From a virus, in the IMG/VR virus record IMGVR_UViG_3300007352_000013, positions 1 through 64,000 of that record: a stretch of DNA of 64,000 bases; one strand, given 5' to 3'. Each line of letters begins with the position of its first letter. Position 1 is the stretch's first letter. The position numbers and the translations under genes are program-made. The notes below the pieces were generated by a model. It saw only the letters and a program-made list of their open reading frames with translations, did not search any database and had not been told where the DNA came from. This document shows positions 1 through 64,000 of this stretch, piece after piece.

Positions 1-165
1 AACTTTTCGTATTGCTGTCTGGAATTGCCAGAATCGCAAATTCGTGGCATGGTCTTCAACGAGATCCGTGTGTAGATATTAATACCGTTTTCCAGTTCAT
101 CAATGGGGCATTATTAGTGTATTGTGCCATTTACCTGTTTACCATGTAATCTGAAAGGAAAACAA

Positions 166-387
166 ATGAAACTTGAAATCACCCAAAACACAAATACGGT
201 CGATATTTCCGAGATCAAAGTGGGCGAATGTTTTGAGTATAAGGGAAAATACTTCATGAGGACAGATGCAAAATTGAGAAAATCAGATAAAGAAGTTCAC
301 TCGGTACTATGCGATGGAACTGAAACTTTGTTTAGTTCAGTACCTACAATGGTTCGTCGTATTCCTAACGCCAAATGGGTTTGTTAG
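166..387 (+). CDS. Small beta-rich hypothetical protein, member of a dispersed paralog family
   Basis: RBS GAAAGGA upstream of ATG 166; motif ISEIKVGECFEYKGKYFMR shared with several other ~70 aa ORFs. Confidence 0.7.
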   Translation: MKLEITQNTNTVDISEIKVGECFEYKGKYFMRTDAKLRKSDKEVHSVLCDGTETLFSSVPTMVRRIPNAKWVC

Positions 388-473
388 TGGCATAGATAAC
401 CATTTCTTGTTCTACAATTGTCTACCCCCGGTCTTTTTTGACACTAATATGCGTTTTTTCGCTAAAAATGAAG

Positions 474-692
474 GTCAAAAGACCAAAAAACATCAAAAAA
501 GTCAAACAAATAAGTGTGCCAACATCAAAAAGGAGCAAAAAATGTTCCAAAATGCAAACGATTACATAAAAGTTGGTGCAATTTTCATAAAAATTTGGAT
601 AATTTGGGTCTTTATAGCCCTTTTATCCGGTTGTTTATGAACTTTTTCAATATTTTTATATACCCCAAAAACCCTATTTATAGCCCCAAAAA
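474..692. repeat. Phased A-tract region plus repeated TTTATA(G/TA)CCC(C) motifs, non-coding
   Basis: CAAAA(A) tracts recur roughly every 10 bp at 474-560; TTTATAGCCC at 611, TTTATATACCCC at 655, TTTATAGCCCC at 677; overlapping ORFs are low-complexity and lack an RBS. Confidence 0.5.
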
Positions 693-763
693 GGCATATC
701 GGGGTGATATCATAACGATATTTGGAAAATATCAGAGTCTTGGCATGTGCTTGAACCGGGTTT

Positions 764-805
764 TATCTGAAAAGCATTGTCCACCCGGACAGTATTTTTC
801 AGATA
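764..805. other. Long imperfect inverted repeat (hairpin/cruciform)
   Basis: TATCTGAAAA (764-773) / TTTTCAGATA (796-805) enclosing TGTCC-ACCC-GGACA. Confidence 0.6.
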
Positions 806-1529
806 GAATCTTGTTTCACTGAAAGCGAGTGAATCATGGATAATGTAGAATAGTGTAGTATCTCTAATATAGATTCTCATTACCCATATCACATTTGGCA
901 ATGATCATCATAGTTTCAGAAAGGGATAATTATGAGAAAAGTAATTGAGTTCATTAAAGACGAAAATAATCCTACAGATGATGAATTGCTTTTGCAACTT
1001 GCTTTTGGGCTAGGTAGACATTTATCTAATCCGAAAGAAGAACGTCATGGATTTGTCACCCAAGAAGGAATACATAATAACAACATACGCCATCTTATGA
1101 AATTGCTAATAGAAAGATGTGGATTACCAGTACCATCTTCTAGGGTGGATGAGTGGATTCATTGGTATCAAAATCTTCCTACAAAAGAAAGATTAACTAA
1201 CTTGGAAAAGTAATATGAGGAATATATATCTTCTGGTATAGAAAAACCAGAAATACGAGTTAAGTGGCTGTAAACAATGGCCTTATGGGAGAAAAGCGAT
1301 GAAAAAACGATCACTCGTGTTGGGATTCTCCGAGTATGTTTGGATTGTCGAATTCCGTATTGGCAATGAAGTAGAGTATGCGCAACAGTTCCTTTGTTAC
1401 GACGAAGCTATCGAGTATATGTCTACCGATACCGCAAGGGATTGGATAGCGCAATTGTCGAAAAACTCTCTTCCTATGATAGGTAACTAAATCAAGCACA
1501 GCAAAGGAGTTATAGTATTTTCTATCGTA

Positions 1530-1603
1530 CATCCGGTAGTTACCGGGTTAGCCTGAAGGGGTCGCAACCCTACCCAGTGGAGCGGAACCACAATTGCCGG
1601 ATG
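1530..1603 (+). ncRNA. Candidate three-way-junction structured RNA (unassigned)
   Basis: 12-bp closing stem CATCCGGTAGTT/AATTGCCGGATG; inner GGGT-CGCA-ACCC and GTGG-AGCGGAA-CCAC hairpins; GC-rich intergenic island. Confidence 0.45.
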
Positions 1604-2517
1604 TGCGATTGAGAATATTATTAGGAGATGTAATTATGGCCATTTTCGTGGTTTGCGACAATCATAAGATAGCCCAATTCCCACAACATACGGTAGATCC
1701 GTCGTGGAAACATCCAATTTGCACCACATTCGAGGAAGCGCAGAAGTATTGCGATGAATGGTTGGGTTATCAATTTCGCAGGGCAACACCAAAATCTACT
1801 AATGTTTCAGTTTGTTACGATGGATTCGGAAGTTACATAGAAATCGTCAAGATTGGGGAATAAAAATGCAAAATCCGCCAATTGTCAATTCAGTTTTCTT
1901 TGATTCCAAGTCTAATCCAGCAAGTCAAACAACAAGCGCCAAATTGGCACTTTAATTGTGGAAAAGTGTGGTAAAAGTGTGGAGAAATAAAATATGTCAC
2001 AGAAAATTCTTGAGGCTCAACAGGCATTTATGTATGCTGGCTACCAATGGCAAGAATCCATATTTAACGATAACTGTGAAGATAATTGCTATATTGTGTT
2101 TTCAAAGAACACAAGTCCAGTATATTTTGAACGCCATCCAGAAGGTGATTTCGCGTTTGGAAGATTTTCAAGAGAAAAGGCGTGGTCAATGGCATTGGAT
2201 TGGCTTGAAACAATTAAGTCACTAAATCGTACCACATCATTGTAAGTAAGATAATTCGGAGAAAATAATGGCAATCATTTCTGCAAGGGTCGTAAAACGT
2301 GGTAGTCGGGTCGCTGATACCAATCAGTATGAAGCAGAATTCAATGGAGAAATTCCGACCTACGACGAAGTAGCAATGGCCCAGATGAATATGCTCCACT
2401 TCCACCCTGCCGGGTACGGGATGCCGTTTGATATCAATGTATCCGAAAACAAGGTCTCTTGGAAGTCTTTCGCAAATTGCGATTGATTTTGCACTGCATT
2501 TGATGGAAGGATCAGAT

Positions 2518-2718
2518 ATGAAAATCGAACTTTTAGAAGGAAATCATTTAATCGTAGATTTGGAAGTCGGCCAAGTCGTTCTGGTCAATAATGAGGTTGT
2601 TCGGGTAGATAAAATCGTAAATGACTATTCATTTGTTGGCCAATCCTTAGAAGGAAATGGCATGGGTCGGTTCATTTCCGAAACCCCGTTCGTTCGGAAA
2701 GTGATGGTACTTGAATAG
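2518..2718 (+). CDS. Small beta-rich paralog-family protein
   Basis: MKIELLEG..IVDLEVGQVVLVNNEVVRV pattern. Confidence 0.55.
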   Translation: MKIELLEGNHLIVDLEVGQVVLVNNEVVRVDKIVNDYSFVGQSLEGNGMGRFISETPFVRKVMVLE

Positions 2719-2769
2719 AAAGGGATTATATGTGCAAGTCTTGTAACGAGCCTGTCATAGGAAAATAAT

Positions 2770-3039
2770 ATGTACAAGTGTCCATCGTGCAAAGACACAG
2801 GGTTTGTGGAATTATTCACTTCATCAAAACCCTGTCTCGATTGCAAGTTACTAAAACCCGACGAGCAAAACGATGAAAATCTGTATTGTTCCTGTTGCAA
2901 TTGTGGGGTTAACTCGATTGTAAGGCGTGGAACTTGGGGTTACAGTGATCTAAAAGAAAATGGAGAGTGTTGGGGAAAATGTGAATATTGCGGAAAAGAG
3001 GGTATTAGGTTCGTGCTGTTACCGTCAATTCCGGTATGA
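2770..3039 (+). CDS. Zn-finger protein with CxxCKDTG...PCLDC N-terminal module
   Basis: CPSCKDTGFVELFTSSKPCLDC; second CSCCNCG...CEYCG module. Confidence 0.65.
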   Translation: MYKCPSCKDTGFVELFTSSKPCLDCKLLKPDEQNDENLYCSCCNCGVNSIVRRGTWGYSDLKENGECWGKCEYCGKEGIRFVLLPSIPV

Positions 3040-5187
3040 ATAAACAAAAATGCATATGTTTCCTTTGAATTATTAAATGGAGAATGAAATGATTATAGCT
3101 ACAATCTGTTCATGTTTATCTTTGATTATCAATATTATTATTGGAATGGCTGTGGCATGTTCAAATATGGAAGAAGAAAACAGAGTGATGGCGTGTGGTT
3201 TCATTGTAATAAACTGCATTTTGTGCTTGATACCAGCGTTTATTTGTTGGTCAAAATATTATCTTGAAGAATAGACGTTTGATATCGTCATAAACGATTA
3301 ATCAGGAGACTAATGTGCTAACACCAACTTCGGTAAAATTCAGAGATGCACAAATTCTTTCGGAAAAACACAGAGATGTGATTGTTTACGATCCGTCTTC
3401 TGGTGATGTTTGTGTGTTCGAAGATAACATTTGGCCTTTTAATGGCACATATAAAAAGAAGGTAGATGTCATTTCTGAAATTGGAACAGGTTTCATGGAT
3501 GATAATTATACGTTCATATGGATAATGGCTATTTAGGAGAAACAAATGTGTTACAATCATTCTGAACATTACGAGCCATCAGAACCAACTTCTTATTGGT
3601 GCGATAAGTGTGACACCAGAATCGTCGATAGTTACGATAACACAACGGGTCTCTTTTATGTCCAGTACGGTCACTCTTACAATAAAGAAACATGTAAATT
3701 TGATGGAGAATATATTGGCGTTATGTATGCTTTGTGCCACGAGTGTATTACGGGTCTTTAGGAGAATCTATCAATGTCAGCAGAATGCACTGGAGCATTG
3801 AATCTGGACCGTATTTCTGGTTCAAATATTCCTGTGGATATTTGGTTGAAACATGATGATCAAACGGGGTTATGGGTTCTTAGTGCTGATAATTATATGC
3901 CACGTAGGGGTTGTCTTGGAGGTCCGGATAGTTACGAATTTTTCTCCGAATCAAGAGATGAATTGGTTGAAATCTTGAAAAATAAGATTTTACCAATCTA
4001 TATTAATGCCCTTGCAAAAATCAACGCAATAATCAAGGATGAGGAAGAGTGCCTGTATTACTGGGACTAGGAATTGTAACTGGACCGTGCTTGACTACCA
4101 AATCTAAGATTTCTTGTCTTACTCCTAAGAACCGAAGCAAGAAGGACCGTGCATCCTTCAATAAGGCTATAGACTGTATTGATTGTAGAATTGGTCAAAG
4201 TATTGGAACGGTCTTGGGTGTGAGACAATTAACCTTTACAAAGGAGTATTGAATGTGTAAAGAGTACATTGATTTGGAAAATCGCGCGAAAGAAGAATAC
4301 GCCAATGCTTGGTGGTCTATGTCGGAAAAAGATCGGATTTGTGTTGTGTTAGATGAGATTTCTAATCATACTAGTAATCCAAATGGCCCAAAACCAAGTT
4401 TGACAACACAGGAATGGTCTTTGGTACACGACCTACTTTCTTTGCGTCTTGCTGAAATATAAGGAGTTACAAGTATGTGTCAATGTAATTGTGGGGTTAA
4501 ATGGGTCTATCATGTAGATCCTGTTTTTACAACTTTGGGTAGCAAAATCCCACATTTGTGGCAAGTCCATAAACAAGATCTAAAAGATACAAAATGGACA
4601 TTCGTAGCTGTACTTCTTATAGTTGGGCCAAAATCGTGTCCAATTCATGTTCTTACCGGAAGTCTTACTCCAGAAGAACTTACTATTGTCGAAGATAGGC
4701 TAACTTGAAAGGAAAATATTGTGATAGAGACGCTTTACGAACTAAACGTTGGAAATTCTACTCTTTTTGAGACTGACTACATTTCACCATTCACATGCAA
4801 GAAGTACGAAGATTCATGGAAAAATGTGTTTGTGCAAATGGTAAAGACACCATTTTGGTTTAATTTTGCGATTGACTGGTTCCGTACAGAAATTTATGTA
4901 GGCGCATTTCTTTTCGGAGTCAGGTTTGAGGTATATCCCGGAAATATTTTTAATTGGTTGAAATCAAAAGTTTTGAGAAAGGTATGAAATGACTTACAAA
5001 GAACTTATCTATTTTTTGCTAAATAGAACAACCGAGGACCAGATTGGCCAAGATGTAACTGTCAGAACAAATGACGGAGAATGTTACCCCGTCACAAATC
5101 TTGTTCTTGCAGACGAATCCCAAGATCAATTGGATATTGGTCATATAGTTTTGGAAATTCCTATTGATCTATCATAATAGGTTTTGC

Positions 5188-5261
5188 GGAGTGGTGGAGT
5201 AATTGGATAACTCAGCGGCCTTTCAAGCCGCAGATTGCGGGTTCGAGTCCCGTCCACTCTA
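5188..5261 (+). tRNA. tRNA-Glu (anticodon UUC), no encoded CCA
   Basis: Acceptor GGAGTGG/CCACTCT, anticodon arm GCGGC-CTTTCAA-GCCGC, T-loop GTTCGAGTC. Confidence 0.93.
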
Positions 5262-5524
5262 TTATTTATGAAAGGAATGAAATGAAGAGATTTATTCTTG
5301 AAATACGGGATGAATTGCGCGAACCATTAGTAGATTATTTCAATGGTTCATCTATGGTCAAGATGGAACAAAAGTGGGGAAGGGATTTGGCCATTGAAGC
5401 AACTGCAATGGGTAGAAAATTCGTCAGAGAAATAGAGAGCGGTACACAAAATTGTTGCATTCAACAATGTACCTGTATGTCGTAACGCAGATTGATTGGT
5501 CCATTTTGAAAGGAGAACGAAGTC

Positions 5525-6067
5525 GTGATCATGAATACAAGCGCTGGAACGTCGGTTTTGTCGCAGATTGAGACTTCTTCATTCAAGTTTTTCCTAACTG
5601 GTAGTCAGTTTTTCGGAAATACAACAAAAGAATCAGACTATGATTTCTTTGTTCGAGAAGATGACTCACTCTATGATTGGTTAGAGGGTCTTGGTTTCGA
5701 GATGCAAGGTAATGATTACGGCCCAGATTGGCGTGAGATGGGTTTTGCAAAACGATGTTCATTGTTGCCGCCAGATCATGCTTGTGATCCTACAATCAAG
5801 GAAGTTTGGCTTCACGGAGGCAATCCGAACATCCATATTCAAGTAATTCACAGAGATATGCTTGAGGTTAAGAAGATTGCGCAAGATATTATCAATAGTT
5901 GCAATCTGCTTTCTAGGCTCGCGCCACGCGAGACTCTTGAATGGAAAGGTATTAAAGACGGATTCGCACAAAACCCCAATTACAAAGCTTTGTCTAAAGC
6001 AGTTTGGGTTTCAGTAATTCAGTCCATCATATGGATGAAGAGGAACCACGTCGGAGTTCGAATCTAA
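5525..6067 (+). CDS. Minimal nucleotidyltransferase (Pol-beta superfamily)
   Basis: FLTGSQFFG...SDYDFFV = GS + DxD signature. Confidence 0.7.
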   Translation: MIMNTSAGTSVLSQIETSSFKFFLTGSQFFGNTTKESDYDFFVREDDSLYDWLEGLGFEMQGNDYGPDWREMGFAKRCSLLPPDHACDPTIKEVWLHGGNPNIHIQVIHRDMLEVKKIAQDIINSCNLLSRLAPRETLEWKGIKDGFAQNPNYKALSKAVWVSVIQSIIWMKRNHVGVRI

Positions 6068-6354
6068 GGAGATAAAATATGGAATTTCAGGTAAAACACT
6101 TGGATACCGGAGATAAATTCGATATTCTTGGAACAACAGGTTTTTGGTGGATAAAAGGTGAAAAAACAGTCGTGTGCATGACTAAATCAGAAGTTGAAGT
6201 GTGTCATGAATGCGTAAACGGTAATGGTGGGGTGGTCTACATTTGTGAGGATCAAATAATAGATTCTTTCCAACGTAAACCAGAGTCTGACATTACCCGG
6301 CCCAAATTTTGTGAATGCGGTTGTAGCAAGTGCTATTGATAGGATAATTTCTAA

Positions 6355-6531
6355 ATGGCAACTATTTGCGACCGATGTTTAAGATCGGGGATGCTTGACG
6401 TTGTATTGAAGGATTTGGCTGGCAAACAACCAGACGGATGCGGAGTTAACCATATCGTCGGTTGCCCTAATTGTTACGATGGTGTAAGGAGTAACAAATT
6501 TGGGAGAGTCTATGGTGGAGTAGTGTTTTGA
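6355..6531 (+). CDS. 58-aa Zn-ribbon microprotein (below the ORF-track cutoff)
   Basis: Read by eye: MATICDRCLRSG...GCPNCYDG...GGVVF*. Confidence 0.55.
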   Translation: MATICDRCLRSGMLDVVLKDLAGKQPDGCGVNHIVGCPNCYDGVRSNKFGRVYGGVVF

Positions 6532-6588
6532 AAGAGCGTCCGTTCGGATCGTTGACTCCACAAGCCAGGAAGTTAAGGGGATTAATTC

Positions 6589-6942
6589 ATGCTAAGATGT
6601 AAATATTGTAAAGATACAGGTATGGTGGATTTATTGACAGGATCTAGGCCGTGTTTAGATTGTCCACCGCCAGAACCTATTATGGAAATCAATCCAATGG
6701 CTTTTAAATATGGATGGTTTTCGCATGAAGCCAAAGAAAGATTCGGGAGCATCCGTTATATATCTTTTGATAATCCGGCAGAATCCATAGAAGTTACAGC
6801 CGTAATTGATGCAAGATTCGGAAATGATAAAGAATATCCTACATACGGTTGGAGGGATAAAATCTTTGTCGGTAGGGTGACAAATTATATCTATGGAACA
6901 AGGACCGAACCAAACATTCTACATAAAGAAAGGAAATGTTGA
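6589..6942 (+). CDS. Hypothetical protein with CxxCKDTG...PCLDC N-terminal module
   Basis: CKYCKDTGMVDLLTGSRPCLDC, paralogous to the start of 2770..3039. Confidence 0.65.
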   Translation: MLRCKYCKDTGMVDLLTGSRPCLDCPPPEPIMEINPMAFKYGWFSHEAKERFGSIRYISFDNPAESIEVTAVIDARFGNDKEYPTYGWRDKIFVGRVTNYIYGTRTEPNILHKERKC

Positions 6943-7157
6943 AGTATGATGAACATTAAATCAAAACCAGGAACAGAAGTAAAGTTCGTGGGTGTAGGCG
7001 GTTATGATTCCGACGTACCCAATGCTCTGAAAGCCGGTTTGATTGTGGGACGCACCTATTCGGTCAAGTACGTAGAAATTAATGACTGGTCTAGTTATGT
7101 AGAACTTGAAGGAATTGAAGGCAAATTCAACACTGTTATGTTCGCTTAAAGCGAACT

Positions 7158-7273
7158 GTTCTATCAAAAGGTGTGGTTACGCCTATCAAGCGTAACCGGG
7201 TGTGCATAGCATGGTATAGCCACGCTTCCGATAAATCCCATGAAGGGTCACGTTCGAATCGTGATATAGAACA
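7158..7273 (+). ncRNA. tRNA-like structured element (non-canonical)
   Basis: GTTCTAT/ATAGAAC terminal stem, perfect T-arm TCACG-TTCGAAT-CGTGA, 8-bp hairpin with CT-ATC-AA loop; no canonical cloverleaf. Confidence 0.45.
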
Positions 7274-7521
7274 TCGGAGAATAAAATGTTACAAGAAAGA
7301 GGGATTTACTACTCAAGATCGGAAGATGAACGTCTATATTTTTGCAAGTTCGCTTATAGATCATTTTATAATGGCAAAGAGGTCAAAGGGAGAACGGAAA
7401 TTTGGTGCAAAAACTTAGGCGAATTTCTTTCGCTATTGTTTTATTGGTCTGGAGAAAAATGGATTTATAAGCCCTGTGTAGACAAATACGGATACATAGA
7501 GGGTTCTTTCTAGACTTTTTA

Positions 7522-7605
7522 GGCGCAGTGGCGGAATTGGCAGACGCGCCAGATTCAAGATCTGGTTTCAGAAATGAAGTGTGGGTTCAAATCCCTCCTG
7601 CGCTA
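7522..7605 (+). tRNA. tRNA-Leu (anticodon CAA), class II, no encoded CCA
   Basis: GGCGCAG/CTGCGCT acceptor, D-arm GCGGAATTGGCAGACGC, CCAGA-TTCAAGA-TCTGG, long variable arm, GTTCAAATC. Confidence 0.93.
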
Positions 7606-8352
7606 TTAATTTACATAAGGAGTTGATATGCTAAAAACAACATTGATTTTCTATCGTGGAAAATTTCAAAATTTAAACTTCGCTCAGTGTTCCGTATGTT
7701 TAAATACAATTGTTGAAAGATCTGATAAATTAAATGATCCAGAAAAAGATCTACCGAGTCAATGCCCAGATTGTTACGGAGATATAGCTTGGTGGTTGTG
7801 TAAGGTAGCAAAAAATGCAACGGTAATACCGAGAATTGTATAATTGACATTTACATAAATGTTTGGGAAATTCAAATGAATAACAATACGAAAATTTGTA
7901 AACTATACAAAGTTTTCAGATCAATCTCGCCGTATGAACTTACTCCAGATCAAATGGAAAGGTATATACGAAACAATTGGTCCGATGTGCAAAAGGCTTT
8001 ATTCAAACGTGGTAAAATTTTTAATAGTCCAGACGATCTGTTCTCTTGGGTCGAAGAAATATGAAATTAAAGACCAATCTAGTTTGGTATTAAATATTTG
8101 CCAGACACAATAGATTAGGAGAAAAATAATGTCTTATTACGAATGCGATAGTGGTTGCGGGAGATATAAACCTCACCCAATGCTCAAATCTTGTCCGTCA
8201 TGCACGGCTTTTAATGAATTGCCTGCACAATTAAAAAGAAAAAGGATTACTGACAAGATTAAAAAATGGATAAAATACGGATATTGGGGTGGAAGCGAAC
8301 CCAAATTGACTCAATGCGAATACGAGTGGATTATTAAAGAATTGGAATAGTT

Positions 8353-8943
8353 ATGTCTAACAATATAACTTTAATAGGAGATGTTCACGGTAAAACCAAA
8401 GAATATCTTGATATAGTTAGTAAACACGAGTATTCCGTCCAAGTTGGTGATATGGGATTTGATTATGAACACTGCAAAGGTTTAAATCCTAATAATCATG
8501 TTTTCATTGGCGGAAATCATGATAACTTCGATGTAATTGATTCTTGCCCAAATTATTTGGGTAGATTCGGTAATACTTCATTGAACAGTATTCCCTTCTT
8601 CTTTGTTAGTGGTGCTTTTAGTATTGATAAAATCTATAGAGTAGAAGGTAAAAGTTGGTGGCGCAAAGAAGAACTAACAAATGAAGAATGCAGCGAATGC
8701 ATGGAATTATATTATCAAACAATGCCGAGAGTTGTTGTGTCACACGATTGTCCATCAGTAGCATCACAAAAACTTTTTAACATATCGGATAGAACAATGA
8801 CTCGCCAACTAATGGGCCAGATGTGGGCAAGATGGCGTCCGGAGGTTTGGATTTTTGGACATTGGCACCAATCTAAAAATACGTACATAGGAAGTACACT
8901 TTTTGTTTGTTTATCAGAATTGGAAACGTTTGTACTAGAGTAA
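8353..8943 (+). CDS. Calcineurin-like metallophosphoesterase
   Basis: GDVHG, GDMG, GGNHD, SHDCP, GHWH motifs. Confidence 0.88.
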   Translation: MSNNITLIGDVHGKTKEYLDIVSKHEYSVQVGDMGFDYEHCKGLNPNNHVFIGGNHDNFDVIDSCPNYLGRFGNTSLNSIPFFFVSGAFSIDKIYRVEGKSWWRKEELTNEECSECMELYYQTMPRVVVSHDCPSVASQKLFNISDRTMTRQLMGQMWARWRPEVWIFGHWHQSKNTYIGSTLFVCLSELETFVLE

Positions 8944-8960
8944 AATTTAAGGAGAATAAG

Positions 8961-9185
8961 ATGGAATTGAATATTACTAGAGAAAATAAAAACACAACTC
9001 GACCATTATCACAAGTAACTTTTGGTTCGTGCGTTTTTATTGACAATGAATATTACATCTTATCAAATCATGATCATATCGCTTTGTTGGTAAACTTACG
9101 AAATGGTTTTGAGAAAACTCTTCCTTTTAATACAAAGGTTCATGTCGTGGAAGATGCGAGAATTGGTGGTGTTCTGAAAATTTAA
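8961..9185 (+). CDS. Small beta-rich paralog-family protein
   Basis: LSQVTFGSCVFIDNEYYILS...NLRNG...NTKVHVVEDARI, close paralog of 37264..37482. Confidence 0.7.
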   Translation: MELNITRENKNTTRPLSQVTFGSCVFIDNEYYILSNHDHIALLVNLRNGFEKTLPFNTKVHVVEDARIGGVLKI

Positions 9186-9191
9186 AGTAAC

Positions 9192-9263
9192 GGGCGTGTA
9201 ATTCAATGGTAGAAGAGCAGCCTTTTAAGCTGAAAGTTGGGGGTTCGAGTCCCTCCACGCCCA
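9192..9263 (+). tRNA. tRNA-Lys (anticodon UUU), no encoded CCA
   Basis: GGGCGTG/CACGCCC acceptor, CAGC-CTTTTAA-GCTG anticodon arm, GGGGG-TTCGAGT-CCCTC T-arm. Confidence 0.92.
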
Positions 9264-9289
9264 TTTGTAATTTGAAAAGGAGTGTCAGA

Positions 9290-9757
9290 ATGTCTTCTTA
9301 TTTTGATAATGCTTTTCGTAAAACTGACGAAACAATTGATTTTTTATGTAAAAAACTTACCGATGGAAGTTTTGGTAAGATAGATTTTATTACTGGAATA
9401 GGAATGTCGGGTACTTTACTTCTTCTCTCAGTAAGTAGACAAATTAAAATTCCATTCGTAGCATTAAGAAAAGAAGGCGAGTCATCCCATTCCAAATCAG
9501 ATGTCTTTTCTTTTGATCCTCTTGTGAGAAATAAATATGTAATAATTGACGACTTCATTGAAACGGGTAATACCATTAATGGAATTTTAGAAAAAATGAG
9601 GTATATGCAATGTATGGGAATTTTGCTTTATCAATCGTCAGAAAGTCTCCATCAAAAAGCGGTTGAATTATTTCCTGAGTTGAGAATATGCAGTTCGTAT
9701 GATTTCAAAAAAACATTTTTTGCAGAAGGAGTAAAAAATGAAGATAACTCGCGGTAA
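9290..9757 (+). CDS. Type I phosphoribosyltransferase-fold protein
   Basis: PRPP-binding loop YVIIDDFIETGNT; GIGMSG and ALRK motifs. Confidence 0.8.
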   Translation: MSSYFDNAFRKTDETIDFLCKKLTDGSFGKIDFITGIGMSGTLLLLSVSRQIKIPFVALRKEGESSHSKSDVFSFDPLVRNKYVIIDDFIETGNTINGILEKMRYMQCMGILLYQSSESLHQKAVELFPELRICSSYDFKKTFFAEGVKNEDNSR

Positions 9758-9992
9758 AGAAAAAAGAAAAAGTATTCCATTCAAAGACCTTGAGAATGGA
9801 AGATTTTATGTATTATCAGAAGATAATAAAGAAAACAATATTTATCTTAAAGTCAACCAAGATAGTTATGTTTGGATAGGTAACAATACGTTTGATGGTA
9901 ATGGACGTGTTGAATCAGCTTGTATATTTTCTCATGACAACGTATTTGAGGTAGAATTGTCAATTTCTTTTACGATAAAGGAGGGAGTATGA
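9738..9992 (+). CDS. Small beta-rich paralog-family protein
   Basis: MKITR..IPFKDLENGRFYVL...IYLKV. Confidence 0.55.
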   Translation: MKITRGKEKRKSIPFKDLENGRFYVLSEDNKENNIYLKVNQDSYVWIGNNTFDGNGRVESACIFSHDNVFEVELSISFTIKEGV

Positions 9993-10241
9993 AACTCGTC
10001 AGCGCAATTTTGGCAAGTGGGTTTGTTCTATGCATTATTTTTGGTGTGTGTGCTTTAATCGGTGCCTTGCTTTGGCCATATACTATCAATAGTTGGTTGG
10101 TATTTGCTCATCGTGAGCCAGTTGTTGTGTGGTGGCAAGGTGCTCTTTTAGGATTCTGTCCAGTTATTGGTCAATTAACAATTCCAGCAGCAATTGCTAC
10201 TTGGATTCTTATGTTGATTCTTGGAGGTTGAAAGGAATATT

Positions 10242-10460
10242 ATGAGGATTTGTAGAAAAACTACCAAAAAAGTAGAAGTTCGGATGCTTCAAGTTGGTGA
10301 CTGTTTTTTGTATGATGATGAGCTATACATTAAAATAGATGGAAGGTTTAGTGATAATTATGCTGTGTGCGCGATTTATCTAAAAAACGGCCATAAGAAT
10401 GGCTTTTCTAATGCTATTGAAGTAGAACCTGTTACAGTAGTTGCAACAATTGAAAATTAG
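10242..10460 (+). CDS. Small beta-rich paralog-family protein
   Basis: VRMLQVGDCFLYDDELYIKI...IYLKNG...VEPV. Confidence 0.7.
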   Translation: MRICRKTTKKVEVRMLQVGDCFLYDDELYIKIDGRFSDNYAVCAIYLKNGHKNGFSNAIEVEPVTVVATIEN

Positions 10461-10514
10461 GTAGCATCGACAAGGCTACTAACCCAAGCCCTCTTGGGTG
10501 ATAGAGGGCGCGGT

Positions 10515-10590
10515 GGGCCGGTAGCTCAGCCCGGCAGAGCGGCATCCTTATAAGTTGCGTCAGTCGCGGGTTCAAATCCCGCCCGGCCCA
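10515..10590 (+). tRNA. tRNA-Ile (anticodon UAU), no encoded CCA
   Basis: GGGCCGG/CCGGCCC acceptor, GCTC/GAGC D-stem, anticodon loop CT-TAT-AA, GCGGG-TTCAAAT-CCCGC T-arm. Confidence 0.9.
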
Positions 10591-11594
10591 TTGAAAGGAG
10601 AATAAAATGTTTAATTATGGGATAGCTTTTGTTATTGGCTTTTTGTTTTTTGCATTAGCTGGCATTTTTATAGAAAAAAAATTATTCTTACCAGTACCAG
10701 TTTCTGAATCATGCCTTAAAGAAGCTAAGTGGTTTGGCTATATTTATTGGGGATGTATTTTTATGTTGTTGAATTGGATTTCATCACTATGAATCCATAC
10801 ACAGATAAATGTGAAAAACACTGGCGACGTAGGCTTGAATTTGTGGGTATGATTTGGGAATCCAAAAAAGAAGAAGAGGGATTAGTTAGTGGATACATTC
10901 GTATTCCGGGCTGCTCATGTAGCGCCGGATATGGGGAATCTGTTGGTGATGCAATAAGGAATGCGTCAGTTGGAATGAATACCGATTGGTTTTCTGTAGA
11001 TAAGAAGATAACGGACAAGGAATGGGGGTATATAGCACATGAATAAGATTGTAATTATCACAAACGACAATGAAGCTAGAATCATTGCAAACGATGATGT
11101 TCAAGTTCTTTTAGTATGTTCTGACGATGATGATTTTAGATCAAAACCCCTTGTGAAAGTTTCACCAACAGAAGTCAATGAATATTTTGGAGACTAAAAT
11201 GGAACTTACACTTTGTAATGACGGTTTTATTCGAGATAGAGATGGCGGTTTAAAAGTAGGGCAACTTTGTAAAACTAAGGATGGTTTTTATTTCAAAGCA
11301 ATAGATGATGGATTTCCTTTTTTTGATCATGAGATTGATTATTTTTGGAGTCAATTCGACAATAATCGTGAAGCTTTTGAAGAAAAAGAAAAACCAAGAA
11401 TAGATCGTGACCCATTACAAATTATAGAGGATATAGAAATGGGTTATGAAATATCCTATGAGGATAGGAGAACGATGGAACAAGAATACGGCCCAGATTG
11501 GACTAAAATGTTTTAGGAACACCGAAATGAAAAAGGGTACTAAAATAATTATATTTGCAATTTTGATAACGATTGCGATGTGGTAGGAAATTAT

Positions 11595-12125
11595 ATGAAA
11601 CTACTTGTGTCTTCAAGGGTTGAGGTATCTGATTTAGTTAATTTACTTTCTAATTCTAATCCATTAGTTATTTCAATAACTGATCCTAAGTCAGATATTG
11701 TAAAATTTAATTTACGGGAATCAAATATTTTAAGACTTCAATTTCATGATCTTGAAAAGGATTATCCGGGAAATGAACCGGCAATAATCCTCTTTAAAAA
11801 AGAAACAGCAAAACAAATTAAGGATTTTCTATTTGATTCTTTATGTTTGGGAGGATCATCTATTGCAGCGATAAGACAAACCGTTAGACAAACTATACTG
11901 GTAGTTCATTGTGAAGCCGGTATTTCTAGAAGTGCAGGAGTAGCAGCAGCGATTTCTATGCATTTCAATAAGGATTGTTCTGAATTTTTTGAAAACGGCA
12001 AATATATACCGAATCGTTTAGTCTACAAAACTTTACTAGACGAATTAAATGGCCAAGACAATAATGTTCCAGTTGTTAAACTGCGTATTTGTGACGATTA
12101 CTTTGGTAAGTTTCCGGAGGATTAA
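11595..12125 (+). CDS. Tyrosine/dual-specificity phosphatase-like (CX5R) protein
   Basis: VVHCEAGISRSAGVA P-loop. Confidence 0.85.
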   Translation: MKLLVSSRVEVSDLVNLLSNSNPLVISITDPKSDIVKFNLRESNILRLQFHDLEKDYPGNEPAIILFKKETAKQIKDFLFDSLCLGGSSIAAIRQTVRQTILVVHCEAGISRSAGVAAAISMHFNKDCSEFFENGKYIPNRLVYKTLLDELNGQDNNVPVVKLRICDDYFGKFPED

Positions 12126-13484
12126 TAAATGATCCCAAGTAAAGAAACTAAACTATGGCATATTGACGCTGCAATAGAAGTCAAAAAATTATATGCACAA
12201 TACTGGATGGCACAGGCAACAACTGGTGTTTGTAAGAATCGTATTGTTTGTAGAACACGACCAAATGGTGAATCTTATAGAGTATCCGATGATGAGTTGG
12301 TTAAAGATACGCTAGATATAGCACTTAATCAGATTCAAGGAATAAATGAACTTATTGATGAACGTTTAAATTTAATGAATGGAGAATGAATATGTTAGGA
12401 AGATCCGTATTTTCGATGGTATTTGGTCTTGTTTGTGGTATTGCAAATTTTTTTATTAATGGCTTTGTGTCACAAAATTGTATAATTGGTTTATCCCGGA
12501 TATAACCGGGTTAAATGATATTTCATTTTGGTATTCGTGTGGCATATGTCAAATTATAGCTCTATGTGTCGGACAATATAGGAATACAGATAATAGTCAT
12601 ACTAAAAAAATAATGGATGCAATAGAAAACGGTGGTAAAGAATTTATTGAACAAATTTTGATGGTTTTTTCAAGATCTTTATTGGGTCCATTGGTTGTAT
12701 TATTTTTCGGATGGTGGATTCATTGTTATTGTAATTGATGAATTAATTGGAGATAAAAAGGATTCTGAAATGCAAAAAATTGATAAGATGGAAGCGCTCA
12801 GGATAATGTGCAGAACCACTAATAAGTGGGGTATGTATATTGGGATTGGTGACTGGTTGGATACTCCGAATTTTCTTGATGAGTTAGTTAAGGCAGCACC
12901 ATATCTTGACAATATTGAGGATTATCAAATCATTTCTGATGAAATGTGTTATCTCCTCTTTGATACAGAAGAAGAAATGGATAGAATATTCGAGATGACA
13001 GTTGGTGATGATGGACCAACTAGATTAAATAAGTATAATGGTCAAGTTCGCGTGTATGCTATCACCTGTGATAATAATGGTGAATTAATGAACACAAATA
13101 CATAAGGAAATTATATGACAATACAGCAATTTTTTGTATTGGGTTTTTTGATTGGTGCCGCCTTTGTTTTATTTAGGGATTTTTGTTGTTGTATATTCTG
13201 TATAAAAACACAAGTTTTTGTAATAAAAAATTATCTATGCTGTGGCGTTCTATTTGGAGGCATAGGTGTAATTCTTGGATTTTTATGGAGATTGCAAATA
13301 TAATGAAAATACGAATCAGTTTTAAAACACCCGATGCTGTTGATTATGCCATAGAACATCTCGATGAAAATGTACGTAATGAAATCAAAGAAGATTTAGC
13401 TACTTGGATTAAATATGGCGAATCTATTAAAATAGAATTCGATACAGACGAAAAAACAGCCACGGTTTTACCAGCGAGTTAAAT

Positions 13485-14411
13485 ATGAACGATATAATTA
13501 AAATTCATAATATAGTAGATGAATGCGAAGTTTCTTATCCTTATAAATCGCTCATCTTTCCGGGCGGTGAACCCCACGTTCAGGTAGATCCACAATATAT
13601 AGAAGGAAAGAATATATGGGTAGACGCAAGAATCTGTAGCGCCGATGGATTTATGACACTTTTATGTCTGCTTGACGCCATAAGTGAGTGTGGGCCGGAG
13701 AGGTTGGGATTATTTCTTCCTTACTTTCCTGGCGCTCGTCAAGATAGATACGAAAATGGAAGTGCGTTCTCCCTACAAATTTACGGTCGAGCATTAAGGC
13801 GTTATAGTCTGCATTCTATTTTGGTTCTTGATCCTCATTCAGAAATGTTAAAGGCCATTGTAGATGTTGATGCCTTAGAATCGCATACAGTAGCTTTACC
13901 ACTAGATTCAAAATATAGGGGAATTATAGCTCCGGATAATGGCGCTTTGAGTAGATGTGCAAAATTTGCCACAGCAGCAAAAATAGATTTGATATTTACG
14001 GCTAGAAAGGTAAGAAATCCAGAAACAGGAAAATTAAGTAACTTCTACATAAATATGGAAAATCGTAATGGCCGATATCTTATTGTGGATGATATCTGTG
14101 ACGGCGGTGGAACCTTCATTGGTCTAGCCGATGAAATTAAACGCCAAAGTCCAAATTGTATTCTAGACTTATGGGTTTCTCATGGAATATTTTCTAAAGG
14201 GTTTTATGAATTAGATAAAAGATTCGGAAAGATAATTACAACAGATTCTTTTCCAAGAGAACAACAACCGGGAGAATGGGTATACCATTCTTACACAGAC
14301 AGAAAATATTCTGGTTATGGTCCTATCCAAGATATACTAATAGAATATAGAACGCTTTGGTATCATGCGGCTCACTTTATGAAGGAAAGGCTTTCTTATG
14401 CACAAATCTGA
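13485..14411 (+). CDS. prs: Ribose-phosphate pyrophosphokinase-like protein (probable Adps of NARP1)
   Basis: FPGGE, PYFPGARQDR, DPHS, APDNGA, IVDDICDGGGTF motifs; next to a Nampt-like gene. Confidence 0.85.
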   Translation: MNDIIKIHNIVDECEVSYPYKSLIFPGGEPHVQVDPQYIEGKNIWVDARICSADGFMTLLCLLDAISECGPERLGLFLPYFPGARQDRYENGSAFSLQIYGRALRRYSLHSILVLDPHSEMLKAIVDVDALESHTVALPLDSKYRGIIAPDNGALSRCAKFATAAKIDLIFTARKVRNPETGKLSNFYINMENRNGRYLIVDDICDGGGTFIGLADEIKRQSPNCILDLWVSHGIFSKGFYELDKRFGKIITTDSFPREQQPGEWVYHSYTDRKYSGYGPIQDILIEYRTLWYHAAHFMKERLSYAQI

Positions 14412-14718
14412 TTTTAATAAATGGTTTGAATTGTTTAAAAAACTAAGTGATGAAAGAGAAAGAGATAAGAAAGAAAACATTAGAATTATGTCAGAGTTTG
14501 AACCAGATAATATTCTGGAAATTCCGGAACATTCATTAAATAATGTAAAGCTTGGATTTTGGAGTTCACCCAACGGTGTTATAATGATAGAAGCAAATGC
14601 CAAAGGCGAATTTGATCCAAGAAAAGCCAAATTCTTTTCAAAAGAAATTATAAACTCTCTAGTAGCAGCAAGTGAAAAACAACCTAACGCAATACTTCTT
14701 CCATTGGAGATAGAATAA
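14398..14718 (+). CDS. Hypothetical protein between the prs-like and nadV-like genes
   Basis: Overlaps both neighbours (translational coupling). Confidence 0.6.
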   Translation: MHKSDFNKWFELFKKLSDERERDKKENIRIMSEFEPDNILEIPEHSLNNVKLGFWSSPNGVIMIEANAKGEFDPRKAKFFSKEIINSLVAASEKQPNAILLPLEIE

Positions 14719-16178
14719 TGAATATGAATCCAATGCTAATGATTGACGGCTATAAATTGGATCATCGTCGTCAATATCCAGTAGGAACACAAAGGGTCTA
14801 TTCTAATTGGACTCCACGTTCATGCAGGATAGAAGGAGAAACACATTCAACAATGTTCGGTCTTCAATATTTTCTTAAGAGATTCATGGGCGATTTAATG
14901 CAAGAATATTTCTTTTGCGTTAATCGCGCCAAAATTGAGAAACAATATCAATCAAGAATTGATGGTTATCTTGGACACAATGCAATTGGCGTTAAGCATA
15001 TTGCAGCGCTTCATGAACTTGGGTATGTTCCTCTTAAATTCTGTGCAATTCCAGAAGGTACTAGGACTCCACTGCGTGTACCCCAAATCGTGGTCGAGAA
15101 TACAATAGATGACTTTTTTTGGTTGCCAAATTATTTTGAAACTCTCATGTCTTCAACGATTTGGAAACCAACAACTTCTGCTAATCTTGCTTTCCGATTC
15201 CGTAAAATGCTCAACAAATGGGCAGAAATAACTGGTGGAAATAAAGACTTTGTGCAATGGCAAGGTCATGACTTCTCTTTCCGTGGAATGAGTGGTGTTG
15301 AAGATGCAATGGTATCTGGGGCGGGTCACTTGCTTTCATTTACAGGAACAGATACAATTCCTGCTATTGAATTCATTGAAGAATATTATAGCGGAAATAA
15401 CGGACTTATCGGTGGGTCAGTAGCAGCTACAGAACATTCAGTTATGTGCGCCAACGGTGAAGATGGCGAAATGCAAACATTTGACCATTTGCTAGATTTG
15501 TATCCAAATGGTATCGTTTCTATAGTTTCGGATACATGGAATCTATGGCGTGTGATTACACATATCTTGCCAGCGCGTAAAGAACGAATTATGGCGAGAC
15601 AAGGAAAGTTGGTTGTGCGGCCCGATTCTGGTGATCCAGTGCTTATCCTTTGCGGTGATAATAATGCTTCTGAAGAGATTGTAAAGAGGGGTGTTATTAG
15701 GGGTTTGCACGATGTATTTGGTGGCGAGAAAAATGCTAATGGGTTTATTGAACTCGATCCACACATTGGAGCCATCTATGGGGATGCAATTAATATCGAA
15801 AGAGGAGAACAAATTTCACGAAAACTTCATAGTTTCGGATTTGCATCAACAAATTGTGTGTATGGCATTGGAAGTTATAGTTACCAGCTAACAACAAGAG
15901 ATGTTTACGGTCTAGCAATGAAAGCAACTTGGGCGCAAGTTAATGGTGTCGGTAGAGATCTATTCAAAAAGCCTATTACAGATAGTGGCATGAAGATTTC
16001 TGCCAAAGGTAGACTTTCTGTAGTGAAAGAGAATGGTAGGTATTTCTGCATAAACCAAGCAACTCCAGAAATAGAGGCTCAATCGGTACTTACTCCGGTT
16101 TGGGTTGATGGTAAATTTATTAGGACACAATCGTTCAAGAATGTAAGAGAAACTTTATGGAATCCGGAGAATCTATAA
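14718..16178 (+). CDS. nadV: Nicotinamide phosphoribosyltransferase-like protein (probable Namat of NARP1)
   Basis: DGYKLDH, HDFSFRG, GTDTIPA, AATEHSVM, SIVSDTWN, VVRPDSGDP, IYGDAI, KKPITDSG motifs. Confidence 0.92.
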   Translation: MNMNPMLMIDGYKLDHRRQYPVGTQRVYSNWTPRSCRIEGETHSTMFGLQYFLKRFMGDLMQEYFFCVNRAKIEKQYQSRIDGYLGHNAIGVKHIAALHELGYVPLKFCAIPEGTRTPLRVPQIVVENTIDDFFWLPNYFETLMSSTIWKPTTSANLAFRFRKMLNKWAEITGGNKDFVQWQGHDFSFRGMSGVEDAMVSGAGHLLSFTGTDTIPAIEFIEEYYSGNNGLIGGSVAATEHSVMCANGEDGEMQTFDHLLDLYPNGIVSIVSDTWNLWRVITHILPARKERIMARQGKLVVRPDSGDPVLILCGDNNASEEIVKRGVIRGLHDVFGGEKNANGFIELDPHIGAIYGDAINIERGEQISRKLHSFGFASTNCVYGIGSYSYQLTTRDVYGLAMKATWAQVNGVGRDLFKKPITDSGMKISAKGRLSVVKENGRYFCINQATPEIEAQSVLTPVWVDGKFIRTQSFKNVRETLWNPENL

Positions 16179-16926
16179 TGTCAATAACTTGGATGGATGT
16201 CTACAGAAAAGGTTACACGTCGAATATGTCGTGTCCAAACTGCGGAGCAATGTGGAATCAAAATGCAACACATTGCCTAGACGAATTGTGTTTATCATAT
16301 TATGATCTTTGTATGTTACGTGCAACGTGTAATAATTGTAATACAAAGTCAGACTGTTATCTCTGGATAGGTTCAGATGAAACAGAAGCTAAAATAATGG
16401 CTATGTTTCATGAAAAATCTGTAAAGAAAACTGATTCGGTTTCTGTAGATCAAAAATTGAAAGAGCAACTTAATGAAAATTTACGAAAGGTCTTTGGATA
16501 ATGGTATATTGTTATGTGACGGATTTTATCCGTATAAAAGACGTTAAAGATTACATAGATAGAGATTTATTGGAATTTATATTTGGTAAAAAAATAGAAG
16601 TATCTATGCTAGAATATACCAAAAAAATAATTGAATTCTACAAAAATTCTTACTAAGAAGTAGGCTAAAGCCACACGAAGTGCTGTGTAAGTTTCCTTGT
16701 GCGGAATTCGAATGGGAGTATATTTAAATGATAAGAAATTCATGGTTAAAGAGTTTATGGTCAACTGTAGATGATCAATGCGAATCTATTCAGCACAATT
16801 TACTGTGTCTATTTGACGGTATGGATCAAGAAGTTTCAGACAAAATGTGTCAAATAATAGTTGATGGATTCAAAGCTATTAAAGATCATAAAGAAACAAT
16901 TTAATAGTTGGCGAAAACCACGCGAA

Positions 16927-17007
16927 GCGCCCGTAGTCTAATTGGATAAGGCATCAGATTTCTAATCTGACGGGAAACCATTGGGGGTTCGAGTCCCTCC
17001 GGGCGTA
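16927..17007 (+). tRNA. tRNA-Arg (anticodon UCU) with extended variable region, no encoded CCA
   Basis: GCGCCCG/CGGGCGT acceptor, TCAGA-TTTCTAA-TCTGA, 12-nt variable region CGGGAAACCATT, GGGGG-TTCGAGT-CCCTC. Confidence 0.88.
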
Positions 17008-17870
17008 TTGAAAGGAAATATATGAAATTATGGACTGTGTATGGTGATGAGTGGTCATCTCCTTCTGCTCCGAGTTATGAAGAATTGATAGGAATCTTCT
17101 TTACAGAAGAAGAAGCAATAAAGTTTTCTGAAGAAAAAGAAAATAAATTCAAAGAAACTCATATTGAGTCATATAACCATTATGATTGTCGTATTGATCC
17201 TTGGGAGGTGGATATTCCAAAGTCAATCGAAATCGCTATCCAAGCGATGGAATCTGCTTGGTTTGAATTAAAACCAGGAAAATCCAAAATTGGTGATCAA
17301 TTTATTAGGCAAGATGATATGCGTGAGGTAATTGATAATTTGAAGAAGCTGTGTGAAATATGAAACACATGTACGATGGAAAAGAAATTTTAGAAATAAC
17401 TCAATTTGATTCTAAAGACGAATACCAACCATACCAATTTATGTTGGAGGGTGGGGAATTAGTTTGGATTCCAGTAGACAGTAAAGATTATCCTATTGAA
17501 CTTATTGAGAGAAAAATACAATGATTTCGAATAATGCGTTTAAGACTATGCAAGAAGTAGAAAAATGGTTGTGGGATCATGTCGATGGAACTAGTATGTC
17601 TGGTCATTTTGATATAGTACCGCAAAAACTTGCAAAAGATTTTTCAGAAGCAGTAAAAGAAGCTGGGGTGGTTCCAGATGAACCAAGGGAGACTCCGTGG
17701 AGAGAGTGGAGTGATCGTGAAGAAGAAAAAGCGTAATCGCAATTTGTTGGGTCGTGACCCCGCTATGGGTCGTGTAACATTTAAGTCCGGTGTGATCCTT
17801 ACCCCCAAGGATAAAAACAAAAATAGAAAGTCCAAGATTCATAAAAAGAATCTTAGACTGGAGAAAGAGA

Positions 17871-18287
17871 ATGAATAATAAAATGCAAACGATAAAACCT
17901 AAATACAAAATTGGACAAGAAGTTTATAAGATAAATTGGTGTAATCCTACAACTTGGAAAACTTGCGAAGCATGTAATGGCGCTACGTTTGTTCATATAA
18001 AGGAAAATGGTAAGCAAATTTCTTGTCCAGATTGTCGTGGGGTCGGTAAACATTCAATATATCTAGGTACTCGATGGGCGATCGGCAGTAAACTTACCAT
18101 AGGAAAAATCCAAATAGAACAATTTGATACAGAATATAACGATCATGAAGATAGAATAACATATATGTGTCGTGAAACGGGTGTAGGAACAGGATCTGTT
18201 TATGAGGAAAAAGATCTTTTTACTTCGTTAAAAGCAGCAGAATCAGAAGTAAATAAACGTAATAAAAATCTTAAAAATGAGAAATAA
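17871..18287 (+). CDS. Hypothetical protein with DnaJ-type CxxCxGxG zinc motifs
   Basis: CEACNGAT and CPDCRGVG. Confidence 0.55.
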   Translation: MNNKMQTIKPKYKIGQEVYKINWCNPTTWKTCEACNGATFVHIKENGKQISCPDCRGVGKHSIYLGTRWAIGSKLTIGKIQIEQFDTEYNDHEDRITYMCRETGVGTGSVYEEKDLFTSLKAAESEVNKRNKNLKNEK

Positions 18288-19027
18288 ATATGGAACAATT
18301 ATTTTGTTGTATGTGCAATAAACAAGTAGATAAAAATTGTTTGCAAGAATTTGTACCATCAATAATCAAAGAAATAACAGACGAATTAAATATTGAGATA
18401 CAAGAAGTATATTTGATGGATTATTATAAAAGATGTCTGTGTAATGAATGTTTAAAAATTCTTGGGATAACTAAGAATGAAGGAAAACCATGTTTAATGT
18501 GTAGATTCCCAAGACTTTCAGATTCTTATGTGTGTAAATTCTGTGAAGAATTTATAGCAAAAAATGGAAGAATCAATGTCGGCTAAATTATTAATGGCAT
18601 TAATTGTATTTATGATATTTTTAGCATCCATACTTAGTTATATTTCTGGTTGTTTTGCAATTTCTTGGTTTTTAAAATTATTGGTGCTAAATGACAGTAT
18701 TTGAATGTGAAAAATGTAATAGTAAAATAAAAGTTGATACTCCATGTTTGGGATATCTTGTTGTAAATATTTGTAAAAACTGTAATATAAGTATGCCAAT
18801 TGTATATGGTCAAAAGGCAATAAAAATAACTATAGATGGAATAGTTTCCGATCCTAGTAAACCAACATGGGAATATTTTTTAAGATATTGGAATTATTCA
18901 AATTTAAATGATTGTCTAGTTGAACTAACTGAATTCGAATCAATTGAAGATAAAGATAATTATATAAATTATCTTAGGGAAATAGGATTGAAACTATGAA
19001 TGGTCATATTAAAGCGAGTAATATAGA

Positions 19028-19399
19028 ATGAAAATTCTTATTGTCGAAGATGACAAACAAAGGATAAGATGGTTTAGAGAGAATCTAATAGAACATAGTG
19101 TAGACATAGTTGAAACAGCAGCATCTGGTATTTTTTTATGCCAGACCAAGAAGTATGATTTCATTTGCTTGGATCATGATCTTGGCGGTGAAATTTACGT
19201 TCCATCTGAAAATGAAAATACTGGTTATCAAGTGAGTAAAGCAATAGTTAATTCTTTAAATTCCGAGACGCCCGTTATAGTCCATAGCCATAATCCGTCT
19301 GGCGCAAAAAATATTCAAAGTATATTGAAACATGCCGAGTTAATTCCATTTTGTCAGTTAATAAAAATGAATCTAAAGGAAATATTAAATGATAATTGA
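19028..19399 (+). CDS. Stand-alone receiver domain, cyclic-phosphate-processing (cREC) type
   Basis: KILIVEDD, ICLDHDLGG, TGYQV, IVHSHNPSG; no cognate kinase nearby. Confidence 0.7.
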   Translation: MKILIVEDDKQRIRWFRENLIEHSVDIVETAASGIFLCQTKKYDFICLDHDLGGEIYVPSENENTGYQVSKAIVNSLNSETPVIVHSHNPSGAKNIQSILKHAELIPFCQLIKMNLKEILNDN

Positions 19400-19589
19400 A
19401 TCAGAAATTAGAAGTAGAGTAGAATTTTCGGCATTAGATAAGGGTGAAGCATTTATTCATCTAGGATATTTATGTATGAAAATAATGGACTGTAGTTGTA
19501 TAAATCTATCAACTGGCGATATATTCACAATATCAGAAGATTTTCTCGTTGTTCCTGTTGGGAACATAACTAAAGTTTCAACTCTTTAA
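19389..19589 (+). CDS. Small beta-rich paralog-family protein
   Basis: VEFSALDKGEAFIHLGYLCMK...INLSTG...VVPV. Confidence 0.65.
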   Translation: MIIESEIRSRVEFSALDKGEAFIHLGYLCMKIMDCSCINLSTGDIFTISEDFLVVPVGNITKVSTL

Positions 19590-19868
19590 GAAAGGAAAAA
19601 TTATGAATTTTCAGATCAAGAATGTAAATGATGTTAAGGTTGTTTCTCGTAAGAATCGTTCGTCTAAGTATGAACCTCTTATTAAAGCTTTGACTTCCCT
19701 AGAAGGGGACAATGTTGTTGTTGTTAATTGCGAAGAAAACCAAACGGCAGAACAACTTCGTCAAAATATCTATCAGGGATTACGAAATCAAAAGTTTAAT
19801 ATTGATACAATTAAAATTTCCCTTACCGAAGATCATAATGGTATCGTTTTTTCTAAAAAGGATTAGTA

Positions 19869-20048
19869 ATGAAAGTTAAAGTTAGCGTTAGAGAAGTCTG
19901 GGAGCATTTAATAGAAATAGAAGTTGAAGATAATGCTTCTGATGAAAAAATTTTAGAAGCAGCAAATGATTTTATAGAAACTTCTGACGAGGGCGAAGAT
20001 TCATATGTCTATTGTCTTGAACCAGAAGAATGGGTTATTTACAGGTGA
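19869..20048 (+). CDS. 59-aa acidic microprotein (below the ORF-track cutoff)
   Basis: Read by eye: MKVKVSVREVWEHLIEIEVEDNASDEKILEAA... Confidence 0.6.
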   Translation: MKVKVSVREVWEHLIEIEVEDNASDEKILEAANDFIETSDEGEDSYVYCLEPEEWVIYR

Positions 20049-20304
20049 CAAATATGTTAGTAAAAGAACTTTTAGAACAATTAAAATACTCGGAAAGGAA
20101 TTTAGAAGTCTTGATAAGACCGGATAGAGGAAATTTTTTATTGAGTCCAATAAGAGTAAATGAGGATTTTGCAGAAATAAATAAAATTGGATATGAAGAA
20201 TTGTCTGAAAAGGGCGAAGATAATTCGAGAAAAGTCATTGTAATCGAAACTTTATAGGATATTATTTGAACAGAATATTATAATAATCCATTTAGGGGTT
20301 AAAA

Positions 20305-20664
20305 ATGGTTTCTGAATCTCATATACAATTGGCAACTAAAGTTGCTAATTATTCTGATATAATCAAAGCACGAATGAGTGCAATAGCTATTTCCAAAAGG
20401 GGAAAGGTTATTTGTACTGCAAATAATCGCCGTCTCCAAGGCAATTTTGTTGACTGGAGTATTCATGCTGAAGCCTCTCTCATAAAAAAACTTCACAAGC
20501 TTAAAGCCTTTGATAGATACAAGGATATTTCAATATTCGTTTTTAGAATATCCTCAAAGGGAATTTCTATGGCACGTCCATGTATAAGATGCCAACAACT
20601 TCTTTCTAGGTATAATGTTAAAGTTCTCTATACAACAGACGCCGGAAGGATAGAGTGTTTATGA
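20305..20664 (+). CDS. Cytidine/deoxycytidylate deaminase-family zinc protein
   Basis: SIHAE and ARPCIRC motifs. Confidence 0.82.
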   Translation: MVSESHIQLATKVANYSDIIKARMSAIAISKRGKVICTANNRRLQGNFVDWSIHAEASLIKKLHKLKAFDRYKDISIFVFRISSKGISMARPCIRCQQLLSRYNVKVLYTTDAGRIECL

Positions 20665-21498
20665 TTGATATTAAAATAAAAGAAAAAATTGTTCCAAATC
20701 AAAAATTATGTTTTAAAGATAATAACCATATTTGTACAGTATGTGGATGTTCTTGGTCTGTATTTAGTGAATTATGTACTAAATGTGGAGAACATTGGAA
20801 CGCCGACAGCAATGGATGTATGAAAGAAGATAATAATTGTAATTGCGAGGATTGTAAATGAGTAAATGGGAAGCTATTGGACTAACTATAGTTGTTAGCC
20901 TTATTTTTATTGGTGTAACATCTTGTAATATTGTTTTGGTAATTTGTGGTAAATAAAATGTCTAAAAATTATAGCATAGAAGATGGCGATAGTGACGACT
21001 TTACTAATTTTGAAAAGTTTTCTGCTAAAGGTAAAGATAAAAAAGAAAAGAAAAAGTCTTTACGAGACTACAGAGGAAAAGATGATAAAAGAAAGTTCCA
21101 AAATGGGGAACGTAACGAGAAAAAAAATGATAACAGAAAAATCCATTAAAGAAATACTAAGAAGCGCCAAGGTCTGTATACCAGATAAAGAAGGAAATCT
21201 TCATTGTTGGTTCGGCGAAGGAACTGTGACAGTAATAGATCCAGAATCTTGTACAGGCATTGATTTTTTTAGTATTAGTCCGTCGTTCACCGCAAAACCA
21301 TCATTAAATAAAGTAATTACATATATAAAAAGAAAAATAGAAATGGAGAATCCTAATGAGAAATTTGAGTAATTATGTTGCATATTTGGTAATAGGATAT
21401 ATAATTGGATTGTTTGTTGGGGTAGGTGTTATGAAGATACAAAAAAATATCGAAATTCATTATGGTTCAGAATGTGTTTGTCATAATGGAGAAAAAAA

Positions 21499-21696
21499 AT
21501 GATGGACAAAAGACAATTTTCATCACTAGCGTTAGGAGATAAGTGTTATCTTGTTCATAACAATGAAGTTTGTTTGGCAATAAAATGTAAACAAAAAAAT
21601 GGAGATGTAGTAGCCGTTGTTATGGAAGGCAAAGATAAAGGAATATGCTTCTATTTTTATCCAGAATCACTAGTTCTAATAGAGTGTTCAACATGA
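21499..21696 (+). CDS. Small beta-rich paralog-family protein (divergent)
   Basis: QFSSLALGDKCYLVHN. Confidence 0.45.
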   Translation: MMDKRQFSSLALGDKCYLVHNNEVCLAIKCKQKNGDVVAVVMEGKDKGICFYFYPESLVLIECST

Positions 21697-22027
21697 TCAG
21701 AATAATAATTGGTTGGATAACAATGTTTTCTTGGTTTGATACAATAAGGCATTACAGATGAAATTATTTGAATTTAAATACATTAAATTATATTCTAGAA
21801 TTTTGAGGAATGTAAAAACCAAAAAATTTATATGTACTAGAACAACATTGTTTATTGGACAGTTTTTGTTTAACATCTGCCTATTTCCGTACTGTATCGA
21901 ATACGGAATAGTTTTAAATATCAAATTTAGAATTTTGAATATAATGTTTTATCCAATTGCTATTGATATCGGTTTTCGTGGGAAAACGCTTGTGTAGGCG
22001 TTTCATATCTTTAATCATTTTAAAGGA

Positions 22028-23350
22028 GTGAGTATGAAGTTTAAGTTCATGTCTTCAATTGTTTTATTCTGCGCATTTGCTGGTAATGTATTTGCTACAT
22101 GCGTAGAAGGTGTTCAGATGAGATTTAATTCGGTACAAGTATCTGTACCGCCATCTGCAATTCAAACACTAGTTGTGCCAAACAGTACAACTATTTATGT
22201 GGACGTTGATGGTGGAATCAAATCTGGTGGTGATTGGGATTCGACAAGTATTCAGATCGACGGTTTTCCTGTTCAATGCTTCAATAATTCTGGAAATAAC
22301 GATTCTGCAAACGGGAATACATGGATAAATAGAGTAAAAACATTTACGATTACATCACCATCTGTAACTGGTATTTATGAAGTTACGGTTACAATGTATA
22401 GTAATGATAATTGTGACGGATGCGATATTGACAGGGAGCTAACACTGGGTGTTGGTCTGCTTGGTCAACAAGGTCCAACTGGCCCACAAGGCGAACCGGG
22501 GGAAAATGGGCAAGACGGTGAAGATGGTGAACAGGGTGAACCTGGCGAAGATGGAGCCGACGGCGTTGGATGTACAGTATTAGATAATAGCGATGGAACG
22601 TATACGCTTACTTGTGGATCTGATTCGCAAACAGTTACAATTAATAATGGCGAGGATGGTATTAATTGTTATGATCTTAATGAAAACGGTCAAGAAGATC
22701 TTTGTGATCCAAATGCCCTAGAAGAATTTGAATCATGCGAATCATTCTTTGCATTTTGTAATGAAACTGAAGATCTCGATGAAGTTACAGCTTCAAAATC
22801 GGGTAGAGAAATGAAGGTGTTTAGCGCAATTAAATATCGTAATGAGAGTTATTATGACTGTTCATTTACGGAAGATGTAAACGGAGACGAGACGATAGAT
22901 GTTATAGATTGTCATGGTTCAAATGGAAGTAATGGATCTGATGGTGGACAAGGACTTCCAGGAAGAGACGGGTCTTCATGTTCTGTAGTCGATAATCTGG
23001 ATGGCTCATACACTATGTCATGCGAAGATGGAACTAACGTAACTTGGCATGACGGAACTGATGGACTGGACGGAGTGGATGGAGTAGATGGTGTTGATGG
23101 AACTGACGGGCAACCCGGAGCGCCAGGAACTAACAATCCCCCGTGTTCATTAGTAGAAAATCCTGATGGTACATCCACAATTACTTGTGGTGATTTAGAA
23201 TTTGTAATAGGCGAAACAAACACTGGTGAATTTACGGTTTCAAATAGTGGTAGAATGTGCGGCTCCGCAGATGCACTTTCGCTTCTAGTCGGTGCTGGAC
23301 TTGCTGCCGCCGCTGGATTTATGCCACGAGGTTCGCGTCGCAAGTCGTAA
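22028..23350 (+). CDS. Secreted/surface collagen-like repeat protein with C-terminal anchor
   Basis: Signal peptide (..AFAGNVFA-TC), three Gly-X-Y tracts, three C.V.(D/E)N.DG..T..C repeats, DVNGDETIDVIDC motif, hydrophobic C-terminus followed by RRKS. Confidence 0.8.
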   Translation: MSMKFKFMSSIVLFCAFAGNVFATCVEGVQMRFNSVQVSVPPSAIQTLVVPNSTTIYVDVDGGIKSGGDWDSTSIQIDGFPVQCFNNSGNNDSANGNTWINRVKTFTITSPSVTGIYEVTVTMYSNDNCDGCDIDRELTLGVGLLGQQGPTGPQGEPGENGQDGEDGEQGEPGEDGADGVGCTVLDNSDGTYTLTCGSDSQTVTINNGEDGINCYDLNENGQEDLCDPNALEEFESCESFFAFCNETEDLDEVTASKSGREMKVFSAIKYRNESYYDCSFTEDVNGDETIDVIDCHGSNGSNGSDGGQGLPGRDGSSCSVVDNLDGSYTMSCEDGTNVTWHDGTDGLDGVDGVDGVDGTDGQPGAPGTNNPPCSLVENPDGTSTITCGDLEFVIGETNTGEFTVSNSGRMCGSADALSLLVGAGLAAAAGFMPRGSRRKS

Positions 23351-23372
23351 TAATTATATTAGTTTTAAAATG

Positions 23373-23400
23373 TGGGGGCGCAGAAATGCGCCCCCATTTT
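23373..23400 (+). terminator. Intrinsic terminator after the collagen-like gene
   Basis: TGGGGGCGCA-GAAA-TGCGCCCCCA followed by TTTT. Confidence 0.85.
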
Positions 23401-23638
23401 GGAGTAATTAGGAGATTATTAATGATTCAAGTAGGTTCACGAGTAGAGTTAAGATGTGTAACTAACGATAACCACGAAGCGATATATTCAACTTGTGAAA
23501 TTGTAGCAATGTCTCCGAAAACAATAGAGGTGAAATATTGCTCAAAAGTAACACAAGAAGGCGATAAATCTTTTCCTGTCTTTAAAAGAGATCTAATTAG
23601 TCGTGATAAGATTAAGTATTTGTCGGAACGTTGTTGAT

Positions 23639-24139
23639 ATGAAAACTTTAGTTATAATAGACATGCAAGATTTCTATCTTGAAGAAGGATCTATTGTTGG
23701 TTCTAAAGATTCTCTTGAGATATCAATATTAAAGTCTAATATAGTATCACTTATCCAAAAATTTATGGATAATAATTATCCAATAATTTTAGTAGAGTAC
23801 GGTGGTTCTGGAAGAACAAATAAATATATATTGGATGCGATATCTGGTTATGACAATTGTTATAATGCAACAAAATATAAATGCGACGGTAGTGCCGAAA
23901 TTATTGAAATAATCAATACCCTCAATCTTCCAAAGAACATAAATGTATGCGGTGTGTATAGTGATCAGTGCGTTAAAGACAGTGTAATAGGTTTACTCAA
24001 AAAGGATAGTTCAATAGAAATAGAATTTCATGAAGAATGTGTATGGCCATTTACTAATGATCTAAACGTAGGATATGGAATAGATCATAGGGTAAAAAGT
24101 TTGTGTTTTTCGAAAACAGGGGTGGTCCCTGTTTTCTAG
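23639..24139 (+). CDS. Isochorismatase-family cysteine hydrolase
   Basis: LVIIDMQ (Asp), KYKCDG (Lys), GVYSDQCV (Cys) catalytic triad pattern. Confidence 0.78.
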   Translation: MKTLVIIDMQDFYLEEGSIVGSKDSLEISILKSNIVSLIQKFMDNNYPIILVEYGGSGRTNKYILDAISGYDNCYNATKYKCDGSAEIIEIINTLNLPKNINVCGVYSDQCVKDSVIGLLKKDSSIEIEFHEECVWPFTNDLNVGYGIDHRVKSLCFSKTGVVPVF

Positions 24140-24162
24140 TTTCTCTTTCGAAGGAGTAGTGT

Positions 24163-24399
24163 ATGAATAAGGTTACTTTTGTTACGAACAGTGGTGAAGG
24201 TCTTCCTCGTACCGTAGAAATTCGTGACGATGTTCTCGTCTCCGAATTCCTTTCGGTAAATTTTGAAGGCGATCTTGACGATTATCAGTTCAGTATCCGT
24301 CGAGATGGTCAATCTCATACGGCAGACATGGATGAAGTTCTTCAGAACGGGGATCGTCTAGTGGCTGCACCTCGTCGTGTCAAGGGCGAGCTTAACTAA
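24163..24399 (+). CDS. Ubiquitin-like (beta-grasp) protein with C-terminal G-ELN extension
   Basis: 78 aa; ends LQNGDRLVAAPRRVKG-ELN; strong RBS GAAGGAG; first gene before E2/JAB/E1. Confidence 0.75.
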   Translation: MNKVTFVTNSGEGLPRTVEIRDDVLVSEFLSVNFEGDLDDYQFSIRRDGQSHTADMDEVLQNGDRLVAAPRRVKGELN

Positions 24400-24415
24400 T
24401 AAAAGATGGTTGAAT

Positions 24416-24446
24416 GGGGGGTGGGTTTGAATAAAGCCCATCCCCC
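24416..24446 (+). promoter_or_regulatory. GC-rich hairpin between the Ubl and E2 genes
   Basis: GGGGGGTGGGTTT-GAATA-AAGCCCATCCCCC; T-run only ~13 nt downstream. Confidence 0.6.
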
Positions 24447-24481
24447 AAATGCTGTAGATTTTTTTAATCTAACACAAATAG

Positions 24482-25618
24482 ATGGAGAAAGTCCATATGG
24501 ATAGTAAAAAAATAATAAAAATAGCTTCTATTATTCAAAATACTTTAAAAACAGGAGATGAACATTTAGTAACTTATAATTCAGGAAGACTTACTGGACT
24601 GAATAATAAAATCAAAGATCTCCATGCACAAATAAATAAATGTCTAGAAAATGATTTTGAAGGCGCAAGAAAAAGTATAATATTACAAATAAATACCTGT
24701 ATAACAAAAGCAGAAGATTTTCTAAAAGCAGCAAAATCAAATATAAATCAAGAAACATATGTTCCATCTATTGAAGATTTAATAAATGAAATTACAGCAG
24801 TTAAAAATTCTTTTCCATCTCTAGAATTTAGAAATGGAGAATTAATTATAACGTCAGATACAATTATTTTACAGGAAATAGATTTTGGAAAATTTAAAAT
24901 CAAAATAGACTTAGAAAATTTAAAAGAAAAACCAGATAGATTCCTAAAAATAGATGCGGTTAGTCCAAATTATTCTAGTGATGGTGAATATGTTCATCCT
25001 CATATAGATAATCATATGCTTTGTTGTGGAGAGGGTTATGATATCTTAATAGATGCAGCGAGACAAGGAAGGATTGAGGATCTTTTTAAACTAGTGCTCG
25101 CGACATTAAATACTTATAATGAAGGTTTTGCGTATTGTGAATTAGAAAATTGGGAAGGAAAACATTGTTCTTCTTGCGGCGATCAATACGATGAAGATGA
25201 GGCGTTTTATTGCACTAAATGTGATAGTAATTTATGTGGTAGTTGTTCGTATCGTTGTGAAAATTGTGATGAATATTTTTGTGAAGAACATGTAAGCACA
25301 CCGTGTAGTTGTTGCGAAAAAAAATACTGTGATTATTGTAGTGATAATCATACGTCTACATGTGAAAAGTGTGATAAAACATTCTGTGATGATTGTTCGG
25401 CAATTTGTAATGAATGCGAAAATCGTTTATGTCAAGATTGCCTTGCGATATGCGATCATTGCTCTAATGAATTTTGTGTGAAATGCCTAAAGTCTTGCGA
25501 AGAATGTAAAGAAAGTATTTGCCCAGGATGCAGCTACGAATGTAGTAATTGTAATAAAAAATATTGCGAAGATTGCTACGACGAAGAATCTTGTAATTTA
25601 AACAAGGTTAAAGCTTAA
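24482..25618 (+). CDS. E2/UBC-like domain protein with N-terminal helical region and C-terminal tandem CxxC zinc repeats
   Basis: YVHPHIDNHMLCCGEG resembles the E2 HPNI..C active site; about 17 CxxC/CxxH motifs follow. Confidence 0.7.
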   Translation: MEKVHMDSKKIIKIASIIQNTLKTGDEHLVTYNSGRLTGLNNKIKDLHAQINKCLENDFEGARKSIILQINTCITKAEDFLKAAKSNINQETYVPSIEDLINEITAVKNSFPSLEFRNGELIITSDTIILQEIDFGKFKIKIDLENLKEKPDRFLKIDAVSPNYSSDGEYVHPHIDNHMLCCGEGYDILIDAARQGRIEDLFKLVLATLNTYNEGFAYCELENWEGKHCSSCGDQYDEDEAFYCTKCDSNLCGSCSYRCENCDEYFCEEHVSTPCSCCEKKYCDYCSDNHTSTCEKCDKTFCDDCSAICNECENRLCQDCLAICDHCSNEFCVKCLKSCEECKESICPGCSYECSNCNKKYCEDCYDEESCNLNKVKA

Positions 25619-26578
25619 TTGGAGAAGGCTATGGAATTTTTGAAAAAATCAATGAATAGAAGTGGGGTACTAAGATTCACGCCATATGCTTGGGCAAAAC
25701 TCGTTTTTATGAGAGATGCTGGTGATACAGAGGTTGGTGGTTATGGAATCAATGAAACGGACGACCCACTTTTGATTACCGATTTCATTTTGGTAAAGCA
25801 AAATTGTAGTGGAGTTTCTGTTGATCTTGATGAACAAGATTCTTTGGCATTCGCAGAAGAAATGACAGATAAAGGTTTTAGTCCTTGGCAATATGGGACT
25901 TGGATACACACCCATCCGGGTAATTCGCCAAATCCAAGCGAAGCGGACGAAGATAATTTCAGAGATAATTTTTCTATAGCTGATTGCTCGATATTTTTTA
26001 TCTTGGCGAAAGGAGGACAAAACTATACGAGGATGCGATATAATGTGTCGCCGGGAATAGATGTTGATATTAAATCTATTATAGACTTTCATGTTCCGTT
26101 TAGAGCGAGTGATAAAGAGTCTTGGAAAAAGGAATATGACGAAAAAGTTAATGTTAGTAAATGTGTGTATACCGGAAATATGTTCAAGAAAGAAACTGAT
26201 TTACTAGAAAGAATTTCTAGTTCAAAAAAAGACAAATCTCTTTTTGAAAGAAAAGAAGAATATGATTTTCAAGACTGGTCAACGATGTCTACTAATGACC
26301 ATGATGAAGAAGAGGATGAAAGCGCCTTCGTATTTGAAGAGGGTGATTCAATCTTTTTCTATGTAGATGATGAAGAAGAATATTATGAATTCAAAAAAGA
26401 TCTAGAAAGATTTTACGATGAAAAAGGAAAAAGAATAAGACATCCTAAAAATGAATGGATGGAGATAATAGCATCGTTTTTATCAAAACAAGATAATAAT
26501 ATAGAAGACGTTTCTGAACAATTGGAAAAAGAAATGGAGAAAGAATATGCAGACATTATTGACGGACAGAGCAATTAG
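25619..26578 (+). CDS. JAB/JAMM metallopeptidase (deubiquitinase-like) with acidic C-terminal tail
   Basis: EVGGYG...WIHTHPGNSPNPSEAD = E..HxHx7Sx2D; alternative ATG at 25631. Confidence 0.88.
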   Translation: MEKAMEFLKKSMNRSGVLRFTPYAWAKLVFMRDAGDTEVGGYGINETDDPLLITDFILVKQNCSGVSVDLDEQDSLAFAEEMTDKGFSPWQYGTWIHTHPGNSPNPSEADEDNFRDNFSIADCSIFFILAKGGQNYTRMRYNVSPGIDVDIKSIIDFHVPFRASDKESWKKEYDEKVNVSKCVYTGNMFKKETDLLERISSSKKDKSLFERKEEYDFQDWSTMSTNDHDEEEDESAFVFEEGDSIFFYVDDEEEYYEFKKDLERFYDEKGKRIRHPKNEWMEIIASFLSKQDNNIEDVSEQLEKEMEKEYADIIDGQSN

Positions 26579-27206
26579 ACAAAGAGATTTGGTTCCAGAA
26601 GAAAAACTCAAAAATACAAAAGTAACTGTTGTTGGATGTGGTGCTGGTGGAAGACAAGTTAGCCTAACACTTGCAGAAATTGGTGTTCCAGATATACAAC
26701 TTATAGATTTTGATACAGTAGAAGTCGTAAATTTGGCTACGCAAGGCTTTTTTGAAAGTCAGTTGGGCAATTTTAAAGTTGATGCAGTTGCCGAAGTGTG
26801 TAAGCAAATAAATTCAGAAATTAAAATTAAAACAGTAAGAAGCAAATTTAGACCGAATATGTTTGATGGTGGAGTGATATTCTCTTGTGTAGATTCTATG
26901 TCTGGTAGAAAACAGATTTTTGAAGAAACAGATGGCCTTAGAGATCTTTTTATAGATAGCAGAACTGCCGCTGAATACTCAAGAATTTTTGTTGTGCATG
27001 ATGACGATAGCGCCGAACATTATAAGGAAAGTCTTTATACGGATGAAGAGGCTCATCAAGAGGGTTGTACGAGTAAGATGACAATTTATTCGGCAAAGGT
27101 TTCGGCTAATCTAAGAGTAGCACAATTCGTCAAGTGGTTGAGGGGTTGTGATTTAGATAAGGAAATTGAGATTAATCTTTTAACTAATGAAATGAGGGCT
27201 ATATGA
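26547..27206 (+). CDS. ThiF/MoeB-fold E1-like activating enzyme
   Basis: RAIRQRDL, VVGCGAGG, DFDTVEVVNLATQG, FSCVDS, IDSR, C-terminal EGCT Cys. Confidence 0.9.
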   Translation: MQTLLTDRAIRQRDLVPEEKLKNTKVTVVGCGAGGRQVSLTLAEIGVPDIQLIDFDTVEVVNLATQGFFESQLGNFKVDAVAEVCKQINSEIKIKTVRSKFRPNMFDGGVIFSCVDSMSGRKQIFEETDGLRDLFIDSRTAAEYSRIFVVHDDDSAEHYKESLYTDEEAHQEGCTSKMTIYSAKVSANLRVAQFVKWLRGCDLDKEIEINLLTNEMRAI

Positions 27207-27589
27207 ATAAGATTCAGATTGAAATAATAAGAGAAATGATACATGAAAGAAGGGCTAATCTACAAGAATTAATTAATATAGAAAGAAGAAAATTAAAAAT
27301 AAAAAATGAATTATCTATTCCATCAGTACAGGCCGGAGATGGCCTTCCTTCTAGGGCACAAATAATACTTCAAAGTATTATACCTAAAATGGTAGAATAT
27401 AATGCTATAGTAGAAGAATTTAATAAGCCGATAGAAGAAAAGATACGAAAATTAGATAGAAAATACAATGCTTTATGGAGTTGCTTTGAGGGGGTAAAAG
27501 AAAAAATAATGATTAAACTTGCTTTCACTAAAAATACTATGGATGAAGTAGAGGAAATTTTGAAACTTCTTCCCTCCGGTATAGATTAA
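27203..27589 (+). CDS. Helical hypothetical protein translationally coupled to E1
   Basis: ATGA overlap with the E1 stop; coiled-coil-like composition. Confidence 0.6.
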   Translation: MNKIQIEIIREMIHERRANLQELINIERRKLKIKNELSIPSVQAGDGLPSRAQIILQSIIPKMVEYNAIVEEFNKPIEEKIRKLDRKYNALWSCFEGVKEKIMIKLAFTKNTMDEVEEILKLLPSGID

Positions 27590-27590
27590 T

Positions 27591-27884
27591 ATGATTTTAA
27601 TTTTTATAGTTTATTCAATTTGTGATTTTACAATAACATCAATGAATATAAACCATAATTCATTTTATGAATTGAATCCTATAGCACGGTATGTTATAAA
27701 TAATTATGGAATTTTTGGGTTAGCACTTTTAAAAATTATTCTATCCATTCCATTCATAATAATATATGGATTATTTCATAAAAGAATAAGTAAATGGGCT
27801 GAAATATTATGTAAAATAACTATATACTCATTAATATTATTCTGGTGTATTTGCTGGGGAAATTTTTTATGGTTAAACCTATGA
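27591..27884 (+). CDS. Small membrane protein (DUF5658-like)
   Basis: CDFTIT...FYELNPIARYV and three hydrophobic segments. Confidence 0.5.
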   Translation: MILIFIVYSICDFTITSMNINHNSFYELNPIARYVINNYGIFGLALLKIILSIPFIIIYGLFHKRISKWAEILCKITIYSLILFWCICWGNFLWLNL

Positions 27885-28368
27885 GATTGATAAGAAGATT
27901 CCATGACTTATGGTATTGGATAAAATGTCGTTTGTGGTATAAATACAATGTTTTAAAAATAAAAACTCTACCCCCAACATGGAACGATAGGGATAATATT
28001 TTAGTCCATGCAATGTTCCAGATTCTAGAAGATTTTGTGAAGAAAGAAGTAATAAATGGTAACATAGATTGGGATTACGATGAAGGGCATAGGTATACCA
28101 GAGCTAAAATGGACGAATTACTTAATTGGTTCCACAATGTCTATTTAAAATTTGATGAATTCGATGGTCTTGAATTAGACGAAATAAAATGGGAAGATAG
28201 ATTTTATCCAAAAGAAGAAGGATCTGATTTTATTGAAATGAAGCCTTCATCAGAGAATGATAGAAAATGTTATGCTATAGCACATGAAAGAGAATTACAA
28301 ATAAGAAAAGATTTGAATAAAAAATTAAAAGAAATTATTGATATTAAGGATTATTTGTGGACATAAAT

Positions 28369-29205
28369 ATGAACGATATATTAACAGAACTTATATTGCA
28401 AAACAAAATTAATCCTCCACATTGGATGGACAGTTCCACACAATATATATGTATGACTGGTTCCCATGCATATGGTTTTGCTACAGAATTTTCCGATATT
28501 GATTTATATGGGTTTTGTATTCCACCCATAGAATACCTATTACCTCATACTGCGGGTCATATAGAGGGATTTGGTAGACAGATAAATGGATTCGATCAAT
28601 TTCAGCAAGAAGGTATAGAGCATGACGGTAAAGTGTATGATGTTACGATATACAATATAGCAAAATTTTTCCAACTTTGTATGGAAAATAATCCAAATAT
28701 GATTGATTGTTTATTCGTACCAAGGGACTGTATTGTGCGGTCAACATCAATAGGCGACAATGTTTTCTTTAATAGAAGCAAGTTCCTCCATAAAGGTGCA
28801 TTTTGGAAATTTACTGGATATGCAGCAGCCCAGCTTAAGAAAATAGAAAATAAAAAACCAGAAGGTAAAAGAAAGATTATGGTAGATAAATTCGGTTTCG
28901 ATACAAAATACGCATCCCATCTATATCGTCTTGCAAATGAATGTGAACAAATTCTTACAACTGGAGATCTGAACTTAAGACAAGCATCGTCGCAGATGGT
29001 ATTGATAAGGGATGGTAAGATTCCATTAAAAGACCTAAAGGATTGGTTTGCTGAAAAGGAAGTTGAGTTAAAACAAATTTACGATAATACCGAAGTGGTT
29101 CCCCACGGACCAGATGAAGAAAAAATTAAAACATTACTTATAAAATGTATAGAAATGTATCATGGTAGACTAGAAAAATTTACATTTGGATGTAGAAATG
29201 GATAA
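28369..29205 (+). CDS. Nucleotidyltransferase, RlaP/Nuc-transf-like (Pol-beta superfamily)
   Basis: TGSHAYGFATEFSDIDLYGF, NNPNMID, FDTKYASHLYRL. Confidence 0.8.
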   Translation: MNDILTELILQNKINPPHWMDSSTQYICMTGSHAYGFATEFSDIDLYGFCIPPIEYLLPHTAGHIEGFGRQINGFDQFQQEGIEHDGKVYDVTIYNIAKFFQLCMENNPNMIDCLFVPRDCIVRSTSIGDNVFFNRSKFLHKGAFWKFTGYAAAQLKKIENKKPEGKRKIMVDKFGFDTKYASHLYRLANECEQILTTGDLNLRQASSQMVLIRDGKIPLKDLKDWFAEKEVELKQIYDNTEVVPHGPDEEKIKTLLIKCIEMYHGRLEKFTFGCRNG

Positions 29206-29356
29206 AATAATTCTAAAATTCAAAAATACGTGTGGATGCGATTACGAAGAACAGCATGTAGAAATTAATAATGAAACAGATATAATTAATGCTATATACG
29301 ATGGTTTTCCAATTTGTCCAGAATGTGGCGAAGACATGGAGTATATAGAGGGTTAA

Positions 29357-29764
29357 ATGCAAACATTTTTACCTTATCCTAATTTCTTAGAAAGTGCTAA
29401 GTGTTTAGATTATAAGAGGTTAGGAAAACAGCGCGTAGAAGCTATGCAATTATTAAATGGCCTTTTGGACAAAACTAAAAATGGTTGGAGAAATCATCCC
29501 TGTTCACGTATGTGGGCTGGATATCGTGATGCACTTGGATTTTATATGAATTGCATGATTAAAGAGTGGATATTTAGGGGATATAATAATACGATGAAAT
29601 TGTATGAATTATCACAATATCAAGATATTAAATATCCGCATTGGTTAGGATATAATATATTACATTCGTCTCATAGATCAAATTTATTAAGAAAAGATCC
29701 TGCTTATTATAGTAAATTTGACTGGTTAGAACCAGATAATCTTCCATATTTTTGGCCATCATAA
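29357..29764 (+). CDS. Pyrimidine-dimer DNA glycosylase family (DenV/MSMEG_6728-like)
   Basis: MQTFLPYP, LDYKRLGKQRVEA, NHPCSRMW, SHRSNLLRKDP, LPYFWP. Confidence 0.82.
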   Translation: MQTFLPYPNFLESAKCLDYKRLGKQRVEAMQLLNGLLDKTKNGWRNHPCSRMWAGYRDALGFYMNCMIKEWIFRGYNNTMKLYELSQYQDIKYPHWLGYNILHSSHRSNLLRKDPAYYSKFDWLEPDNLPYFWPS

Positions 29765-31670
29765 AATTAGGAAAAATAATGTCGAATGATGTAGCTTTGT
29801 TTATTCATAGAGCGTTAATAAATTCTGGTAAAAGATCCGAATTAATACAGAAGTATAGTGGAACAAAATCTAATTGGCAATCAACAAGCGGTGTATTAAT
29901 TACATGTTCAGATTCAGAATTATTATTAGCCATTCTCAAAGAAGCTAAAATAAATTCATCTGCCCTATCGGATACTGTTTTTGATATAAAGAGTCTTAAT
30001 CAAGACGGAATTGGATTTAATAAAATTATTTACTGAGGTTATAATATGGGTAGTAAATTAAAAGAAATTACAGTATGTAAAATATCATATAAATGCCCCA
30101 AAACAAACAAACGGTGTTTTGAAATTTTTGACGCACATAAATGCATTAATAGTAATGCGCACGTTTATTCTGTTAACTGTTATGGAGGTCATGCTTCCTA
30201 TATTAAGATTTACAAATGCAAATCGTGTGGAAAGTTTCATGAGGCAGAATTACAATGAAGGTAAACTTTAAGTGCAAAGAATGTGGCTTTAATAAGATAG
30301 AAGAAGTTATGGAGGGTGTTAGAAAATATAGTATAATTTCACACGCAGAAATGACTGATACTAATTATGTAGGATTACAATATGGAGATTGTAACGACGA
30401 AGACGGCGAATTATTACATTATCAATGTGCAGGATGCGGTAATGAAATAGAGGGTTGCTGGAATCCAGAATCTCTATATAATTATCTTAAAAAAAATAAT
30501 ATGCTGGAGAAATAAATATGTCATATATAAGATGTACAACCAATCCTGAAAAACTATACTCATGGGATGATATAGACGGAAATATATACTTTAATTGGAC
30601 AGACAGAAGAGGAAAACATAAAAAAATATCTATAGACTCAAAAGTATTTAACCAATTCATGGTTGGACTCAAAATCGTTGATGGCTATGTTATGTGTGAA
30701 CCTTTAGTATATCAAAATATATCTATAAGAGAAATATTCTATAATGCAAGTAAAAATTGTATTTGCGAAAACCCTTTGGGAAATGGTAAACAAACAAAAG
30801 ATACGATTGAAATTTTAACATGTTTGCAAATAGGAAAAGAAAAATTATTGATGTACGATGTTACTTGGAATTATTTTTATCAAAATTATTTTTATTATAA
30901 ATCAGTAAAAGAATTATTATATGATCTTATAAAGATAATCTACCATAGAACTGGTAATTGGTTATTTGATTTGAACTATTCAATTAAGGAGAAAATTTTT
31001 GGTAAAAAAACATAAAATAATAGTAATTGTGGAGGGTGGTCTGATTCAAGATATTAGCAATATTCCAAAAGATATAGAGATAGAAGTTCATGACTATGAC
31101 TGCGATTCTGAACCAGATCCAAACAATAAGCATAATAATACCAGAGAAGATAGTGACGGTGCGTACTATTGGCAATCTACTTGGGAATAAAGAAAGGAAT
31201 TATATGGATCAAGTAAAAGAACAGGCATATAAAATAGAAATTGATGAAATTAATGGTAAATTTATTATTACAGCAAATATGGGAATAGCGGGTCCAATGG
31301 CAAATCAATTAAAACATACAAGTAATAAAAGAAAAGCCGCTTCAATTCTGCGAAAATTAGGTCATGACATTTCCGAAGCAGGAGATAGACTATATGGGAA
31401 CACATCAGATGACGAAAGAAAAACTTCTATCTAACTTAAGAGACATTCTACAAAAGCTAGATTGTGAATCAGATTCTCCTTTAACAAGAGAAAAATCATT
31501 AAAACACGATGATGAAATAGAAGTTCTTATCCAGCATATAAAAATTTTAGTGCAAGATCTTTTGCATGACAATCAATCTATGAGAAATGAGATGTTTGAT
31601 ATGCAAAAGCTTCTAGAGGGAAGGGATGATACGTACCCACCAGAAACATTTATATAATGGGAAACTTAGA

Positions 31671-33221
31671 ATGGAAAATTTTAAACAGAGCCTCCAAGAC
31701 TATATACTAAGCGGCCATGCCCTTCTGTATGTTTCTACGTATGAAAAAGAAAGATGCGCTAGCGACGTACATGATCATTGTAAAGAAATAAATAAAAGAA
31801 CGTTTGTATGGTCGGTAAGTGGAAATTGGACTGATATACTAGGAAATGTTATAGAAGGTCAAGGCAATTGTTTGCCACAATATGTCATTCCGGCAATATC
31901 AAAAATGCCAGAAAATTCTGTCTTTATTCTTAAGGAATTCTGGCCATATGTCCAAAATGGTGTGTTTAATGCGTGGGATATTGTTATTTCACAAATTTGT
32001 GAAATTAAAGAACAATTAAGCCATGATGGAAAAACCATTATATTTCTTGGACCAGAGTTCGAAATTCCGAATTCGTTAAGACATGACATAACTCTAATAG
32101 ATTTCTCTCTACCTGATAAAGAACAAATAAAAAATTCTATAATGTTTATATCAGAGGGAGTAGAAACTGGCAGTGATAAAAAATTCAAAATAGATGATTC
32201 TATTATGGATGATCTAATAGTAAGTTGTCAAGGTATGACAGCTTGTGAAATAACAGACAGAGTAGCATTAGCAATTAGAAAACACAAAACCATAAATACC
32301 GATGCAATTAAAACCATTTTAAGAGAAAAAGCTTCCGTTATTAAGTCATCTGGTCTTCTAACTTATATAGAACCACCGTCTGGTGGACTAAGTAATATAG
32401 GTGGATATGAAATACTTAAAAGAACAATCCTTTTAGATAAACCATGCTTCTCTGATGAAGCGAGAGAATTTGGAATCGAAAATCCGAAAGGAATACTTGA
32501 GGTAGGAATTCCCGGATGTGGCAAGACGGAAATAAGTAAATGTATTGCTTCCGAATTTAATAGACCACTTATAGGTTTGGATGTTGGATCTATAATGTCT
32601 TCTTATGTTGGTTCTTCTGAAAACAATATGAGGCAAGCCATAAAAGTTATAGAGAGTGTAGCGCCGTGCGTTTTACAACTAGACGAAATAGAGAAGGGAT
32701 TCGGCGGACAATCAGATCTTGATGGAGGATCATCTAAACGTGTGTTCGGAACCTTCCTCAAGTGGTTAAGCGAAAGAAAAAAGCCCGTTTATGTCGTAGC
32801 AACGGCAAATGATATTTCAGGACTACCACCCGAATTTTTCCGGTCTGGCAGGTTTGATTCAGTATTCTTTTTGGATCTTCCTAACGAACAAGAAAGAAAA
32901 ACTATACTAGAAATTCATCTTAATAGAAGAAACAGGGATGCCTCGTTATTTGATTTAAATTCATTATCAGAAATGACAAAGGATTATACTGGATCTGACT
33001 TAGAACAGATTGTTAAAGTTGCTCTAAAGATTGCTTTCTGTACAGATAAAAAATTAAAACAGGATCATTTAGAAATGGCAACACAATCGGTTATTCCTTT
33101 AGCTAAGATCGAACCGATTAGAATTCAATCTATTAGGGAATGGGGTCTGAAACATGCAAAACCAGCTAATAGTCAAATAGAAAAAGTGGCAGAAAAAAGG
33201 GGTAGAAAGGTCTCTGTATGA
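31671..33221 (+). CDS. AAA+ ATPase, Ycf46-like
   Basis: Walker A GIPGCGKT, Walker B LQLDEIEKG, ATANDISGLPPEFFRSGRFDSVFFLDLP; degenerate N-terminal domain. Confidence 0.88.
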   Translation: MENFKQSLQDYILSGHALLYVSTYEKERCASDVHDHCKEINKRTFVWSVSGNWTDILGNVIEGQGNCLPQYVIPAISKMPENSVFILKEFWPYVQNGVFNAWDIVISQICEIKEQLSHDGKTIIFLGPEFEIPNSLRHDITLIDFSLPDKEQIKNSIMFISEGVETGSDKKFKIDDSIMDDLIVSCQGMTACEITDRVALAIRKHKTINTDAIKTILREKASVIKSSGLLTYIEPPSGGLSNIGGYEILKRTILLDKPCFSDEAREFGIENPKGILEVGIPGCGKTEISKCIASEFNRPLIGLDVGSIMSSYVGSSENNMRQAIKVIESVAPCVLQLDEIEKGFGGQSDLDGGSSKRVFGTFLKWLSERKKPVYVVATANDISGLPPEFFRSGRFDSVFFLDLPNEQERKTILEIHLNRRNRDASLFDLNSLSEMTKDYTGSDLEQIVKVALKIAFCTDKKLKQDHLEMATQSVIPLAKIEPIRIQSIREWGLKHAKPANSQIEKVAEKRGRKVSV

Positions 33222-33485
33222 TTTTTGAATATAAATATAGCGTAGACAATGATTGTTATAAATTTACCTATAATTGCGAATTAAAATCTGAATTCCACAT
33301 TCCACATCTAAATGTATTGGCGCAAAAATGCGCTGAACATTATTTTAATAATTCTGATTCAGAATATCGTGAATGGCCAAAGGTATTTACTATATATAAT
33401 TCCGAGGGGGCTGAAGTTGGAAGGTTTGAAGTTGAAATGGAATTTGTCCCAAATTTTTATGCTTATGAGATAAAGGAAAATAAAC

Positions 33486-34448
33486 ATGGATAATAGTGAG
33501 ACCATTAATTTATTTGATGTAGGCTGTCTCGTATCCCTCAAGATAGGTGCGTGGTCCGGACGACGAATGATTTCGCGTTCCGATCTAGTAAGTGTAGGAA
33601 TTGATCCATCTGCACTTCCTACAGAATTAGTAAATTATGGTAGAAAACTTCTTGTTTCAAAATCCGAAATTCAAGCCATCACCAAAACAGAACAAAGAGC
33701 AAGATATTATCTGACTCAGTATTCTGTTCCTTTCGGAATAGCTAATGCATTTTTTATTCCAAATAAATTAATACCAGATGTAGAACATAACTTAAAAGAA
33801 TACAAAAAAGAATTCTTTCAAACGGTAGATAGTTTTATAGTTAGATTTAATGATCTAAAGCAACAAGTAAAAGATAAACACCCAGAATTTTTCGAAAAAT
33901 GTCTTAAAAGATTTTATCCAGAAACACCAGAATCGTTGCGGTCACGCTTCTATTTTGACTGGCATCTCTTTAAGATTAGCGGTATAAATTCAATTGAAAA
34001 TACAACATCAGAAGAAATAAATGAAAAGAATAAAATTATCAAAGAAAAAATGCAAAAAGAAGCGAACCTATTCGTTTCAGAATACGTAGAAGGAATGCGA
34101 TCAGAAGTAATTCGGTTCTGTGATTTGATCAAGGCCAGGATTAACGGAACTCCATACGGAGAAGAATCCGAAGCCAAGAAACTCTCTCCTAAAACGCTTA
34201 CGTCATTTCGTAAATATATTGAAAAATTTAAAATGCTTAATATATTTGGCGACACCGAAATTGATACATTATTAAATCAATTTAAAGAACAATTTCTTGA
34301 TGCAGAATTTAATGGAAAAACATTAGAGAGTGGCGCTTTACAACAAGCTATTTTAAGTTCAACTTCTGTTATCAGGAAAGCGGCCTCTATGGAAAATGAA
34401 GCTACGAGTCAATTCATAAAAAGTCTGAAAAGAAAGGTCGTCATATGA
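33486..34448 (+). CDS. Conserved helical hypothetical protein (DUF3150-like)
   Basis: LKIGAWSGRR, GRKLL, FFIPN, FDWHLFKI pattern; near the AAA ATPase. Confidence 0.45.
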   Translation: MDNSETINLFDVGCLVSLKIGAWSGRRMISRSDLVSVGIDPSALPTELVNYGRKLLVSKSEIQAITKTEQRARYYLTQYSVPFGIANAFFIPNKLIPDVEHNLKEYKKEFFQTVDSFIVRFNDLKQQVKDKHPEFFEKCLKRFYPETPESLRSRFYFDWHLFKISGINSIENTTSEEINEKNKIIKEKMQKEANLFVSEYVEGMRSEVIRFCDLIKARINGTPYGEESEAKKLSPKTLTSFRKYIEKFKMLNIFGDTEIDTLLNQFKEQFLDAEFNGKTLESGALQQAILSSTSVIRKAASMENEATSQFIKSLKRKVVI

Positions 34449-35318
34449 GAATTGAAAAGACAGTAGAGTTTATTGATATGCCACATGACGCACAACAAGA
34501 ATGTTCCCAAGAAGCACACAACTATTCATACATCAGAGTTTATTTAAAGGGTCATAATGATTATTATCCAAAAACAATAAAATGGCTTTTAGAAAATGGT
34601 GCATGTTTAGAAGATAAGTCTGTATTAGTTTTAATTTCTTGGTAGAGGATTACATCGGAATGCGCCTGGAACTAACAGAAAGGATTTAAAATGAGAACTG
34701 GATGGAATATTAATACTATATTAGAATTTAAAAAAATAAATAAATGCAATGAATGTTTTGATTTAATAATAACATATTGCAGTGCACATAATTCAGACTC
34801 AAAAATGCAAATACATATTCCATCTATAAATAATAAAGATCTATCTAACATAATAGAAGAAATATATAGAATAATGGGAGAATAAATTATGAATTGGTGT
34901 ACCACAAAAGAATTAATTGAACAATTCGATGATTATTATGAAGTATTAAATAGAAAAGAAACTCAACAATCTTTAAAAGAATTTGTATTAAATAAAGAAA
35001 ATCCTCTAAAAGAAAGATTTAGAGTTTGGGAAGAATACTGTAAAAAAATAGATGATCCTTGGATTATCCATAGTGGGGAGTACGGGATTATAGGAGAAAT
35101 GATTGATAAATGTTACCCTTGTGAATATGACAGACATAGAGAATATAATTATGAAGTTTTTCTATCTTGGATAGTAGACGCTAATGAAGATGAATATGAA
35201 AGTGAATTATGGAAAGAAACAATGAAAAATACCGAACTCCCATCGGTTGATCAATTTAAAGAAATGTTAATTCAAACTAATTTTGGTAGCTTTAATATGG
35301 ATTGGTAAGGAGGAATAA

Positions 35319-35576
35319 ATGAAATTGAATTTAAGAGATAAATCCAAATTAGTAACAATAGGATCATTAATGCCCGGAGAATGCTTCAAATATTGGCCAA
35401 ATCCCAAAACTTGCCCAGAAACATATTGTGTATGCATTAAGACCGATGGAAGATTTTGTTTAACGGATTGTAGAGATTTTTATCCATCAAGATATGTAGT
35501 ATTAACTACGGGTGAAGAGAATGGTTCTAAAAATGGAACTTTAGTTGAACCGTTAGATTTAACGGCTGGAGATTAA
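35319..35576 (+). CDS. Small beta-rich paralog-family protein
   Basis: VTIGSLMPGECFKY...CIKTDGRF...LTTG...VEPL. Confidence 0.65.
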   Translation: MKLNLRDKSKLVTIGSLMPGECFKYWPNPKTCPETYCVCIKTDGRFCLTDCRDFYPSRYVVLTTGEENGSKNGTLVEPLDLTAGD

Positions 35577-35578
35577 TA

Positions 35579-35995
35579 ATGTCTAGTTACTGTAATGTTG
35601 AAACGCAATTTAAGAACCAAGAAGCATTAACCTTGGCTTTAATTGAAACCGGAAAATGGTCTAAAGATCAAATAGAGGTTCATTCTGAACCAAAAAACCT
35701 TTATGGTTATCATAATGATATTAGATCTGATAAAGCACATATAATAATTAGAAGAAAATATATAGGTGGATCATCTAATGATATTGGTTTTCTTAAAACA
35801 GAAGAAGGAACATATACAGCTATTATATCAGAATTCGATAAACGATCTATGGGATATAATGATAAATGGTTGGCTTCCCTGAAAGGGAACTATGCGTATC
35901 ATACTATAAAACAGCAACAAGAAAGCAGGGGTCGTATGGTAACTCGTGAACATATAGGCAATAAACAAAGAATATCTATAAAAGGATATAGATAA
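35579..35995 (+). CDS. DUF1257 (Ycf35-like) protein
   Basis: MSSYCNVETQFKNQEALTLAL, LYGY, AHIIIRR, NDIGF motifs. Confidence 0.75.
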   Translation: MSSYCNVETQFKNQEALTLALIETGKWSKDQIEVHSEPKNLYGYHNDIRSDKAHIIIRRKYIGGSSNDIGFLKTEEGTYTAIISEFDKRSMGYNDKWLASLKGNYAYHTIKQQQESRGRMVTREHIGNKQRISIKGYR

Positions 35996-36275
35996 TGAGA
36001 TTGCAAATTAAAAATTGGTCATTAGAAATAATGTATGAAAAAATTTCTACATTAAAAATGATTTTTATATTATTGGGTCACGATAAATGGAGAAGCAAAA
36101 AAACTTATACTTTTTTTAGGCATAATGAATATACAAAAAATAGTCCTCTTAAAGAATACAAAAGCGTAAAAATATTAAGATGGCCAAAATGGTTTAATTT
36201 ATCATCTTTTTATATAGATTTAAATAAACATAATATTCCATTCATGTTTCATTTCATATTTGATAAGGGGGATTA

Positions 36276-37253
36276 ATGTTTTACCAATCATATGGTTTCT
36301 CTGATGTAGCAATAAAACAAAAGATGAACGTTTGTTCATCTAGGCAAGACGTTAAAATAGAGAGTGAGATAATTAGGGGAATAATTAGACCGATTCCCAT
36401 TATAGCTTCAAATATGTCTACTGTAACCAACCCCGAATTTTGCATAAAATTGTACAAATGCGGTGCGATGGGAGTTTTACATAGGGCTTTCGAAGATAAT
36501 TCTGAATATATAAGAGAGGTAACAAGAATTGCAAAAGAAATACCAATAGTATCCGTCTCTGTAGGGGTTAAAGATAGTGATTATTTGTTATTAGATCAAT
36601 TAGTTAGGGCTGGTGCCAACTGCATAGTCGTAGATATAGCAAATGGATTTTGTGAGAATGTATTACAAATATGTAAACACATAAGAACTCTATATCCATT
36701 AGTTAGGATTGTTGCAGGAAATACAGTTAATCCTAATGCGATAGAATTTTTTGGTGATAATATTGACGCATTAAAATGTGGTATAGCATCCGGGTTTGTA
36801 TGTGAAACCAAAAACACTAGCGGTTGTTATAAACCTCAGTTTAGCGCCGTTTATGATATGAAAGAAAAGGCTCATAAATACGGAATGCCAATTATATCTG
36901 ATGGTGGAATTCGCGAGCCTGCCGATTTTTCCAAAAGTATTGGCGCTGGAGCATCATCAGTAATGGCCGGATCAATCTTCGCTAGATGTCCAGAAAGTGC
37001 TGGAGAAATTGTAGAAATAGATGGTCTTAAAAAGAAGATATATTCGGGCATGAGTAGCAGAAAAGTTCAAGAAAAATGGAGGGGTAAAGTACATAATAAT
37101 TGTCCAGAAGGAAAAACCGTTTTTCTCGATGTTGGAGAATCTGTTGAAAATTTATTAGCTAGATATGCTGGCGCTTTACGGTCTGGCATTTCATATGCTG
37201 GATTCAATAATATAGAAGATTTTAAGAATGAATGTGAATTTATTTTGATTTGA
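36276..37253 (+). CDS. IMP dehydrogenase / GMP reductase family protein (no CBS domains)
   Basis: PIIASNMSTV, VVDIANG, KCGIASGFVCET, IISDGGIR, VMAGS, YSGMSS, PEGK, LRSGISYAG. Confidence 0.88.
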   Translation: MFYQSYGFSDVAIKQKMNVCSSRQDVKIESEIIRGIIRPIPIIASNMSTVTNPEFCIKLYKCGAMGVLHRAFEDNSEYIREVTRIAKEIPIVSVSVGVKDSDYLLLDQLVRAGANCIVVDIANGFCENVLQICKHIRTLYPLVRIVAGNTVNPNAIEFFGDNIDALKCGIASGFVCETKNTSGCYKPQFSAVYDMKEKAHKYGMPIISDGGIREPADFSKSIGAGASSVMAGSIFARCPESAGEIVEIDGLKKKIYSGMSSRKVQEKWRGKVHNNCPEGKTVFLDVGESVENLLARYAGALRSGISYAGFNNIEDFKNECEFILI

Positions 37254-37263
37254 AAGGATTAAT

Positions 37264-37482
37264 ATGAAAATAGAAATTTTATCAGAAAAAGAAGCCAGAC
37301 GTATTGGCTCTATTAATTTTGGTTCATGTGTTGCTTTAGATGGTTCATATTATATTATATCGGAACTTGCAATAGATACAAATAACGTATATATCATTGA
37401 TTTATCTTCTGGCTTAAAAAGAATTATATCACTTGATACTAAAGTACGTGTAATGGATAATGCCAAAATTGTTATTCCATAA
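37264..37482 (+). CDS. Small beta-rich paralog-family protein
   Basis: IGSINFGSCVALDGSYYIIS...DLSSG...DTKVRVMDNAKI. Confidence 0.7.
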   Translation: MKIEILSEKEARRIGSINFGSCVALDGSYYIISELAIDTNNVYIIDLSSGLKRIISLDTKVRVMDNAKIVIP

Positions 37483-37496
37483 TAACGAGAACAAAA

Positions 37497-37832
37497 ATGT
37501 TAAATAAAAATATGGTATTTTGTTTTACAGGAAAGGGGCCAATGCCCCGTAGCCAAATGGAGGCTATGGCTATTAATGCTGGCGCATCAGTTACAAAATC
37601 TGTAAACAACAGAACAACTATATTGGTTATAATGGATATGGATAGCCAATCAACAAAAGCAAGAAAAGCTCGCGAGAATGGAATAGATTTGATTGGCCCA
37701 GAAACATTTATTTCAATGTGCAATTCTCATATAAAAAATAATGTGTCTTCTGAAAACAAAGTTAAGATTGAAAAGAAGATTATTGCAGAACAAGTTAAAA
37801 AACAACCTCTAATAAGGAAAATAATTCTATGA
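37497..37832 (+). CDS. Stand-alone BRCT domain protein (LigA C-terminus-like)
   Basis: FCFTGK...GASVTKSVNNRTTILV...STKARKARENGIDLI. Confidence 0.82.
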   Translation: MLNKNMVFCFTGKGPMPRSQMEAMAINAGASVTKSVNNRTTILVIMDMDSQSTKARKARENGIDLIGPETFISMCNSHIKNNVSSENKVKIEKKIIAEQVKKQPLIRKIIL

Positions 37833-38019
37833 AGAAAAGAATGGCTGGCAAAAGAATAAATGGAAAATGGACACCCGAACCTTGCTCGTCTTGCCAAAAA
37901 ATCCCCGCCTTTGTAAAAGTGGGTGGAATATTCTGTAAAAAGTGCGGAAAAGGGAAAGCCGATGTTGGATCAGTTAAATCACCAATTCCAGAACCGTTTG
38001 TAGAATTGTTCCCTGTATA

Positions 38020-38292
38020 ATGGAGATCTATATGATTCCGTGTATCGAAATTGACGAAAATGGAAATATTTCTACTTTATATAATGACTTTGTAGACCTT
38101 TACGAAGTCGGTAGAGTCCATAATGTTCGTAAAGCCAGCTATGTCGAATTTGCAGAAGAAAAACAAGAATGGCAAATAATTTCTGCTAAAACTAGCGAAG
38201 TTTTAGCTTCTGACAAAAATAGAGAAAAAGCTATTGACAAGGAAATTGAGATGTTCCAGCCCGGTGGGGTTATGTATGACAACAATAATTAG
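38020..38292 (+). CDS. Conserved small protein likely linked to the AAA/DUF1257/DUF2997 module
   Basis: IEIDENGNISTLYNDFVDL...RKASYVEF...W...REKAIDKEI. Confidence 0.45.
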   Translation: MEIYMIPCIEIDENGNISTLYNDFVDLYEVGRVHNVRKASYVEFAEEKQEWQIISAKTSEVLASDKNREKAIDKEIEMFQPGGVMYDNNN

Positions 38293-39568
38293 TATATTAT
38301 TTTTATTATCGGTATCATGTTTTGCCGCTTCATTCGTATTCGGCGGGAAATACAGGCTTTTTGAACCCATTCTCATGGTATTAGGGGTCTTTCTTTTGTT
38401 AGCCATGTGTATAGGTGGTATTCTTTATTATTGGAATTAAAATTATGAAAACAACTGATGGATTTAAAGTTAAAAAGGAAAATACCTATTTTATAGTTAA
38501 ACCCTTTGAAATAATTGAAACTAAGTGCGAAACTGTGCATTATAGTAAGTTATTCGGAAATTATGTTTGTTATTTTCATGATTCTTATGACTCATTTTCT
38601 CCAGTAATGTTGAAAGGAATGGTATATAAATCCAAAGAAAAAGCGATAGAGAGACTTAAGAAAATACTAAAAAATAATATAAAAAGTCATGAAAAATCTA
38701 TAAAAGAATCCAAAGAAAAATTGGAGGCATTAAATGCATGAATCTAATTCTTACGCAAAAATAGATAAAGAAAAATTAATTAGTTTTTGTAAAGATTTTA
38801 TAGAGATAATAGAAAAACATCAAAAAGATAAAAATGAAGAAATTTTATCCGATTTTATCGAAAAATATAATAAAAGATGGTATAGACGTAAAAAGAATAT
38901 AACTAGAGATCAAGCACATAAAAAAATAATAACTAGTAGTATGTATTCGTGGATGTATTATCCTTGTCATGACTATGATAATCAAAAGAAATTGGCAGAA
39001 AAAATATTGAATTTATGTAATTGTTCTATTGAAGATACTGTTAATGTTACAGCAGAAGATTTGAATTTTATTCATTATAAAGAAAATGATTAATGACAAC
39101 TAAAGAAAAAATGGATGGTTATTTTTCGATGTTCAATTGTCATGTAAATAATGCTTTTGATAAAGCATCAATTTCTTTTATTGAAAAATTTGGAGCAATA
39201 AGATATTGCGAAACTATTGCTAAATATTGGAATCAAGGTATTATGTCTATTTTTCATGATCCTCCAACAGAAGAAACAAAGTTCTTTGTTGACACAATAA
39301 ATGGAGTAGTAAATGAAAGATAAAATAATATATGGTGCAGCCATTAATCTTGTTGGAATTTGGGGTCCAAAAAAGATGGTATGGCATAATAGGTGTAAAC
39401 AATATTATGATAATTCTGGAAATTTTAGTATTGACAAATTGGGTCTAAATGAAAAAGATGGCATAACAGAATTTTCTTCAACAAATAAAAAAGAAGTAGA
39501 GTTGTGGGTTGAAGGTGCAAAGGCAGCGTTTAAAAGAATAAATATACTTACCAAATAGGAGAAAGTAA

Positions 39569-39751
39569 ATGCCTAAATTTAAAATTAAGTGGCACGGCGT
39601 ACAAAATGTGAATGGTGAAGTAATTGTGCAAGCAAAAGACGAAGAAGAAGCTATCGAAGTGGTTCAAGACGACCCGGAAGCAGGAGAACCAGAAATTGAA
39701 TGTTTTGGTCTAGACGATATAGAAGTAGATGAATGCGAAGAAATTAAGTAG
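39569..39751 (+). CDS. Acidic microprotein (DpnD/PcfM-like pattern)
   Basis: KFKIKW...VIVQAKDEEEAIEVV; 19 D/E in 60 aa. Confidence 0.6.
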   Translation: MPKFKIKWHGVQNVNGEVIVQAKDEEEAIEVVQDDPEAGEPEIECFGLDDIEVDECEEIK

Positions 39752-39796
39752 AAATTTATAACCAACTTATCAAACTCTCTACTATAGGGGTGCTAA

Positions 39797-39976
39797 ATGA
39801 AAAGATTTAGGATTGAATGGTCAGCAACAATACATGGAACAACTCATGTTCAAGCCGAAAATGAAGACGAAGTATATGATATGACTGATGATTTAGATAC
39901 ATCAGAAATAAATGATACAAAAGATATTTGTATAGATTACGTAGAAGAACTAGAAGTAGAAGAAGGAGATGCTTAA
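39797..39976 (+). CDS. Acidic microprotein, tandem paralog (below the ORF-track cutoff)
   Basis: Read by eye: MKRFRIEWSATIHGTTHVQAENEDEVYD...; 19 D/E in 59 aa. Confidence 0.6.
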   Translation: MKRFRIEWSATIHGTTHVQAENEDEVYDMTDDLDTSEINDTKDICIDYVEELEVEEGDA

Positions 39977-40290
39977 ATGGCCCTATTAACATCAAAATAT
40001 AAAGTTATGTTTTATCATAAAACTCTTGCTACAGAAGATCTATATGATATTCATGGAATCCAAGGTCTTCCGTGGGAAGAATCTAGAAGATGTACTATAG
40101 CAAAATTATTTGATATTAAAACTAATGAACAATGCAACGAATATATTGCAATATGCAATCCATTGGATAATTTTAGTAAATCGTTAGGAAGAAAATCTTC
40201 CTTACAAGGTTTGCTTTGTACAATAACAAATAAAAAAGAACGTAAAGAAATATGGAATGAATACTATAAACAATTCCCAAGGAGAAATAC

Positions 40291-40488
40291 ATGCTATCAA
40301 AAGAAATAATTATTGAGATTGATGAAAATGGTAATTGTTCGCTAGACGGCAAAGGTTTTATTGGTCCAGAATGTGAAAAGGCTATGGCAGAAATAGAATC
40401 GGTTCTTGGTAGAACTGTTAATAAAGTTCATAAGCCAGAATATTCTATGATTAATAGAACAAACGTTAGGAATAAAGAAAGGGCTTAA
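40291..40488 (+). CDS. DUF2997 family protein
   Basis: IIIEIDENGNCSLDGKGFIGPECEKAMAEIESVLG...KPEY. Confidence 0.75.
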   Translation: MLSKEIIIEIDENGNCSLDGKGFIGPECEKAMAEIESVLGRTVNKVHKPEYSMINRTNVRNKERA

Positions 40489-40490
40489 TA

Positions 40491-40787
40491 ATGAAAGAAT
40501 TGATCGGATATATAGGAGTAGATGCTGGTTGTGTCTGGGTGGGAGATCCGTGCTATTGTGTCACGCCAGATTGCGATAGTCATCCAGCAAAAACTTGGTC
40601 AGAATTTTGTAAAAAACTAGAAGATGGTAATTTTTTTGAAAAAGATTTTAAATCTTTCGGTAACGATAATGTTTCAGAAGGAATTGGAATATGTATCGCA
40701 ACCGCACACGGAGATGGTGAATATCCCGTTTATTTAAAAAGAAATAAGGATGGAAGACCATCTCGATTAATTATTAATCTTGAATAG
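40491..40787 (+). CDS. Conserved hypothetical protein (DUF4241-like)
   Basis: IGVDAGCVWVGDPCY...TAHGDGEYPVY. Confidence 0.5.
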   Translation: MKELIGYIGVDAGCVWVGDPCYCVTPDCDSHPAKTWSEFCKKLEDGNFFEKDFKSFGNDNVSEGIGICIATAHGDGEYPVYLKRNKDGRPSRLIINLE

Positions 40788-41262
40788 GGGGATTTATGAT
40801 TAATGCCGAAAATATATGGAATGTAATAATTCAAAATAATCTATGCCATCCAGATGGCAAAGATGTATTTTTTGATTTCTATAATTCTCAAAATAAAAAT
40901 AAAACATTCTCGTATAGGCTTAATTGCCAATTTTTAGGTAGGGGATGTAAGCTTTGGCAAGACAGTAATAGATTATGGATTGATATGTATAGGGAGGATG
41001 TGACTGACGCTAAACAGGCCCTTATAGATAAAGTTAATAAAGAATTAGAATCATTGAAAGGTTAGTGTATGTCGAGTCTTTTGAATAGAAGTGCTTTAAA
41101 AAAATTCATTCTAGCTAAAATAGCCGCGTTGCGTCCCGGAATGGAAAAAAGAATCACTAGAGTTTCTTCTGAAGCATTAGATAATTATGAGGCTAAGTTA
41201 AAAAATTCTATAGAAATAGATATACATAAACACCCAAGTATCGGAAAAACTTTCAAGCCTTA

Positions 41263-41292
41263 AAAATAAAGACCGCAGGGAATATCCTGCGG
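41263..41292 (-). terminator. Intrinsic terminator between convergent genes (T-tract on the minus strand)
   Basis: CCGCAGG-GAATAT-CCTGCGG with AAAAATAAA on its left. Confidence 0.75.
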
Positions 41293-41317
41293 CCTATTAA
41301 AGTATTCGATTTATTTA

Positions 41318-41878
41318 TTAGTTTGTTGGTGCTGGTGTCGGTGCTGGATTTTGATTAAAAATACCTTTGAGTTTTTCGAACAAGGCATTTTTCTGTTCTG
41401 GTGTAAGTGAATTGAATATAGACATAACATTTTCTAGTGGTCCACCAGAGTCTGAACCAGAATTAGATTTTAATGCACCGACTGTTCCGGGAATAATTTG
41501 TGTTATACTTTCGAACGCCTTTTGCCAAGCTTGTGCCTGTGCTATTCCTAGTGCCGTCATGTTATCAGAATATTTATTATATGCATTTTCCATTGCTTTA
41601 ATTTTTTCTACTTGTGATTCTGTAACAGTTGATGCGTCAGAGTTAACATGTGCCTCTAATCTTCCTTTGAAATTCTTATCATCTTTGTCATACTCGCCAT
41701 CAAAAAGTAGGTCGCCTGTAAAATTAGAGCTAGCAGAAGCTTCTAGAGAAGTTCTTGTTTTCTTAAAATGTATTTTTGGTTGTTCTACTCCCATCGCCTG
41801 TGATGGAGGTAGAAATCCAGTAACGCATCCAGATAGAAAGCTTATAAGAACAAAAGATATCAAAGTAAGTTTAATCAT
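41318..41878 (-). CDS. Lipoprotein; the only convincing minus-strand gene
   Basis: Signal II MIKLTLISFVLISFLSG-C lipobox; AGGA RBS; Pro-rich tail; own terminator. Confidence 0.75.
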   Translation of the reverse strand: MIKLTLISFVLISFLSGCVTGFLPPSQAMGVEQPKIHFKKTRTSLEASASSNFTGDLLFDGEYDKDDKNFKGRLEAHVNSDASTVTESQVEKIKAMENAYNKYSDNMTALGIAQAQAWQKAFESITQIIPGTVGALKSNSGSDSGGPLENVMSIFNSLTPEQKNALFEKLKGIFNQNPAPTPAPTN

Positions 41879-41966
41879 TTTTAAATTCCTTAAACAAATA
41901 ACTCATCACAATGTATTATACACAAATACAAATTTAAAGTTTTAATTTAATTTTAAAAGGAACGCT

Positions 41967-43079
41967 ATGATAACAACCTTCGACACTCTTTATTCTTTGA
42001 ATTCAAATGGATCAATCCAAGAGTGGACTATACTTGTAAAAGATAATATTATAATCAAGAGGTATGGTCAATCAAATGGCAAGATACAAGAAACATCAGA
42101 TGTTATTGAAAAAGGTAAAAACATCGGTAAGGCAAATGCAACTACACCGGAACAACAAGCTCTAAAAGAAGCGCAAAGCCAATGGGAGAAAAAACTTAAA
42201 AGTGGATATGTTCTATCCATAGACGATGCAATAAAAGGAAAAGTAAATAAAGAATTCGTAGTCGGAGGTGTTGAGCCAATGCTAGCTAAATCCTTTAAAG
42301 ATTACGAGAATAAAATAGTATATCCTTGTTATTCACAGCCGAAACTAGATGGTCATAGGTGTATTTGTATAGTTAACAATGGAATATGCTCACTTTGGTC
42401 TAGGACAAGAAAGATCATTACAAGCGTCCCACATATTATAGAGACAATTGAAAAAACATTCCCAAATAAAAATATTATCTTGGATGGTGAATTGTATAAC
42501 CATGATTATAAAAATAAATTTGAAGAAATTACTTCATTTATAAGACAACAAACACCAAAAGTTGGATATGAAGTAGTTAAATTTTTCGTATATGATATAG
42601 TAAGCTCAGATAACTTTGAACAAAGAATATTAAATTTAAATAAAATAAAATTTACTAATGATAATATAATAAAAGTAGAAACACGAAAAGTTAATAACTC
42701 AGAAGAATTGATGGATTATTTTATAGAAGATAGAAAAAATGGCTATGAAGGTAGTATGTGTCGAAACGCCATTGGCCCTTATGAACATAAAAGATCTTAT
42801 AATTTACAAAAAATTAAAGATATGCAAGATGATGAATTTGAAATTATAGGAATTGAAAATGGTAGAGGTCGAATGAGCGAGTGTGCAATCTTCGTATGCA
42901 AGACCGTAGAAGGAAAAGAATTTTCTTGTAAAATGCAGGGTAGTTTAGAGGCTTTAAAAATATATTTAGCTAATCCGAAAACTGTAATAGGGAAATTATT
43001 GACTATACAATTTCAGGGATACACGAACGGATCTTTACCTAGATTTCCGATAGGATTAAGAATCAGGAAAGATATTTGA
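41967..43079 (+). CDS. ATP-dependent DNA ligase with N-terminal WGR-like domain
   Basis: PMLAK, QPKLDGHRC (motif I), LDGELY, YDIV, GYEGSM, QKIKD, OB-fold with PRFP. Confidence 0.9.
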   Translation: MITTFDTLYSLNSNGSIQEWTILVKDNIIIKRYGQSNGKIQETSDVIEKGKNIGKANATTPEQQALKEAQSQWEKKLKSGYVLSIDDAIKGKVNKEFVVGGVEPMLAKSFKDYENKIVYPCYSQPKLDGHRCICIVNNGICSLWSRTRKIITSVPHIIETIEKTFPNKNIILDGELYNHDYKNKFEEITSFIRQQTPKVGYEVVKFFVYDIVSSDNFEQRILNLNKIKFTNDNIIKVETRKVNNSEELMDYFIEDRKNGYEGSMCRNAIGPYEHKRSYNLQKIKDMQDDEFEIIGIENGRGRMSECAIFVCKTVEGKEFSCKMQGSLEALKIYLANPKTVIGKLLTIQFQGYTNGSLPRFPIGLRIRKDI

Positions 43080-43080
43080 C

Positions 43081-43734
43081 ATGAGTAAATTTTTAGATTT
43101 AACTGGACAAAAGTTTAATAGATTAACAGTCAAGCGTAGAGTAATTAATTCGAAAAATGGAAGATCTATGTGGTCGTGTATGTGTAACTGTGGTGAAGAA
43201 AAAATAGTTAGCGGCCATGATCTTAAATGCGGAGATACCAAAAGTTGCGGTTGTCTGAAAAAAGAATCTACAATCATAAATAATAAAGTTCGCAAAACAA
43301 TACATGGACATTGTAAATATAATGTGGAATCTAGAACCTATAGAATATGGTCCAGTATGCTCAATAGATGTTATAATAAGAAAAATATAGGTTATAAAAA
43401 TTATGGTCAAAGAGGAATAACGGTATGTGATAGGTGGAATCCTAAGACTGGTGGTTCTTTTGAAAATTTTCTTAAAGACATTGGAGAAATCCCAAAAGCA
43501 TTAACATTAGACAGAAAGAATAATAACATTGGGTATTCCCCAGAAAATTGTAAGTTATCAACTCCAAAAGAACAAAACAGAAATATGAGAACTAATGTAA
43601 ATTATACTTACAATAATAAAACTCAGTGTCGTATAGATTGGGCTAATGAATATGGAATGAGTTATCAAACTCTGACATACAGATTAGATGTATTGGGCTG
43701 GTCGATAGAAAAGACATTAACAACCCCCAGTTAG
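43081..43734 (+). mobile_element. Free-standing HNH homing-endonuclease-like gene
   Basis: DLTGQKFNRLTV, CMCNCG, SCGC, MLNRC, YGQRGITVCDRW, TLDRKNNNIGYSPENC. Confidence 0.8.
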
Positions 43735-44426
43735 AAAACATAAAAAATATAGAAAGAATAAAATATGAACTGGAAAAAGAAAATACAATTAAAACACATA
43801 ATATGTTCAAGACCAGAATTAATGCCAGAAGATGATGTTCCGACTAATATTATAGAAGAAATTTGTGAAATATTGGAAAAAGAAGATGAATTAAAAATAT
43901 TCTGTGATGATCTGAGATATTGTAATTTGGTTTGTGAGTTTAATGATGTACTAGAAGATATATATGATTATTGTGATAATAATGGAATTTGGTTAGGATA
44001 AAATATGAATAAAATAAGAATGAAAGTCACTATAACTGGTTTTTATGATGCCGACCCACGATGGTATCCTGAGAATTCTTCGCCAGAAGACATGTGTAAA
44101 GTTGATGTAAACAATGGCATAGATGCAATATTAGATTGTGTAGATCAAAATACATTAGAACTTAAAATTGAACCAGTTGGAGAATAATATGAAAGCATAC
44201 ATAGCAACAGTAATAATAGAAATGCCAATATACGCAGAAAATGAAAAAGAAGCAACAAAAGTAGCAGAAAAATTCTTTATAGAAGAAGTAAAGGCATGTC
44301 CTCCCGCTGACTTAGATTTTTCTATAAAACCAATGAATAGATGCCCAGATGGATCAAACCATTCAGAATCTTGTTGGTCTAGCAAAGAAGATGAAACAAT
44401 AAGTATTTTAGAAGGAATTAATTTAA

Positions 44427-44861
44427 ATGGTGCTTGAAATAATTAAATATCCCCATAAGATTTTGAGTGCAAAATGCGAGTCTGTAGAATTTCCATTAAC
44501 TGATGAAATAGAGCAACTATGCAAAGATTTAAAAGAAACTTGCATCCATCATAATGGTCTTGGATTAGCAGCCCCACAAGTTGGATACGATTTAAGAATT
44601 TTTGTATTCAATAAAGAAGAAATAATTATCAATCCTATAATAATAGCGGGATCGAGTAAGATATGGTCAGAAGAATCTTGCTTATCTATTCCGAATGCAT
44701 CCTTTAAGGTTAGAAGATGGGAAGAAATAACTGTTGCATATTATAATATTGAAGGTAAGATTATAAACGATTTAATCCTTAAAGGGTTAGAATCTGTTAT
44801 TTTCCAGCATGAATTTGATCATCTTAAAGGGATTCTTATAAAGGATAAAGAGATTAAATAA
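44427..44861 (+). CDS. def: Peptide deformylase
   Basis: GLGLAAPQVG, ESCLSIP, QHEFDHLKG. Confidence 0.92.
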   Translation: MVLEIIKYPHKILSAKCESVEFPLTDEIEQLCKDLKETCIHHNGLGLAAPQVGYDLRIFVFNKEEIIINPIIIAGSSKIWSEESCLSIPNASFKVRRWEEITVAYYNIEGKIINDLILKGLESVIFQHEFDHLKGILIKDKEIK

Positions 44862-45058
44862 TGGAAACTAAAAAATAAATAAAAAAACGTGTTAATAAAG
44901 AAAATAAATTGCGTAGAAAAAAATCGAATGATATTTACAAAAAACAAATAAAATGCTTCTGGACGTGGCCGTTTGGTCATATCTATATATATGGTAGTTT
45001 TGGACTCGGCAAATGTACTATTTGTAAAAAAGAAAAATATTCAGGAAGATATATATAG
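44861..45058 (+). pseudogene. Zn-ribbon microprotein gene with an in-frame TAA at codon 6
   Basis: ATG overlaps the def stop; reads METKK*IKKRV...CFWTWPFGH...CTIC. Confidence 0.45.
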
Positions 45059-45064
45059 GTTAAA

Positions 45065-45568
45065 ATGCCAAAGAAAAATAAAAAAATAAGGCAGAAAATA
45101 AAACAAGAGAAAGAACAAAAACACGAAAAGACATTTGCGCCACAACCGAAAGTCTTAGCTATCCTAATAGGACTTCCGGGTTCTGGTAAATCTTATTACG
45201 CACAACATTGTTTAAATAATTATTATAGAATATCTCAAGATGAATTTGGTAGGTTTCCGCATTATAAAAAATTTCTTCAACTTCTAATAGAAGGATGCTC
45301 TAGGATTTGTATAGATAGAGTTAATTTTGATAGATTTCAAAGATTAAGATACGTTCTACCGGCAGAATATTTCAGATATAAAATAGTATATTATCATTTT
45401 ATGGCATCTGAAGAACAATGTTTGAAAAGAATGGCCACTAGACAAAATCATCCTACAATCAATCCAAGAGATACTGAAAAACATAAAGAAATAATAAATA
45501 GATTCAAAAAAGAATTTCATCCCATAGAAGATTTTGAGTGTGACGAATATATAGAGGTAAAGACATAA
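45065..45568 (+). CDS. P-loop kinase (polynucleotide kinase/AAA_33-like)
   Basis: LIGLPGSGKS, RISQDE, IDRVN, CLKRMATRQNHP. Confidence 0.8.
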   Translation: MPKKNKKIRQKIKQEKEQKHEKTFAPQPKVLAILIGLPGSGKSYYAQHCLNNYYRISQDEFGRFPHYKKFLQLLIEGCSRICIDRVNFDRFQRLRYVLPAEYFRYKIVYYHFMASEEQCLKRMATRQNHPTINPRDTEKHKEIINRFKKEFHPIEDFECDEYIEVKT

Positions 45569-45635
45569 GAATGATATTTGGGTTATCCGATCTATTTTTA
45601 GATAAATCGAAAGAGTATTTTTCACCCCTAAAAGG

Positions 45636-45723
45636 GAGTTGGATCAATAGGCTGACTCAGTTACTCTTAGATTTGCTGTACGTCACAGGGTACTAAGTGC
45701 GTCTGCCAACAGCCGGATAACTC
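45636..45723 (+). ncRNA. Candidate long irregular hairpin RNA (unassigned)
   Basis: Nested pairings GAGTT/AACTC, GGCTG/CAGCC, CTTAG/CTAAG, CTGT/ACAG in an intergenic GC-richer island. Confidence 0.35.
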
Positions 45724-46722
45724 AAATATTTTTTGGAGAATATATGTATAAAAATTGTGATTTCCCGACAGATTTGTTAAATCGTATAAAAGATTTAGAC
45801 TCACATGCACCAGATGCATCGTGGAATGAGCAAATTAAAACACAAAAGATCAATAGTATAGGTTTCCTAGAAAACGCAAGAATCCTTATACCACAAATTA
45901 TAAGATCAATTGATCCAAATTATAGAAAATAAGGAGCTAAAAATGATATTGGGTGGATCGTTATGGGTTGCTGCCGCTCTTATGTGGCAATGTTGGACTG
46001 GACCATTAGTTAGACCAGACTGGGAAAGACCCAAAACTCCAAAAGATCCGGAGTGGGAATGCTGGTTTCATACAGATTATCACGATGATGGAGATACAGA
46101 TTTGAGAGATTGGTCTTATTTTCAAAATGACACAAAAAGATTTGATACAAAATAATATATGATATATTATGTAGTAAAATTATTTTGTACCAATTCACAA
46201 TATAAAGGATGAGAATTACAGAAATTAGAAACTTTGAAAGGATTTTCGCGTGCCTAATTATAAAAAAGAAATTGAAACATATCGCTGTGGAGATTTATTT
46301 AAATTTGGAAATCATAAAGAAATTTATATTTTATCCCAAACTGGATATGGTTGTGGAATGATGGTTGGACTATATGATAGTTCTAATAGAATAGCTATTA
46401 CAGGAGAACGTCCAATCTTTTTTAAAAAGGGGTTGAATGAAATTTCTCAAGAAGAAATAAATAATCTTGTAGAATCTGCGGAAAACACATTTGGAAAAAT
46501 TCAGTGCATTGGAAATATTAGTGAATTTGAATTAATAAAGAAAGAGAATATTAATGTTAACTAAAGAAATTTTAATTATCTTGGATGAATTAAAAACAGA
46601 TATTCCAGAATTTGAAGCATTAGAAAGTATATCTCCAAGATTGGTAACAGATATAGCATATTGGATTAATGAGGATAGAATACATCATTCAAAGAAAGTC
46701 AGAAAAATAGGGGTCTTCAATA

Positions 46723-47136
46723 ATGCAAGAACTAAAATTAGTAGAACAGCAAGATAAATATGGTTGTACTATAGCTTGTATGGCGATGGTTTTAGGTAAA
46801 AAGTATTTCGAAATGAGACAATTGCTTCTGGAAAACGGTTTTTTAAAAATAAGTATCGAACCAGAATATATTGGTTACTTCGAGGATGAAATCCCAATAA
46901 TATTATCTAAATTTGAAATTAAATCAAAATATATTCCATTCGACGGATTAAATAAATTACAAAATAATTGTATATTATCGTTAATTAGAAGTGAACCAGA
47001 CAATAGAGGATATCCATTATGGAAACATTCAGTTGTATATGATACCAAAAACAAGAAAATACTAGATCCTGCAAATCAGATTAATAATTTGGAAAAATGG
47101 CGAATAAACGTAGAATATTGTTTGGAAATAGCATGA
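46723..47136 (+). CDS. C39-like papain-fold cysteine peptidase
   Basis: QQDKYGCTIACMAM (Q..C), HSVVYD (H), ILDP (D). Confidence 0.65.
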   Translation: MQELKLVEQQDKYGCTIACMAMVLGKKYFEMRQLLLENGFLKISIEPEYIGYFEDEIPIILSKFEIKSKYIPFDGLNKLQNNCILSLIRSEPDNRGYPLWKHSVVYDTKNKKILDPANQINNLEKWRINVEYCLEIA

Positions 47137-49019
47137 GAAAACTAGCTAATATTTTAGACTTATCACATATTAAAAATAAAAGATTCATAATCATTGGAGA
47201 CCAACATGGCTGTTACGATCAATTATTAAATCTTCTCACTAAATGCAATTACAATAAAAAAACTGATGTAATAGTTGGTTGTGGTGATATGGTTGACCGT
47301 GGCGATAAGTCATACGAAGTTATTAAGTTCTTTCAACCAGATAATCCTCATGAAGAACACAATATTTTTACTGTCATGGGGAATCATGACGATAAATTTA
47401 AACGATATTTACTGGGAAATAAGATAACCATCGGCAAAGCACTGCAAAAGAGTGTCGATGAATTTTCAATTAAGTGTCCCGATTTAATAGAAAGAGCGTC
47501 AATAGCTCTATGGCTCAGTAATTTGCCACACATAATACGTTTACCAGATTTATTAGATAGGCCATGCTATATTGTCCACGCTGGTATTGATACTAGATAT
47601 CCAATTGATCAACAATCTCAAGAAACATGCATTTACATAAGAGGAATAAATCCTAAAAATTTCTTTGATGAAAGTGCTGGCCTTTGGTATGATACTCTTG
47701 ATGGATCATATTATATCTTGAGTGGTCACATAAGTTCTAAGGTAGTAAATCCCGTTCCTTGGAACTTTTCTCTAGACGCGGGTTGCGCATCTGGAGGTAA
47801 GTTAAGAGCGATGGTTATAGAAAATAACAAATATGAGATAGTAGAGGTTGATGGATTTATGAGAAATTGTCAAATTCCAAAAGAATTTAGAGTTCAAGAA
47901 GGAATAGATGGAGAAAGATTAATTACTCCGGGTTTCGCAGTTTCTAACTCTGCATGGAAAGCAGAAGAACATCTTTGGTTGCGTTCGCTTCATATAGATA
48001 AAAATGACGAAGTTATTTCTTGTGGATTCCCTAAGTTTTTTAACATGGGGGATGGACCTAGAGAATTCCAAATAACGCAAGATAATTTGCTTGACCAGAT
48101 AGATAGGGGTAAGCCGTTGCTTGCGACTCTAAAAATAGACGGCTCCCTTCTTATAAGGTTCGTCCATAATGGAAAAGTTAGATTTAGGACAAGGGGTTCA
48201 ATGGAAGTTGGCCTAGACAATAAAGACGAAATAGAGGAATTTCTTATAAAATATCCTAAACTAGCCGATCCAACTTATTATCCAACTATGTCTTTATTAT
48301 TTGAATGGACCAGCCCAAAAAATCAAATAGTTATAAAATACGATATACCAGAACTTACACTAGTAGGTGCTGTTCTTCACGGCAAAGGCATAAAATGGTA
48401 TGATACCGAATTTGATTTAATAGACATTAATGGTCTTAAAAAGATATCAGAAGATACAGGAATATCTTGTGTCCAGCATTTTAATTTGAAAAATAGAGTA
48501 GATGTATTAGATCTAATAGAAAAGTTAAAAGCAGAAAAAGAGATTGAAGGTTATGTAATAAGAATGAATAATGACCAAGATATGGTTAAGGTTAAAAGTG
48601 ATAATTATTTTATTCTGCATGCGTTGAAATCGAATCTGAACACAGAATCTCTTATTGATCTAATTTTATCTTGGAATTTAGGACATGACTATAATTTATT
48701 TAAAGAAAAATTCATAGCGTCATATGATTATGAAACTTGGACAGTTGCTTTACCCGCTGTTTCTTCAATATTCGATGGATTTAAGCATGCATCTAATATA
48801 GGATTACATATAAATAGATTCGTCGATGAAAATAGAGATAAACCAAGAAAAGAATTTGCTTTATTAGCGCAGCAAAAATATTCTGGAGAAAAGTTATCGG
48901 CATGTTTCTCTTTACTTGACAATAAACCAATACATAAAAATGCTTTCAAGACGTGGGTGCTTCAGAATTGTAAACAGTACGAATTTAGTATGTTTAAAAA
49001 GGAAATTAAAAATGACTAA
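47133..49019 (+). CDS. Metallophosphoesterase - Rnl1-type RNA ligase fusion
   Basis: GDQHG, GDMVDRG, GNHD, HAG, LDAGCASGG; then KIDGS (motif I), FEWTSPKNQIVIKY, EGYVI, KVKSDNY. Confidence 0.85.
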   Translation: MRKLANILDLSHIKNKRFIIIGDQHGCYDQLLNLLTKCNYNKKTDVIVGCGDMVDRGDKSYEVIKFFQPDNPHEEHNIFTVMGNHDDKFKRYLLGNKITIGKALQKSVDEFSIKCPDLIERASIALWLSNLPHIIRLPDLLDRPCYIVHAGIDTRYPIDQQSQETCIYIRGINPKNFFDESAGLWYDTLDGSYYILSGHISSKVVNPVPWNFSLDAGCASGGKLRAMVIENNKYEIVEVDGFMRNCQIPKEFRVQEGIDGERLITPGFAVSNSAWKAEEHLWLRSLHIDKNDEVISCGFPKFFNMGDGPREFQITQDNLLDQIDRGKPLLATLKIDGSLLIRFVHNGKVRFRTRGSMEVGLDNKDEIEEFLIKYPKLADPTYYPTMSLLFEWTSPKNQIVIKYDIPELTLVGAVLHGKGIKWYDTEFDLIDINGLKKISEDTGISCVQHFNLKNRVDVLDLIEKLKAEKEIEGYVIRMNNDQDMVKVKSDNYFILHALKSNLNTESLIDLILSWNLGHDYNLFKEKFIASYDYETWTVALPAVSSIFDGFKHASNIGLHINRFVDENRDKPRKEFALLAQQKYSGEKLSACFSLLDNKPIHKNAFKTWVLQNCKQYEFSMFKKEIKND

Positions 49020-50392
49020 GAAAGATTTTATATCATTAGCTGATACATTCAAGCAATGTCCAGAATTACATAACACAAAATATTTGCTAAACATGGCTGA
49101 TGATCTTGAAAAGAGATATTCAAAATTCAATAAAAAATTATGGCTTGCCTATATACGTGGTGAATGTGGATCAAATGGTGGTAAGATAAAAAATGAAAAT
49201 AAGTCGTAAATTTGCAATAGAAATAGAAAGATTCGAAAGATTTTCTACCGTACAACCATTTACTAGAACAGAAGAAGGATTACGACAATTTTTCTTTAAA
49301 GAGAGCAGAGGAATTATTCCTGAGAATCCCGATCCATATTACGAAATTTTACTAGACGGTAAAAGATGGTGGGAATGGACATTAAATTATATAGCAGAAC
49401 AATATACAAGCAAAGATATGTGGTTTGGATGGGCTATCTTAAAAGAAGATTATAAAAATGATCCAAACGGATATAAACAAATAAGGCAAAGAGTCAAGCC
49501 AATAGCTAAAAAATACTCTTTAAGATTTAATATCAAAGATGAAGATTTTGAAAAAATCTGGAGAGAAAATGATTAAGTGTAAAAAACATCCAAAGTATAA
49601 GGCTAAATATAAGCCAAGAGCAAAATGTCCAACATGTGAAAGAATCTTTAGAGAGAAGATTGTATCCATAATAATGCAAAGATGTTTAGAGATACCAAAC
49701 TTTGAAACTAAAAAGTTTATGATACCGGATGATTTATTGCGATATATTCCAAAATAAGAAATGCTGTAGAATTAACTTATAGAGTAGCTAAGTCTGATTT
49801 AAGTAATACTTCATTTAATGAATTTTGGATTAATAAGGATTAAAGTAAAATGAGACTAAAACTTAAGAAGAATTCATCAATTAGAAAAAATGGACTTTAT
49901 GATTTAGAAAATATTTTTGGAGATTGTAGTGGTCACGGATATGGATTCGGAGGGGAAGATATAGAGTGGTATATTGAACATAATAATAAGTTTTATAAAA
50001 CTTTACAAATATATAGAGAAGAAGATGAACTTTCAATATACGTGCAAGAAATCTATAGAAACGGAATTGTAAAAAATCTAAACAAGAATAATATACCCAA
50101 AGTTTGGCAAAATAAATTTAATAAATTTGTTAAAGAACATTGTCTTAAATAAAGTGAAAATGTATAAAATACAGATACAAAACATAGTCTATTAAAATTC
50201 AGTAAATTGCGCAGGTTGAACGATGAAACAAAAAGCTGTAATATCACAAAACCGACAGAATAAATTAATGGCGCAATTGTTTGGAATTTTTAGAACCCTT
50301 AAAAAGCTAGTGGCGTATAAGTAGGTAACATATTGTACGAAAGTTTATGCATTACTAAGAAGGATCAAAATGCATGACAAGGAATGGAAACA

Positions 50393-50680
50393 CTTGAGCT
50401 ATTCAAGAAGAACGAGTCCTGTAAAATTTCAACAGCAGAAAGGATTGCGCGATTTATCGCCCTGTGTGCCAGTTGAGCCGCTTGTAATGGGCGGCGATAG
50501 GTGCAGGATAAGCCAACTCGTCAGCGACGAAAAATCCATAGGTACTGTATCCCGCTCAGTACGTTGGTCCGAGAAAGCAAGGAATAGCGTAGGCAAGTTC
50601 GTACAAGATAATTATAGTATATCTTTCTATATATAAGAAAGAAAATACTAAACTTAATAGGATATTAAGTTTGATAGGTA
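50393..50680. other. Large non-coding structured region (candidate ncRNA and/or origin)
   Basis: At least seven short perfect hairpins, GC-rich block followed by AT-rich palindromes; the 88-aa ORF here lacks an RBS and protein-like composition. Confidence 0.45.
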
Positions 50681-51453
50681 AAAGAGGCGGGTTGCGCGCT
50701 AAATTAAAAAAATAAATTCAAATACGTGCTGATGCACGTTAGCAAGACAGAAAACATTTTATTTGGATTAATTATAATAGGAGATAAAATTTTATTTTTG
50801 TGTTTTGTTTGTTGGGTATTTTTCTTAGTAATTTCTTATCGTAATAAAGGTGCCAAATGAAAAAACTATCTGCTAATTATAAAAGAAAGATTGTAATGAT
50901 ACCAGAATTAAGTAATTTGGATTTGATTCAACAGTATCAAAGTTCATCTTATGATTTAGATCGTAACATGACAGAAACTGGTTTACCTTTCGATGATATA
51001 TTAAAATATAATATAGAACTAGAAGAAGAAATTCTTAGGAGAATGAATTAAGATGGATAGAGGAATGAAGACGGTCAATATACAAAAACAAAAAGATATT
51101 CATTTCGAACTTTCTGATCGTGAAATATTATTATCTTTTGTTAACGATGATGATTCTATATTATTTGAAGAATGGTGGAAAGTAGAAGGTTCTTCTATAT
51201 TTGAAGATTATCTTCAAAATCAAAAAGAGTTATAAAATGAAATGTTGTTTTTGTTTTGATAATATAAATAAATCTGAAGTGTTTTATAAATTAATTCCAT
51301 GTTACATAAAAAATGATGAAACACAATATATAAATTGCAATAATGATATAGCATGTCACGAAAAATGTATTGCGAATAACAATAATGATAAAAAACAAAC
51401 ACAAGATAATTCGGTTAAAAGAAATACTATATTAGATTCTTTGGTAAATTAGA

Positions 51454-52863
51454 ATGAATAAATTAAAAAATATTTTCAATGAAAATGGTTTGGTTATAGA
51501 TAAATCATTTGCAACTATTTCTAACAATTTTAGAAAACTCCCCAATTTCGTTTTCGATTATTTGTCATCTCAATTAATTCATGATTCAAATCCCGAAATT
51601 GGTATATCAAAAATAAATAAAATAATAGAAGAAAATTTTGTAGACTCCGATAAAAAAGAATTAGTTAAAAGTAGAATTAAGGAATTGGGAAGATATTCTT
51701 TTTTGGGAAATATTAGTTGCAGATTTGATCAAAATAAAAATGAATATTTTGCATCTGTAAATGTTTTGGAAGATAATAATATTAGAATAAGTCCTGATGT
51801 TTTAGAAAAATATGGAGATATACTATTAACAACAGGGTGTTATGGAAGTTTATTAATTGCTTTTGAACCATTTACATTAACTAAAAAGAAGAATTATCCA
51901 TTTATTATAATAGATTTTGTTCCATTTCAAATAATAGATATAAATATAGATTCATATATAGAAAAAAGAAAGAATTTTTCGACAGATGAATGGATAGACA
52001 TTATAATAAACAGTATCGGATTTAATCCAAATCTTCTAAATAGAGAACAAAAATTATTGTACATATGCAGACTAACTCCTTTTGTAGAATCTAATCTTAA
52101 TACGATAGAATTGGGAGGAACAGAAACTGCTAAGACACATATATACAGAAATCTTAGCCAATATGGTATATTGCTTTCAGGTTCTAATCCATCTATGGCA
52201 AGTCTATTTTATAATAAACTAAGAAGAACGGTCGGTATCCTTTGTAAAAAGGATTGCGTTATATTTGACGAGATATCTGGGACTAAATTCAACGATGAAG
52301 AATTGATAAATTCTCTTAAAGACTTTATGAATAGTGGAAAATTCTCAAGGGATAAAGTAGAATTAACTTCTGGATGTTCCGTTGTATTTATAGGAAATAT
52401 TGATACCGACACAAATAAACAAGAAGTAAAAAATTATTATCATCACCTATTTGTTCCTCTACCAGTTAAAATAAGGAATGATCGCGCCTTTCTAGATAGA
52501 ATTCATGCATTCTTACCCGGATGGAAACTACCAAGAATCTCTGTGTCTAGCCTATCTTCAGATTATGGATTCATGGCAGATTACATAAGTGAAATATTTC
52601 ATAGATTTAGAGATAAAGATTATTCTAGTATTATTAAATCTAAGATTAAATTTGATAACTCAAGTTTTAGAAATCAACAAGCTGTAACCAAACTTTGTTC
52701 TGCTCTCATTAAAATAATTTATCCAGATAAAAATATGACTGATGATGAATTAAAAGAAATTCTAAATATTTCTATTGACTTGAGGCAAAGGGTTGTTGAT
52801 CAATTAGGAATCATAGCACCTAGTGAATTCAAGGATATCAAAATAAAATGTTCAATAATTTAA
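51454..52863 (+). CDS. brxL: BrxL-like MCM/AAA+ ATPase lacking the Lon protease domain
   Basis: PFVESNLNTIELGGTETAKTHIY, SLFYN, VIFDEIS, LKDFMNSGKFSR, AFLDRIHAFLPGW, GFMADYISE, LRQRV..QL. Confidence 0.78.
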   Translation: MNKLKNIFNENGLVIDKSFATISNNFRKLPNFVFDYLSSQLIHDSNPEIGISKINKIIEENFVDSDKKELVKSRIKELGRYSFLGNISCRFDQNKNEYFASVNVLEDNNIRISPDVLEKYGDILLTTGCYGSLLIAFEPFTLTKKKNYPFIIIDFVPFQIIDINIDSYIEKRKNFSTDEWIDIIINSIGFNPNLLNREQKLLYICRLTPFVESNLNTIELGGTETAKTHIYRNLSQYGILLSGSNPSMASLFYNKLRRTVGILCKKDCVIFDEISGTKFNDEELINSLKDFMNSGKFSRDKVELTSGCSVVFIGNIDTDTNKQEVKNYYHHLFVPLPVKIRNDRAFLDRIHAFLPGWKLPRISVSSLSSDYGFMADYISEIFHRFRDKDYSSIIKSKIKFDNSSFRNQQAVTKLCSALIKIIYPDKNMTDDELKEILNISIDLRQRVVDQLGIIAPSEFKDIKIKCSII

Positions 52864-53345
52864 ATGATATCAATAAGGCTATAATGGATTTTAGATTACA
52901 CAATGGAAGATATCCAAACGTAATCTTTATATCTAAAGAAAATAAAGCCAGTTTTTTTAAAATTATTGATAATCATTATTACTATTCCAACCCATCTCAA
53001 GGTTTTAATGAAATGGAATTACTTGGATTAAAGGTAAAATTTACACAATCTTTAGATGGATTAGATTATGTAGCAGAATTTGATAAATCATCTTCTCTTG
53101 AAAATTTTAATTCAGAATATTTAAATTATCCATCACTACCAGAATATATGAAAAAAATATTTGTTGAAAGACCATATAATGGAGAGAAAACAAAAATACC
53201 AGAGAAACCAAAACAAAAGAAAAAAAGGAGAATAATTTTATGAAAAACAAAACATCTAATGTAATTTGTATCATTCTTTCACTTATAACCATTGGTTGTA
53301 TAAGTGGCATTGTTGTTACAACTCCCGGTTGTAAAAATATAATAA

Positions 53346-53864
53346 ATGGAAGTTGGAGATAAAGTGATAGAAGAATGGAAAGATATTAAAGAATATGAGG
53401 GATTGTATCAGATATCTAATTATGGATTAGTAAAATCCTTTATTTCAAATAAAATATTAAAATATGATATAAAATATGATGGCCATAAAAGGGTAACTCT
53501 TTGTAGAAAAGGTAAAACTAAAAAATTTAATGTCCACAGATTAGTTTTAGAGACTTTCGTTGGTTCATGTCCAGAAGGAATGGAATGTCGTCACTTAGAT
53601 AATGATGCATCAAACAATAAAGTGTCAAATCTAGAGTGGTCAACGCATTATGAAAATATGCAAGATAAATATAAATTTAAAACAATAATAAGAGAAAAAT
53701 GTATAAGAAAAAATTGTAAATTAAACGTAATACAAATTAGAATTATAAGATATTTATTAAAAACAAAAGTATTATTACAAAAAGAAATTGCAAAAATATT
53801 TGATGTCGCAGATTCTCAAATATCAGAAATTAAAAATAATAATCAATGGAGTCATATACGATGA
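53346..53864 (+). mobile_element. NUMOD4-HNH homing-endonuclease-like gene with C-terminal HTH
   Basis: EEWKDIKEYEGLYQISNYG, VHRLV..TF, CRHLDNDASNNKVSNLEW. Confidence 0.85.
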
Positions 53865-54592
53865 GGTATTGTGGAGGAAAATTTAGAATAGCCAAGTCAC
53901 TTACCAATTTTTTAAAATATGTTAGAAAACAAAATCAAGTATTTGTTGATGGAATGGTTGGAGGTGGAAGTATAATAAGATTTATTGATGGAAATAGGAT
54001 AGCAAATGATAAATGCCCATATCTTATAGAATTTTATAAGGCAATCCAAAATGGCTGGAGACCAAAAGAAAATCTTTCTGAACAAGATTATAAAAGATTA
54101 CAGAAATTATATAAAGATGGGGTATGTAACGGAGAAATAGGATTCGGGCTATATTTTTGTTCTTGGGGTGGTAAATTTAATGGTGGTTATGCTAGAAATT
54201 CTAAATTTGATAAATCCTTCAAATTAGTTAACGGTCAACTTAAAGATTGCTATAAATTATCAGATTCAATAAATGACGTTAAATTTATATGTTCAGATTA
54301 TGAAGATTTATTAAAATATCATTTAAAAGTTTTTCAAGATATAAAGTCTAGGTGCTTAATATATTTTGATATTCCATATTTTGGAACTACAGAATACAGA
54401 TTTAAATTCGATCATATTCGTTTTTGGGAAGTAATTAGAGAGTATTCAACTATACACGATATTTATATTAGTGAATACGTAGCGCCAGAAGATTTTGAAT
54501 GTGTATGGAGTATGGAAAGAAAAACTAATTTAAATACTAAAGATGCATGTAAGTCAGACAGGATAGAAAAATTGTTTAAATACATGGGATAA
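53861..54592 (+). CDS. D12-class (Dam-like) DNA adenine methyltransferase
   Basis: RYCGGK, DGMVGGGSI, ANDK, IYFDIPY (DPPY variant), ISEY. Confidence 0.82.
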   Translation: MRYCGGKFRIAKSLTNFLKYVRKQNQVFVDGMVGGGSIIRFIDGNRIANDKCPYLIEFYKAIQNGWRPKENLSEQDYKRLQKLYKDGVCNGEIGFGLYFCSWGGKFNGGYARNSKFDKSFKLVNGQLKDCYKLSDSINDVKFICSDYEDLLKYHLKVFQDIKSRCLIYFDIPYFGTTEYRFKFDHIRFWEVIREYSTIHDIYISEYVAPEDFECVWSMERKTNLNTKDACKSDRIEKLFKYMG

Positions 54593-54593
54593 T

Positions 54594-54806
54594 ATGAAAA
54601 AATATAGAGTCAGATATAGTGAAGTGTTAAATTATAGAGTAGACATCATTGCTAATGATCAAGAAGAGGCTAAAAAGACTTTAAAAAATATTTCTAAAGA
54701 TAAAAGGTATAGTCCAGAACTAATTTCTTCTAGTGGAGAATCCCTTGACTATATGATGGAAGTAGATGAAAATGGGGAAGATATAGAAGGGACAGATTGG
54801 TGTTAA
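54594..54806 (+). CDS. Microprotein of the DpnD/PcfM-like pattern
   Basis: KKYRVRYSEVLNYRVDIIANDQEEAKK. Confidence 0.55.
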   Translation: MKKYRVRYSEVLNYRVDIIANDQEEAKKTLKNISKDKRYSPELISSSGESLDYMMEVDENGEDIEGTDWC

Positions 54807-55663
54807 GATGAAAAAAGAGCTAAGTCGTAGCCCACAAAATATAAATGGAAATACTTGGTATTACGAAGAAAATGATGGTATACATATAATTCATTCTTTC
54901 AACGGTCCCAATTTACCTATGGTAGTTCAAATTAAAATTCCTTATAAAAAACTTAGGGCGACTATGAAAAGATTAAATAAAACTAGACCGAATAGGTCTC
55001 CTGTAGTAGAAAGGGTTAAGAAAAATGGACGGAATGCAAAGATTCATAAATAAGATGTGGGAATGGGGTTGCGAAGTAAAACCAAAAGAGATAATTGCAA
55101 AAGAACAGCAAATAGAAAAGCAAGTCAAAAAATTACTAGAAAGACTTCACAGAATAAAAAAAACTAGACAATATAAAGATATGATTATGTTAGAATCTGA
55201 TGTATATAAGATATACAAACTGATTGAAAGATATGACGATTATATTATGAACGGGGAATAAAATGAAAAGAGCAATTTGTGTATTAATGTGTTTTATTGT
55301 TGGTTGCAACCCATTTAATTCAACTCCATGTAAAAAATGTTCAAATAATGGTTCATTTATTAGAATGAAATTAGATGGAAGAAAATGTCAATATATATGC
55401 CATATTCATGTGTTTCGTGGAAATAAAGATAATCATATAAGATGTATTTATAATAATCTGTATCAAGAATTAGATGTTAGTTCAGATGAATTTATTTTTA
55501 TAGAGGATTAAATGAAAAAAGTTAAATTAATATTAGAATATGATGCTGGTGATTACCATCAAAATCAATGGATATCTATCAATCCAAAAGATTGGGAAGA
55601 GTATATACAGCAGTGCGATCTATTAGCTTGCGATCTGAAGATCTTAGAAGTAAAGGTTGAACA

Positions 55664-56026
55664 ATGTTAAAATTTGGAACAGCACCATTTCTTGAATGTA
55701 GCTCTAAAGGAGATAAAAGATTTAGTGCGTTCTATGCCAGACTGGAAAGATATGGTGGTAAAAGTATAGAAGAAATCTATCAAGCCAGAAAAATATTTGA
55801 GGATGGGTCTAGTGGTCTTTCATGGAAAGAAGCCAAGGGTCGTGAGCCAGTTAATAAAGAAGACGTAAGATTACTGTACGAATATCTATGGGTTGTTTAT
55901 TTTGAAGAGAATCCTTATTTATTAGAAGTTATAAAACAATTTAATGGGTTCTCAGACGTATTCGGACAACCTAATCATTGCTGTCAAGCTGAAGAAATTT
56001 ACAAGATTTGGAGTAAGTTTAGATGA
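55664..56026 (+). CDS. NADAR-like protein (resembles DarT1-associated ADP-ribose-removing antitoxins)
   Basis: LECSSKGDKRFSAFYA, SIEEIYQARKIF, AKGR, LWVVYF, FSDVF; recognised by pattern only. Confidence 0.45.
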   Translation: MLKFGTAPFLECSSKGDKRFSAFYARLERYGGKSIEEIYQARKIFEDGSSGLSWKEAKGREPVNKEDVRLLYEYLWVVYFEENPYLLEVIKQFNGFSDVFGQPNHCCQAEEIYKIWSKFR

Positions 56027-56515
56027 AGACAAAACTTGATATAGAAATTCCAGATGAGTTAATAAACCAAAAAATAGATTCTTTAACCAAAGAGAATATT
56101 AGATTAAAGAGTGAAAATACTCGATTGAAGAATAAATTGGCAATAGCAAAAACTATATCGGAAAAAGCTAATCGTATTATAGAAGCCGTGCGAGAAGCTG
56201 GTGGATTTTGCGATGATGGTTGTTACGGAGATCATTAATAAATGAATAACATTTGTTATATATGTAATATTAATCCGGGAGTGGAGTGTCCGGGTAGAAA
56301 ACCAAATGAAAGAACAAAATGTTTATCTTGTTTAAGAAAATATTTGATAGTAGAAAATATACATAATTCAATATATCAATTAGAATGTATGATAATTATA
56401 ATAAAACATAAAAATGATTGGGAAGAGCAGATAAGAGAAATCATTGAGTTTTATAAAAACAAAGAAAGAAATATTCCAAAATCTGAATTTTACAAAAGTT
56501 TATTAGAGATTAATA

Positions 56516-57106
56516 ATGAAGAATAAAAAAACGATTTTTTTGGATATGGACGGGGTTTTAGTAGATCTTTTCTCTGGAATAGAAAAACAATTTAATATTA
56601 AAAAAGGATTTTTAGAAAGTAAACCCTACCCATGTCTCCCAGACTCTATAGATATAGCAAATAAACTATTAATGACAGAAGAATGTCTTTGGGGAAATAA
56701 AGTTAATGATGTAAAATTTTGGGAAAGCTTACCTAAATATCCTTGGTCCGATGATCTAATAATAGCTTGTTTAAATGCCAACGTAGAAGACGTGTTAATC
56801 TTAACCTCTCCATCAAAAACATGCATGTATTGTTCTAGTGGAAAAGTGGCTTGGTTGAGTAAACATTATCCATTTTTTGTTGCTTATGGGAAAATTGTAA
56901 TAGCAAATAAAAAATATTTGCTTGCTGCAAAAAATCGCGTACTTATTGATGATACAATTGAAAAATGCAAACAGTTTCGTGATGCTGGTGGAGAAGCAAT
57001 ACTTTTCCCACATCCTTACAACAAGAACTATTTCCCTAGTACAGAAAAAGGAGTTTATCAACCCAAAAACGTGGATGAAGTTATAGATATGATAAAGGAA
57101 TTATAA
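56516..57106 (+). CDS. HAD-family 5'(3')-deoxyribonucleotidase
   Basis: IFLDMDGVLVD, ILTSP, GKVAWL, K.L.A, LIDD. Confidence 0.85.
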   Translation: MKNKKTIFLDMDGVLVDLFSGIEKQFNIKKGFLESKPYPCLPDSIDIANKLLMTEECLWGNKVNDVKFWESLPKYPWSDDLIIACLNANVEDVLILTSPSKTCMYCSSGKVAWLSKHYPFFVAYGKIVIANKKYLLAAKNRVLIDDTIEKCKQFRDAGGEAILFPHPYNKNYFPSTEKGVYQPKNVDEVIDMIKEL

Positions 57107-57796
57107 ATGGAATTCTTAGATAAAGTCAAGCAACTATCTCAATTAAATTCTGAAGTTTTAGAGTATCTTAAACCATTTATGGAAATATACAAAAAATATG
57201 AGACAGGACTTGCTAGTCGTAATTGCATTACAGAAATAAAAATAGAAGATGGTCTAGTGTATCTTGTAGGCGAAGAATGGTATTGTGGTGGTACTGATTA
57301 TCATGGTGATAGTTTTAATCCAGAATTATTTAGTAAAGATTTACAATACTTTGAAGACTATTTAATTTTAGAAAAAAATAAAAAATTAGAACAAGAAAGA
57401 CTTAAGAAAGAAGAAAATGAAAGACAAGCCGAAGAATATCAAAGAAAACAATATGAATTATTAAAGAAAAAATTTGAAAAGGAGTAATAAATGCGTGAAA
57501 ATACAAGGGTAGCTATTGTGACAATATTGATTCTTTCATTTATTTTTACTGTTGTCGGATATCTAGGATATCATTTAAGATATGAACAAATGCATCCATG
57601 CCGACCTTATTATCCCTATCAAATTATAGGAGGAACCATAGAAACTGGAGGTAATGCATTTCACTCATATTCATTACATTTAATATATGTTAAAGGAAAG
57701 ATAAAAGATCTTGATGAAGAATGTACTGTTTCTATAAGAGTAACAGAACAAAAATATTACGATTTAATAGAGAAAAAGTTAAAATAGGAGTTGTAC

Positions 57797-58804
57797 ATGT
57801 CTACATATGAATGTCCGGTGATCAAAATAAAGCTAGAGCCGCATCCAGATGCTAATTCTCTAAGCCTTGTTAAATATGGAAATTTTACTCTAGTTGTTAA
57901 GACGGCACAATGGAAAGACGGAGATCTTGCCGTTCATATTCCCGAAGACTATTGTGTTCCTGACACAGAGCAATTTGCTTTTCTTGGAAATAGTAAGAGA
58001 ATAAAACCGAAGAAATTCAGAGGAATTTGGTCTGATGGAATTTTAATAAAAGCACCAGACGGATTAGGTATTGGCGAAAATGCTATGGAAATTCTTGGTA
58101 TCAAAAGATATGATCCAGAAATTGAAATATCATTCAATAATGATAATGAGGCCGAACCTATTGGTAACTGGCCTAGGTATGATGTAGAAGGTTATAAGAA
58201 GTATGCTGATTGGTTTAATCTTGGAGAACAAGTAGTTTGTACCGAAAAAATTCATGGTGCTAGTGCGAGATTTGTTTATATTGAAAGTTATCATCATTTT
58301 CCAGAGCCAGACCCAAGAGATGGTAGTTCACCGATTGTCACTGGTAGGATGTATTGTGGTTCAAGAACTAATTGGAAGAAACAATCAGAAAAAGATCCTT
58401 GGTGGAAGGCTTTACAACAGAATCCTTGGATAGAAATATGGTGTAAAGCTAATCCGGGCTATGCGCTATATGGGGAAATATTTGGGCAAGTTCAAAACCT
58501 AAAATATGGTTGCGAACCGAATCAAATAAGGTTTGCTATCTTCGATATAAGACATGATAGGATTTGGCTAAATCACGATATAGCGAGAGATATGGGCCAC
58601 GGACTATTTTGGGTTCCAGAAATATACAGAGGTCCATTAGATCTTAATAGAATTTCTGAACTAATAGAGTGCGATAGCGTAGTAGGTGGTAAGGGTCATA
58701 TTATGGAAGGTTGTGTGATAAAGCCATTAATAGAAAGAGAATTACACGGCGGCGATAGAGTTCAGCTTAAACTTATAAGTAAGAGATATTTTAATGAAAA
58801 GTGA
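57797..58804 (+). CDS. RNA ligase, DRB0094 family
   Basis: N-terminal HPDANSL...GDLAVHIPED...FRGIWSDG; EKIHGAS, GEIFG, FDI, EGCVIKP, LKLIS. Confidence 0.85.
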   Translation: MSTYECPVIKIKLEPHPDANSLSLVKYGNFTLVVKTAQWKDGDLAVHIPEDYCVPDTEQFAFLGNSKRIKPKKFRGIWSDGILIKAPDGLGIGENAMEILGIKRYDPEIEISFNNDNEAEPIGNWPRYDVEGYKKYADWFNLGEQVVCTEKIHGASARFVYIESYHHFPEPDPRDGSSPIVTGRMYCGSRTNWKKQSEKDPWWKALQQNPWIEIWCKANPGYALYGEIFGQVQNLKYGCEPNQIRFAIFDIRHDRIWLNHDIARDMGHGLFWVPEIYRGPLDLNRISELIECDSVVGGKGHIMEGCVIKPLIERELHGGDRVQLKLISKRYFNEK

Positions 58805-59000
58805 TAAAGAAACATCGTGTAAGACATGCGGTAAAATATATCCAAGATGGAAATTGAATTACTCGCAAGTATGCTTAAAATGCGAGGATGAAAGTATTCC
58901 TTATAGCAATAATAGAGAAAAATGTTCTTTTTCAAATTTATTTTTCAAGCCTTTTATATATATCGGTGAAACCGTATTTAGGATTTTAAGTAAATAAATT

Positions 59001-59792
59001 ATGGAATTTCTAATAGAAGATTTGGTTTTTGAAGACGATATAAAAACTTTAATATCTACTCTTAAATCGAGAAATATTAAATATAAAATTTATAATAAAA
59101 ATGTTATTAATTCATCATATACAAATTTAGATATATATAAATATAAAACTTTTTGTTACGGATCATTAGAATTTATAAAAAAAATAAAGGAATTAAACAA
59201 CCCAAACCTAATTACTTCTTGTACAATAGAAAATTATGATTGTAGAATATATTATCCGCATTTTGCAGCATATAGCAGGATGAAATTCTTATTTAATCAT
59301 AATCCACAGATTGTAAAAGCTAAAGATATTAAGAAATATTTAGATTCATCTAATTTTCTTCGTCCAGCAGTAGGTTATAAACCTAACGGATTCACTGGTG
59401 GAGTATATGAATTAAAAGATCTTGAATATATTAAAAAATGTTTTAATAAAAATGATGAAATTCTCGTATGTAATAGAAAACATATAGATAATGAATACAG
59501 AATTATAGCTAGTAATAACAAATACGTTACTGGCTGTCGGTACAAAACTTCTTGTAAAGAAACTAATAAATTAGGATTTGATCCCGATCCAGTTGTTCCA
59601 GAAAATGTTATGGATTTTATTTATTTTTATCTAAAAAATATTTATTGGTATCCAGATGAAATATATATTATGGATTTTGCTCAATCTGGTCATGAAACAA
59701 AATTATTAGAAATTAATGCGCTCTCAACTTCTGGATGGTACGATTGTGATTATAATAAAATAGTTGATGAAATACTTTTATTGGAGAATTAA
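59001..59792 (+). CDS. ATP-grasp fold protein (R2K/DUF4343-like)
   Basis: FLRP...FTGGV, EYRII, YIMDF, LLEINALSTSGWY.CD. Confidence 0.7.
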   Translation: MEFLIEDLVFEDDIKTLISTLKSRNIKYKIYNKNVINSSYTNLDIYKYKTFCYGSLEFIKKIKELNNPNLITSCTIENYDCRIYYPHFAAYSRMKFLFNHNPQIVKAKDIKKYLDSSNFLRPAVGYKPNGFTGGVYELKDLEYIKKCFNKNDEILVCNRKHIDNEYRIIASNNKYVTGCRYKTSCKETNKLGFDPDPVVPENVMDFIYFYLKNIYWYPDEIYIMDFAQSGHETKLLEINALSTSGWYDCDYNKIVDEILLLEN

Positions 59793-60626
59793 ATGAGTGA
59801 TTTTATATTAGAGCCTATGGTGAAATTATTAAGTCGTCCTGTGATAGATATAGATGGGCTAATGAAGTTTTTAGAAGATCATAATTCTTCATGGCCCGAA
59901 TTTCAAAAGAAGTTAGATAGTAATTTGGATTTGGGGGATAAAGACGCGGAATATATTCCAGAATTAGCTGGAAGAGTTTGTTATATGAGTTTCCCCAAAA
60001 AAGATGGTCAATCCAAGGGGAGAACGCACGAAGAGCATGTAAAACACCTTATTGAAGTTGGACATTTTTCTGTAATAGAGCATTGTAATTTTGGATTTCA
60101 AATCTGGGGAGTTTCAAGATCGTTGACTCACGAATTAGTTAGGCATCGTCATGCATCATATAGCCAATTGTCTCAAAGATATGTTGATAGCAGTGAAGTT
60201 AGATTTATCATCCCTCCAGCTATCCAAGAATTAGAAAAGCAAGACCCCAATCATCCAGTTATAAATAAATGGAAAGAATCTTGTCTAAATTCTAGATTGT
60301 TATATGAAGAAATAACCGAAAGTTTGTCAGAACTTTACAAAGATATAGAAGACAAAACAGAAAGAAGAAAAAAGGCTAGAGAAGCTGCTAGGTCTGTTTT
60401 GGGTAATGCAACAGAAACCAAGATTTTTATAACCATGAATGCTCGCGCGTTAAGACATTTCTTAACATTAAGAGCTAGTGCCGCAGCAGATAGAGAAATT
60501 CGAAATCTTGCAGTTAAGATATTTAAAATAATGGAATTAGAATTTCCTTTATTAATGCATGGTATTGAATTAATTAATTTACCAGATGGTTCTCAAGCTG
60601 TAAAAAACAATTTTAGAGAGTCTTAA
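59793..60626 (+). CDS. thyX: FAD-dependent thymidylate synthase
   Basis: GHFSVIEH, SRSLTHELVRHRHASYSQLSQRY, NARALRHF, R...AADREIR. Confidence 0.95.
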   Translation: MSDFILEPMVKLLSRPVIDIDGLMKFLEDHNSSWPEFQKKLDSNLDLGDKDAEYIPELAGRVCYMSFPKKDGQSKGRTHEEHVKHLIEVGHFSVIEHCNFGFQIWGVSRSLTHELVRHRHASYSQLSQRYVDSSEVRFIIPPAIQELEKQDPNHPVINKWKESCLNSRLLYEEITESLSELYKDIEDKTERRKKAREAARSVLGNATETKIFITMNARALRHFLTLRASAAADREIRNLAVKIFKIMELEFPLLMHGIELINLPDGSQAVKNNFRES

Positions 60627-60627
60627 A

Positions 60628-61236
60628 ATGGCAATATTTATAGATTTAACTGGTAATAAATACAACAGATTAACAGTTATAAGGCGATTAGATAATAAAA
60701 AGAGAGCAACTATTTGGTTGTGCAGATGTGATTGTGGCAATCGAGTTGATGTTTTCGCACAACATTTAAAGAACGGTCATACAAAAAGTTGTGGTTGTTT
60801 TAAAATAGAGAAAGTCACGAAATATGGACACACAACCCATAAAACAAAATCAAAAATATACGGGAAATGGGTTGATATGCACCAAAGATGTAATAATTCA
60901 AACCACAAACACTACAAGTCGTATGGTGGTCGCGGAATAACTGTATGCGAACGATGGTCGAAATTTGAAAACTTTCTTGAAGATATGGGAATTCCTAAGA
61001 ACAAAGATGAGTTAGACAGAGTAGATGTTGATAGTAACTATGAGCCGAATAATTGCAAATGGTCCACAAGAAGAGAGCAATGCAGAAACAAAAGAAATAC
61101 ATTGTACGTAAACTATAAAGGCGAAAGTATAAAATTAATATCATTGGCAGAAAAATATAATATACAATATCATCGTTTATACAATAGGGTAGTAAGACAA
61201 AGTATGTCAATAGACAATGCTTTATCACTAAATTAG
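60628..61236 (+). mobile_element. Free-standing HNH homing-endonuclease-like gene (paralog of 43081..43734)
   Basis: DLTGNKYNRLTV, CRCDCG, KSCGC, MHQRC, YGGRGITVCERW, LDRVDVDSNYEPNNC. Confidence 0.82.
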
Positions 61237-61464
61237 AAAGGTTTAAAATGAAAAATTGTTTTTGGATATGGCCATTTGGCCATATATGGGGTGTCAATGA
61301 AAACAATTCACATCGTAGAAAATGTGTTTTATGTGGCACAGAAAGTATAAGGGGGGTTTATGATGCGGATTGGCATTTTGATATTTCTCCTTATGTAAAA
61401 TCATTGGATATTAAAAGATTTAATAAAAGTATATTAGCTTTAAAAAAGAAGAGAAGAAAATATA

Positions 61465-61947
61465 ATGAGAAGAATAACTAGTTCTTATTATAATTATTAT
61501 TATAAAAATAAGATTAAACTGATAATGAAAATTATATCTAAATTTAGATATATAAATCCAGAAGAGTTAGAATCTATAGCTAGATCAGAATTATTGTATA
61601 GTATGATTTATTTTAATCAATCTTTAGGATCATTTAACACATATCTTTATATAAGAATAAGAGGAAATATTCTTAGATATATTAGGGATGAAAAAGAATG
61701 GTGTAGAAATGATGATATAGATCCAAATTTATTATTTGGTGAAAAAGATCATTGTTCTAGGAATATTTTTGTGAACGAAATACTATCATCCCTTAATCCA
61801 AGAGAAAAACAAATATTAGAACTATATTATTTAGAAAATAATACATTGAGAGAAATATCTGAAAAATTGTGTATATCAACAAATTGTGTTTTTGTTACAA
61901 AAAATAAAGCATTAAATAGAATAAAGGATACATTCTCTTGTCTTTAA
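61465..61947 (+). CDS. Sigma-70-family RNA polymerase sigma factor (small, regions 2+4)
   Basis: SFNTYLYIRIRG (region 2), LNPREKQILELYY...TLREISEKLCIS (region 4 HTH). Confidence 0.8.
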   Translation: MRRITSSYYNYYYKNKIKLIMKIISKFRYINPEELESIARSELLYSMIYFNQSLGSFNTYLYIRIRGNILRYIRDEKEWCRNDDIDPNLLFGEKDHCSRNIFVNEILSSLNPREKQILELYYLENNTLREISEKLCISTNCVFVTKNKALNRIKDTFSCL

Positions 61948-62160
61948 AAGATAAAATATTTGATAATTTAATTCGTATCTTGGAAAAATCCAAAGCTTTT
62001 ATAAGAAAGGATGGTCCATCAGATAAACCGTATTGCGTGTATGGTGAAGAAAGCGGAAAAAATTTTGGATGTTATTCAACTAAGGATGCGGCAGAAAAAA
62101 GATTAAAACAAATAAAGATGTTCAAACACATAAACAAATAATACTAATTGGAGAAAAAAA

Positions 62161-62598
62161 ATGAATAAGATTATATGTTCTTTATTACTTATGTTTATTT
62201 CTATGAATATTATCGGATGTAATTCTACTAAAAAAGTAATTGTTCAAGCAGCTACAACATATGTTGTAGAAAATAGCCCAGAACAAATATCTGTTGTGGT
62301 TAAACAGATAGTTAAAATAGCAATAAGAGAAACAGAACCCTCTAAAGAAGAAATAGCGAAAACTATAGAATTCGTTAATGAGTGTAAGACAATAGCAAAT
62401 GATCCAAAAGAATATACAATCAATAAGCTAAAAGAACTTGCACAAAAACTACCAGACAATAAATCAAAACTTGTTGCCCTAGCATTTATAGATTTTGCAG
62501 AAAGATATGTTAATGTAATAGATAAAAGTCCAAATGCTCGCAAAATAATGATAATCGTATGCGATGCAGCGCTGGAGGTTTTAAACAATGAAAAATAA
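62161..62598 (+). CDS. Probable lipoprotein
   Basis: MNKIICSLLLMFISMNIIG-C lipobox-like signal. Confidence 0.55.
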   Translation: MNKIICSLLLMFISMNIIGCNSTKKVIVQAATTYVVENSPEQISVVVKQIVKIAIRETEPSKEEIAKTIEFVNECKTIANDPKEYTINKLKELAQKLPDNKSKLVALAFIDFAERYVNVIDKSPNARKIMIIVCDAALEVLNNEK

Positions 62599-63394
62599 AT
62601 TTCTTTCACTATATTTAAGTATTTCTTGTGTTGTTTTAATACCTGTTTTGTCTGTAGTTTTAATGCATGATTTAAACAAACCAGTTGCAAAAAATGTTTC
62701 AAAAACAAATATGGAATTACAGAAAGAACAATTAATTTCTACTACAGTAAGAATATTTACGAGTAATAAAATATATGGATCTGGAACGATAATCAAAAAA
62801 GAAAATATTTCATCTGATGATTTATATACATATTATATTTTAACAGCTAAACATATTACATCAGATAGATTTGTGTTTGGTGATTTAAAAGTTAACAGTA
62901 TAACCGGAGAAATATCTCGCGAAACAAAACAACAAAATTTTAATATAGTTACTTTTAAGGAAGACGGAAGTATAGAGAATACTTATGAAGCAGAATTCTT
63001 AAACGAAACCGATGATGATTATTTAGATTGTGGATTATTAATTTTTAATTCAAAAAATGTTTATCCAGTAGCTAATCTAGCAACGAATGAAATTTTAAAT
63101 AATATAAAAATTTTAACAGAAGTATATGCTGTTGGATGTGCATTAAAGCATTCACCAATTATAACAACCGGAATTATTTCAGAATTTAATGAAGAAAATA
63201 ACTATATTCTTTCAACAGCAAATATTGCATTTGGATCTAGTGGAGGTGGTTTATTTATAAAACTAGAAGATAAATATTATTTAATAGGAATATTATTTCA
63301 AATAGAAGGTTATCGTGATTATCTATTTAGCTTCCTATCACGTTCATGTCCAATTAAATCTTTGGATTGTTTTCTAATAGAAAATGGAATTTAA
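62588..63394 (+). CDS. Membrane-anchored trypsin-like serine protease
   Basis: N-terminal TM segment; GSGTII, ILTAKHI (His), LDCGLL (Asp), FGSSGGGLF (Ser). Confidence 0.85.
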   Translation: MKNKFLSLYLSISCVVLIPVLSVVLMHDLNKPVAKNVSKTNMELQKEQLISTTVRIFTSNKIYGSGTIIKKENISSDDLYTYYILTAKHITSDRFVFGDLKVNSITGEISRETKQQNFNIVTFKEDGSIENTYEAEFLNETDDDYLDCGLLIFNSKNVYPVANLATNEILNNIKILTEVYAVGCALKHSPIITTGIISEFNEENNYILSTANIAFGSSGGGLFIKLEDKYYLIGILFQIEGYRDYLFSFLSRSCPIKSLDCFLIENGI

Positions 63395-63407
63395 GGTATA
63401 ATATAGT

Positions 63408-63920
63408 ATGGAAAGAATTTCATGGGATGACTATTTCATGGTCATGGCATTTTGGGTATCTAGGCGTAGCCCGGACGAAAGTACGAAATGCGGTTGCGTA
63501 TTAGTGAATAAGAATAATCAAATAGTTGGATTAGGATATAATGGTTATCCAAGAAAAGTAGACGAAACAAAAATGCCAAAGACACGTCCAGAAAAATATC
63601 CGCCCATTTTACATAGCGAAGAAAATGCTATACTTAATTGTTCTTCTAATTTAGAAGGAGCAACGGCATATATAACTGGCCCGCCATGTACCCATTGTTG
63701 GGCGCATATAATCCAAAAAGGAATTAAAAGAGTAGTGTACGGACCAATTACAACATCTAAGAATGGTATTTATGCTGATATCAGAACAGATTCGTTTCCA
63801 GATGTAGTTTGTAATATGTTAGATGGTCAAAATATTGAAATAGTCAGATGGGATTCTAACAATAAAAAATTTCTATCTGATGAAATTGATTTAGTTAAAA
63901 ATTTCTTAGGAAATTATTAA
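63408..63920 (+). CDS. dCMP deaminase
   Basis: WDDYFM, RRSPDESTKCG, GYNG, HSEENA, PPCTHC, IIQKGIKRVVY. Confidence 0.9.
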   Translation: MERISWDDYFMVMAFWVSRRSPDESTKCGCVLVNKNNQIVGLGYNGYPRKVDETKMPKTRPEKYPPILHSEENAILNCSSNLEGATAYITGPPCTHCWAHIIQKGIKRVVYGPITTSKNGIYADIRTDSFPDVVCNMLDGQNIEIVRWDSNNKKFLSDEIDLVKNFLGNY

Positions 63921-64000
63921 ATGACATTAGAGAAATATGAACCGAAAGGTTTTGCTCTACAAATATTTAAAGATAGATATGCTATTAGTGAAAATGAATC
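63921..64000 (+). CDS. Partial ORF, possibly the N-terminus of a ribonucleotide reductase large subunit
   Basis: MTLEKYEPKGFALQIFKDRYAISENES; the IFKDRYA pattern and position after dCMP deaminase fit an RNR; truncated by the window. Confidence 0.4.
   Translation, partial: MTLEKYEPKGFALQIFKDRYAISENE

What the first reader, a model, noticed from the sequence alone, without database searches (positions are those of the whole stretch)
24163..27589. Phage-encoded ubiquitin-like conjugation system: Ubl - E2(+Zn repeats) - JAB - E1
Seen: four contiguous co-oriented genes. (1) A 78-aa beta-grasp-like protein ending PRRVKG-ELN, a Gly masked by a 3-residue extension. (2) A UBC-like domain with HPHI-x4-LCCG. 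(3) A JAMM peptidase with intact E...HTH-x7-S-x2-D. (4) A ThiF-fold E1 with GxGxxG, D-x-D-x-V-x3-NL and a free C-terminal Cys (EGCT). A coupled helical ORF follows. No thiamine/molybdopterin enzymes are nearby, so sulfur transfer is unlikely. Known: the bacterial anti-phage Bil system has the order Ubl-E2-JAB-E1, its JAB trims the Ubl to expose Gly, and it conjugates the Ubl to phage proteins. Inference: here the virus owns the cascade and could tag host defence proteins, tag rival phages' virion proteins, jam or reverse host Bil/CBASS-Cap2 conjugation, or regulate its own proteins. I know of no characterised phage-encoded complete cascade of this kind.
Basis: partly seen in the sequence, partly recalled or inferred. 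Interest (0 to 1): 0.92.

Follow-up and report, generated by a model that had tools for sequence, protein, structure and literature searches.

The report
Phage-borne ubiquitin-like protein-tagging cassette
A large uncultured tailed phage carries a complete four-gene kit (small ubiquitin-like tag, activating enzyme, carrier enzyme fused to a zinc-finger array, trimming protease) that belongs to a big family I found described nowhere, shared with mobile elements of Planctomycetota; what it tags is unknown.

Summary
Four co-oriented, tightly packed genes at 24163-27206 encode these proteins:
- A 78-aa beta-grasp protein with an invariant Gly75 followed by a variable tail.
- A 378-aa protein made of a helical hairpin, a UBC-like core (invariant HPH-x6-Cys181) and 16 CxxC motifs.
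- A JAMM peptidase with all catalytic residues.
- A minimal 219-aa ThiF-type E1 with an invariant Cys174.

The contig is a tailed phage (tape measure, DNA polymerase, RNR, tRNAs).

The cassette is not unique to this phage. The E2 family has 1,315 clusters at 50% identity. The same four genes in the same order occur in about 110 loci, nearly all Planctomycetota and often next to recombinases. The phage copies (window plus four IMG/VR contigs of 56-168 kb) form a separate, strongly supported clade.

It meets no curated model or defining feature of Bil, Bub, CBASS Cap2/3 or PRTRC. The E2 keeps the classical HPN-type site, the E1 is single-domain, and I found no paper describing the family.

The most likely function is JAB-matured Ubl conjugation through E1 and E2 thioesters. 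The target and biological role are unknown.

A Cdc48/PAN-like AAA+, DUF3150 and DUF1257 module accompanies the cassette in all five phage-clade genomes and in 11 of 41 testable Planctomycetota loci.

This scan has already flagged the same system on other DNA.

The parts
24112..24136 (+). Terminator-like hairpin at the end of the upstream isochorismatase-like gene. It probably marks the 5' boundary of the cassette's transcription unit.
   Evidence: 11-bp stem, 5 GC pairs, followed by a T-rich tail.
24163..24399 (+). Pro-Ubl, 78 aa. Beta-grasp fold. Invariant Gly75 (24385-24387) followed by a 3-residue tail, ELN.
24415..24447 (+). Strong RNA hairpin in the 82-nt Ubl-E2 spacer. It may attenuate read-through or stabilise the transcript. 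It is not conserved in L002.
   Evidence: 14-bp stem, MFE -31.5 kcal/mol, z -5.2, 0 of 200 shuffles fold as well. The L002 spacer is only 10 nt.
24482..25165 (+). E2-like protein, N-terminal part: helical hairpin (residues 8-110) and UBC-like core (about 95-228) with H172-P173-H174 and catalytic-candidate Cys181 (25022-25024).
25166..25618 (+). C-terminal Cys array of the E2 protein: 16 CxxC motifs, including seven C-x2-C-x4-C-x2-C-x3 units. Probably a multi-zinc rod that could act as a built-in adaptor or E3-like module (inferred).
   Evidence: counts. Profile against PDB: MID1 B-box1 E 1e-3, TFIIH p44 and TRIM21 B-box. Foldseek: tandem LIM and PHD domains. Pfam Siva in 12 and ANCHR B-box in 4 of 111 members.
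25619..26578 (+). JAMM/JAB metallopeptidase, 319 aa. The catalytic domain spans about residues 18-190. The acidic C-terminal extension is not conserved outside the phage clade.
   Evidence: Pfam Prok-JAB 22.8 bits, just under the cut-off of 25. PADLOC JAB E 8.5e-6. Best PDB sequence hit is the Caldiarchaeum Rpn11-like protein 6fjv, E 0.066. E38, H97, H99, S107 and D110 are at least 97% conserved in 87 sequences.
26547..27206 (+). Minimal single-domain ThiF-type E1, 219 aa, with an intact adenylation site and invariant Cys174 (27066-27068).
   Evidence: Pfam ThiF 94.6 bits. PDB sequence hits to MccB, MoeB, ThiF, UBA5 and UBA1. R8, R11, Q12, G30, G32, G35, R36, D54, D56, V58, N62, Q66, K77, D116, R121 and C174 are at least 97% conserved in 68 sequences.
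27203..27589 (+). Translationally coupled 128-aa helical protein. It is lineage-specific (window and L002 only), so it is not a core part.
   Evidence: No significant family match.
27591..27884 (+). 97-aa DUF5658 membrane protein. Lineage-specific (window and L002 only).
   Evidence: Pfam DUF5658 E 7.4e-10.
31626..33221 (+). Classic-clade AAA+ ATPase (Cdc48/PAN/FtsH-like), a candidate partner of the cassette.
   Evidence: PF00004 E 2.2e-25. NCBIfam CDC48 and PAN subfamily hits, below their cut-offs. It matches all 17 AAA+ genes upstream of Planctomycetota cassettes, best E 9.5e-59. It is present at 51-68% identity in all four other phage-clade contigs.
33486..34448 (+). DUF3150 protein, a candidate partner.
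   Evidence: PF11348 E 2.2e-20. It matches 14 of 25 members of the commonest flanking family in Planctomycetota loci. Present in all four other phage-clade contigs.
35579..35995 (+). DUF1257 protein, a candidate partner.
   Evidence: PF06868 E 3.2e-10. DUF1257 recurs upstream of Planctomycetota cassettes. Present in all four other phage-clade contigs.
40291..40488 (+). DUF2997 protein. Listed because an earlier scan note groups it with the AAA+/DUF1257 module.
   Evidence: PF11211 E 3.3e-8. Its link to the cassette was not tested beyond the window.

Best explanation
This is a self-contained ubiquitin-like protein conjugation cascade encoded by a tailed phage. The proposed mechanism has five steps.
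1. The 78-aa beta-grasp protein is made as a precursor whose reactive Gly75 is capped by ELN. The JAMM peptidase removes the cap (inferred).
2. The minimal ThiF-type E1, probably a homodimer like MoeB and ThiF, adenylates Gly75 with ATP and takes the Ubl onto Cys174 as a thioester (inferred from conserved residues).
3. The Ubl passes to Cys181 of the E2-like core, next to the HPH motif (inferred).
4. The E2 transfers it to a lysine of a target. The fused multi-zinc Cys array, and perhaps the N-terminal helical hairpin, provide target or E1 binding in place of a separate E3 (inferred).
5. The JAB can also remove the tag again (inferred by analogy with Rpn11, BilC and Cap3).

Shown here: the folds, the catalytic residue sets and their conservation, the gene order, and the phage carrier. 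Not shown: any chemistry, or the target.

The cassette rides on phages and integrative elements, so the most probable role lies in conflict between host and mobile element, or between mobile elements. It could tag host or rival-element proteins, or control the element's own proteins.
For: - Ubl: beta-grasp model with pLDDT 88. Best matches are MoaD, RnfH, SAMP1, ubiquitin, SUMO and BubA. Gly75 is invariant and followed by variable tails of 1-17 residues, never zero, in the 35 sequences parsed.
- JAB: E38, H97, H99, S107 and D110 are conserved.
- E1: ThiF at 94.6 bits, with the full adenylation motif set and Cys174 conserved.
- Synteny: the same four genes in the same order occur in about 110 loci across a deep viral/Planctomycetota split. 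This argues for one functional unit under selection.
- No MoaE, ThiG or rhodanese in the phage record.
- Phage identity.
Against: - No curated E2 family (Pfam, NCBIfam, PADLOC) recognises the E2 in any of the 111 members.
- The motif is HPH, not HPN, and the effect of that change on isopeptide formation is unknown.
- The E1 is only 219 aa and has no separate Cys domain or ubiquitin-fold domain, so how it would dock an E2 is unexplained.
- ThiF-type E1 plus JAB plus a beta-grasp protein also describes sulfur-carrier systems such as CysO/Mec+ and QbsE/QbsD.
- There is no experimental evidence for any member of this family.
Confidence: 0.72

Rival explanations
1. Sulfur-carrier system. The beta-grasp protein is trimmed by the JAB, as CysO is by Mec+ and QbsE by QbsD. 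The E1 adenylates it, and it is converted to a thiocarboxylate that donates sulfur to a small molecule or tRNA. The Cys-rich 'E2' would act as a persulfide relay or metal/Fe-S protein rather than a conjugating enzyme.
For: The best structural matches of the Ubl are MoaD, RnfH and SAMP1. The best named sequence matches of the E1 are ThiF, MoeB and MccB. JAB-trimmed sulfur carriers are an established class (Iyer 2006, table rows 4a-4e). The E1 is as small as ThiF or MoeB.
Against: No MoaE, ThiG or rhodanese in the phage record, and no sulfur-metabolism gene recurs next to the cassette in about 110 loci. The E1 has no rhodanese fusion. The family carries an invariant HPH-x6-Cys in a UBC-like fold that aligns with the catalytic site of canonical E2s. 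The C-terminus is a single Gly followed by Ala, not the Gly-Gly typical of sulfur carriers (the typical Gly-Gly is from my own knowledge).
Confidence: 0.08
2. Role variant A: an exclusion or defence module carried by mobile elements, working like Bil. The element or phage tags structural or replication proteins of competing phages, or of superinfecting copies, to block their assembly.
For: Bil has the same gene order and tags a phage tail protein. The Planctomycetota copies sit beside serine and tyrosine recombinases and are patchy and multi-copy: 13 of 301 genomes, up to 6 copies. That is the distribution typical of defence cargo on mobile elements.
Against: No known defence genes were identified among the recurrent neighbours. 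No PADLOC system model fits beyond the generic E1 and JAB domains. The viral clade lies in large phages with a lytic-style gene set, and I saw no integrase near the cassette in the window. Nothing was tested.
Confidence: 0.3
3. Role variant B: a host-takeover or counter-defence tool. The phage tags host proteins such as defence factors or proteases to inactivate or relocate them, or it interferes with host Ubl-type defences.
For: The cassette lies among early or auxiliary-type genes (NAD salvage, RNA repair, nucleotide metabolism), not among structural genes. The viral copies form an old, separate clade kept in phages of 56-168 kb, so the phage itself seems to benefit.
Against: There is no evidence on targets. 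The same cassette on non-viral integrative elements would need another explanation. The host is not identified.
Confidence: 0.3
4. The E2-like protein is a non-catalytic UEV-like scaffold. The E1 alone conjugates the Ubl, in the E2-independent manner of SAMP/UbaA or Urm1. Alternatively, the cassette is a decaying relic in this phage.
For: The best structural match of the core is the catalytically dead UEV domain of TSG101. No E2 family model matches.
Against: Cys181 and the HPH motif are invariant in 111 sequences sharing only about 23-36% identity with the window's E2. That is hard to explain for a dead scaffold. All four genes are intact, with complete catalytic sets, in the window and in relatives that are only 34-75% identical, so it is not a relic.
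Confidence: 0.07

Closest known systems
BilABCD (bacterial ISG15-like) systems, types I and II (Iyer 2006 classes 6d and 6c; Hor et al. and Chambers et al. 2023-24)
   Same: Same four functions in the same gene order, Ubl-E2-JAB-E1. The Ubl carries a conserved Gly followed by a short non-conserved tail that the JAB must remove (type II: up to nine residues). It is carried on mobile or defence-type loci.
   Different: BilD is a multidomain E1 with inactive and active adenylation domains and an inserted Cys domain. Here the E1 is a single 219-aa domain. Class 6d (Bil-type) E2s lack the classical His before the Cys and instead have a conserved His after it. Here a classical HPH-x6-C is invariant. 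No Cys-array fusion is described for Bil E2s. The only sequence-level matches to curated defence models are generic E1 and JAB domain hits. Here a virus is the carrier.
Caldiarchaeum-type Ub/E1/E2/small-RING/Rpn11 operons, also reported in some Planctomycetes, Actinobacteria and Acidobacteria (Nunoura 2011; Burroughs, Iyer and Aravind 2011; Hennell James 2017)
   Same: A classical HPN-type E2 active site. An Rpn11-like JAMM, which is the best PDB sequence hit of this JAB (6fjv). A ubiquitin-like beta-grasp tag (6fj7 is among the top Foldseek hits). A zinc-binding module of the RING/B-box kind accompanies the E2.
   Different: In those operons the E2 is a plain UQ_con protein that passes Pfam's cut-off (38 of 301 Planctomycetota genomes). 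The E2 here does not. There the zinc module is a separate small RING protein, whereas here it is a 16-CxxC array fused to the E2. Those E1s are larger and eukaryote-like. I could not read Burroughs 2011, so I cannot exclude that it mentions this architecture.
Type II CBASS Cap2/Cap3 and Bub (6E/DUF6527) systems
   Different: Cap2 is an E2-E1 fusion that conjugates a CD-NTase, not a Ubl. Bub systems use fusions (Ubl-E2, JAB-E1 or E2-E1) plus a DUF6527 protease. Here all four are separate genes, with no CD-NTase and no DUF6527. NCBIfam Cap3 scores 20 bits against a cut-off of 200, and 6A-MBL cap2_3 scores 37 against 320.
JAB-trimmed sulfur carriers and E2-independent modifiers (CysO/Mec+, QbsE/QbsD, SAMP/UbaA)
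   Same: A small beta-grasp protein, a ThiF-size E1 and a JAMM that exposes the C-terminal Gly. The Ubl model is closest to MoaD and SAMP1.
   Different: Those systems have no E2-like protein and sit with sulfur or cofactor enzymes or rhodanese. None of these is found here.
JAB-like plus ThiF block of crAss-like and Flavobacterium FpV phages
   Same: Deposited phages that carry a small ThiF about 31% identical to this E1, directly downstream of a protein with an N-terminal Prok-JAB-like region.
   Different: The protein upstream of that JAB (about 426 aa) shows no relation to this E2 (hhalign probability 0.2%). No Ubl was identified there. None of the 50,697 deposited phage records has a match to this E2.

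Membership tests
Ubiquitin-like beta-grasp modifiers | Beta-grasp (bb-a-bb-b) fold | tested here: met
Ubiquitin-like beta-grasp modifiers | Conserved C-terminal Gly on a flexible tail as the site of activation | tested here: met
   G75 is invariant in 35 sequences. It is followed by 1-17 variable residues. Model residues 75-78 are disordered.
E2 / UBC superfamily | UBC fold: helix, four-strand meander, active-site loop, crossover helices | tested here: met
E2 / UBC superfamily | HPN-type motif followed at about 7 residues by the catalytic Cys | tested here: met
   H172-P173-H174-x6-C181 is invariant in 111 sequences. hhalign places it on HPN...C of UQ_con proteins (P 1.4e-4). The third residue is His, not Asn.
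E2 / UBC superfamily | Match to a curated E2 model (Pfam UQ_con or Prok-E2_A-E) above its cut-off | tested here: not met
   No E2 family matches at E <= 1 in any of the 111 members. NCBIfam and PADLOC also give none.
JAMM/JAB metallopeptidases | E ... HxH-x7-S-x2-D catalytic motif | tested here: met
   E38, H97, H99, S107 and D110 are present and at least 97% conserved in 87 sequences.
JAMM/JAB metallopeptidases | Pfam Prok-JAB gathering score | tested here: not met
   22.8 bits against a cut-off of 25. PADLOC JAB models reach E 8.5e-6.
E1 / ThiF-MoeB adenylating enzymes | ThiF Rossmann domain above the Pfam cut-off, with GxGxxG, the Arg finger and the Mg/ATP Asp | tested here: met
   94.6 bits against 28.1. 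R8, R11, G30, G32, G35, D54, D56, D116 and R121 are conserved.
E1 / ThiF-MoeB adenylating enzymes | Catalytic Cys able to form an E1~Ubl thioester | tested here: inconclusive
   Cys174 is at least 97% conserved in 68 sequences. It lies where the ThiF alignment (query 17-202 to chain 22-213) would place the crossover-loop Cys. I did not verify the residue-level alignment or the structure.
BilABCD (types I and II) | Gene order Ubl-E2-JAB-E1 | tested here: met
   compare.
BilABCD (types I and II) | Multidomain E1 (inactive and active adenylation domains plus an inserted Cys domain) | tested here: not met
   The E1 is 219 aa with one ThiF domain covering residues 18-204.
BilABCD (types I and II) | E2 without the classical His before the Cys, and with a conserved His after it | tested here: not met
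   HPH before Cys181 is invariant.
PRTRC system (NCBIfam TIGR03736 and partners) | ThiF-family protein above the PRTRC_ThiF cut-off | tested here: not met
   34.1 bits against a cut-off of 144.75. No PRTRC model matches the other proteins.
Type II CBASS Cap2/Cap3 | E2-E1 fusion, Cap3 isopeptidase and an adjacent CD-NTase | tested here: not met
   E2 and E1 are separate genes. Cap3 scores 20.3 bits against a cut-off of 200. No nucleotidyltransferase lies inside the cassette; the nearest, the RlaP-family gene at 28357-29205, is an RNA-repair type.

The most novel reading that the evidence does not exclude
The Ubl cascade works together with the neighbouring classic-clade AAA+ ATPase (Cdc48/PAN-like) and its DUF3150, DUF1257 and DUF2997 partners as a virus- and mobile-element-borne 'tag-and-unfold' machine. 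The E1 and E2-Zn would mark chosen host or rival proteins with the Ubl. The AAA+ would recognise the mark and unfold or extract the protein. The Rpn11-like JAB would recycle the tag. That is the logic of the proteasome lid and base without a dedicated protease, owned by a phage.

Support so far is contextual only. The AAA+, DUF3150 and DUF1257 genes accompany the cassette in 5 of 5 phage-clade genomes (about 4 kb downstream in the window and in L002). They lie directly upstream of it in 11 of 41 Planctomycetota loci with enough flank, on the other side of a deep split in the family tree.
Probability: 0.15. Interest if true: 0.9.

Novelty: new variant of a known kind. Interest (0 to 1): 0.8.

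Why it matters
Ubiquitin-like conjugation in bacteria has so far been characterised as a host weapon against phages (Bil, type II CBASS) or left uncharacterised (Bub, RING-type operons).

Here a complete cascade sits in a clade of large tailed phages. It has an architecture of its own: a classical HPN-type E2 site fused to a long multi-zinc array, and the smallest E1 that could still do the job. It belongs to a family of more than a thousand sequence clusters that no curated database names.

If it conjugates, it would be the first viral Ubl-tagging system in prokaryotes. That would open direct tests of what a virus gains by tagging proteins: counter-defence, exclusion of rivals, or control of its own proteins.

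The E2 with a built-in zinc array and no separate E3 gene also bears on how E2-E3 cooperation arose. The minimal E1 bears on how little is needed for E1-to-E2 transfer.

The recurrent company of a Cdc48/PAN-like AAA+ raises the testable possibility of tag-dependent unfolding outside archaea and eukaryotes.

Tried and rejected
1. Single-sequence searches of the Ubl and E2 against Pfam, PHROGs, PADLOC, NCBIfam and PDB sequences gave nothing useful.
2. The word-index homologue search with the Ubl found only one near-identical protein.
3. The search for related loci with the E2 alone found nothing in viral contigs. I replaced it with degenerate DNA-pattern scans.
4. Fold searches with the whole E2 model were swamped by the N-terminal helical hairpin (pdb_via_wide) or the zinc array (Foldseek PDB and BFVD). 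E2-type hits appear only at moderate scores.
5. The ESM Atlas gave no usable hit for the E2 core.
6. The pattern-scan hits L010-L012, L032, L049, L050 and L095 carry no cassette and are chance matches.
7. I rejected Bil, PRTRC and Cap2/3 membership (see Membership tests).
8. I rejected the idea that the crAss/FpV block is the same cassette.
9. I rejected the helical ORF (27203-27589) and the DUF5658 gene as core parts, because they occur only in the closest relative.
10. Pfam Terminase_6N and HK97-type capsid were not found in the record. The viral nature rests on the tape-measure protein, DNA polymerase, RNR, tRNAs and IMG/VR's classification.
11. Burroughs et al. 2011 could not be read.
12. 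The sigma-70 promoter scan gave fewer sites than shuffles and is uninformative.

Full report
WHAT IS THERE

The window is the first 64 kb of a 129,435-bp IMG/VR virus record estimated to be 77% complete. Nearly all genes are on the + strand and GC is about 31%. There are five scattered tRNAs. The window also holds phage-type NAD salvage, RNA ligase, DNA ligase and thymidylate synthase genes. The rest of the contig encodes a 1,586-aa tail tape-measure protein, a split DNA polymerase and a ribonucleotide reductase. It is a large tailed phage, and the host is not identified.

They are preceded by a terminator-like hairpin at 24112-24136. The E2 stop abuts the JAB start, JAB and E1 overlap by 32 nt, and E1 overlaps the next ORF by 4 nt.

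THE FOUR PROTEINS

Ubl (24163-24399, 78 aa). Single-sequence searches found nothing. I collected the small genes upstream of E2 homologues in more than 100 loci. They form one family of about 73 aa, with consensus ...DYLIRVNRQPV...GDRVSITPTKIEGA.
- Gly75 is invariant in a 35-sequence alignment. The next residue is usually Ala (Glu in the window's closest relatives).
- The tail after the Gly is 1-17 residues long, with no conservation, and is never absent in the 35 sequences parsed.
- The AlphaFold model (pLDDT 88.1) is bb-a-bb-b with a disordered end from residue 75.
So the finding's own refutation criterion, 'not beta-grasp', is not met.

E2-like protein (24482-25618, 378 aa). An exhaustive HMMER search with residues 1-235 found 1,315 clusters at 50% identity with E <= 1e-3, of which 818 have E <= 1e-10. 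Most are 330-400 aa.
- In a 111-sequence alignment sharing about 23-36% identity with the window's E2, residues G136, H172, P173, C181, G183, Y212 and W224 are invariant and H174 nearly so.
- The model (pLDDT 92.8) has a long helical hairpin (8-110) and an alpha/beta core: helix, four-strand meander, a loop carrying HPH, Cys181, then two helices. A C-terminal array of small hairpins follows.
- As an independent test I fetched bona fide UQ_con (PF00179) proteins, which occur in 38 of 301 sampled Planctomycetota genomes, and ran hhalign against the E2 core. It aligned 70 columns with P 1.4e-4 (probability 53%), with HPH on HPN and Cys181 on the catalytic Cys. The local patterns are alike: FHPNI-x4-[IV]C-x-GD against THPHV-x4-LC-x-GDG.
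- No curated E2 model recognises any family member.
I rate the E2 assignment as well supported but not proven.

Cys array (residues 229-365). It has 16 CxxC motifs, seven of them as C-x2-C-x4-C-x2-C-x3 units. It gives weak profile hits to B-box and RING-like binuclear zinc domains: MID1 B-box1 at E 1e-3, TFIIH p44 and TRIM21. It also hits Pfam Siva and ANCHR B-box and resembles tandem LIM and PHD fingers in structure. Most family members have about 10 CxxC, and the phage clade has more. An adaptor or E3-like role is inference only.

JAB (25619-26578, 319 aa). Pfam Prok-JAB scores 22.8 bits, just under the cut-off. PADLOC JAB models reach E 8.5e-6. The best PDB sequence hit is the Caldiarchaeum Rpn11-like protein. 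E38, H97, H99, S107 and D110 are at least 97% conserved in 87 sequences. The acidic C-terminal third is specific to the phage clade.

E1 (26547-27206, 219 aa). ThiF scores 94.6 bits. The Arg finger, GxGxxGR, DxDxV...N...Q, K77, D116 and R121 are all conserved, and so is Cys174. There is no room for an inserted Cys domain, a ubiquitin-fold domain or a rhodanese domain.

DISTRIBUTION

Nearly all are Planctomycetota: Pirellulales, Planctomycetaceae and Phycisphaerae. It also hit 8 viral contigs.

phmmer with the window's proteins showed the same Ubl-E2Zn-JAB-E1 order in about 110 of these loci. In an even sample of the phylum, 13 of 301 genomes have the E2, with up to six copies in one genome.

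Recurrent neighbours are large serine recombinases, tyrosine integrases, DUF2958 and others. This points to cargo of integrative mobile elements.

A JAB tree splits with SH-aLRT 100 into two groups:
- a viral clade: the window, L002 (97.7 kb), L008 (81.7 kb), L013 (167.6 kb, rated complete), L014 (55.9 kb) and one metagenome contig;
- a Planctomycetota clade of 79 rows, which includes one IMG/VR contig, L009.
This is the quick tree; the careful search did not finish.

Window-to-L002 identities are 68% (Ubl), 34% (E2), 51% (JAB) and 75% (E1). Identities to a Planctomycetota-type cassette (L007) are 27%, 29%, 41% and 48%. The phage version is therefore an old lineage of its own, not a recent capture. 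None of the 50,697 deposited phage genomes has the E2.

The pattern scan is biased towards the THPH form, so the counts are lower bounds. A second scan tuned to the phage-clade signature found only L008 and the L002 contig.

A RECURRING PARTNER MODULE

Following a lead from an earlier scan note, I tested the genes at 31.6-40.5 kb. They are a classic-clade AAA+ (PF00004; the nearest NCBIfam models are CDC48 and PAN), DUF3150, DUF7020, DUF1257 and DUF2997.
- The AAA+ matches all 17 AAA+ genes that lie upstream of Planctomycetota cassettes, best E 9.5e-59.
- The DUF3150 protein matches 14 of 25 members of the commonest flanking family.
- The typical 'type A' order there is c4-DUF1257-c6-AAA+-DUF3150-like-Ubl-E2-JAB-E1. 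A 'type B' context has DUF2958 and a repeated unknown gene instead.
- Of 41 genome loci with at least 4.5 kb upstream, 11 are type A, 7 are type B and 23 are neither.
- All four other phage-clade contigs carry the AAA+ (51-68% identical), DUF3150 and DUF1257. In L002 they lie in the same order and about 4 kb downstream, as in the window.
The association is recurrent across the deep split but not obligatory.

MECHANISM AND RIVALS

The best-supported reading is a true conjugation cascade: JAB maturation of the pro-Ubl, adenylation and thioester formation on E1 Cys174, transfer to E2 Cys181, then transfer to a target Lys helped by the zinc array, with JAB able to reverse it. All chemical steps are inferred from conserved residues and from analogy with Bil.

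The main rival is a JAB-trimmed sulfur carrier. It is weakened by three things: the invariant UBC-type active site, the absence of MoaE, ThiG or rhodanese in the phage, and the lack of sulfur enzymes among the recurrent neighbours.

The biological role is open. Exclusion of rivals (Bil-like) and host takeover or counter-defence are about equally plausible. A tag-and-unfold partnership with the AAA+ is the most novel reading that the evidence does not exclude.

COMPARISON WITH KNOWN SYSTEMS

It works like Bil (same order, masked Gly) but fails Bil's defining E1 and E2 features. Its E2 site and JAB are closer to the Caldiarchaeum-type Ub/E1/E2/RING/Rpn11 operons. There, however, the E2 is a plain UQ_con protein and the RING is a separate protein. 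It is below the cut-off for the PRTRC, Cap3, 6A-MBL and SAMP-E1 models. Iyer 2006 classes 6a-6e do not list this architecture.

Searches of the held literature, including the Aravind group's jumbo-phage survey, found no phage-encoded complete cascade and no description of this family. An Asgard-virus preprint reports only viral E1 homologues. I could not read Burroughs et al. 2011.

This scan has flagged the same system before on other phage genomes and Planctomycetota elements, with concordant readings.

VERDICT

This is a real, conserved feature, and its carrier is a phage. It is a new architectural variant of the known kind 'prokaryotic Ubl-E1-E2-JAB conjugation system'. Function and target are untested.

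Noticed in passing
window 24415-24447: A strong 14-bp GC-rich hairpin (-31.5 kcal/mol, z -5.2) sits in the 82-nt Ubl-E2 spacer, followed by a second small stem with a T-run. It could attenuate read-through so that the Ubl is made in excess of the enzymes. It is absent in L002, whose spacer is 10 nt.
   Followed up: partly
L136 (crAss-like phage cr111_1, MT774387.1) 1433-4663; L137 (Flavobacterium phage FpV4, NC_041872.1) 1608-4678: 82 deposited phages (crAss-like, Flavobacterium FpV, Xanthomonas and others) have a small ThiF about 31% identical to this E1. In the two records examined the block is an unknown protein of about 426 aa, then a protein of about 415 aa with a weak N-terminal Prok-JAB match, then ThiF. 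The block is annotated only as 'thiamine biosynthesis protein' and 'metalloprotease'. It may be another uncharacterised phage E1/JAB system.
   Followed up: partly
G001 (Planctomicrobium sp. SH661 chromosome) 3527210-3528214 (+) and 3553258-3554274 (-): Two E2-Zn copies lie about 25 kb apart in opposite orientation in a complete genome. They may be two elements or the two ends of one.
   Followed up: no
G226:C70, G226:C71, G288:C3, G303:C26 and G104:C13: Several Planctomycetota E2-Zn copies have a single in-frame TGA inside an otherwise full-length match. These could be pseudogenes, sequencing errors or recoding. Not examined.
   Followed up: no
window 22028-24139; L002 1445-3622; L003-L006; L014 1-312: In the phage clade the cassette is preceded by a secreted collagen-repeat protein, a small 71-aa protein and an isochorismatase-family hydrolase. 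The first three relatives share all of these, and L014 shares at least the hydrolase. Any link to the cassette is unknown.
   Followed up: partly
L159:14878-17193 and L160:10890-12644 (contig 78878-81193 and 94890-96644): The phage DNA polymerase (phrog_405) is encoded as two separate ORFs about 14 kb apart. One covers profile positions 42-447 and the other 611-1069.
   Followed up: no
BFVD entry A0A6J7X5D3 and others: Similar Cys-repeat arrays occur in other viral proteins, including a protein named 'amidoligase enzyme' from an uncultured Caudovirales phage and many giant-virus proteins. The zinc array may therefore be a portable module attached to different ligase-type enzymes.
   Followed up: no
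Planctomycetota genomes, L138-L157: 38 of 301 sampled Planctomycetota genomes carry a bona fide UQ_con (PF00179) E2. Some are embedded in long ORFs of up to 600-1,000 aa. These are separate from the E2-Zn family.
   Followed up: no
window 34889-35308 and 40491-40787: DUF7020 and DUF4241-like genes are interleaved with the AAA+/DUF3150/DUF1257/DUF2997 set.
   Followed up: no

Follow-up and report, generated by a model that had tools for sequence, protein, structure and literature searches.

Cyanobacteria and red-lineage plastids encode the ATPase Ycf46 (Slr0374/Synpcc7942_0417) together with Ycf35, a DUF1257 protein, and a DUF2997 protein, the same partner families as at the phage locus described here and with an ATPase that is colinear with the phage one. 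What is known of cyanobacterial Ycf46 is limited to its induction by stress, a phenotype in CO2 use and a reported interaction with KaiC (PMC7496141, PMC13683863). The coupled loss of ycf35 and ycf46 from red-algal plastids indicates a functional link between them (PMC5940233), and a gene-cluster survey grouped DUF2997-ycf35 with fed7 (PMC4284462). Closest in sequence and structure are Cdc48, p97 and VAT, type II classical AAA+ proteins that have the D2-type pore loop and arginine fingers in common with the phage ATPase, whereas the latter has no N domain, no Walker A motif in D1 and another C-terminal motif, and its module is without UBX or Ufd1/Npl4-type cofactors. HslUV and PAN/Mpa-20S are similar in that the extreme C-terminal peptide of the ATPase is conserved, which here tracks small partner genes, but no peptidase partner was found in the phage module and its tail is not of the HbYX type. 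IetAS/SgiAT and other mobile-element AAA+ pairs (PADLOC IetA, NCBIfam IteA) gave partial matches (E 5e-25 to 7e-29) that cover the AAA domain only and lie far under the cut-offs; the subtilisin-like partner is missing and the other genes differ. Bacterial ubiquitin-like (Ubl) systems (CBASS Cap2/Cap3, Bil/Bub-type, PRTRC) share E1, E2-like, JAB and Ubl genes with a cassette that neighbours the phage module, and to our knowledge none has been described with a Ycf46-type module.

The window (the whole stretch of 64,000 nucleotides that was analysed) derives from a large uncultured phage whose record is 77% complete. Between 31671 and 40488 its + strand carries genes for an AAA+ ATPase, a DUF3150 protein, a DUF1257 (Ycf35 family) protein, a 90-aa protein and a DUF2997 protein. 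All five had been proposed in a first-pass annotation, and all were recovered: the AAA, DUF3150, DUF1257 and DUF2997 families above Pfam gathering cut-offs, and the 90-aa protein by a profile built from its relatives.

The Ycf46-like ATPase (516 aa; 31671..33221, + strand) scored 90.1 bits against PF00004 (gathering cut-off 21.2) and also matched the AAA lid, with a single AAA domain detected by Pfam. An alternative upstream ATG at 31626 would yield a protein of 531 aa; the true start is likely 31671, because relatives are 514-527 aa long. The protein consists of a degenerate D1-like domain (residues ~1-226) and a classical-clade AAA domain with its lid (~230-500), and its best sequence match in the PDB is p97 D2 (E 1e-53). 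In an AF2 model (pLDDT 82), residues 2-512 superpose on residues 210-775 of p97, which span D1 and D2 (Z 27.6, 473 residues). Where strand turns into helix in the first domain, there is no GxxGxGK[ST] (Walker A) motif, while Walker A and B, the YVG pore loop, sensor-1 and the arginines of the D2-type domain are invariant in 15 of 15 aligned relatives, in agreement with the annotated pairing of a degenerate first and an intact second AAA domain. Judged by these conserved motifs, the second domain is the predicted active form. The Cdc48 N domain (double-psi barrel/beta-clam) is absent, since model residue 2 already pairs with p97 residue 210, and the protein has no protease domain. Its score of 110 bits against TIGR01243 (NCBIfam CDC48) is below the subfamily threshold of 802.65; the modelled fold is nevertheless of the Cdc48/p97 type, and the protein is a member of the classical AAA clade. 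Over its full length it matched phrog_8638, and full-length homologues were found by tblastn in cyanobacteria and many other phyla. The putative Ycf46 proteins of Nostoc, Fischerella, Pseudanabaena, Oscillatoria and other cyanobacteria are colinear with residues 3-492 and 33-35% identical.

Directly 3' of the ATPase gene in all close relatives lies that of the DUF3150 protein (320 aa; 33486..34448, + strand), which scored 73.5 bits against PF11348 (cut-off 24.9; profile positions 5-214 of 257). A fold search with its AF2 model (pLDDT 79) against the PDB returned generic helical bundles only and no clear fold. The DUF1257 protein (138 aa; 35579..35995, + strand) reached 40.6 bits against PF06868 (cut-off 22.2) and the DUF2997 protein (65 aa; 40291..40488, + strand) 33.7 bits against PF11211 (cut-off 24.1), the latter with a G..G..C motif that is invariant in the alignment. 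The 90-aa protein (38020..38292, + strand; phrog_38408) has no match to any Pfam family. Its profile matches the gene after DUF2997 in Aeromonas phage HJ05 (E 4e-24) and Rhizobium phage L338C (E 5e-21), an 84-aa gene after DUF3150 on a Manganitrophus plasmid, gp031 of Pseudomonas phage SM1, and genes of contig L131 and provirus L046. These matches identify the 90-aa protein as a true fifth member of the module.

All five genes occur together on the Manganitrophus plasmid (CP114559; order AAA-DUF1257-DUF2997-DUF3150-p90, where p90 is the 90-aa family), on the Verrucomicrobia contig L131 and in the cultured phages HJ05, L338C and SM1. Their order is kept in at least 18 to more than 20 uncultured relatives (synteny tables), remaining constant while the inserted genes vary. 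DUF1257 and/or DUF2997 lies beside the ATPase in most of 69 further viral loci, 19 of the 80 Ycf46-like loci from bacteria have DUF2997 adjacent to it on the same strand, and the DUF1257 and DUF2997 genes abut or overlap in compact modules. The Ycf46/DUF1257/DUF2997 cluster cited in the first-pass annotation holds for many bacteria and mobile elements, where DUF1257 and DUF2997 habitually adjoin the ATPase, but not for the cyanobacterial loci that were fetched, where the ATPase is not beside DUF1257 or DUF2997. A further difference from the cyanobacterial set is the presence of DUF3150 and the 90-aa protein in the phage and plasmid form. Overall, comparative genomics indicates that the five genes belong to a single, widely conserved unit, most likely a functional one.

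In the phage of the window, the module genes are spread across 9 kb with at least 15 other ORFs between them. These include a GMP reductase gene between DUF1257 and the fifth member (36276..37253, + strand; Pfam IMPDH, NCBIfam GMP reductase), a gene for a BRCT-domain protein (111 aa; 37497..37832, + strand; Pfam BRCT), DUF7020 and small ORFs. Relatives lack most of them, and the earlier description of interleaved, unrelated ORFs holds. The GMP reductase is an accessory that accompanies the module only in the window's phage family and elsewhere is not part of it. Two small genes just upstream of the ATPase (114 and 97 aa; 31090..31657, + strand; synteny tables) are likewise conserved in this family only.

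Three proteins of the locus end in a basic-hydrophobic tail of the form R-[KR]-[VI]-x-[LIV], namely the ATPase (RKVSV, 33204..33218, + strand), the DUF3150 protein (RKVVI, 34431-34445, + strand) and the BRCT protein (RKIIL). In relatives the ATPase has RK[VI][ST][LV](N) at this site and the BRCT protein VR[RK]I[EQK]L, and the tails on all three proteins are kept although the preceding linkers vary. Within the window, the tail is present on 5 of 189 + strand ORFs, the further carriers being a 131-aa protein encoded after a BrxL-like ATPase and a 96-aa protein. Module-type DUF3150 proteins from very different lineages bear it, and the DUF3150 protein of IncA/C plasmids, where there is no such ATPase, does not. 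Among bacterial loci, the ATPase is tailed in 8 of 13 with adjacent DUF1257/DUF2997 and in 0 of 38 without (Fisher 2e-6; bacterial background rate 8%), a comparison in which the pattern was defined once the data had been seen and the bacterial carriers may be mutually related. In minimal bacterial modules the ATPase is the sole tail carrier, and the cyanobacterial ATPases examined have no tail.

The most likely explanation, to which we give a probability of about 0.5 as a whole, is that the module works on its own as a protein-remodelling machine for which tails act as addresses, and is a mobile-element version of the old Ycf46/Ycf35 (DUF1257)/DUF2997 set that has been enlarged by DUF3150 and the 90-aa protein. 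What was observed is a conserved gene set, an ATPase with the fold and motifs described above, the pattern of tail occurrence and a two-way independence from the Ubl cassette that is detailed below. We infer hexamer formation, unfolding, tail docking and the nature of the targets. The ATPase would most likely be a hexameric Cdc48-like protein unfoldase or remodeller, with a structural, nucleotide-free first ring and an active second ring that threads substrate through the YVG pore loop. Its tail would most likely be a short peptide that docks on, or is recognised by, a common receptor. Because the ATPase alone has the tail in minimal bacterial modules, the simplest candidate is DUF1257 paired with DUF2997, two proteins whose genes are usually coupled in translation. 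Tail-bearing cofactors or clients (DUF3150, the BRCT protein and the two other proteins) would thereby be recruited to the ring. The module of phages and plasmids is located among replication, recombination and partition genes (RepO-like initiator, DnaB, PolA, ParB-like, RecA-like, bet/exo), and its probable role is to remodel some protein complex, or take it apart, at an early stage of infection. Co-expression of the five genes despite their 9-kb spread is assumed for the window's phage, and the Ubl cassette may supply substrates to the module without being required.

This cassette (24163..27206, + strand) encodes a Ubl, an E2 with Cys-rich repeats, a JAB protein and a ThiF-type E1 (Pfam Prok-JAB and ThiF), is kept in relatives, and is as near as annotated, with the end of the E1 gene at 27206 being 4.4 kb upstream of the ATPase. 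Its similarity to described Ubl systems is sub-threshold (Cap3, 20 vs 200 bits; partial PADLOC E1-E2/JAB matches), and a PRTRC identity was rejected as PRTRC_ThiF scored 34.1 bits vs 144.75 and the E2, JAB and a 128-aa protein had no PRTRC match in NCBIfam. The first-pass annotation had proposed a tag-and-extract system, in which the ATPase and its partners recognise and unfold or extract proteins that bear the phage Ubl by way of E1/E2, with JAB recycling the tag, as Cdc48 does with ubiquitin. The argument for it is recurrent linkage, the two sets lying within 10 kb of each other in at least three arrangements: in the window's family, in the L018/L019/L022/L062 family (where gene order differs and a ParB-like gene follows the cassette) and in L201/L202. 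In provirus L046, DUF1257-DUF2997-x-AAA-DUF3150-p90-Ubl-E2-JAB-E1 even form a single co-directional block, an instance of the occurrence of such modules beside Ubl-E2-JAB-ThiF genes that the first-pass annotation cites. On the ATPase tree the linked state entails at least three changes, and on the E1 tree at least two to three. Repeated proximity is unlikely to be due to chance, given how few of either set IMG/VR contains: its 2.9 million contigs yielded 57 loci for E1 and about 77 for the ATPase. However, shared descent and the clustering of accessory genes in early regions could account for part of this linkage, and each set often stands alone. E1 is absent from the whole contig in four close relatives (among them G003, 100% complete, and G004, 96%) and from the module-bearing phages HJ05, L338C and Catdawg; conversely, DUF1257 is absent from 34 of 35 cassette-bearing viral contigs, 13 of which are at least 90% complete, and the cassette was near none of the 80 bacterial Ycf46-like loci. 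Domain searches found no ubiquitin-binding domain in any module protein, and the missing N domain of the ATPase also speaks against the proposal. Since module and cassette each occur without the other, neither needs the other and coupling is at most optional. Co-occurrence across genomes, which the first-pass annotation had set as the test, is lacking in most lineages in both directions, leaving recurrent linkage in a few phage lineages. Judging from these distributions, Ubl tags cannot be essential to what the module does at its core, the cassette needs no module, and the cassette is best described as a separate unit that was placed beside the module more than once. Of the Cdc48/p97-like unfoldase with cofactors, the fold, the clade and the module were upheld, but not Ubl dependence as a general mechanism, and we regard tag-and-extract as unlikely; in the window's phage family, Ubl conjugates may be passed to the ATPase facultatively, though this is doubtful.

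Other readings start from the tails or from the scattered gene arrangement. HslU docks on HslV, and PAN on the 20S proteasome, by C-terminal tails, and the module might by analogy be an ATP-dependent protease in which DUF1257, with an N-terminal Ser after Met removal, forms a peptidase ring. Ser2 is invariant among 13 diverse aligned DUF1257 proteins, all of which match the DUF1257 profile, and the co-variation of the ATPase tail with DUF1257/DUF2997 adjacency would fit. The DUF1257 protein of the window begins MSS, the start of Ycf35 is reported as 'MSH' (PMC13060386), and small proteasome homologues of phages, ~140 aa long and lacking a known AAA+ partner, have been reported (PMC8665760). 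A DUF1257 profile, however, hit neither proteasome nor HslV chains when run against the PDB, and no Pfam peptidase family was matched with the limit relaxed to E 10; neither the Asp nor the Lys of an Ntn-type triad (Thr/Ser1, Asp17, Lys33; compared by sequence only) is invariant in the alignment, and PF00227 had no match in the phage record, which makes a protease highly unlikely. It is also quite improbable that the target of the tail lies outside the module and is a factor of the host or the phage, such as the DNA sliding clamp or host ClpX, so that its carriers would share a place or fate and not a complex with DUF1257/DUF2997. ClpX does recognise a MuA-type C-terminal signal that is basic, then hydrophobic, and both the tails of the BRCT, 131-aa and 96-aa proteins and the DNA-metabolism genes in the neighbourhood are consistent with such a factor. 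Conversely, the tail is without the Gln and aromatic residues that the bacterial clamp-binding consensus includes, the phage record, 77% complete, yielded no clamp gene, and the tail of bacterial ATPases tracks DUF1257/DUF2997 in cis, not DNA genes. Lastly, the 9-kb spread with its many intervening ORFs could suggest a relic, that is, genes that no longer cooperate in this phage and whose order is left from an ancestral operon being split by insertions. All five genes are nevertheless intact and retain their family-defining residues in the window and in at least 15 relatives at 33-70% identity, and order is preserved though the inserts differ, so that we consider a relic extremely unlikely.

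For the tail-addressed remodelling machine, a more far-reaching version may be envisaged, albeit one that we consider rather improbable. The R-[KR]-hydrophobic-x-hydrophobic tails would be the address code of a previously unrecognised AAA+ machine, in which DUF1257-DUF2997 binds the tails of the Ycf46-like hexamer, DUF3150, the BRCT protein and other clients, and which processes Ubl conjugates where the cassette is present. If true, this would constitute a viral, bacterial-host counterpart to the Cdc48-ubiquitin pathway, and it would offer the first molecular handle on Ycf46 and Ycf35 of plastids and cyanobacteria.

The IMG/VR record extends over 129 kb (estimated completeness 77%), and its first 64 kb, the window, have a G+C content of ~30% with nearly all genes on the + strand. 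Four of the five genes that the first-pass annotation had grouped into one module were found by Pfam above gathering scores, all on the + strand: an ATPase with AAA and AAA lid domains (31626/31671-33221), DUF3150 (33486-34448), DUF1257 (35579-35995) and DUF2997 (40291-40488). The fifth gene (38020-38292, + strand) has no Pfam family and was recognised by a profile of its relatives, so every element of the five-gene observation proved real. The reported proximity to a Ubl cascade was also borne out, as genes for Ubl, an E2 with Cys-rich repeats, a JAB protein and a ThiF E1 (the cassette) were found at 24163-27206 on the same strand. DUF7020, GMP reductase, a BRCT protein and many small ORFs are interspersed among the module genes. 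A 97-aa protein encoded 5′ of the ATPase (31364-31657) belongs to a small family, of which relatives encode two or three members per locus.

Judged from gene content and order across genomes, the five genes are one unit. In gene order, 18 IMG/VR relatives of the window (ATPases 33-68% identical) all show AAA, DUF3150, DUF1257, fifth gene, DUF2997, with differing genes in between, and the module is almost compact in two loci (L010 and L014). The dispersed arrangement in the window can thus be attributed to insertions such as the GMP reductase and BRCT genes. Megablast of the module region against cultured phages gave no match. The fifth-gene profile matched the gene after DUF2997 in Aeromonas phage HJ05 (E 4e-24) and Rhizobium phage L338C (E 5e-21), gp031 of Pseudomonas phage SM1, a gene on a Verrucomicrobia contig (L131) and an 84-aa gene 3′ of DUF3150 on a Manganitrophus plasmid. 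The annotation of this plasmid (CP114559) lists AAA, DUF1257, DUF2997, DUF3150 and the 84-aa gene in this order, all abutting and co-directional, and L131 holds DUF3150, DUF1257, DUF2997, the fifth gene and AAA inside 5 kb. In HJ05, L338C and SM1, one or two unassigned genes separate AAA from the DUF1257, DUF2997 and fifth genes that follow it, and the set lies directly upstream of a RepO-like initiator and DnaB (and also PolA in L338C). A wider scan added 69 viral loci, with DUF1257 and/or DUF2997 adjoining the ATPase in most and DUF3150 and the fifth gene present in many. Among 80 bacterial (and one archaeal-labelled) loci with a full-length ATPase homologue, DUF2997 was adjacent on the same strand in 19 and DUF1257 in 16. 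PHROGs labels every module member as "unknown function". Inteins (Intein_splicing, LAGLIDADG) interrupt the ATPase genes of two other uncultured phages (L226:9944-13048 and L228:2018-4093). A protein 50% identical to the ATPase along its full length (P0111) lies on a 4.9-Mb contig labelled as a Candidatus Heimdallarchaeota MAG. The label may stem from a provirus or from wrong binning, or it may hint at host range.

The C-terminal half of the ATPase matches p97 D2 (E 1e-53), and residues 2-512 of its AlphaFold 2 model (pLDDT 82.3) superpose on p97 residues 210-775, comprising D1 and D2 (Z 27.6, rmsd 6.5 Å over 473 residues; D2 alone, Z 25.9 over 263 residues). As the first-pass annotation had described, the first AAA domain is degenerate and the second intact: the former has an AAA-type strand-helix layout without a P-loop, and the latter keeps GxxGxGKT, DExx, a YVG pore loop, TAN and the RxGR arginines in 15/15 aligned relatives. 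The enzyme therefore resembles Cdc48/p97 in its D1 plus D2 layout and in the motifs of its active second domain, which makes it Cdc48-like in its expected working mode, as a predicted double ring of two stacked tiers, one of them active. It differs in lacking the N domain, in having a dead D1 in place of the first of two nucleotide-binding domains, and in a sub-threshold CDC48 subfamily score; NCBIfam matches to CDC48, PAN, FtsH and IteA were all partial and far under cut-offs. Since cyanobacterial proteins align with the ATPase along its full length, the label "Ycf46-like" fits at the sequence level.

Among the partner proteins, DUF1257 carries an invariant Ser2 (35579-35584 in the window) in an alignment spanning phages, a plasmid and bacteria, which agrees with the reported "MSH" start of Ycf35 (PMC13060386); Ser2 is possibly an N-terminal functional residue after Met removal. 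In DUF2997, a G..G..C motif is invariant. Sequence searches returned no solved relative of DUF1257, DUF2997 or DUF3150, and ESM Atlas searches with DUF3150 and DUF1257 returned only their own, mostly viral, families. The DUF3150 model (pLDDT 79) combines long helices with a small sheet and has a bundle at its C terminus; its best PDB matches were uninformative, being helical bundles of a generic kind (Z up to 9.1) and, for the N-terminal part, Cas2-like sheets (~Z 7). Identity of DUF1257 with the ~140-aa phage proteasome homologue PPH (PMC8665760) was not supported, as neither the PDB nor Pfam gave a signal and PF00227 is absent from the record. The genes 3′ of the ATPase in HJ05 (208 aa) and L338C (212 aa) were rejected as diverged DUF3150 (hhalign probability 0.06%, nothing in Pfam), with which they have only a C-terminal tail in common. 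Phage Catdawg gp95 scored 0.46% against DUF3150 in hhalign with no Pfam match, and gave a weak Foldseek match to the related phage Dylan (E 0.07). DUF3150 is also a backbone gene in 779 conjugative plasmids, mostly of IncA/C type; there, as at 65902-67179 of IncA plasmid NZ_CP034084.1, its neighbours are bet, a vWA protein, an exonuclease of lambda type and an AAA ATPase other than that of the module.

The tail in question, [KR][KR][VIL]x[VILM], ends the ATPase (..GRKVSV, 33204-33218), DUF3150 (..KRKVVI, 34431-34445) and the BRCT protein (..IRKIIL; gene 37497-37832), and recurs on a 96-aa (2428-2718) and a 131-aa protein (52848-53243), giving 5/189 + strand ORFs in total. The gene of the 131-aa protein follows that of a BrxL-like protein (51454-52863), which has BrxL_N and BrxL_ATPase domains (365 bits) without a Lon protease domain. 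Relatives keep the tails behind variable linkers (ATPase, RK[VI][ST]LN; DUF3150, KR[KR][VI][VI][LI]; BRCT, VR[RK]IxL), and the unassigned genes 3′ of the ATPase end in RNRKLKL in HJ05 and ARRAVKL in L338C. The pattern is present on module-type DUF3150 from very different lineages and is absent from IncA/C plasmid DUF3150, which has bet/exo, a vWA gene and another AAA for neighbours. Among bacterial loci flanked by 2.5 kb or more on either side, the ATPase bore the tail, which typically reads ..GERKLEL in bacteria, in 8/13 cases where DUF1257/DUF2997 was adjacent versus 0/38 where it was not (Fisher 2e-6), a comparison to be read against a pattern background of 8% at ORF ends, a pattern defined after the data were seen and possible kinship among the carriers. 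This distribution is thus a lead rather than proof. C-terminal peptides serve the unfoldases HslU and PAN, and the MuA-type signal serves ClpX. The tail may act as a short docking or recognition peptide, for which DUF1257/DUF2997 would be the simplest receptor because the ATPase alone bears the tail in minimal modules; a phage beta clamp, another candidate receptor, was not found in the 77%-complete record. The Ubl family (24163-24399 and relatives) terminates in P-x-K-[VI]-[EDKQ]-G and 1-4 further residues with or without the module, and its K-[VI]-[ED] resembles the module tail, perhaps by chance.

The first-pass annotation had proposed that the ATPase extracts or remodels Ubl-tagged proteins. 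This interpretation is partly supported, and repeated proximity of the two gene sets speaks for a link. In most members of the window's family, a distance of 4-7 kb separates the cassette from the ATPase downstream of it. A second family (L018, L019, L022 and L062; ATPase 33-34% identical to that of the window) has the order Ubl, E2, JAB, E1, two genes, ParB-like, AAA, RecA-like, DUF2997, a gene, NrdG-like and DUF1257, and two further loci (L201 and L202) are arranged similarly. In L018 (3492-13912), the ParB-like, RecA-like and NrdG-like activase genes lie inside the module and the Ubl ends ..KVAGGI. In a high-G+C provirus (L046, 474-10645), a large serine recombinase adjoins a single co-directional block of DUF1257, DUF2997, a 209-aa gene, AAA, a weak DUF3150, the fifth gene, Ubl, E2, JAB and E1, which is the closest association of module and cassette known. 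The linked state requires at least three changes on the ATPase tree and at least 2-3 on the E1 tree, with unlinked lineages interspersed. Both sets are rare in IMG/VR, which also speaks for a link.

Dependence of one set on the other did not hold up, nor did general co-occurrence across genomes. ThiF is absent from the whole module-bearing contigs of L011 (86% complete), L014 (84%), L021 (100%) and L013 (96%) as well as from HJ05, L338C and Catdawg, whose genomes are complete. Conversely, outside the linked families DUF1257 is missing from 34/35 contigs that bear the cassette, 13 of the 34 having a completeness of 90% or more, and E1, JAB or Ubl occurred within 10 kb of the ATPase in 0/80 bacterial loci. 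As each is present without the other, module and cassette are separate units that have been brought together more than once. Their repeated juxtaposition suggests either synergy or a shared genomic "early" compartment, and not a single system; coupling of the ATPase to the Ubl cascade in the window's family is possible without being required, and we consider it rather unlikely. Assignment of the cassette to PRTRC, CBASS or Bil was rejected, every score being under threshold. Scanning metagenomes with E1 yielded either short contigs or families already found, a locus search with a single JAB protein found nothing, and the E2 alignment was too divergent to serve as a query.

Overall, the best reading, to which we give a probability of about 0.5, is that mobile elements carry in this module a self-contained, Cdc48-like machine for remodelling, which is addressed by the tails and acts amid replication and recombination functions. 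In cyanobacteria, ycf46 belongs to an operon that stress strongly induces, affects CO2 use and has a reported KaiC interaction (PMC7496141, PMC13683863); cyanobacteria also have a DUF2997-ycf35-fed7 cluster (PMC4284462), and red-algal plastids lose ycf35 and ycf46 together (PMC5940233). Among the papers examined on DUF1257, DUF2997, DUF3150 and Ycf46, drawn from literature outside subscription journals, none describes the module in phages or plasmids. The module is a variant of a known, uncharacterised gene set. Ycf46, Ycf35 and DUF2997 are conserved in plastids, in cyanobacteria and across many bacterial phyla, and no molecular function is known for any of the three; this core together with two more genes constitutes a common portable unit of phages and plasmids. 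Its presence in cultured Pseudomonas, Aeromonas and Rhizobium phages makes the function accessible to bench work, and hence the module of moderate-to-high interest, and a tail motif that tracks the presence of partner genes offers a concrete interaction to test. The optional yet recurrent neighbourhood of the cassette provides a natural experiment on whether an unfoldase of a bacterial virus acts on Ubl conjugates.
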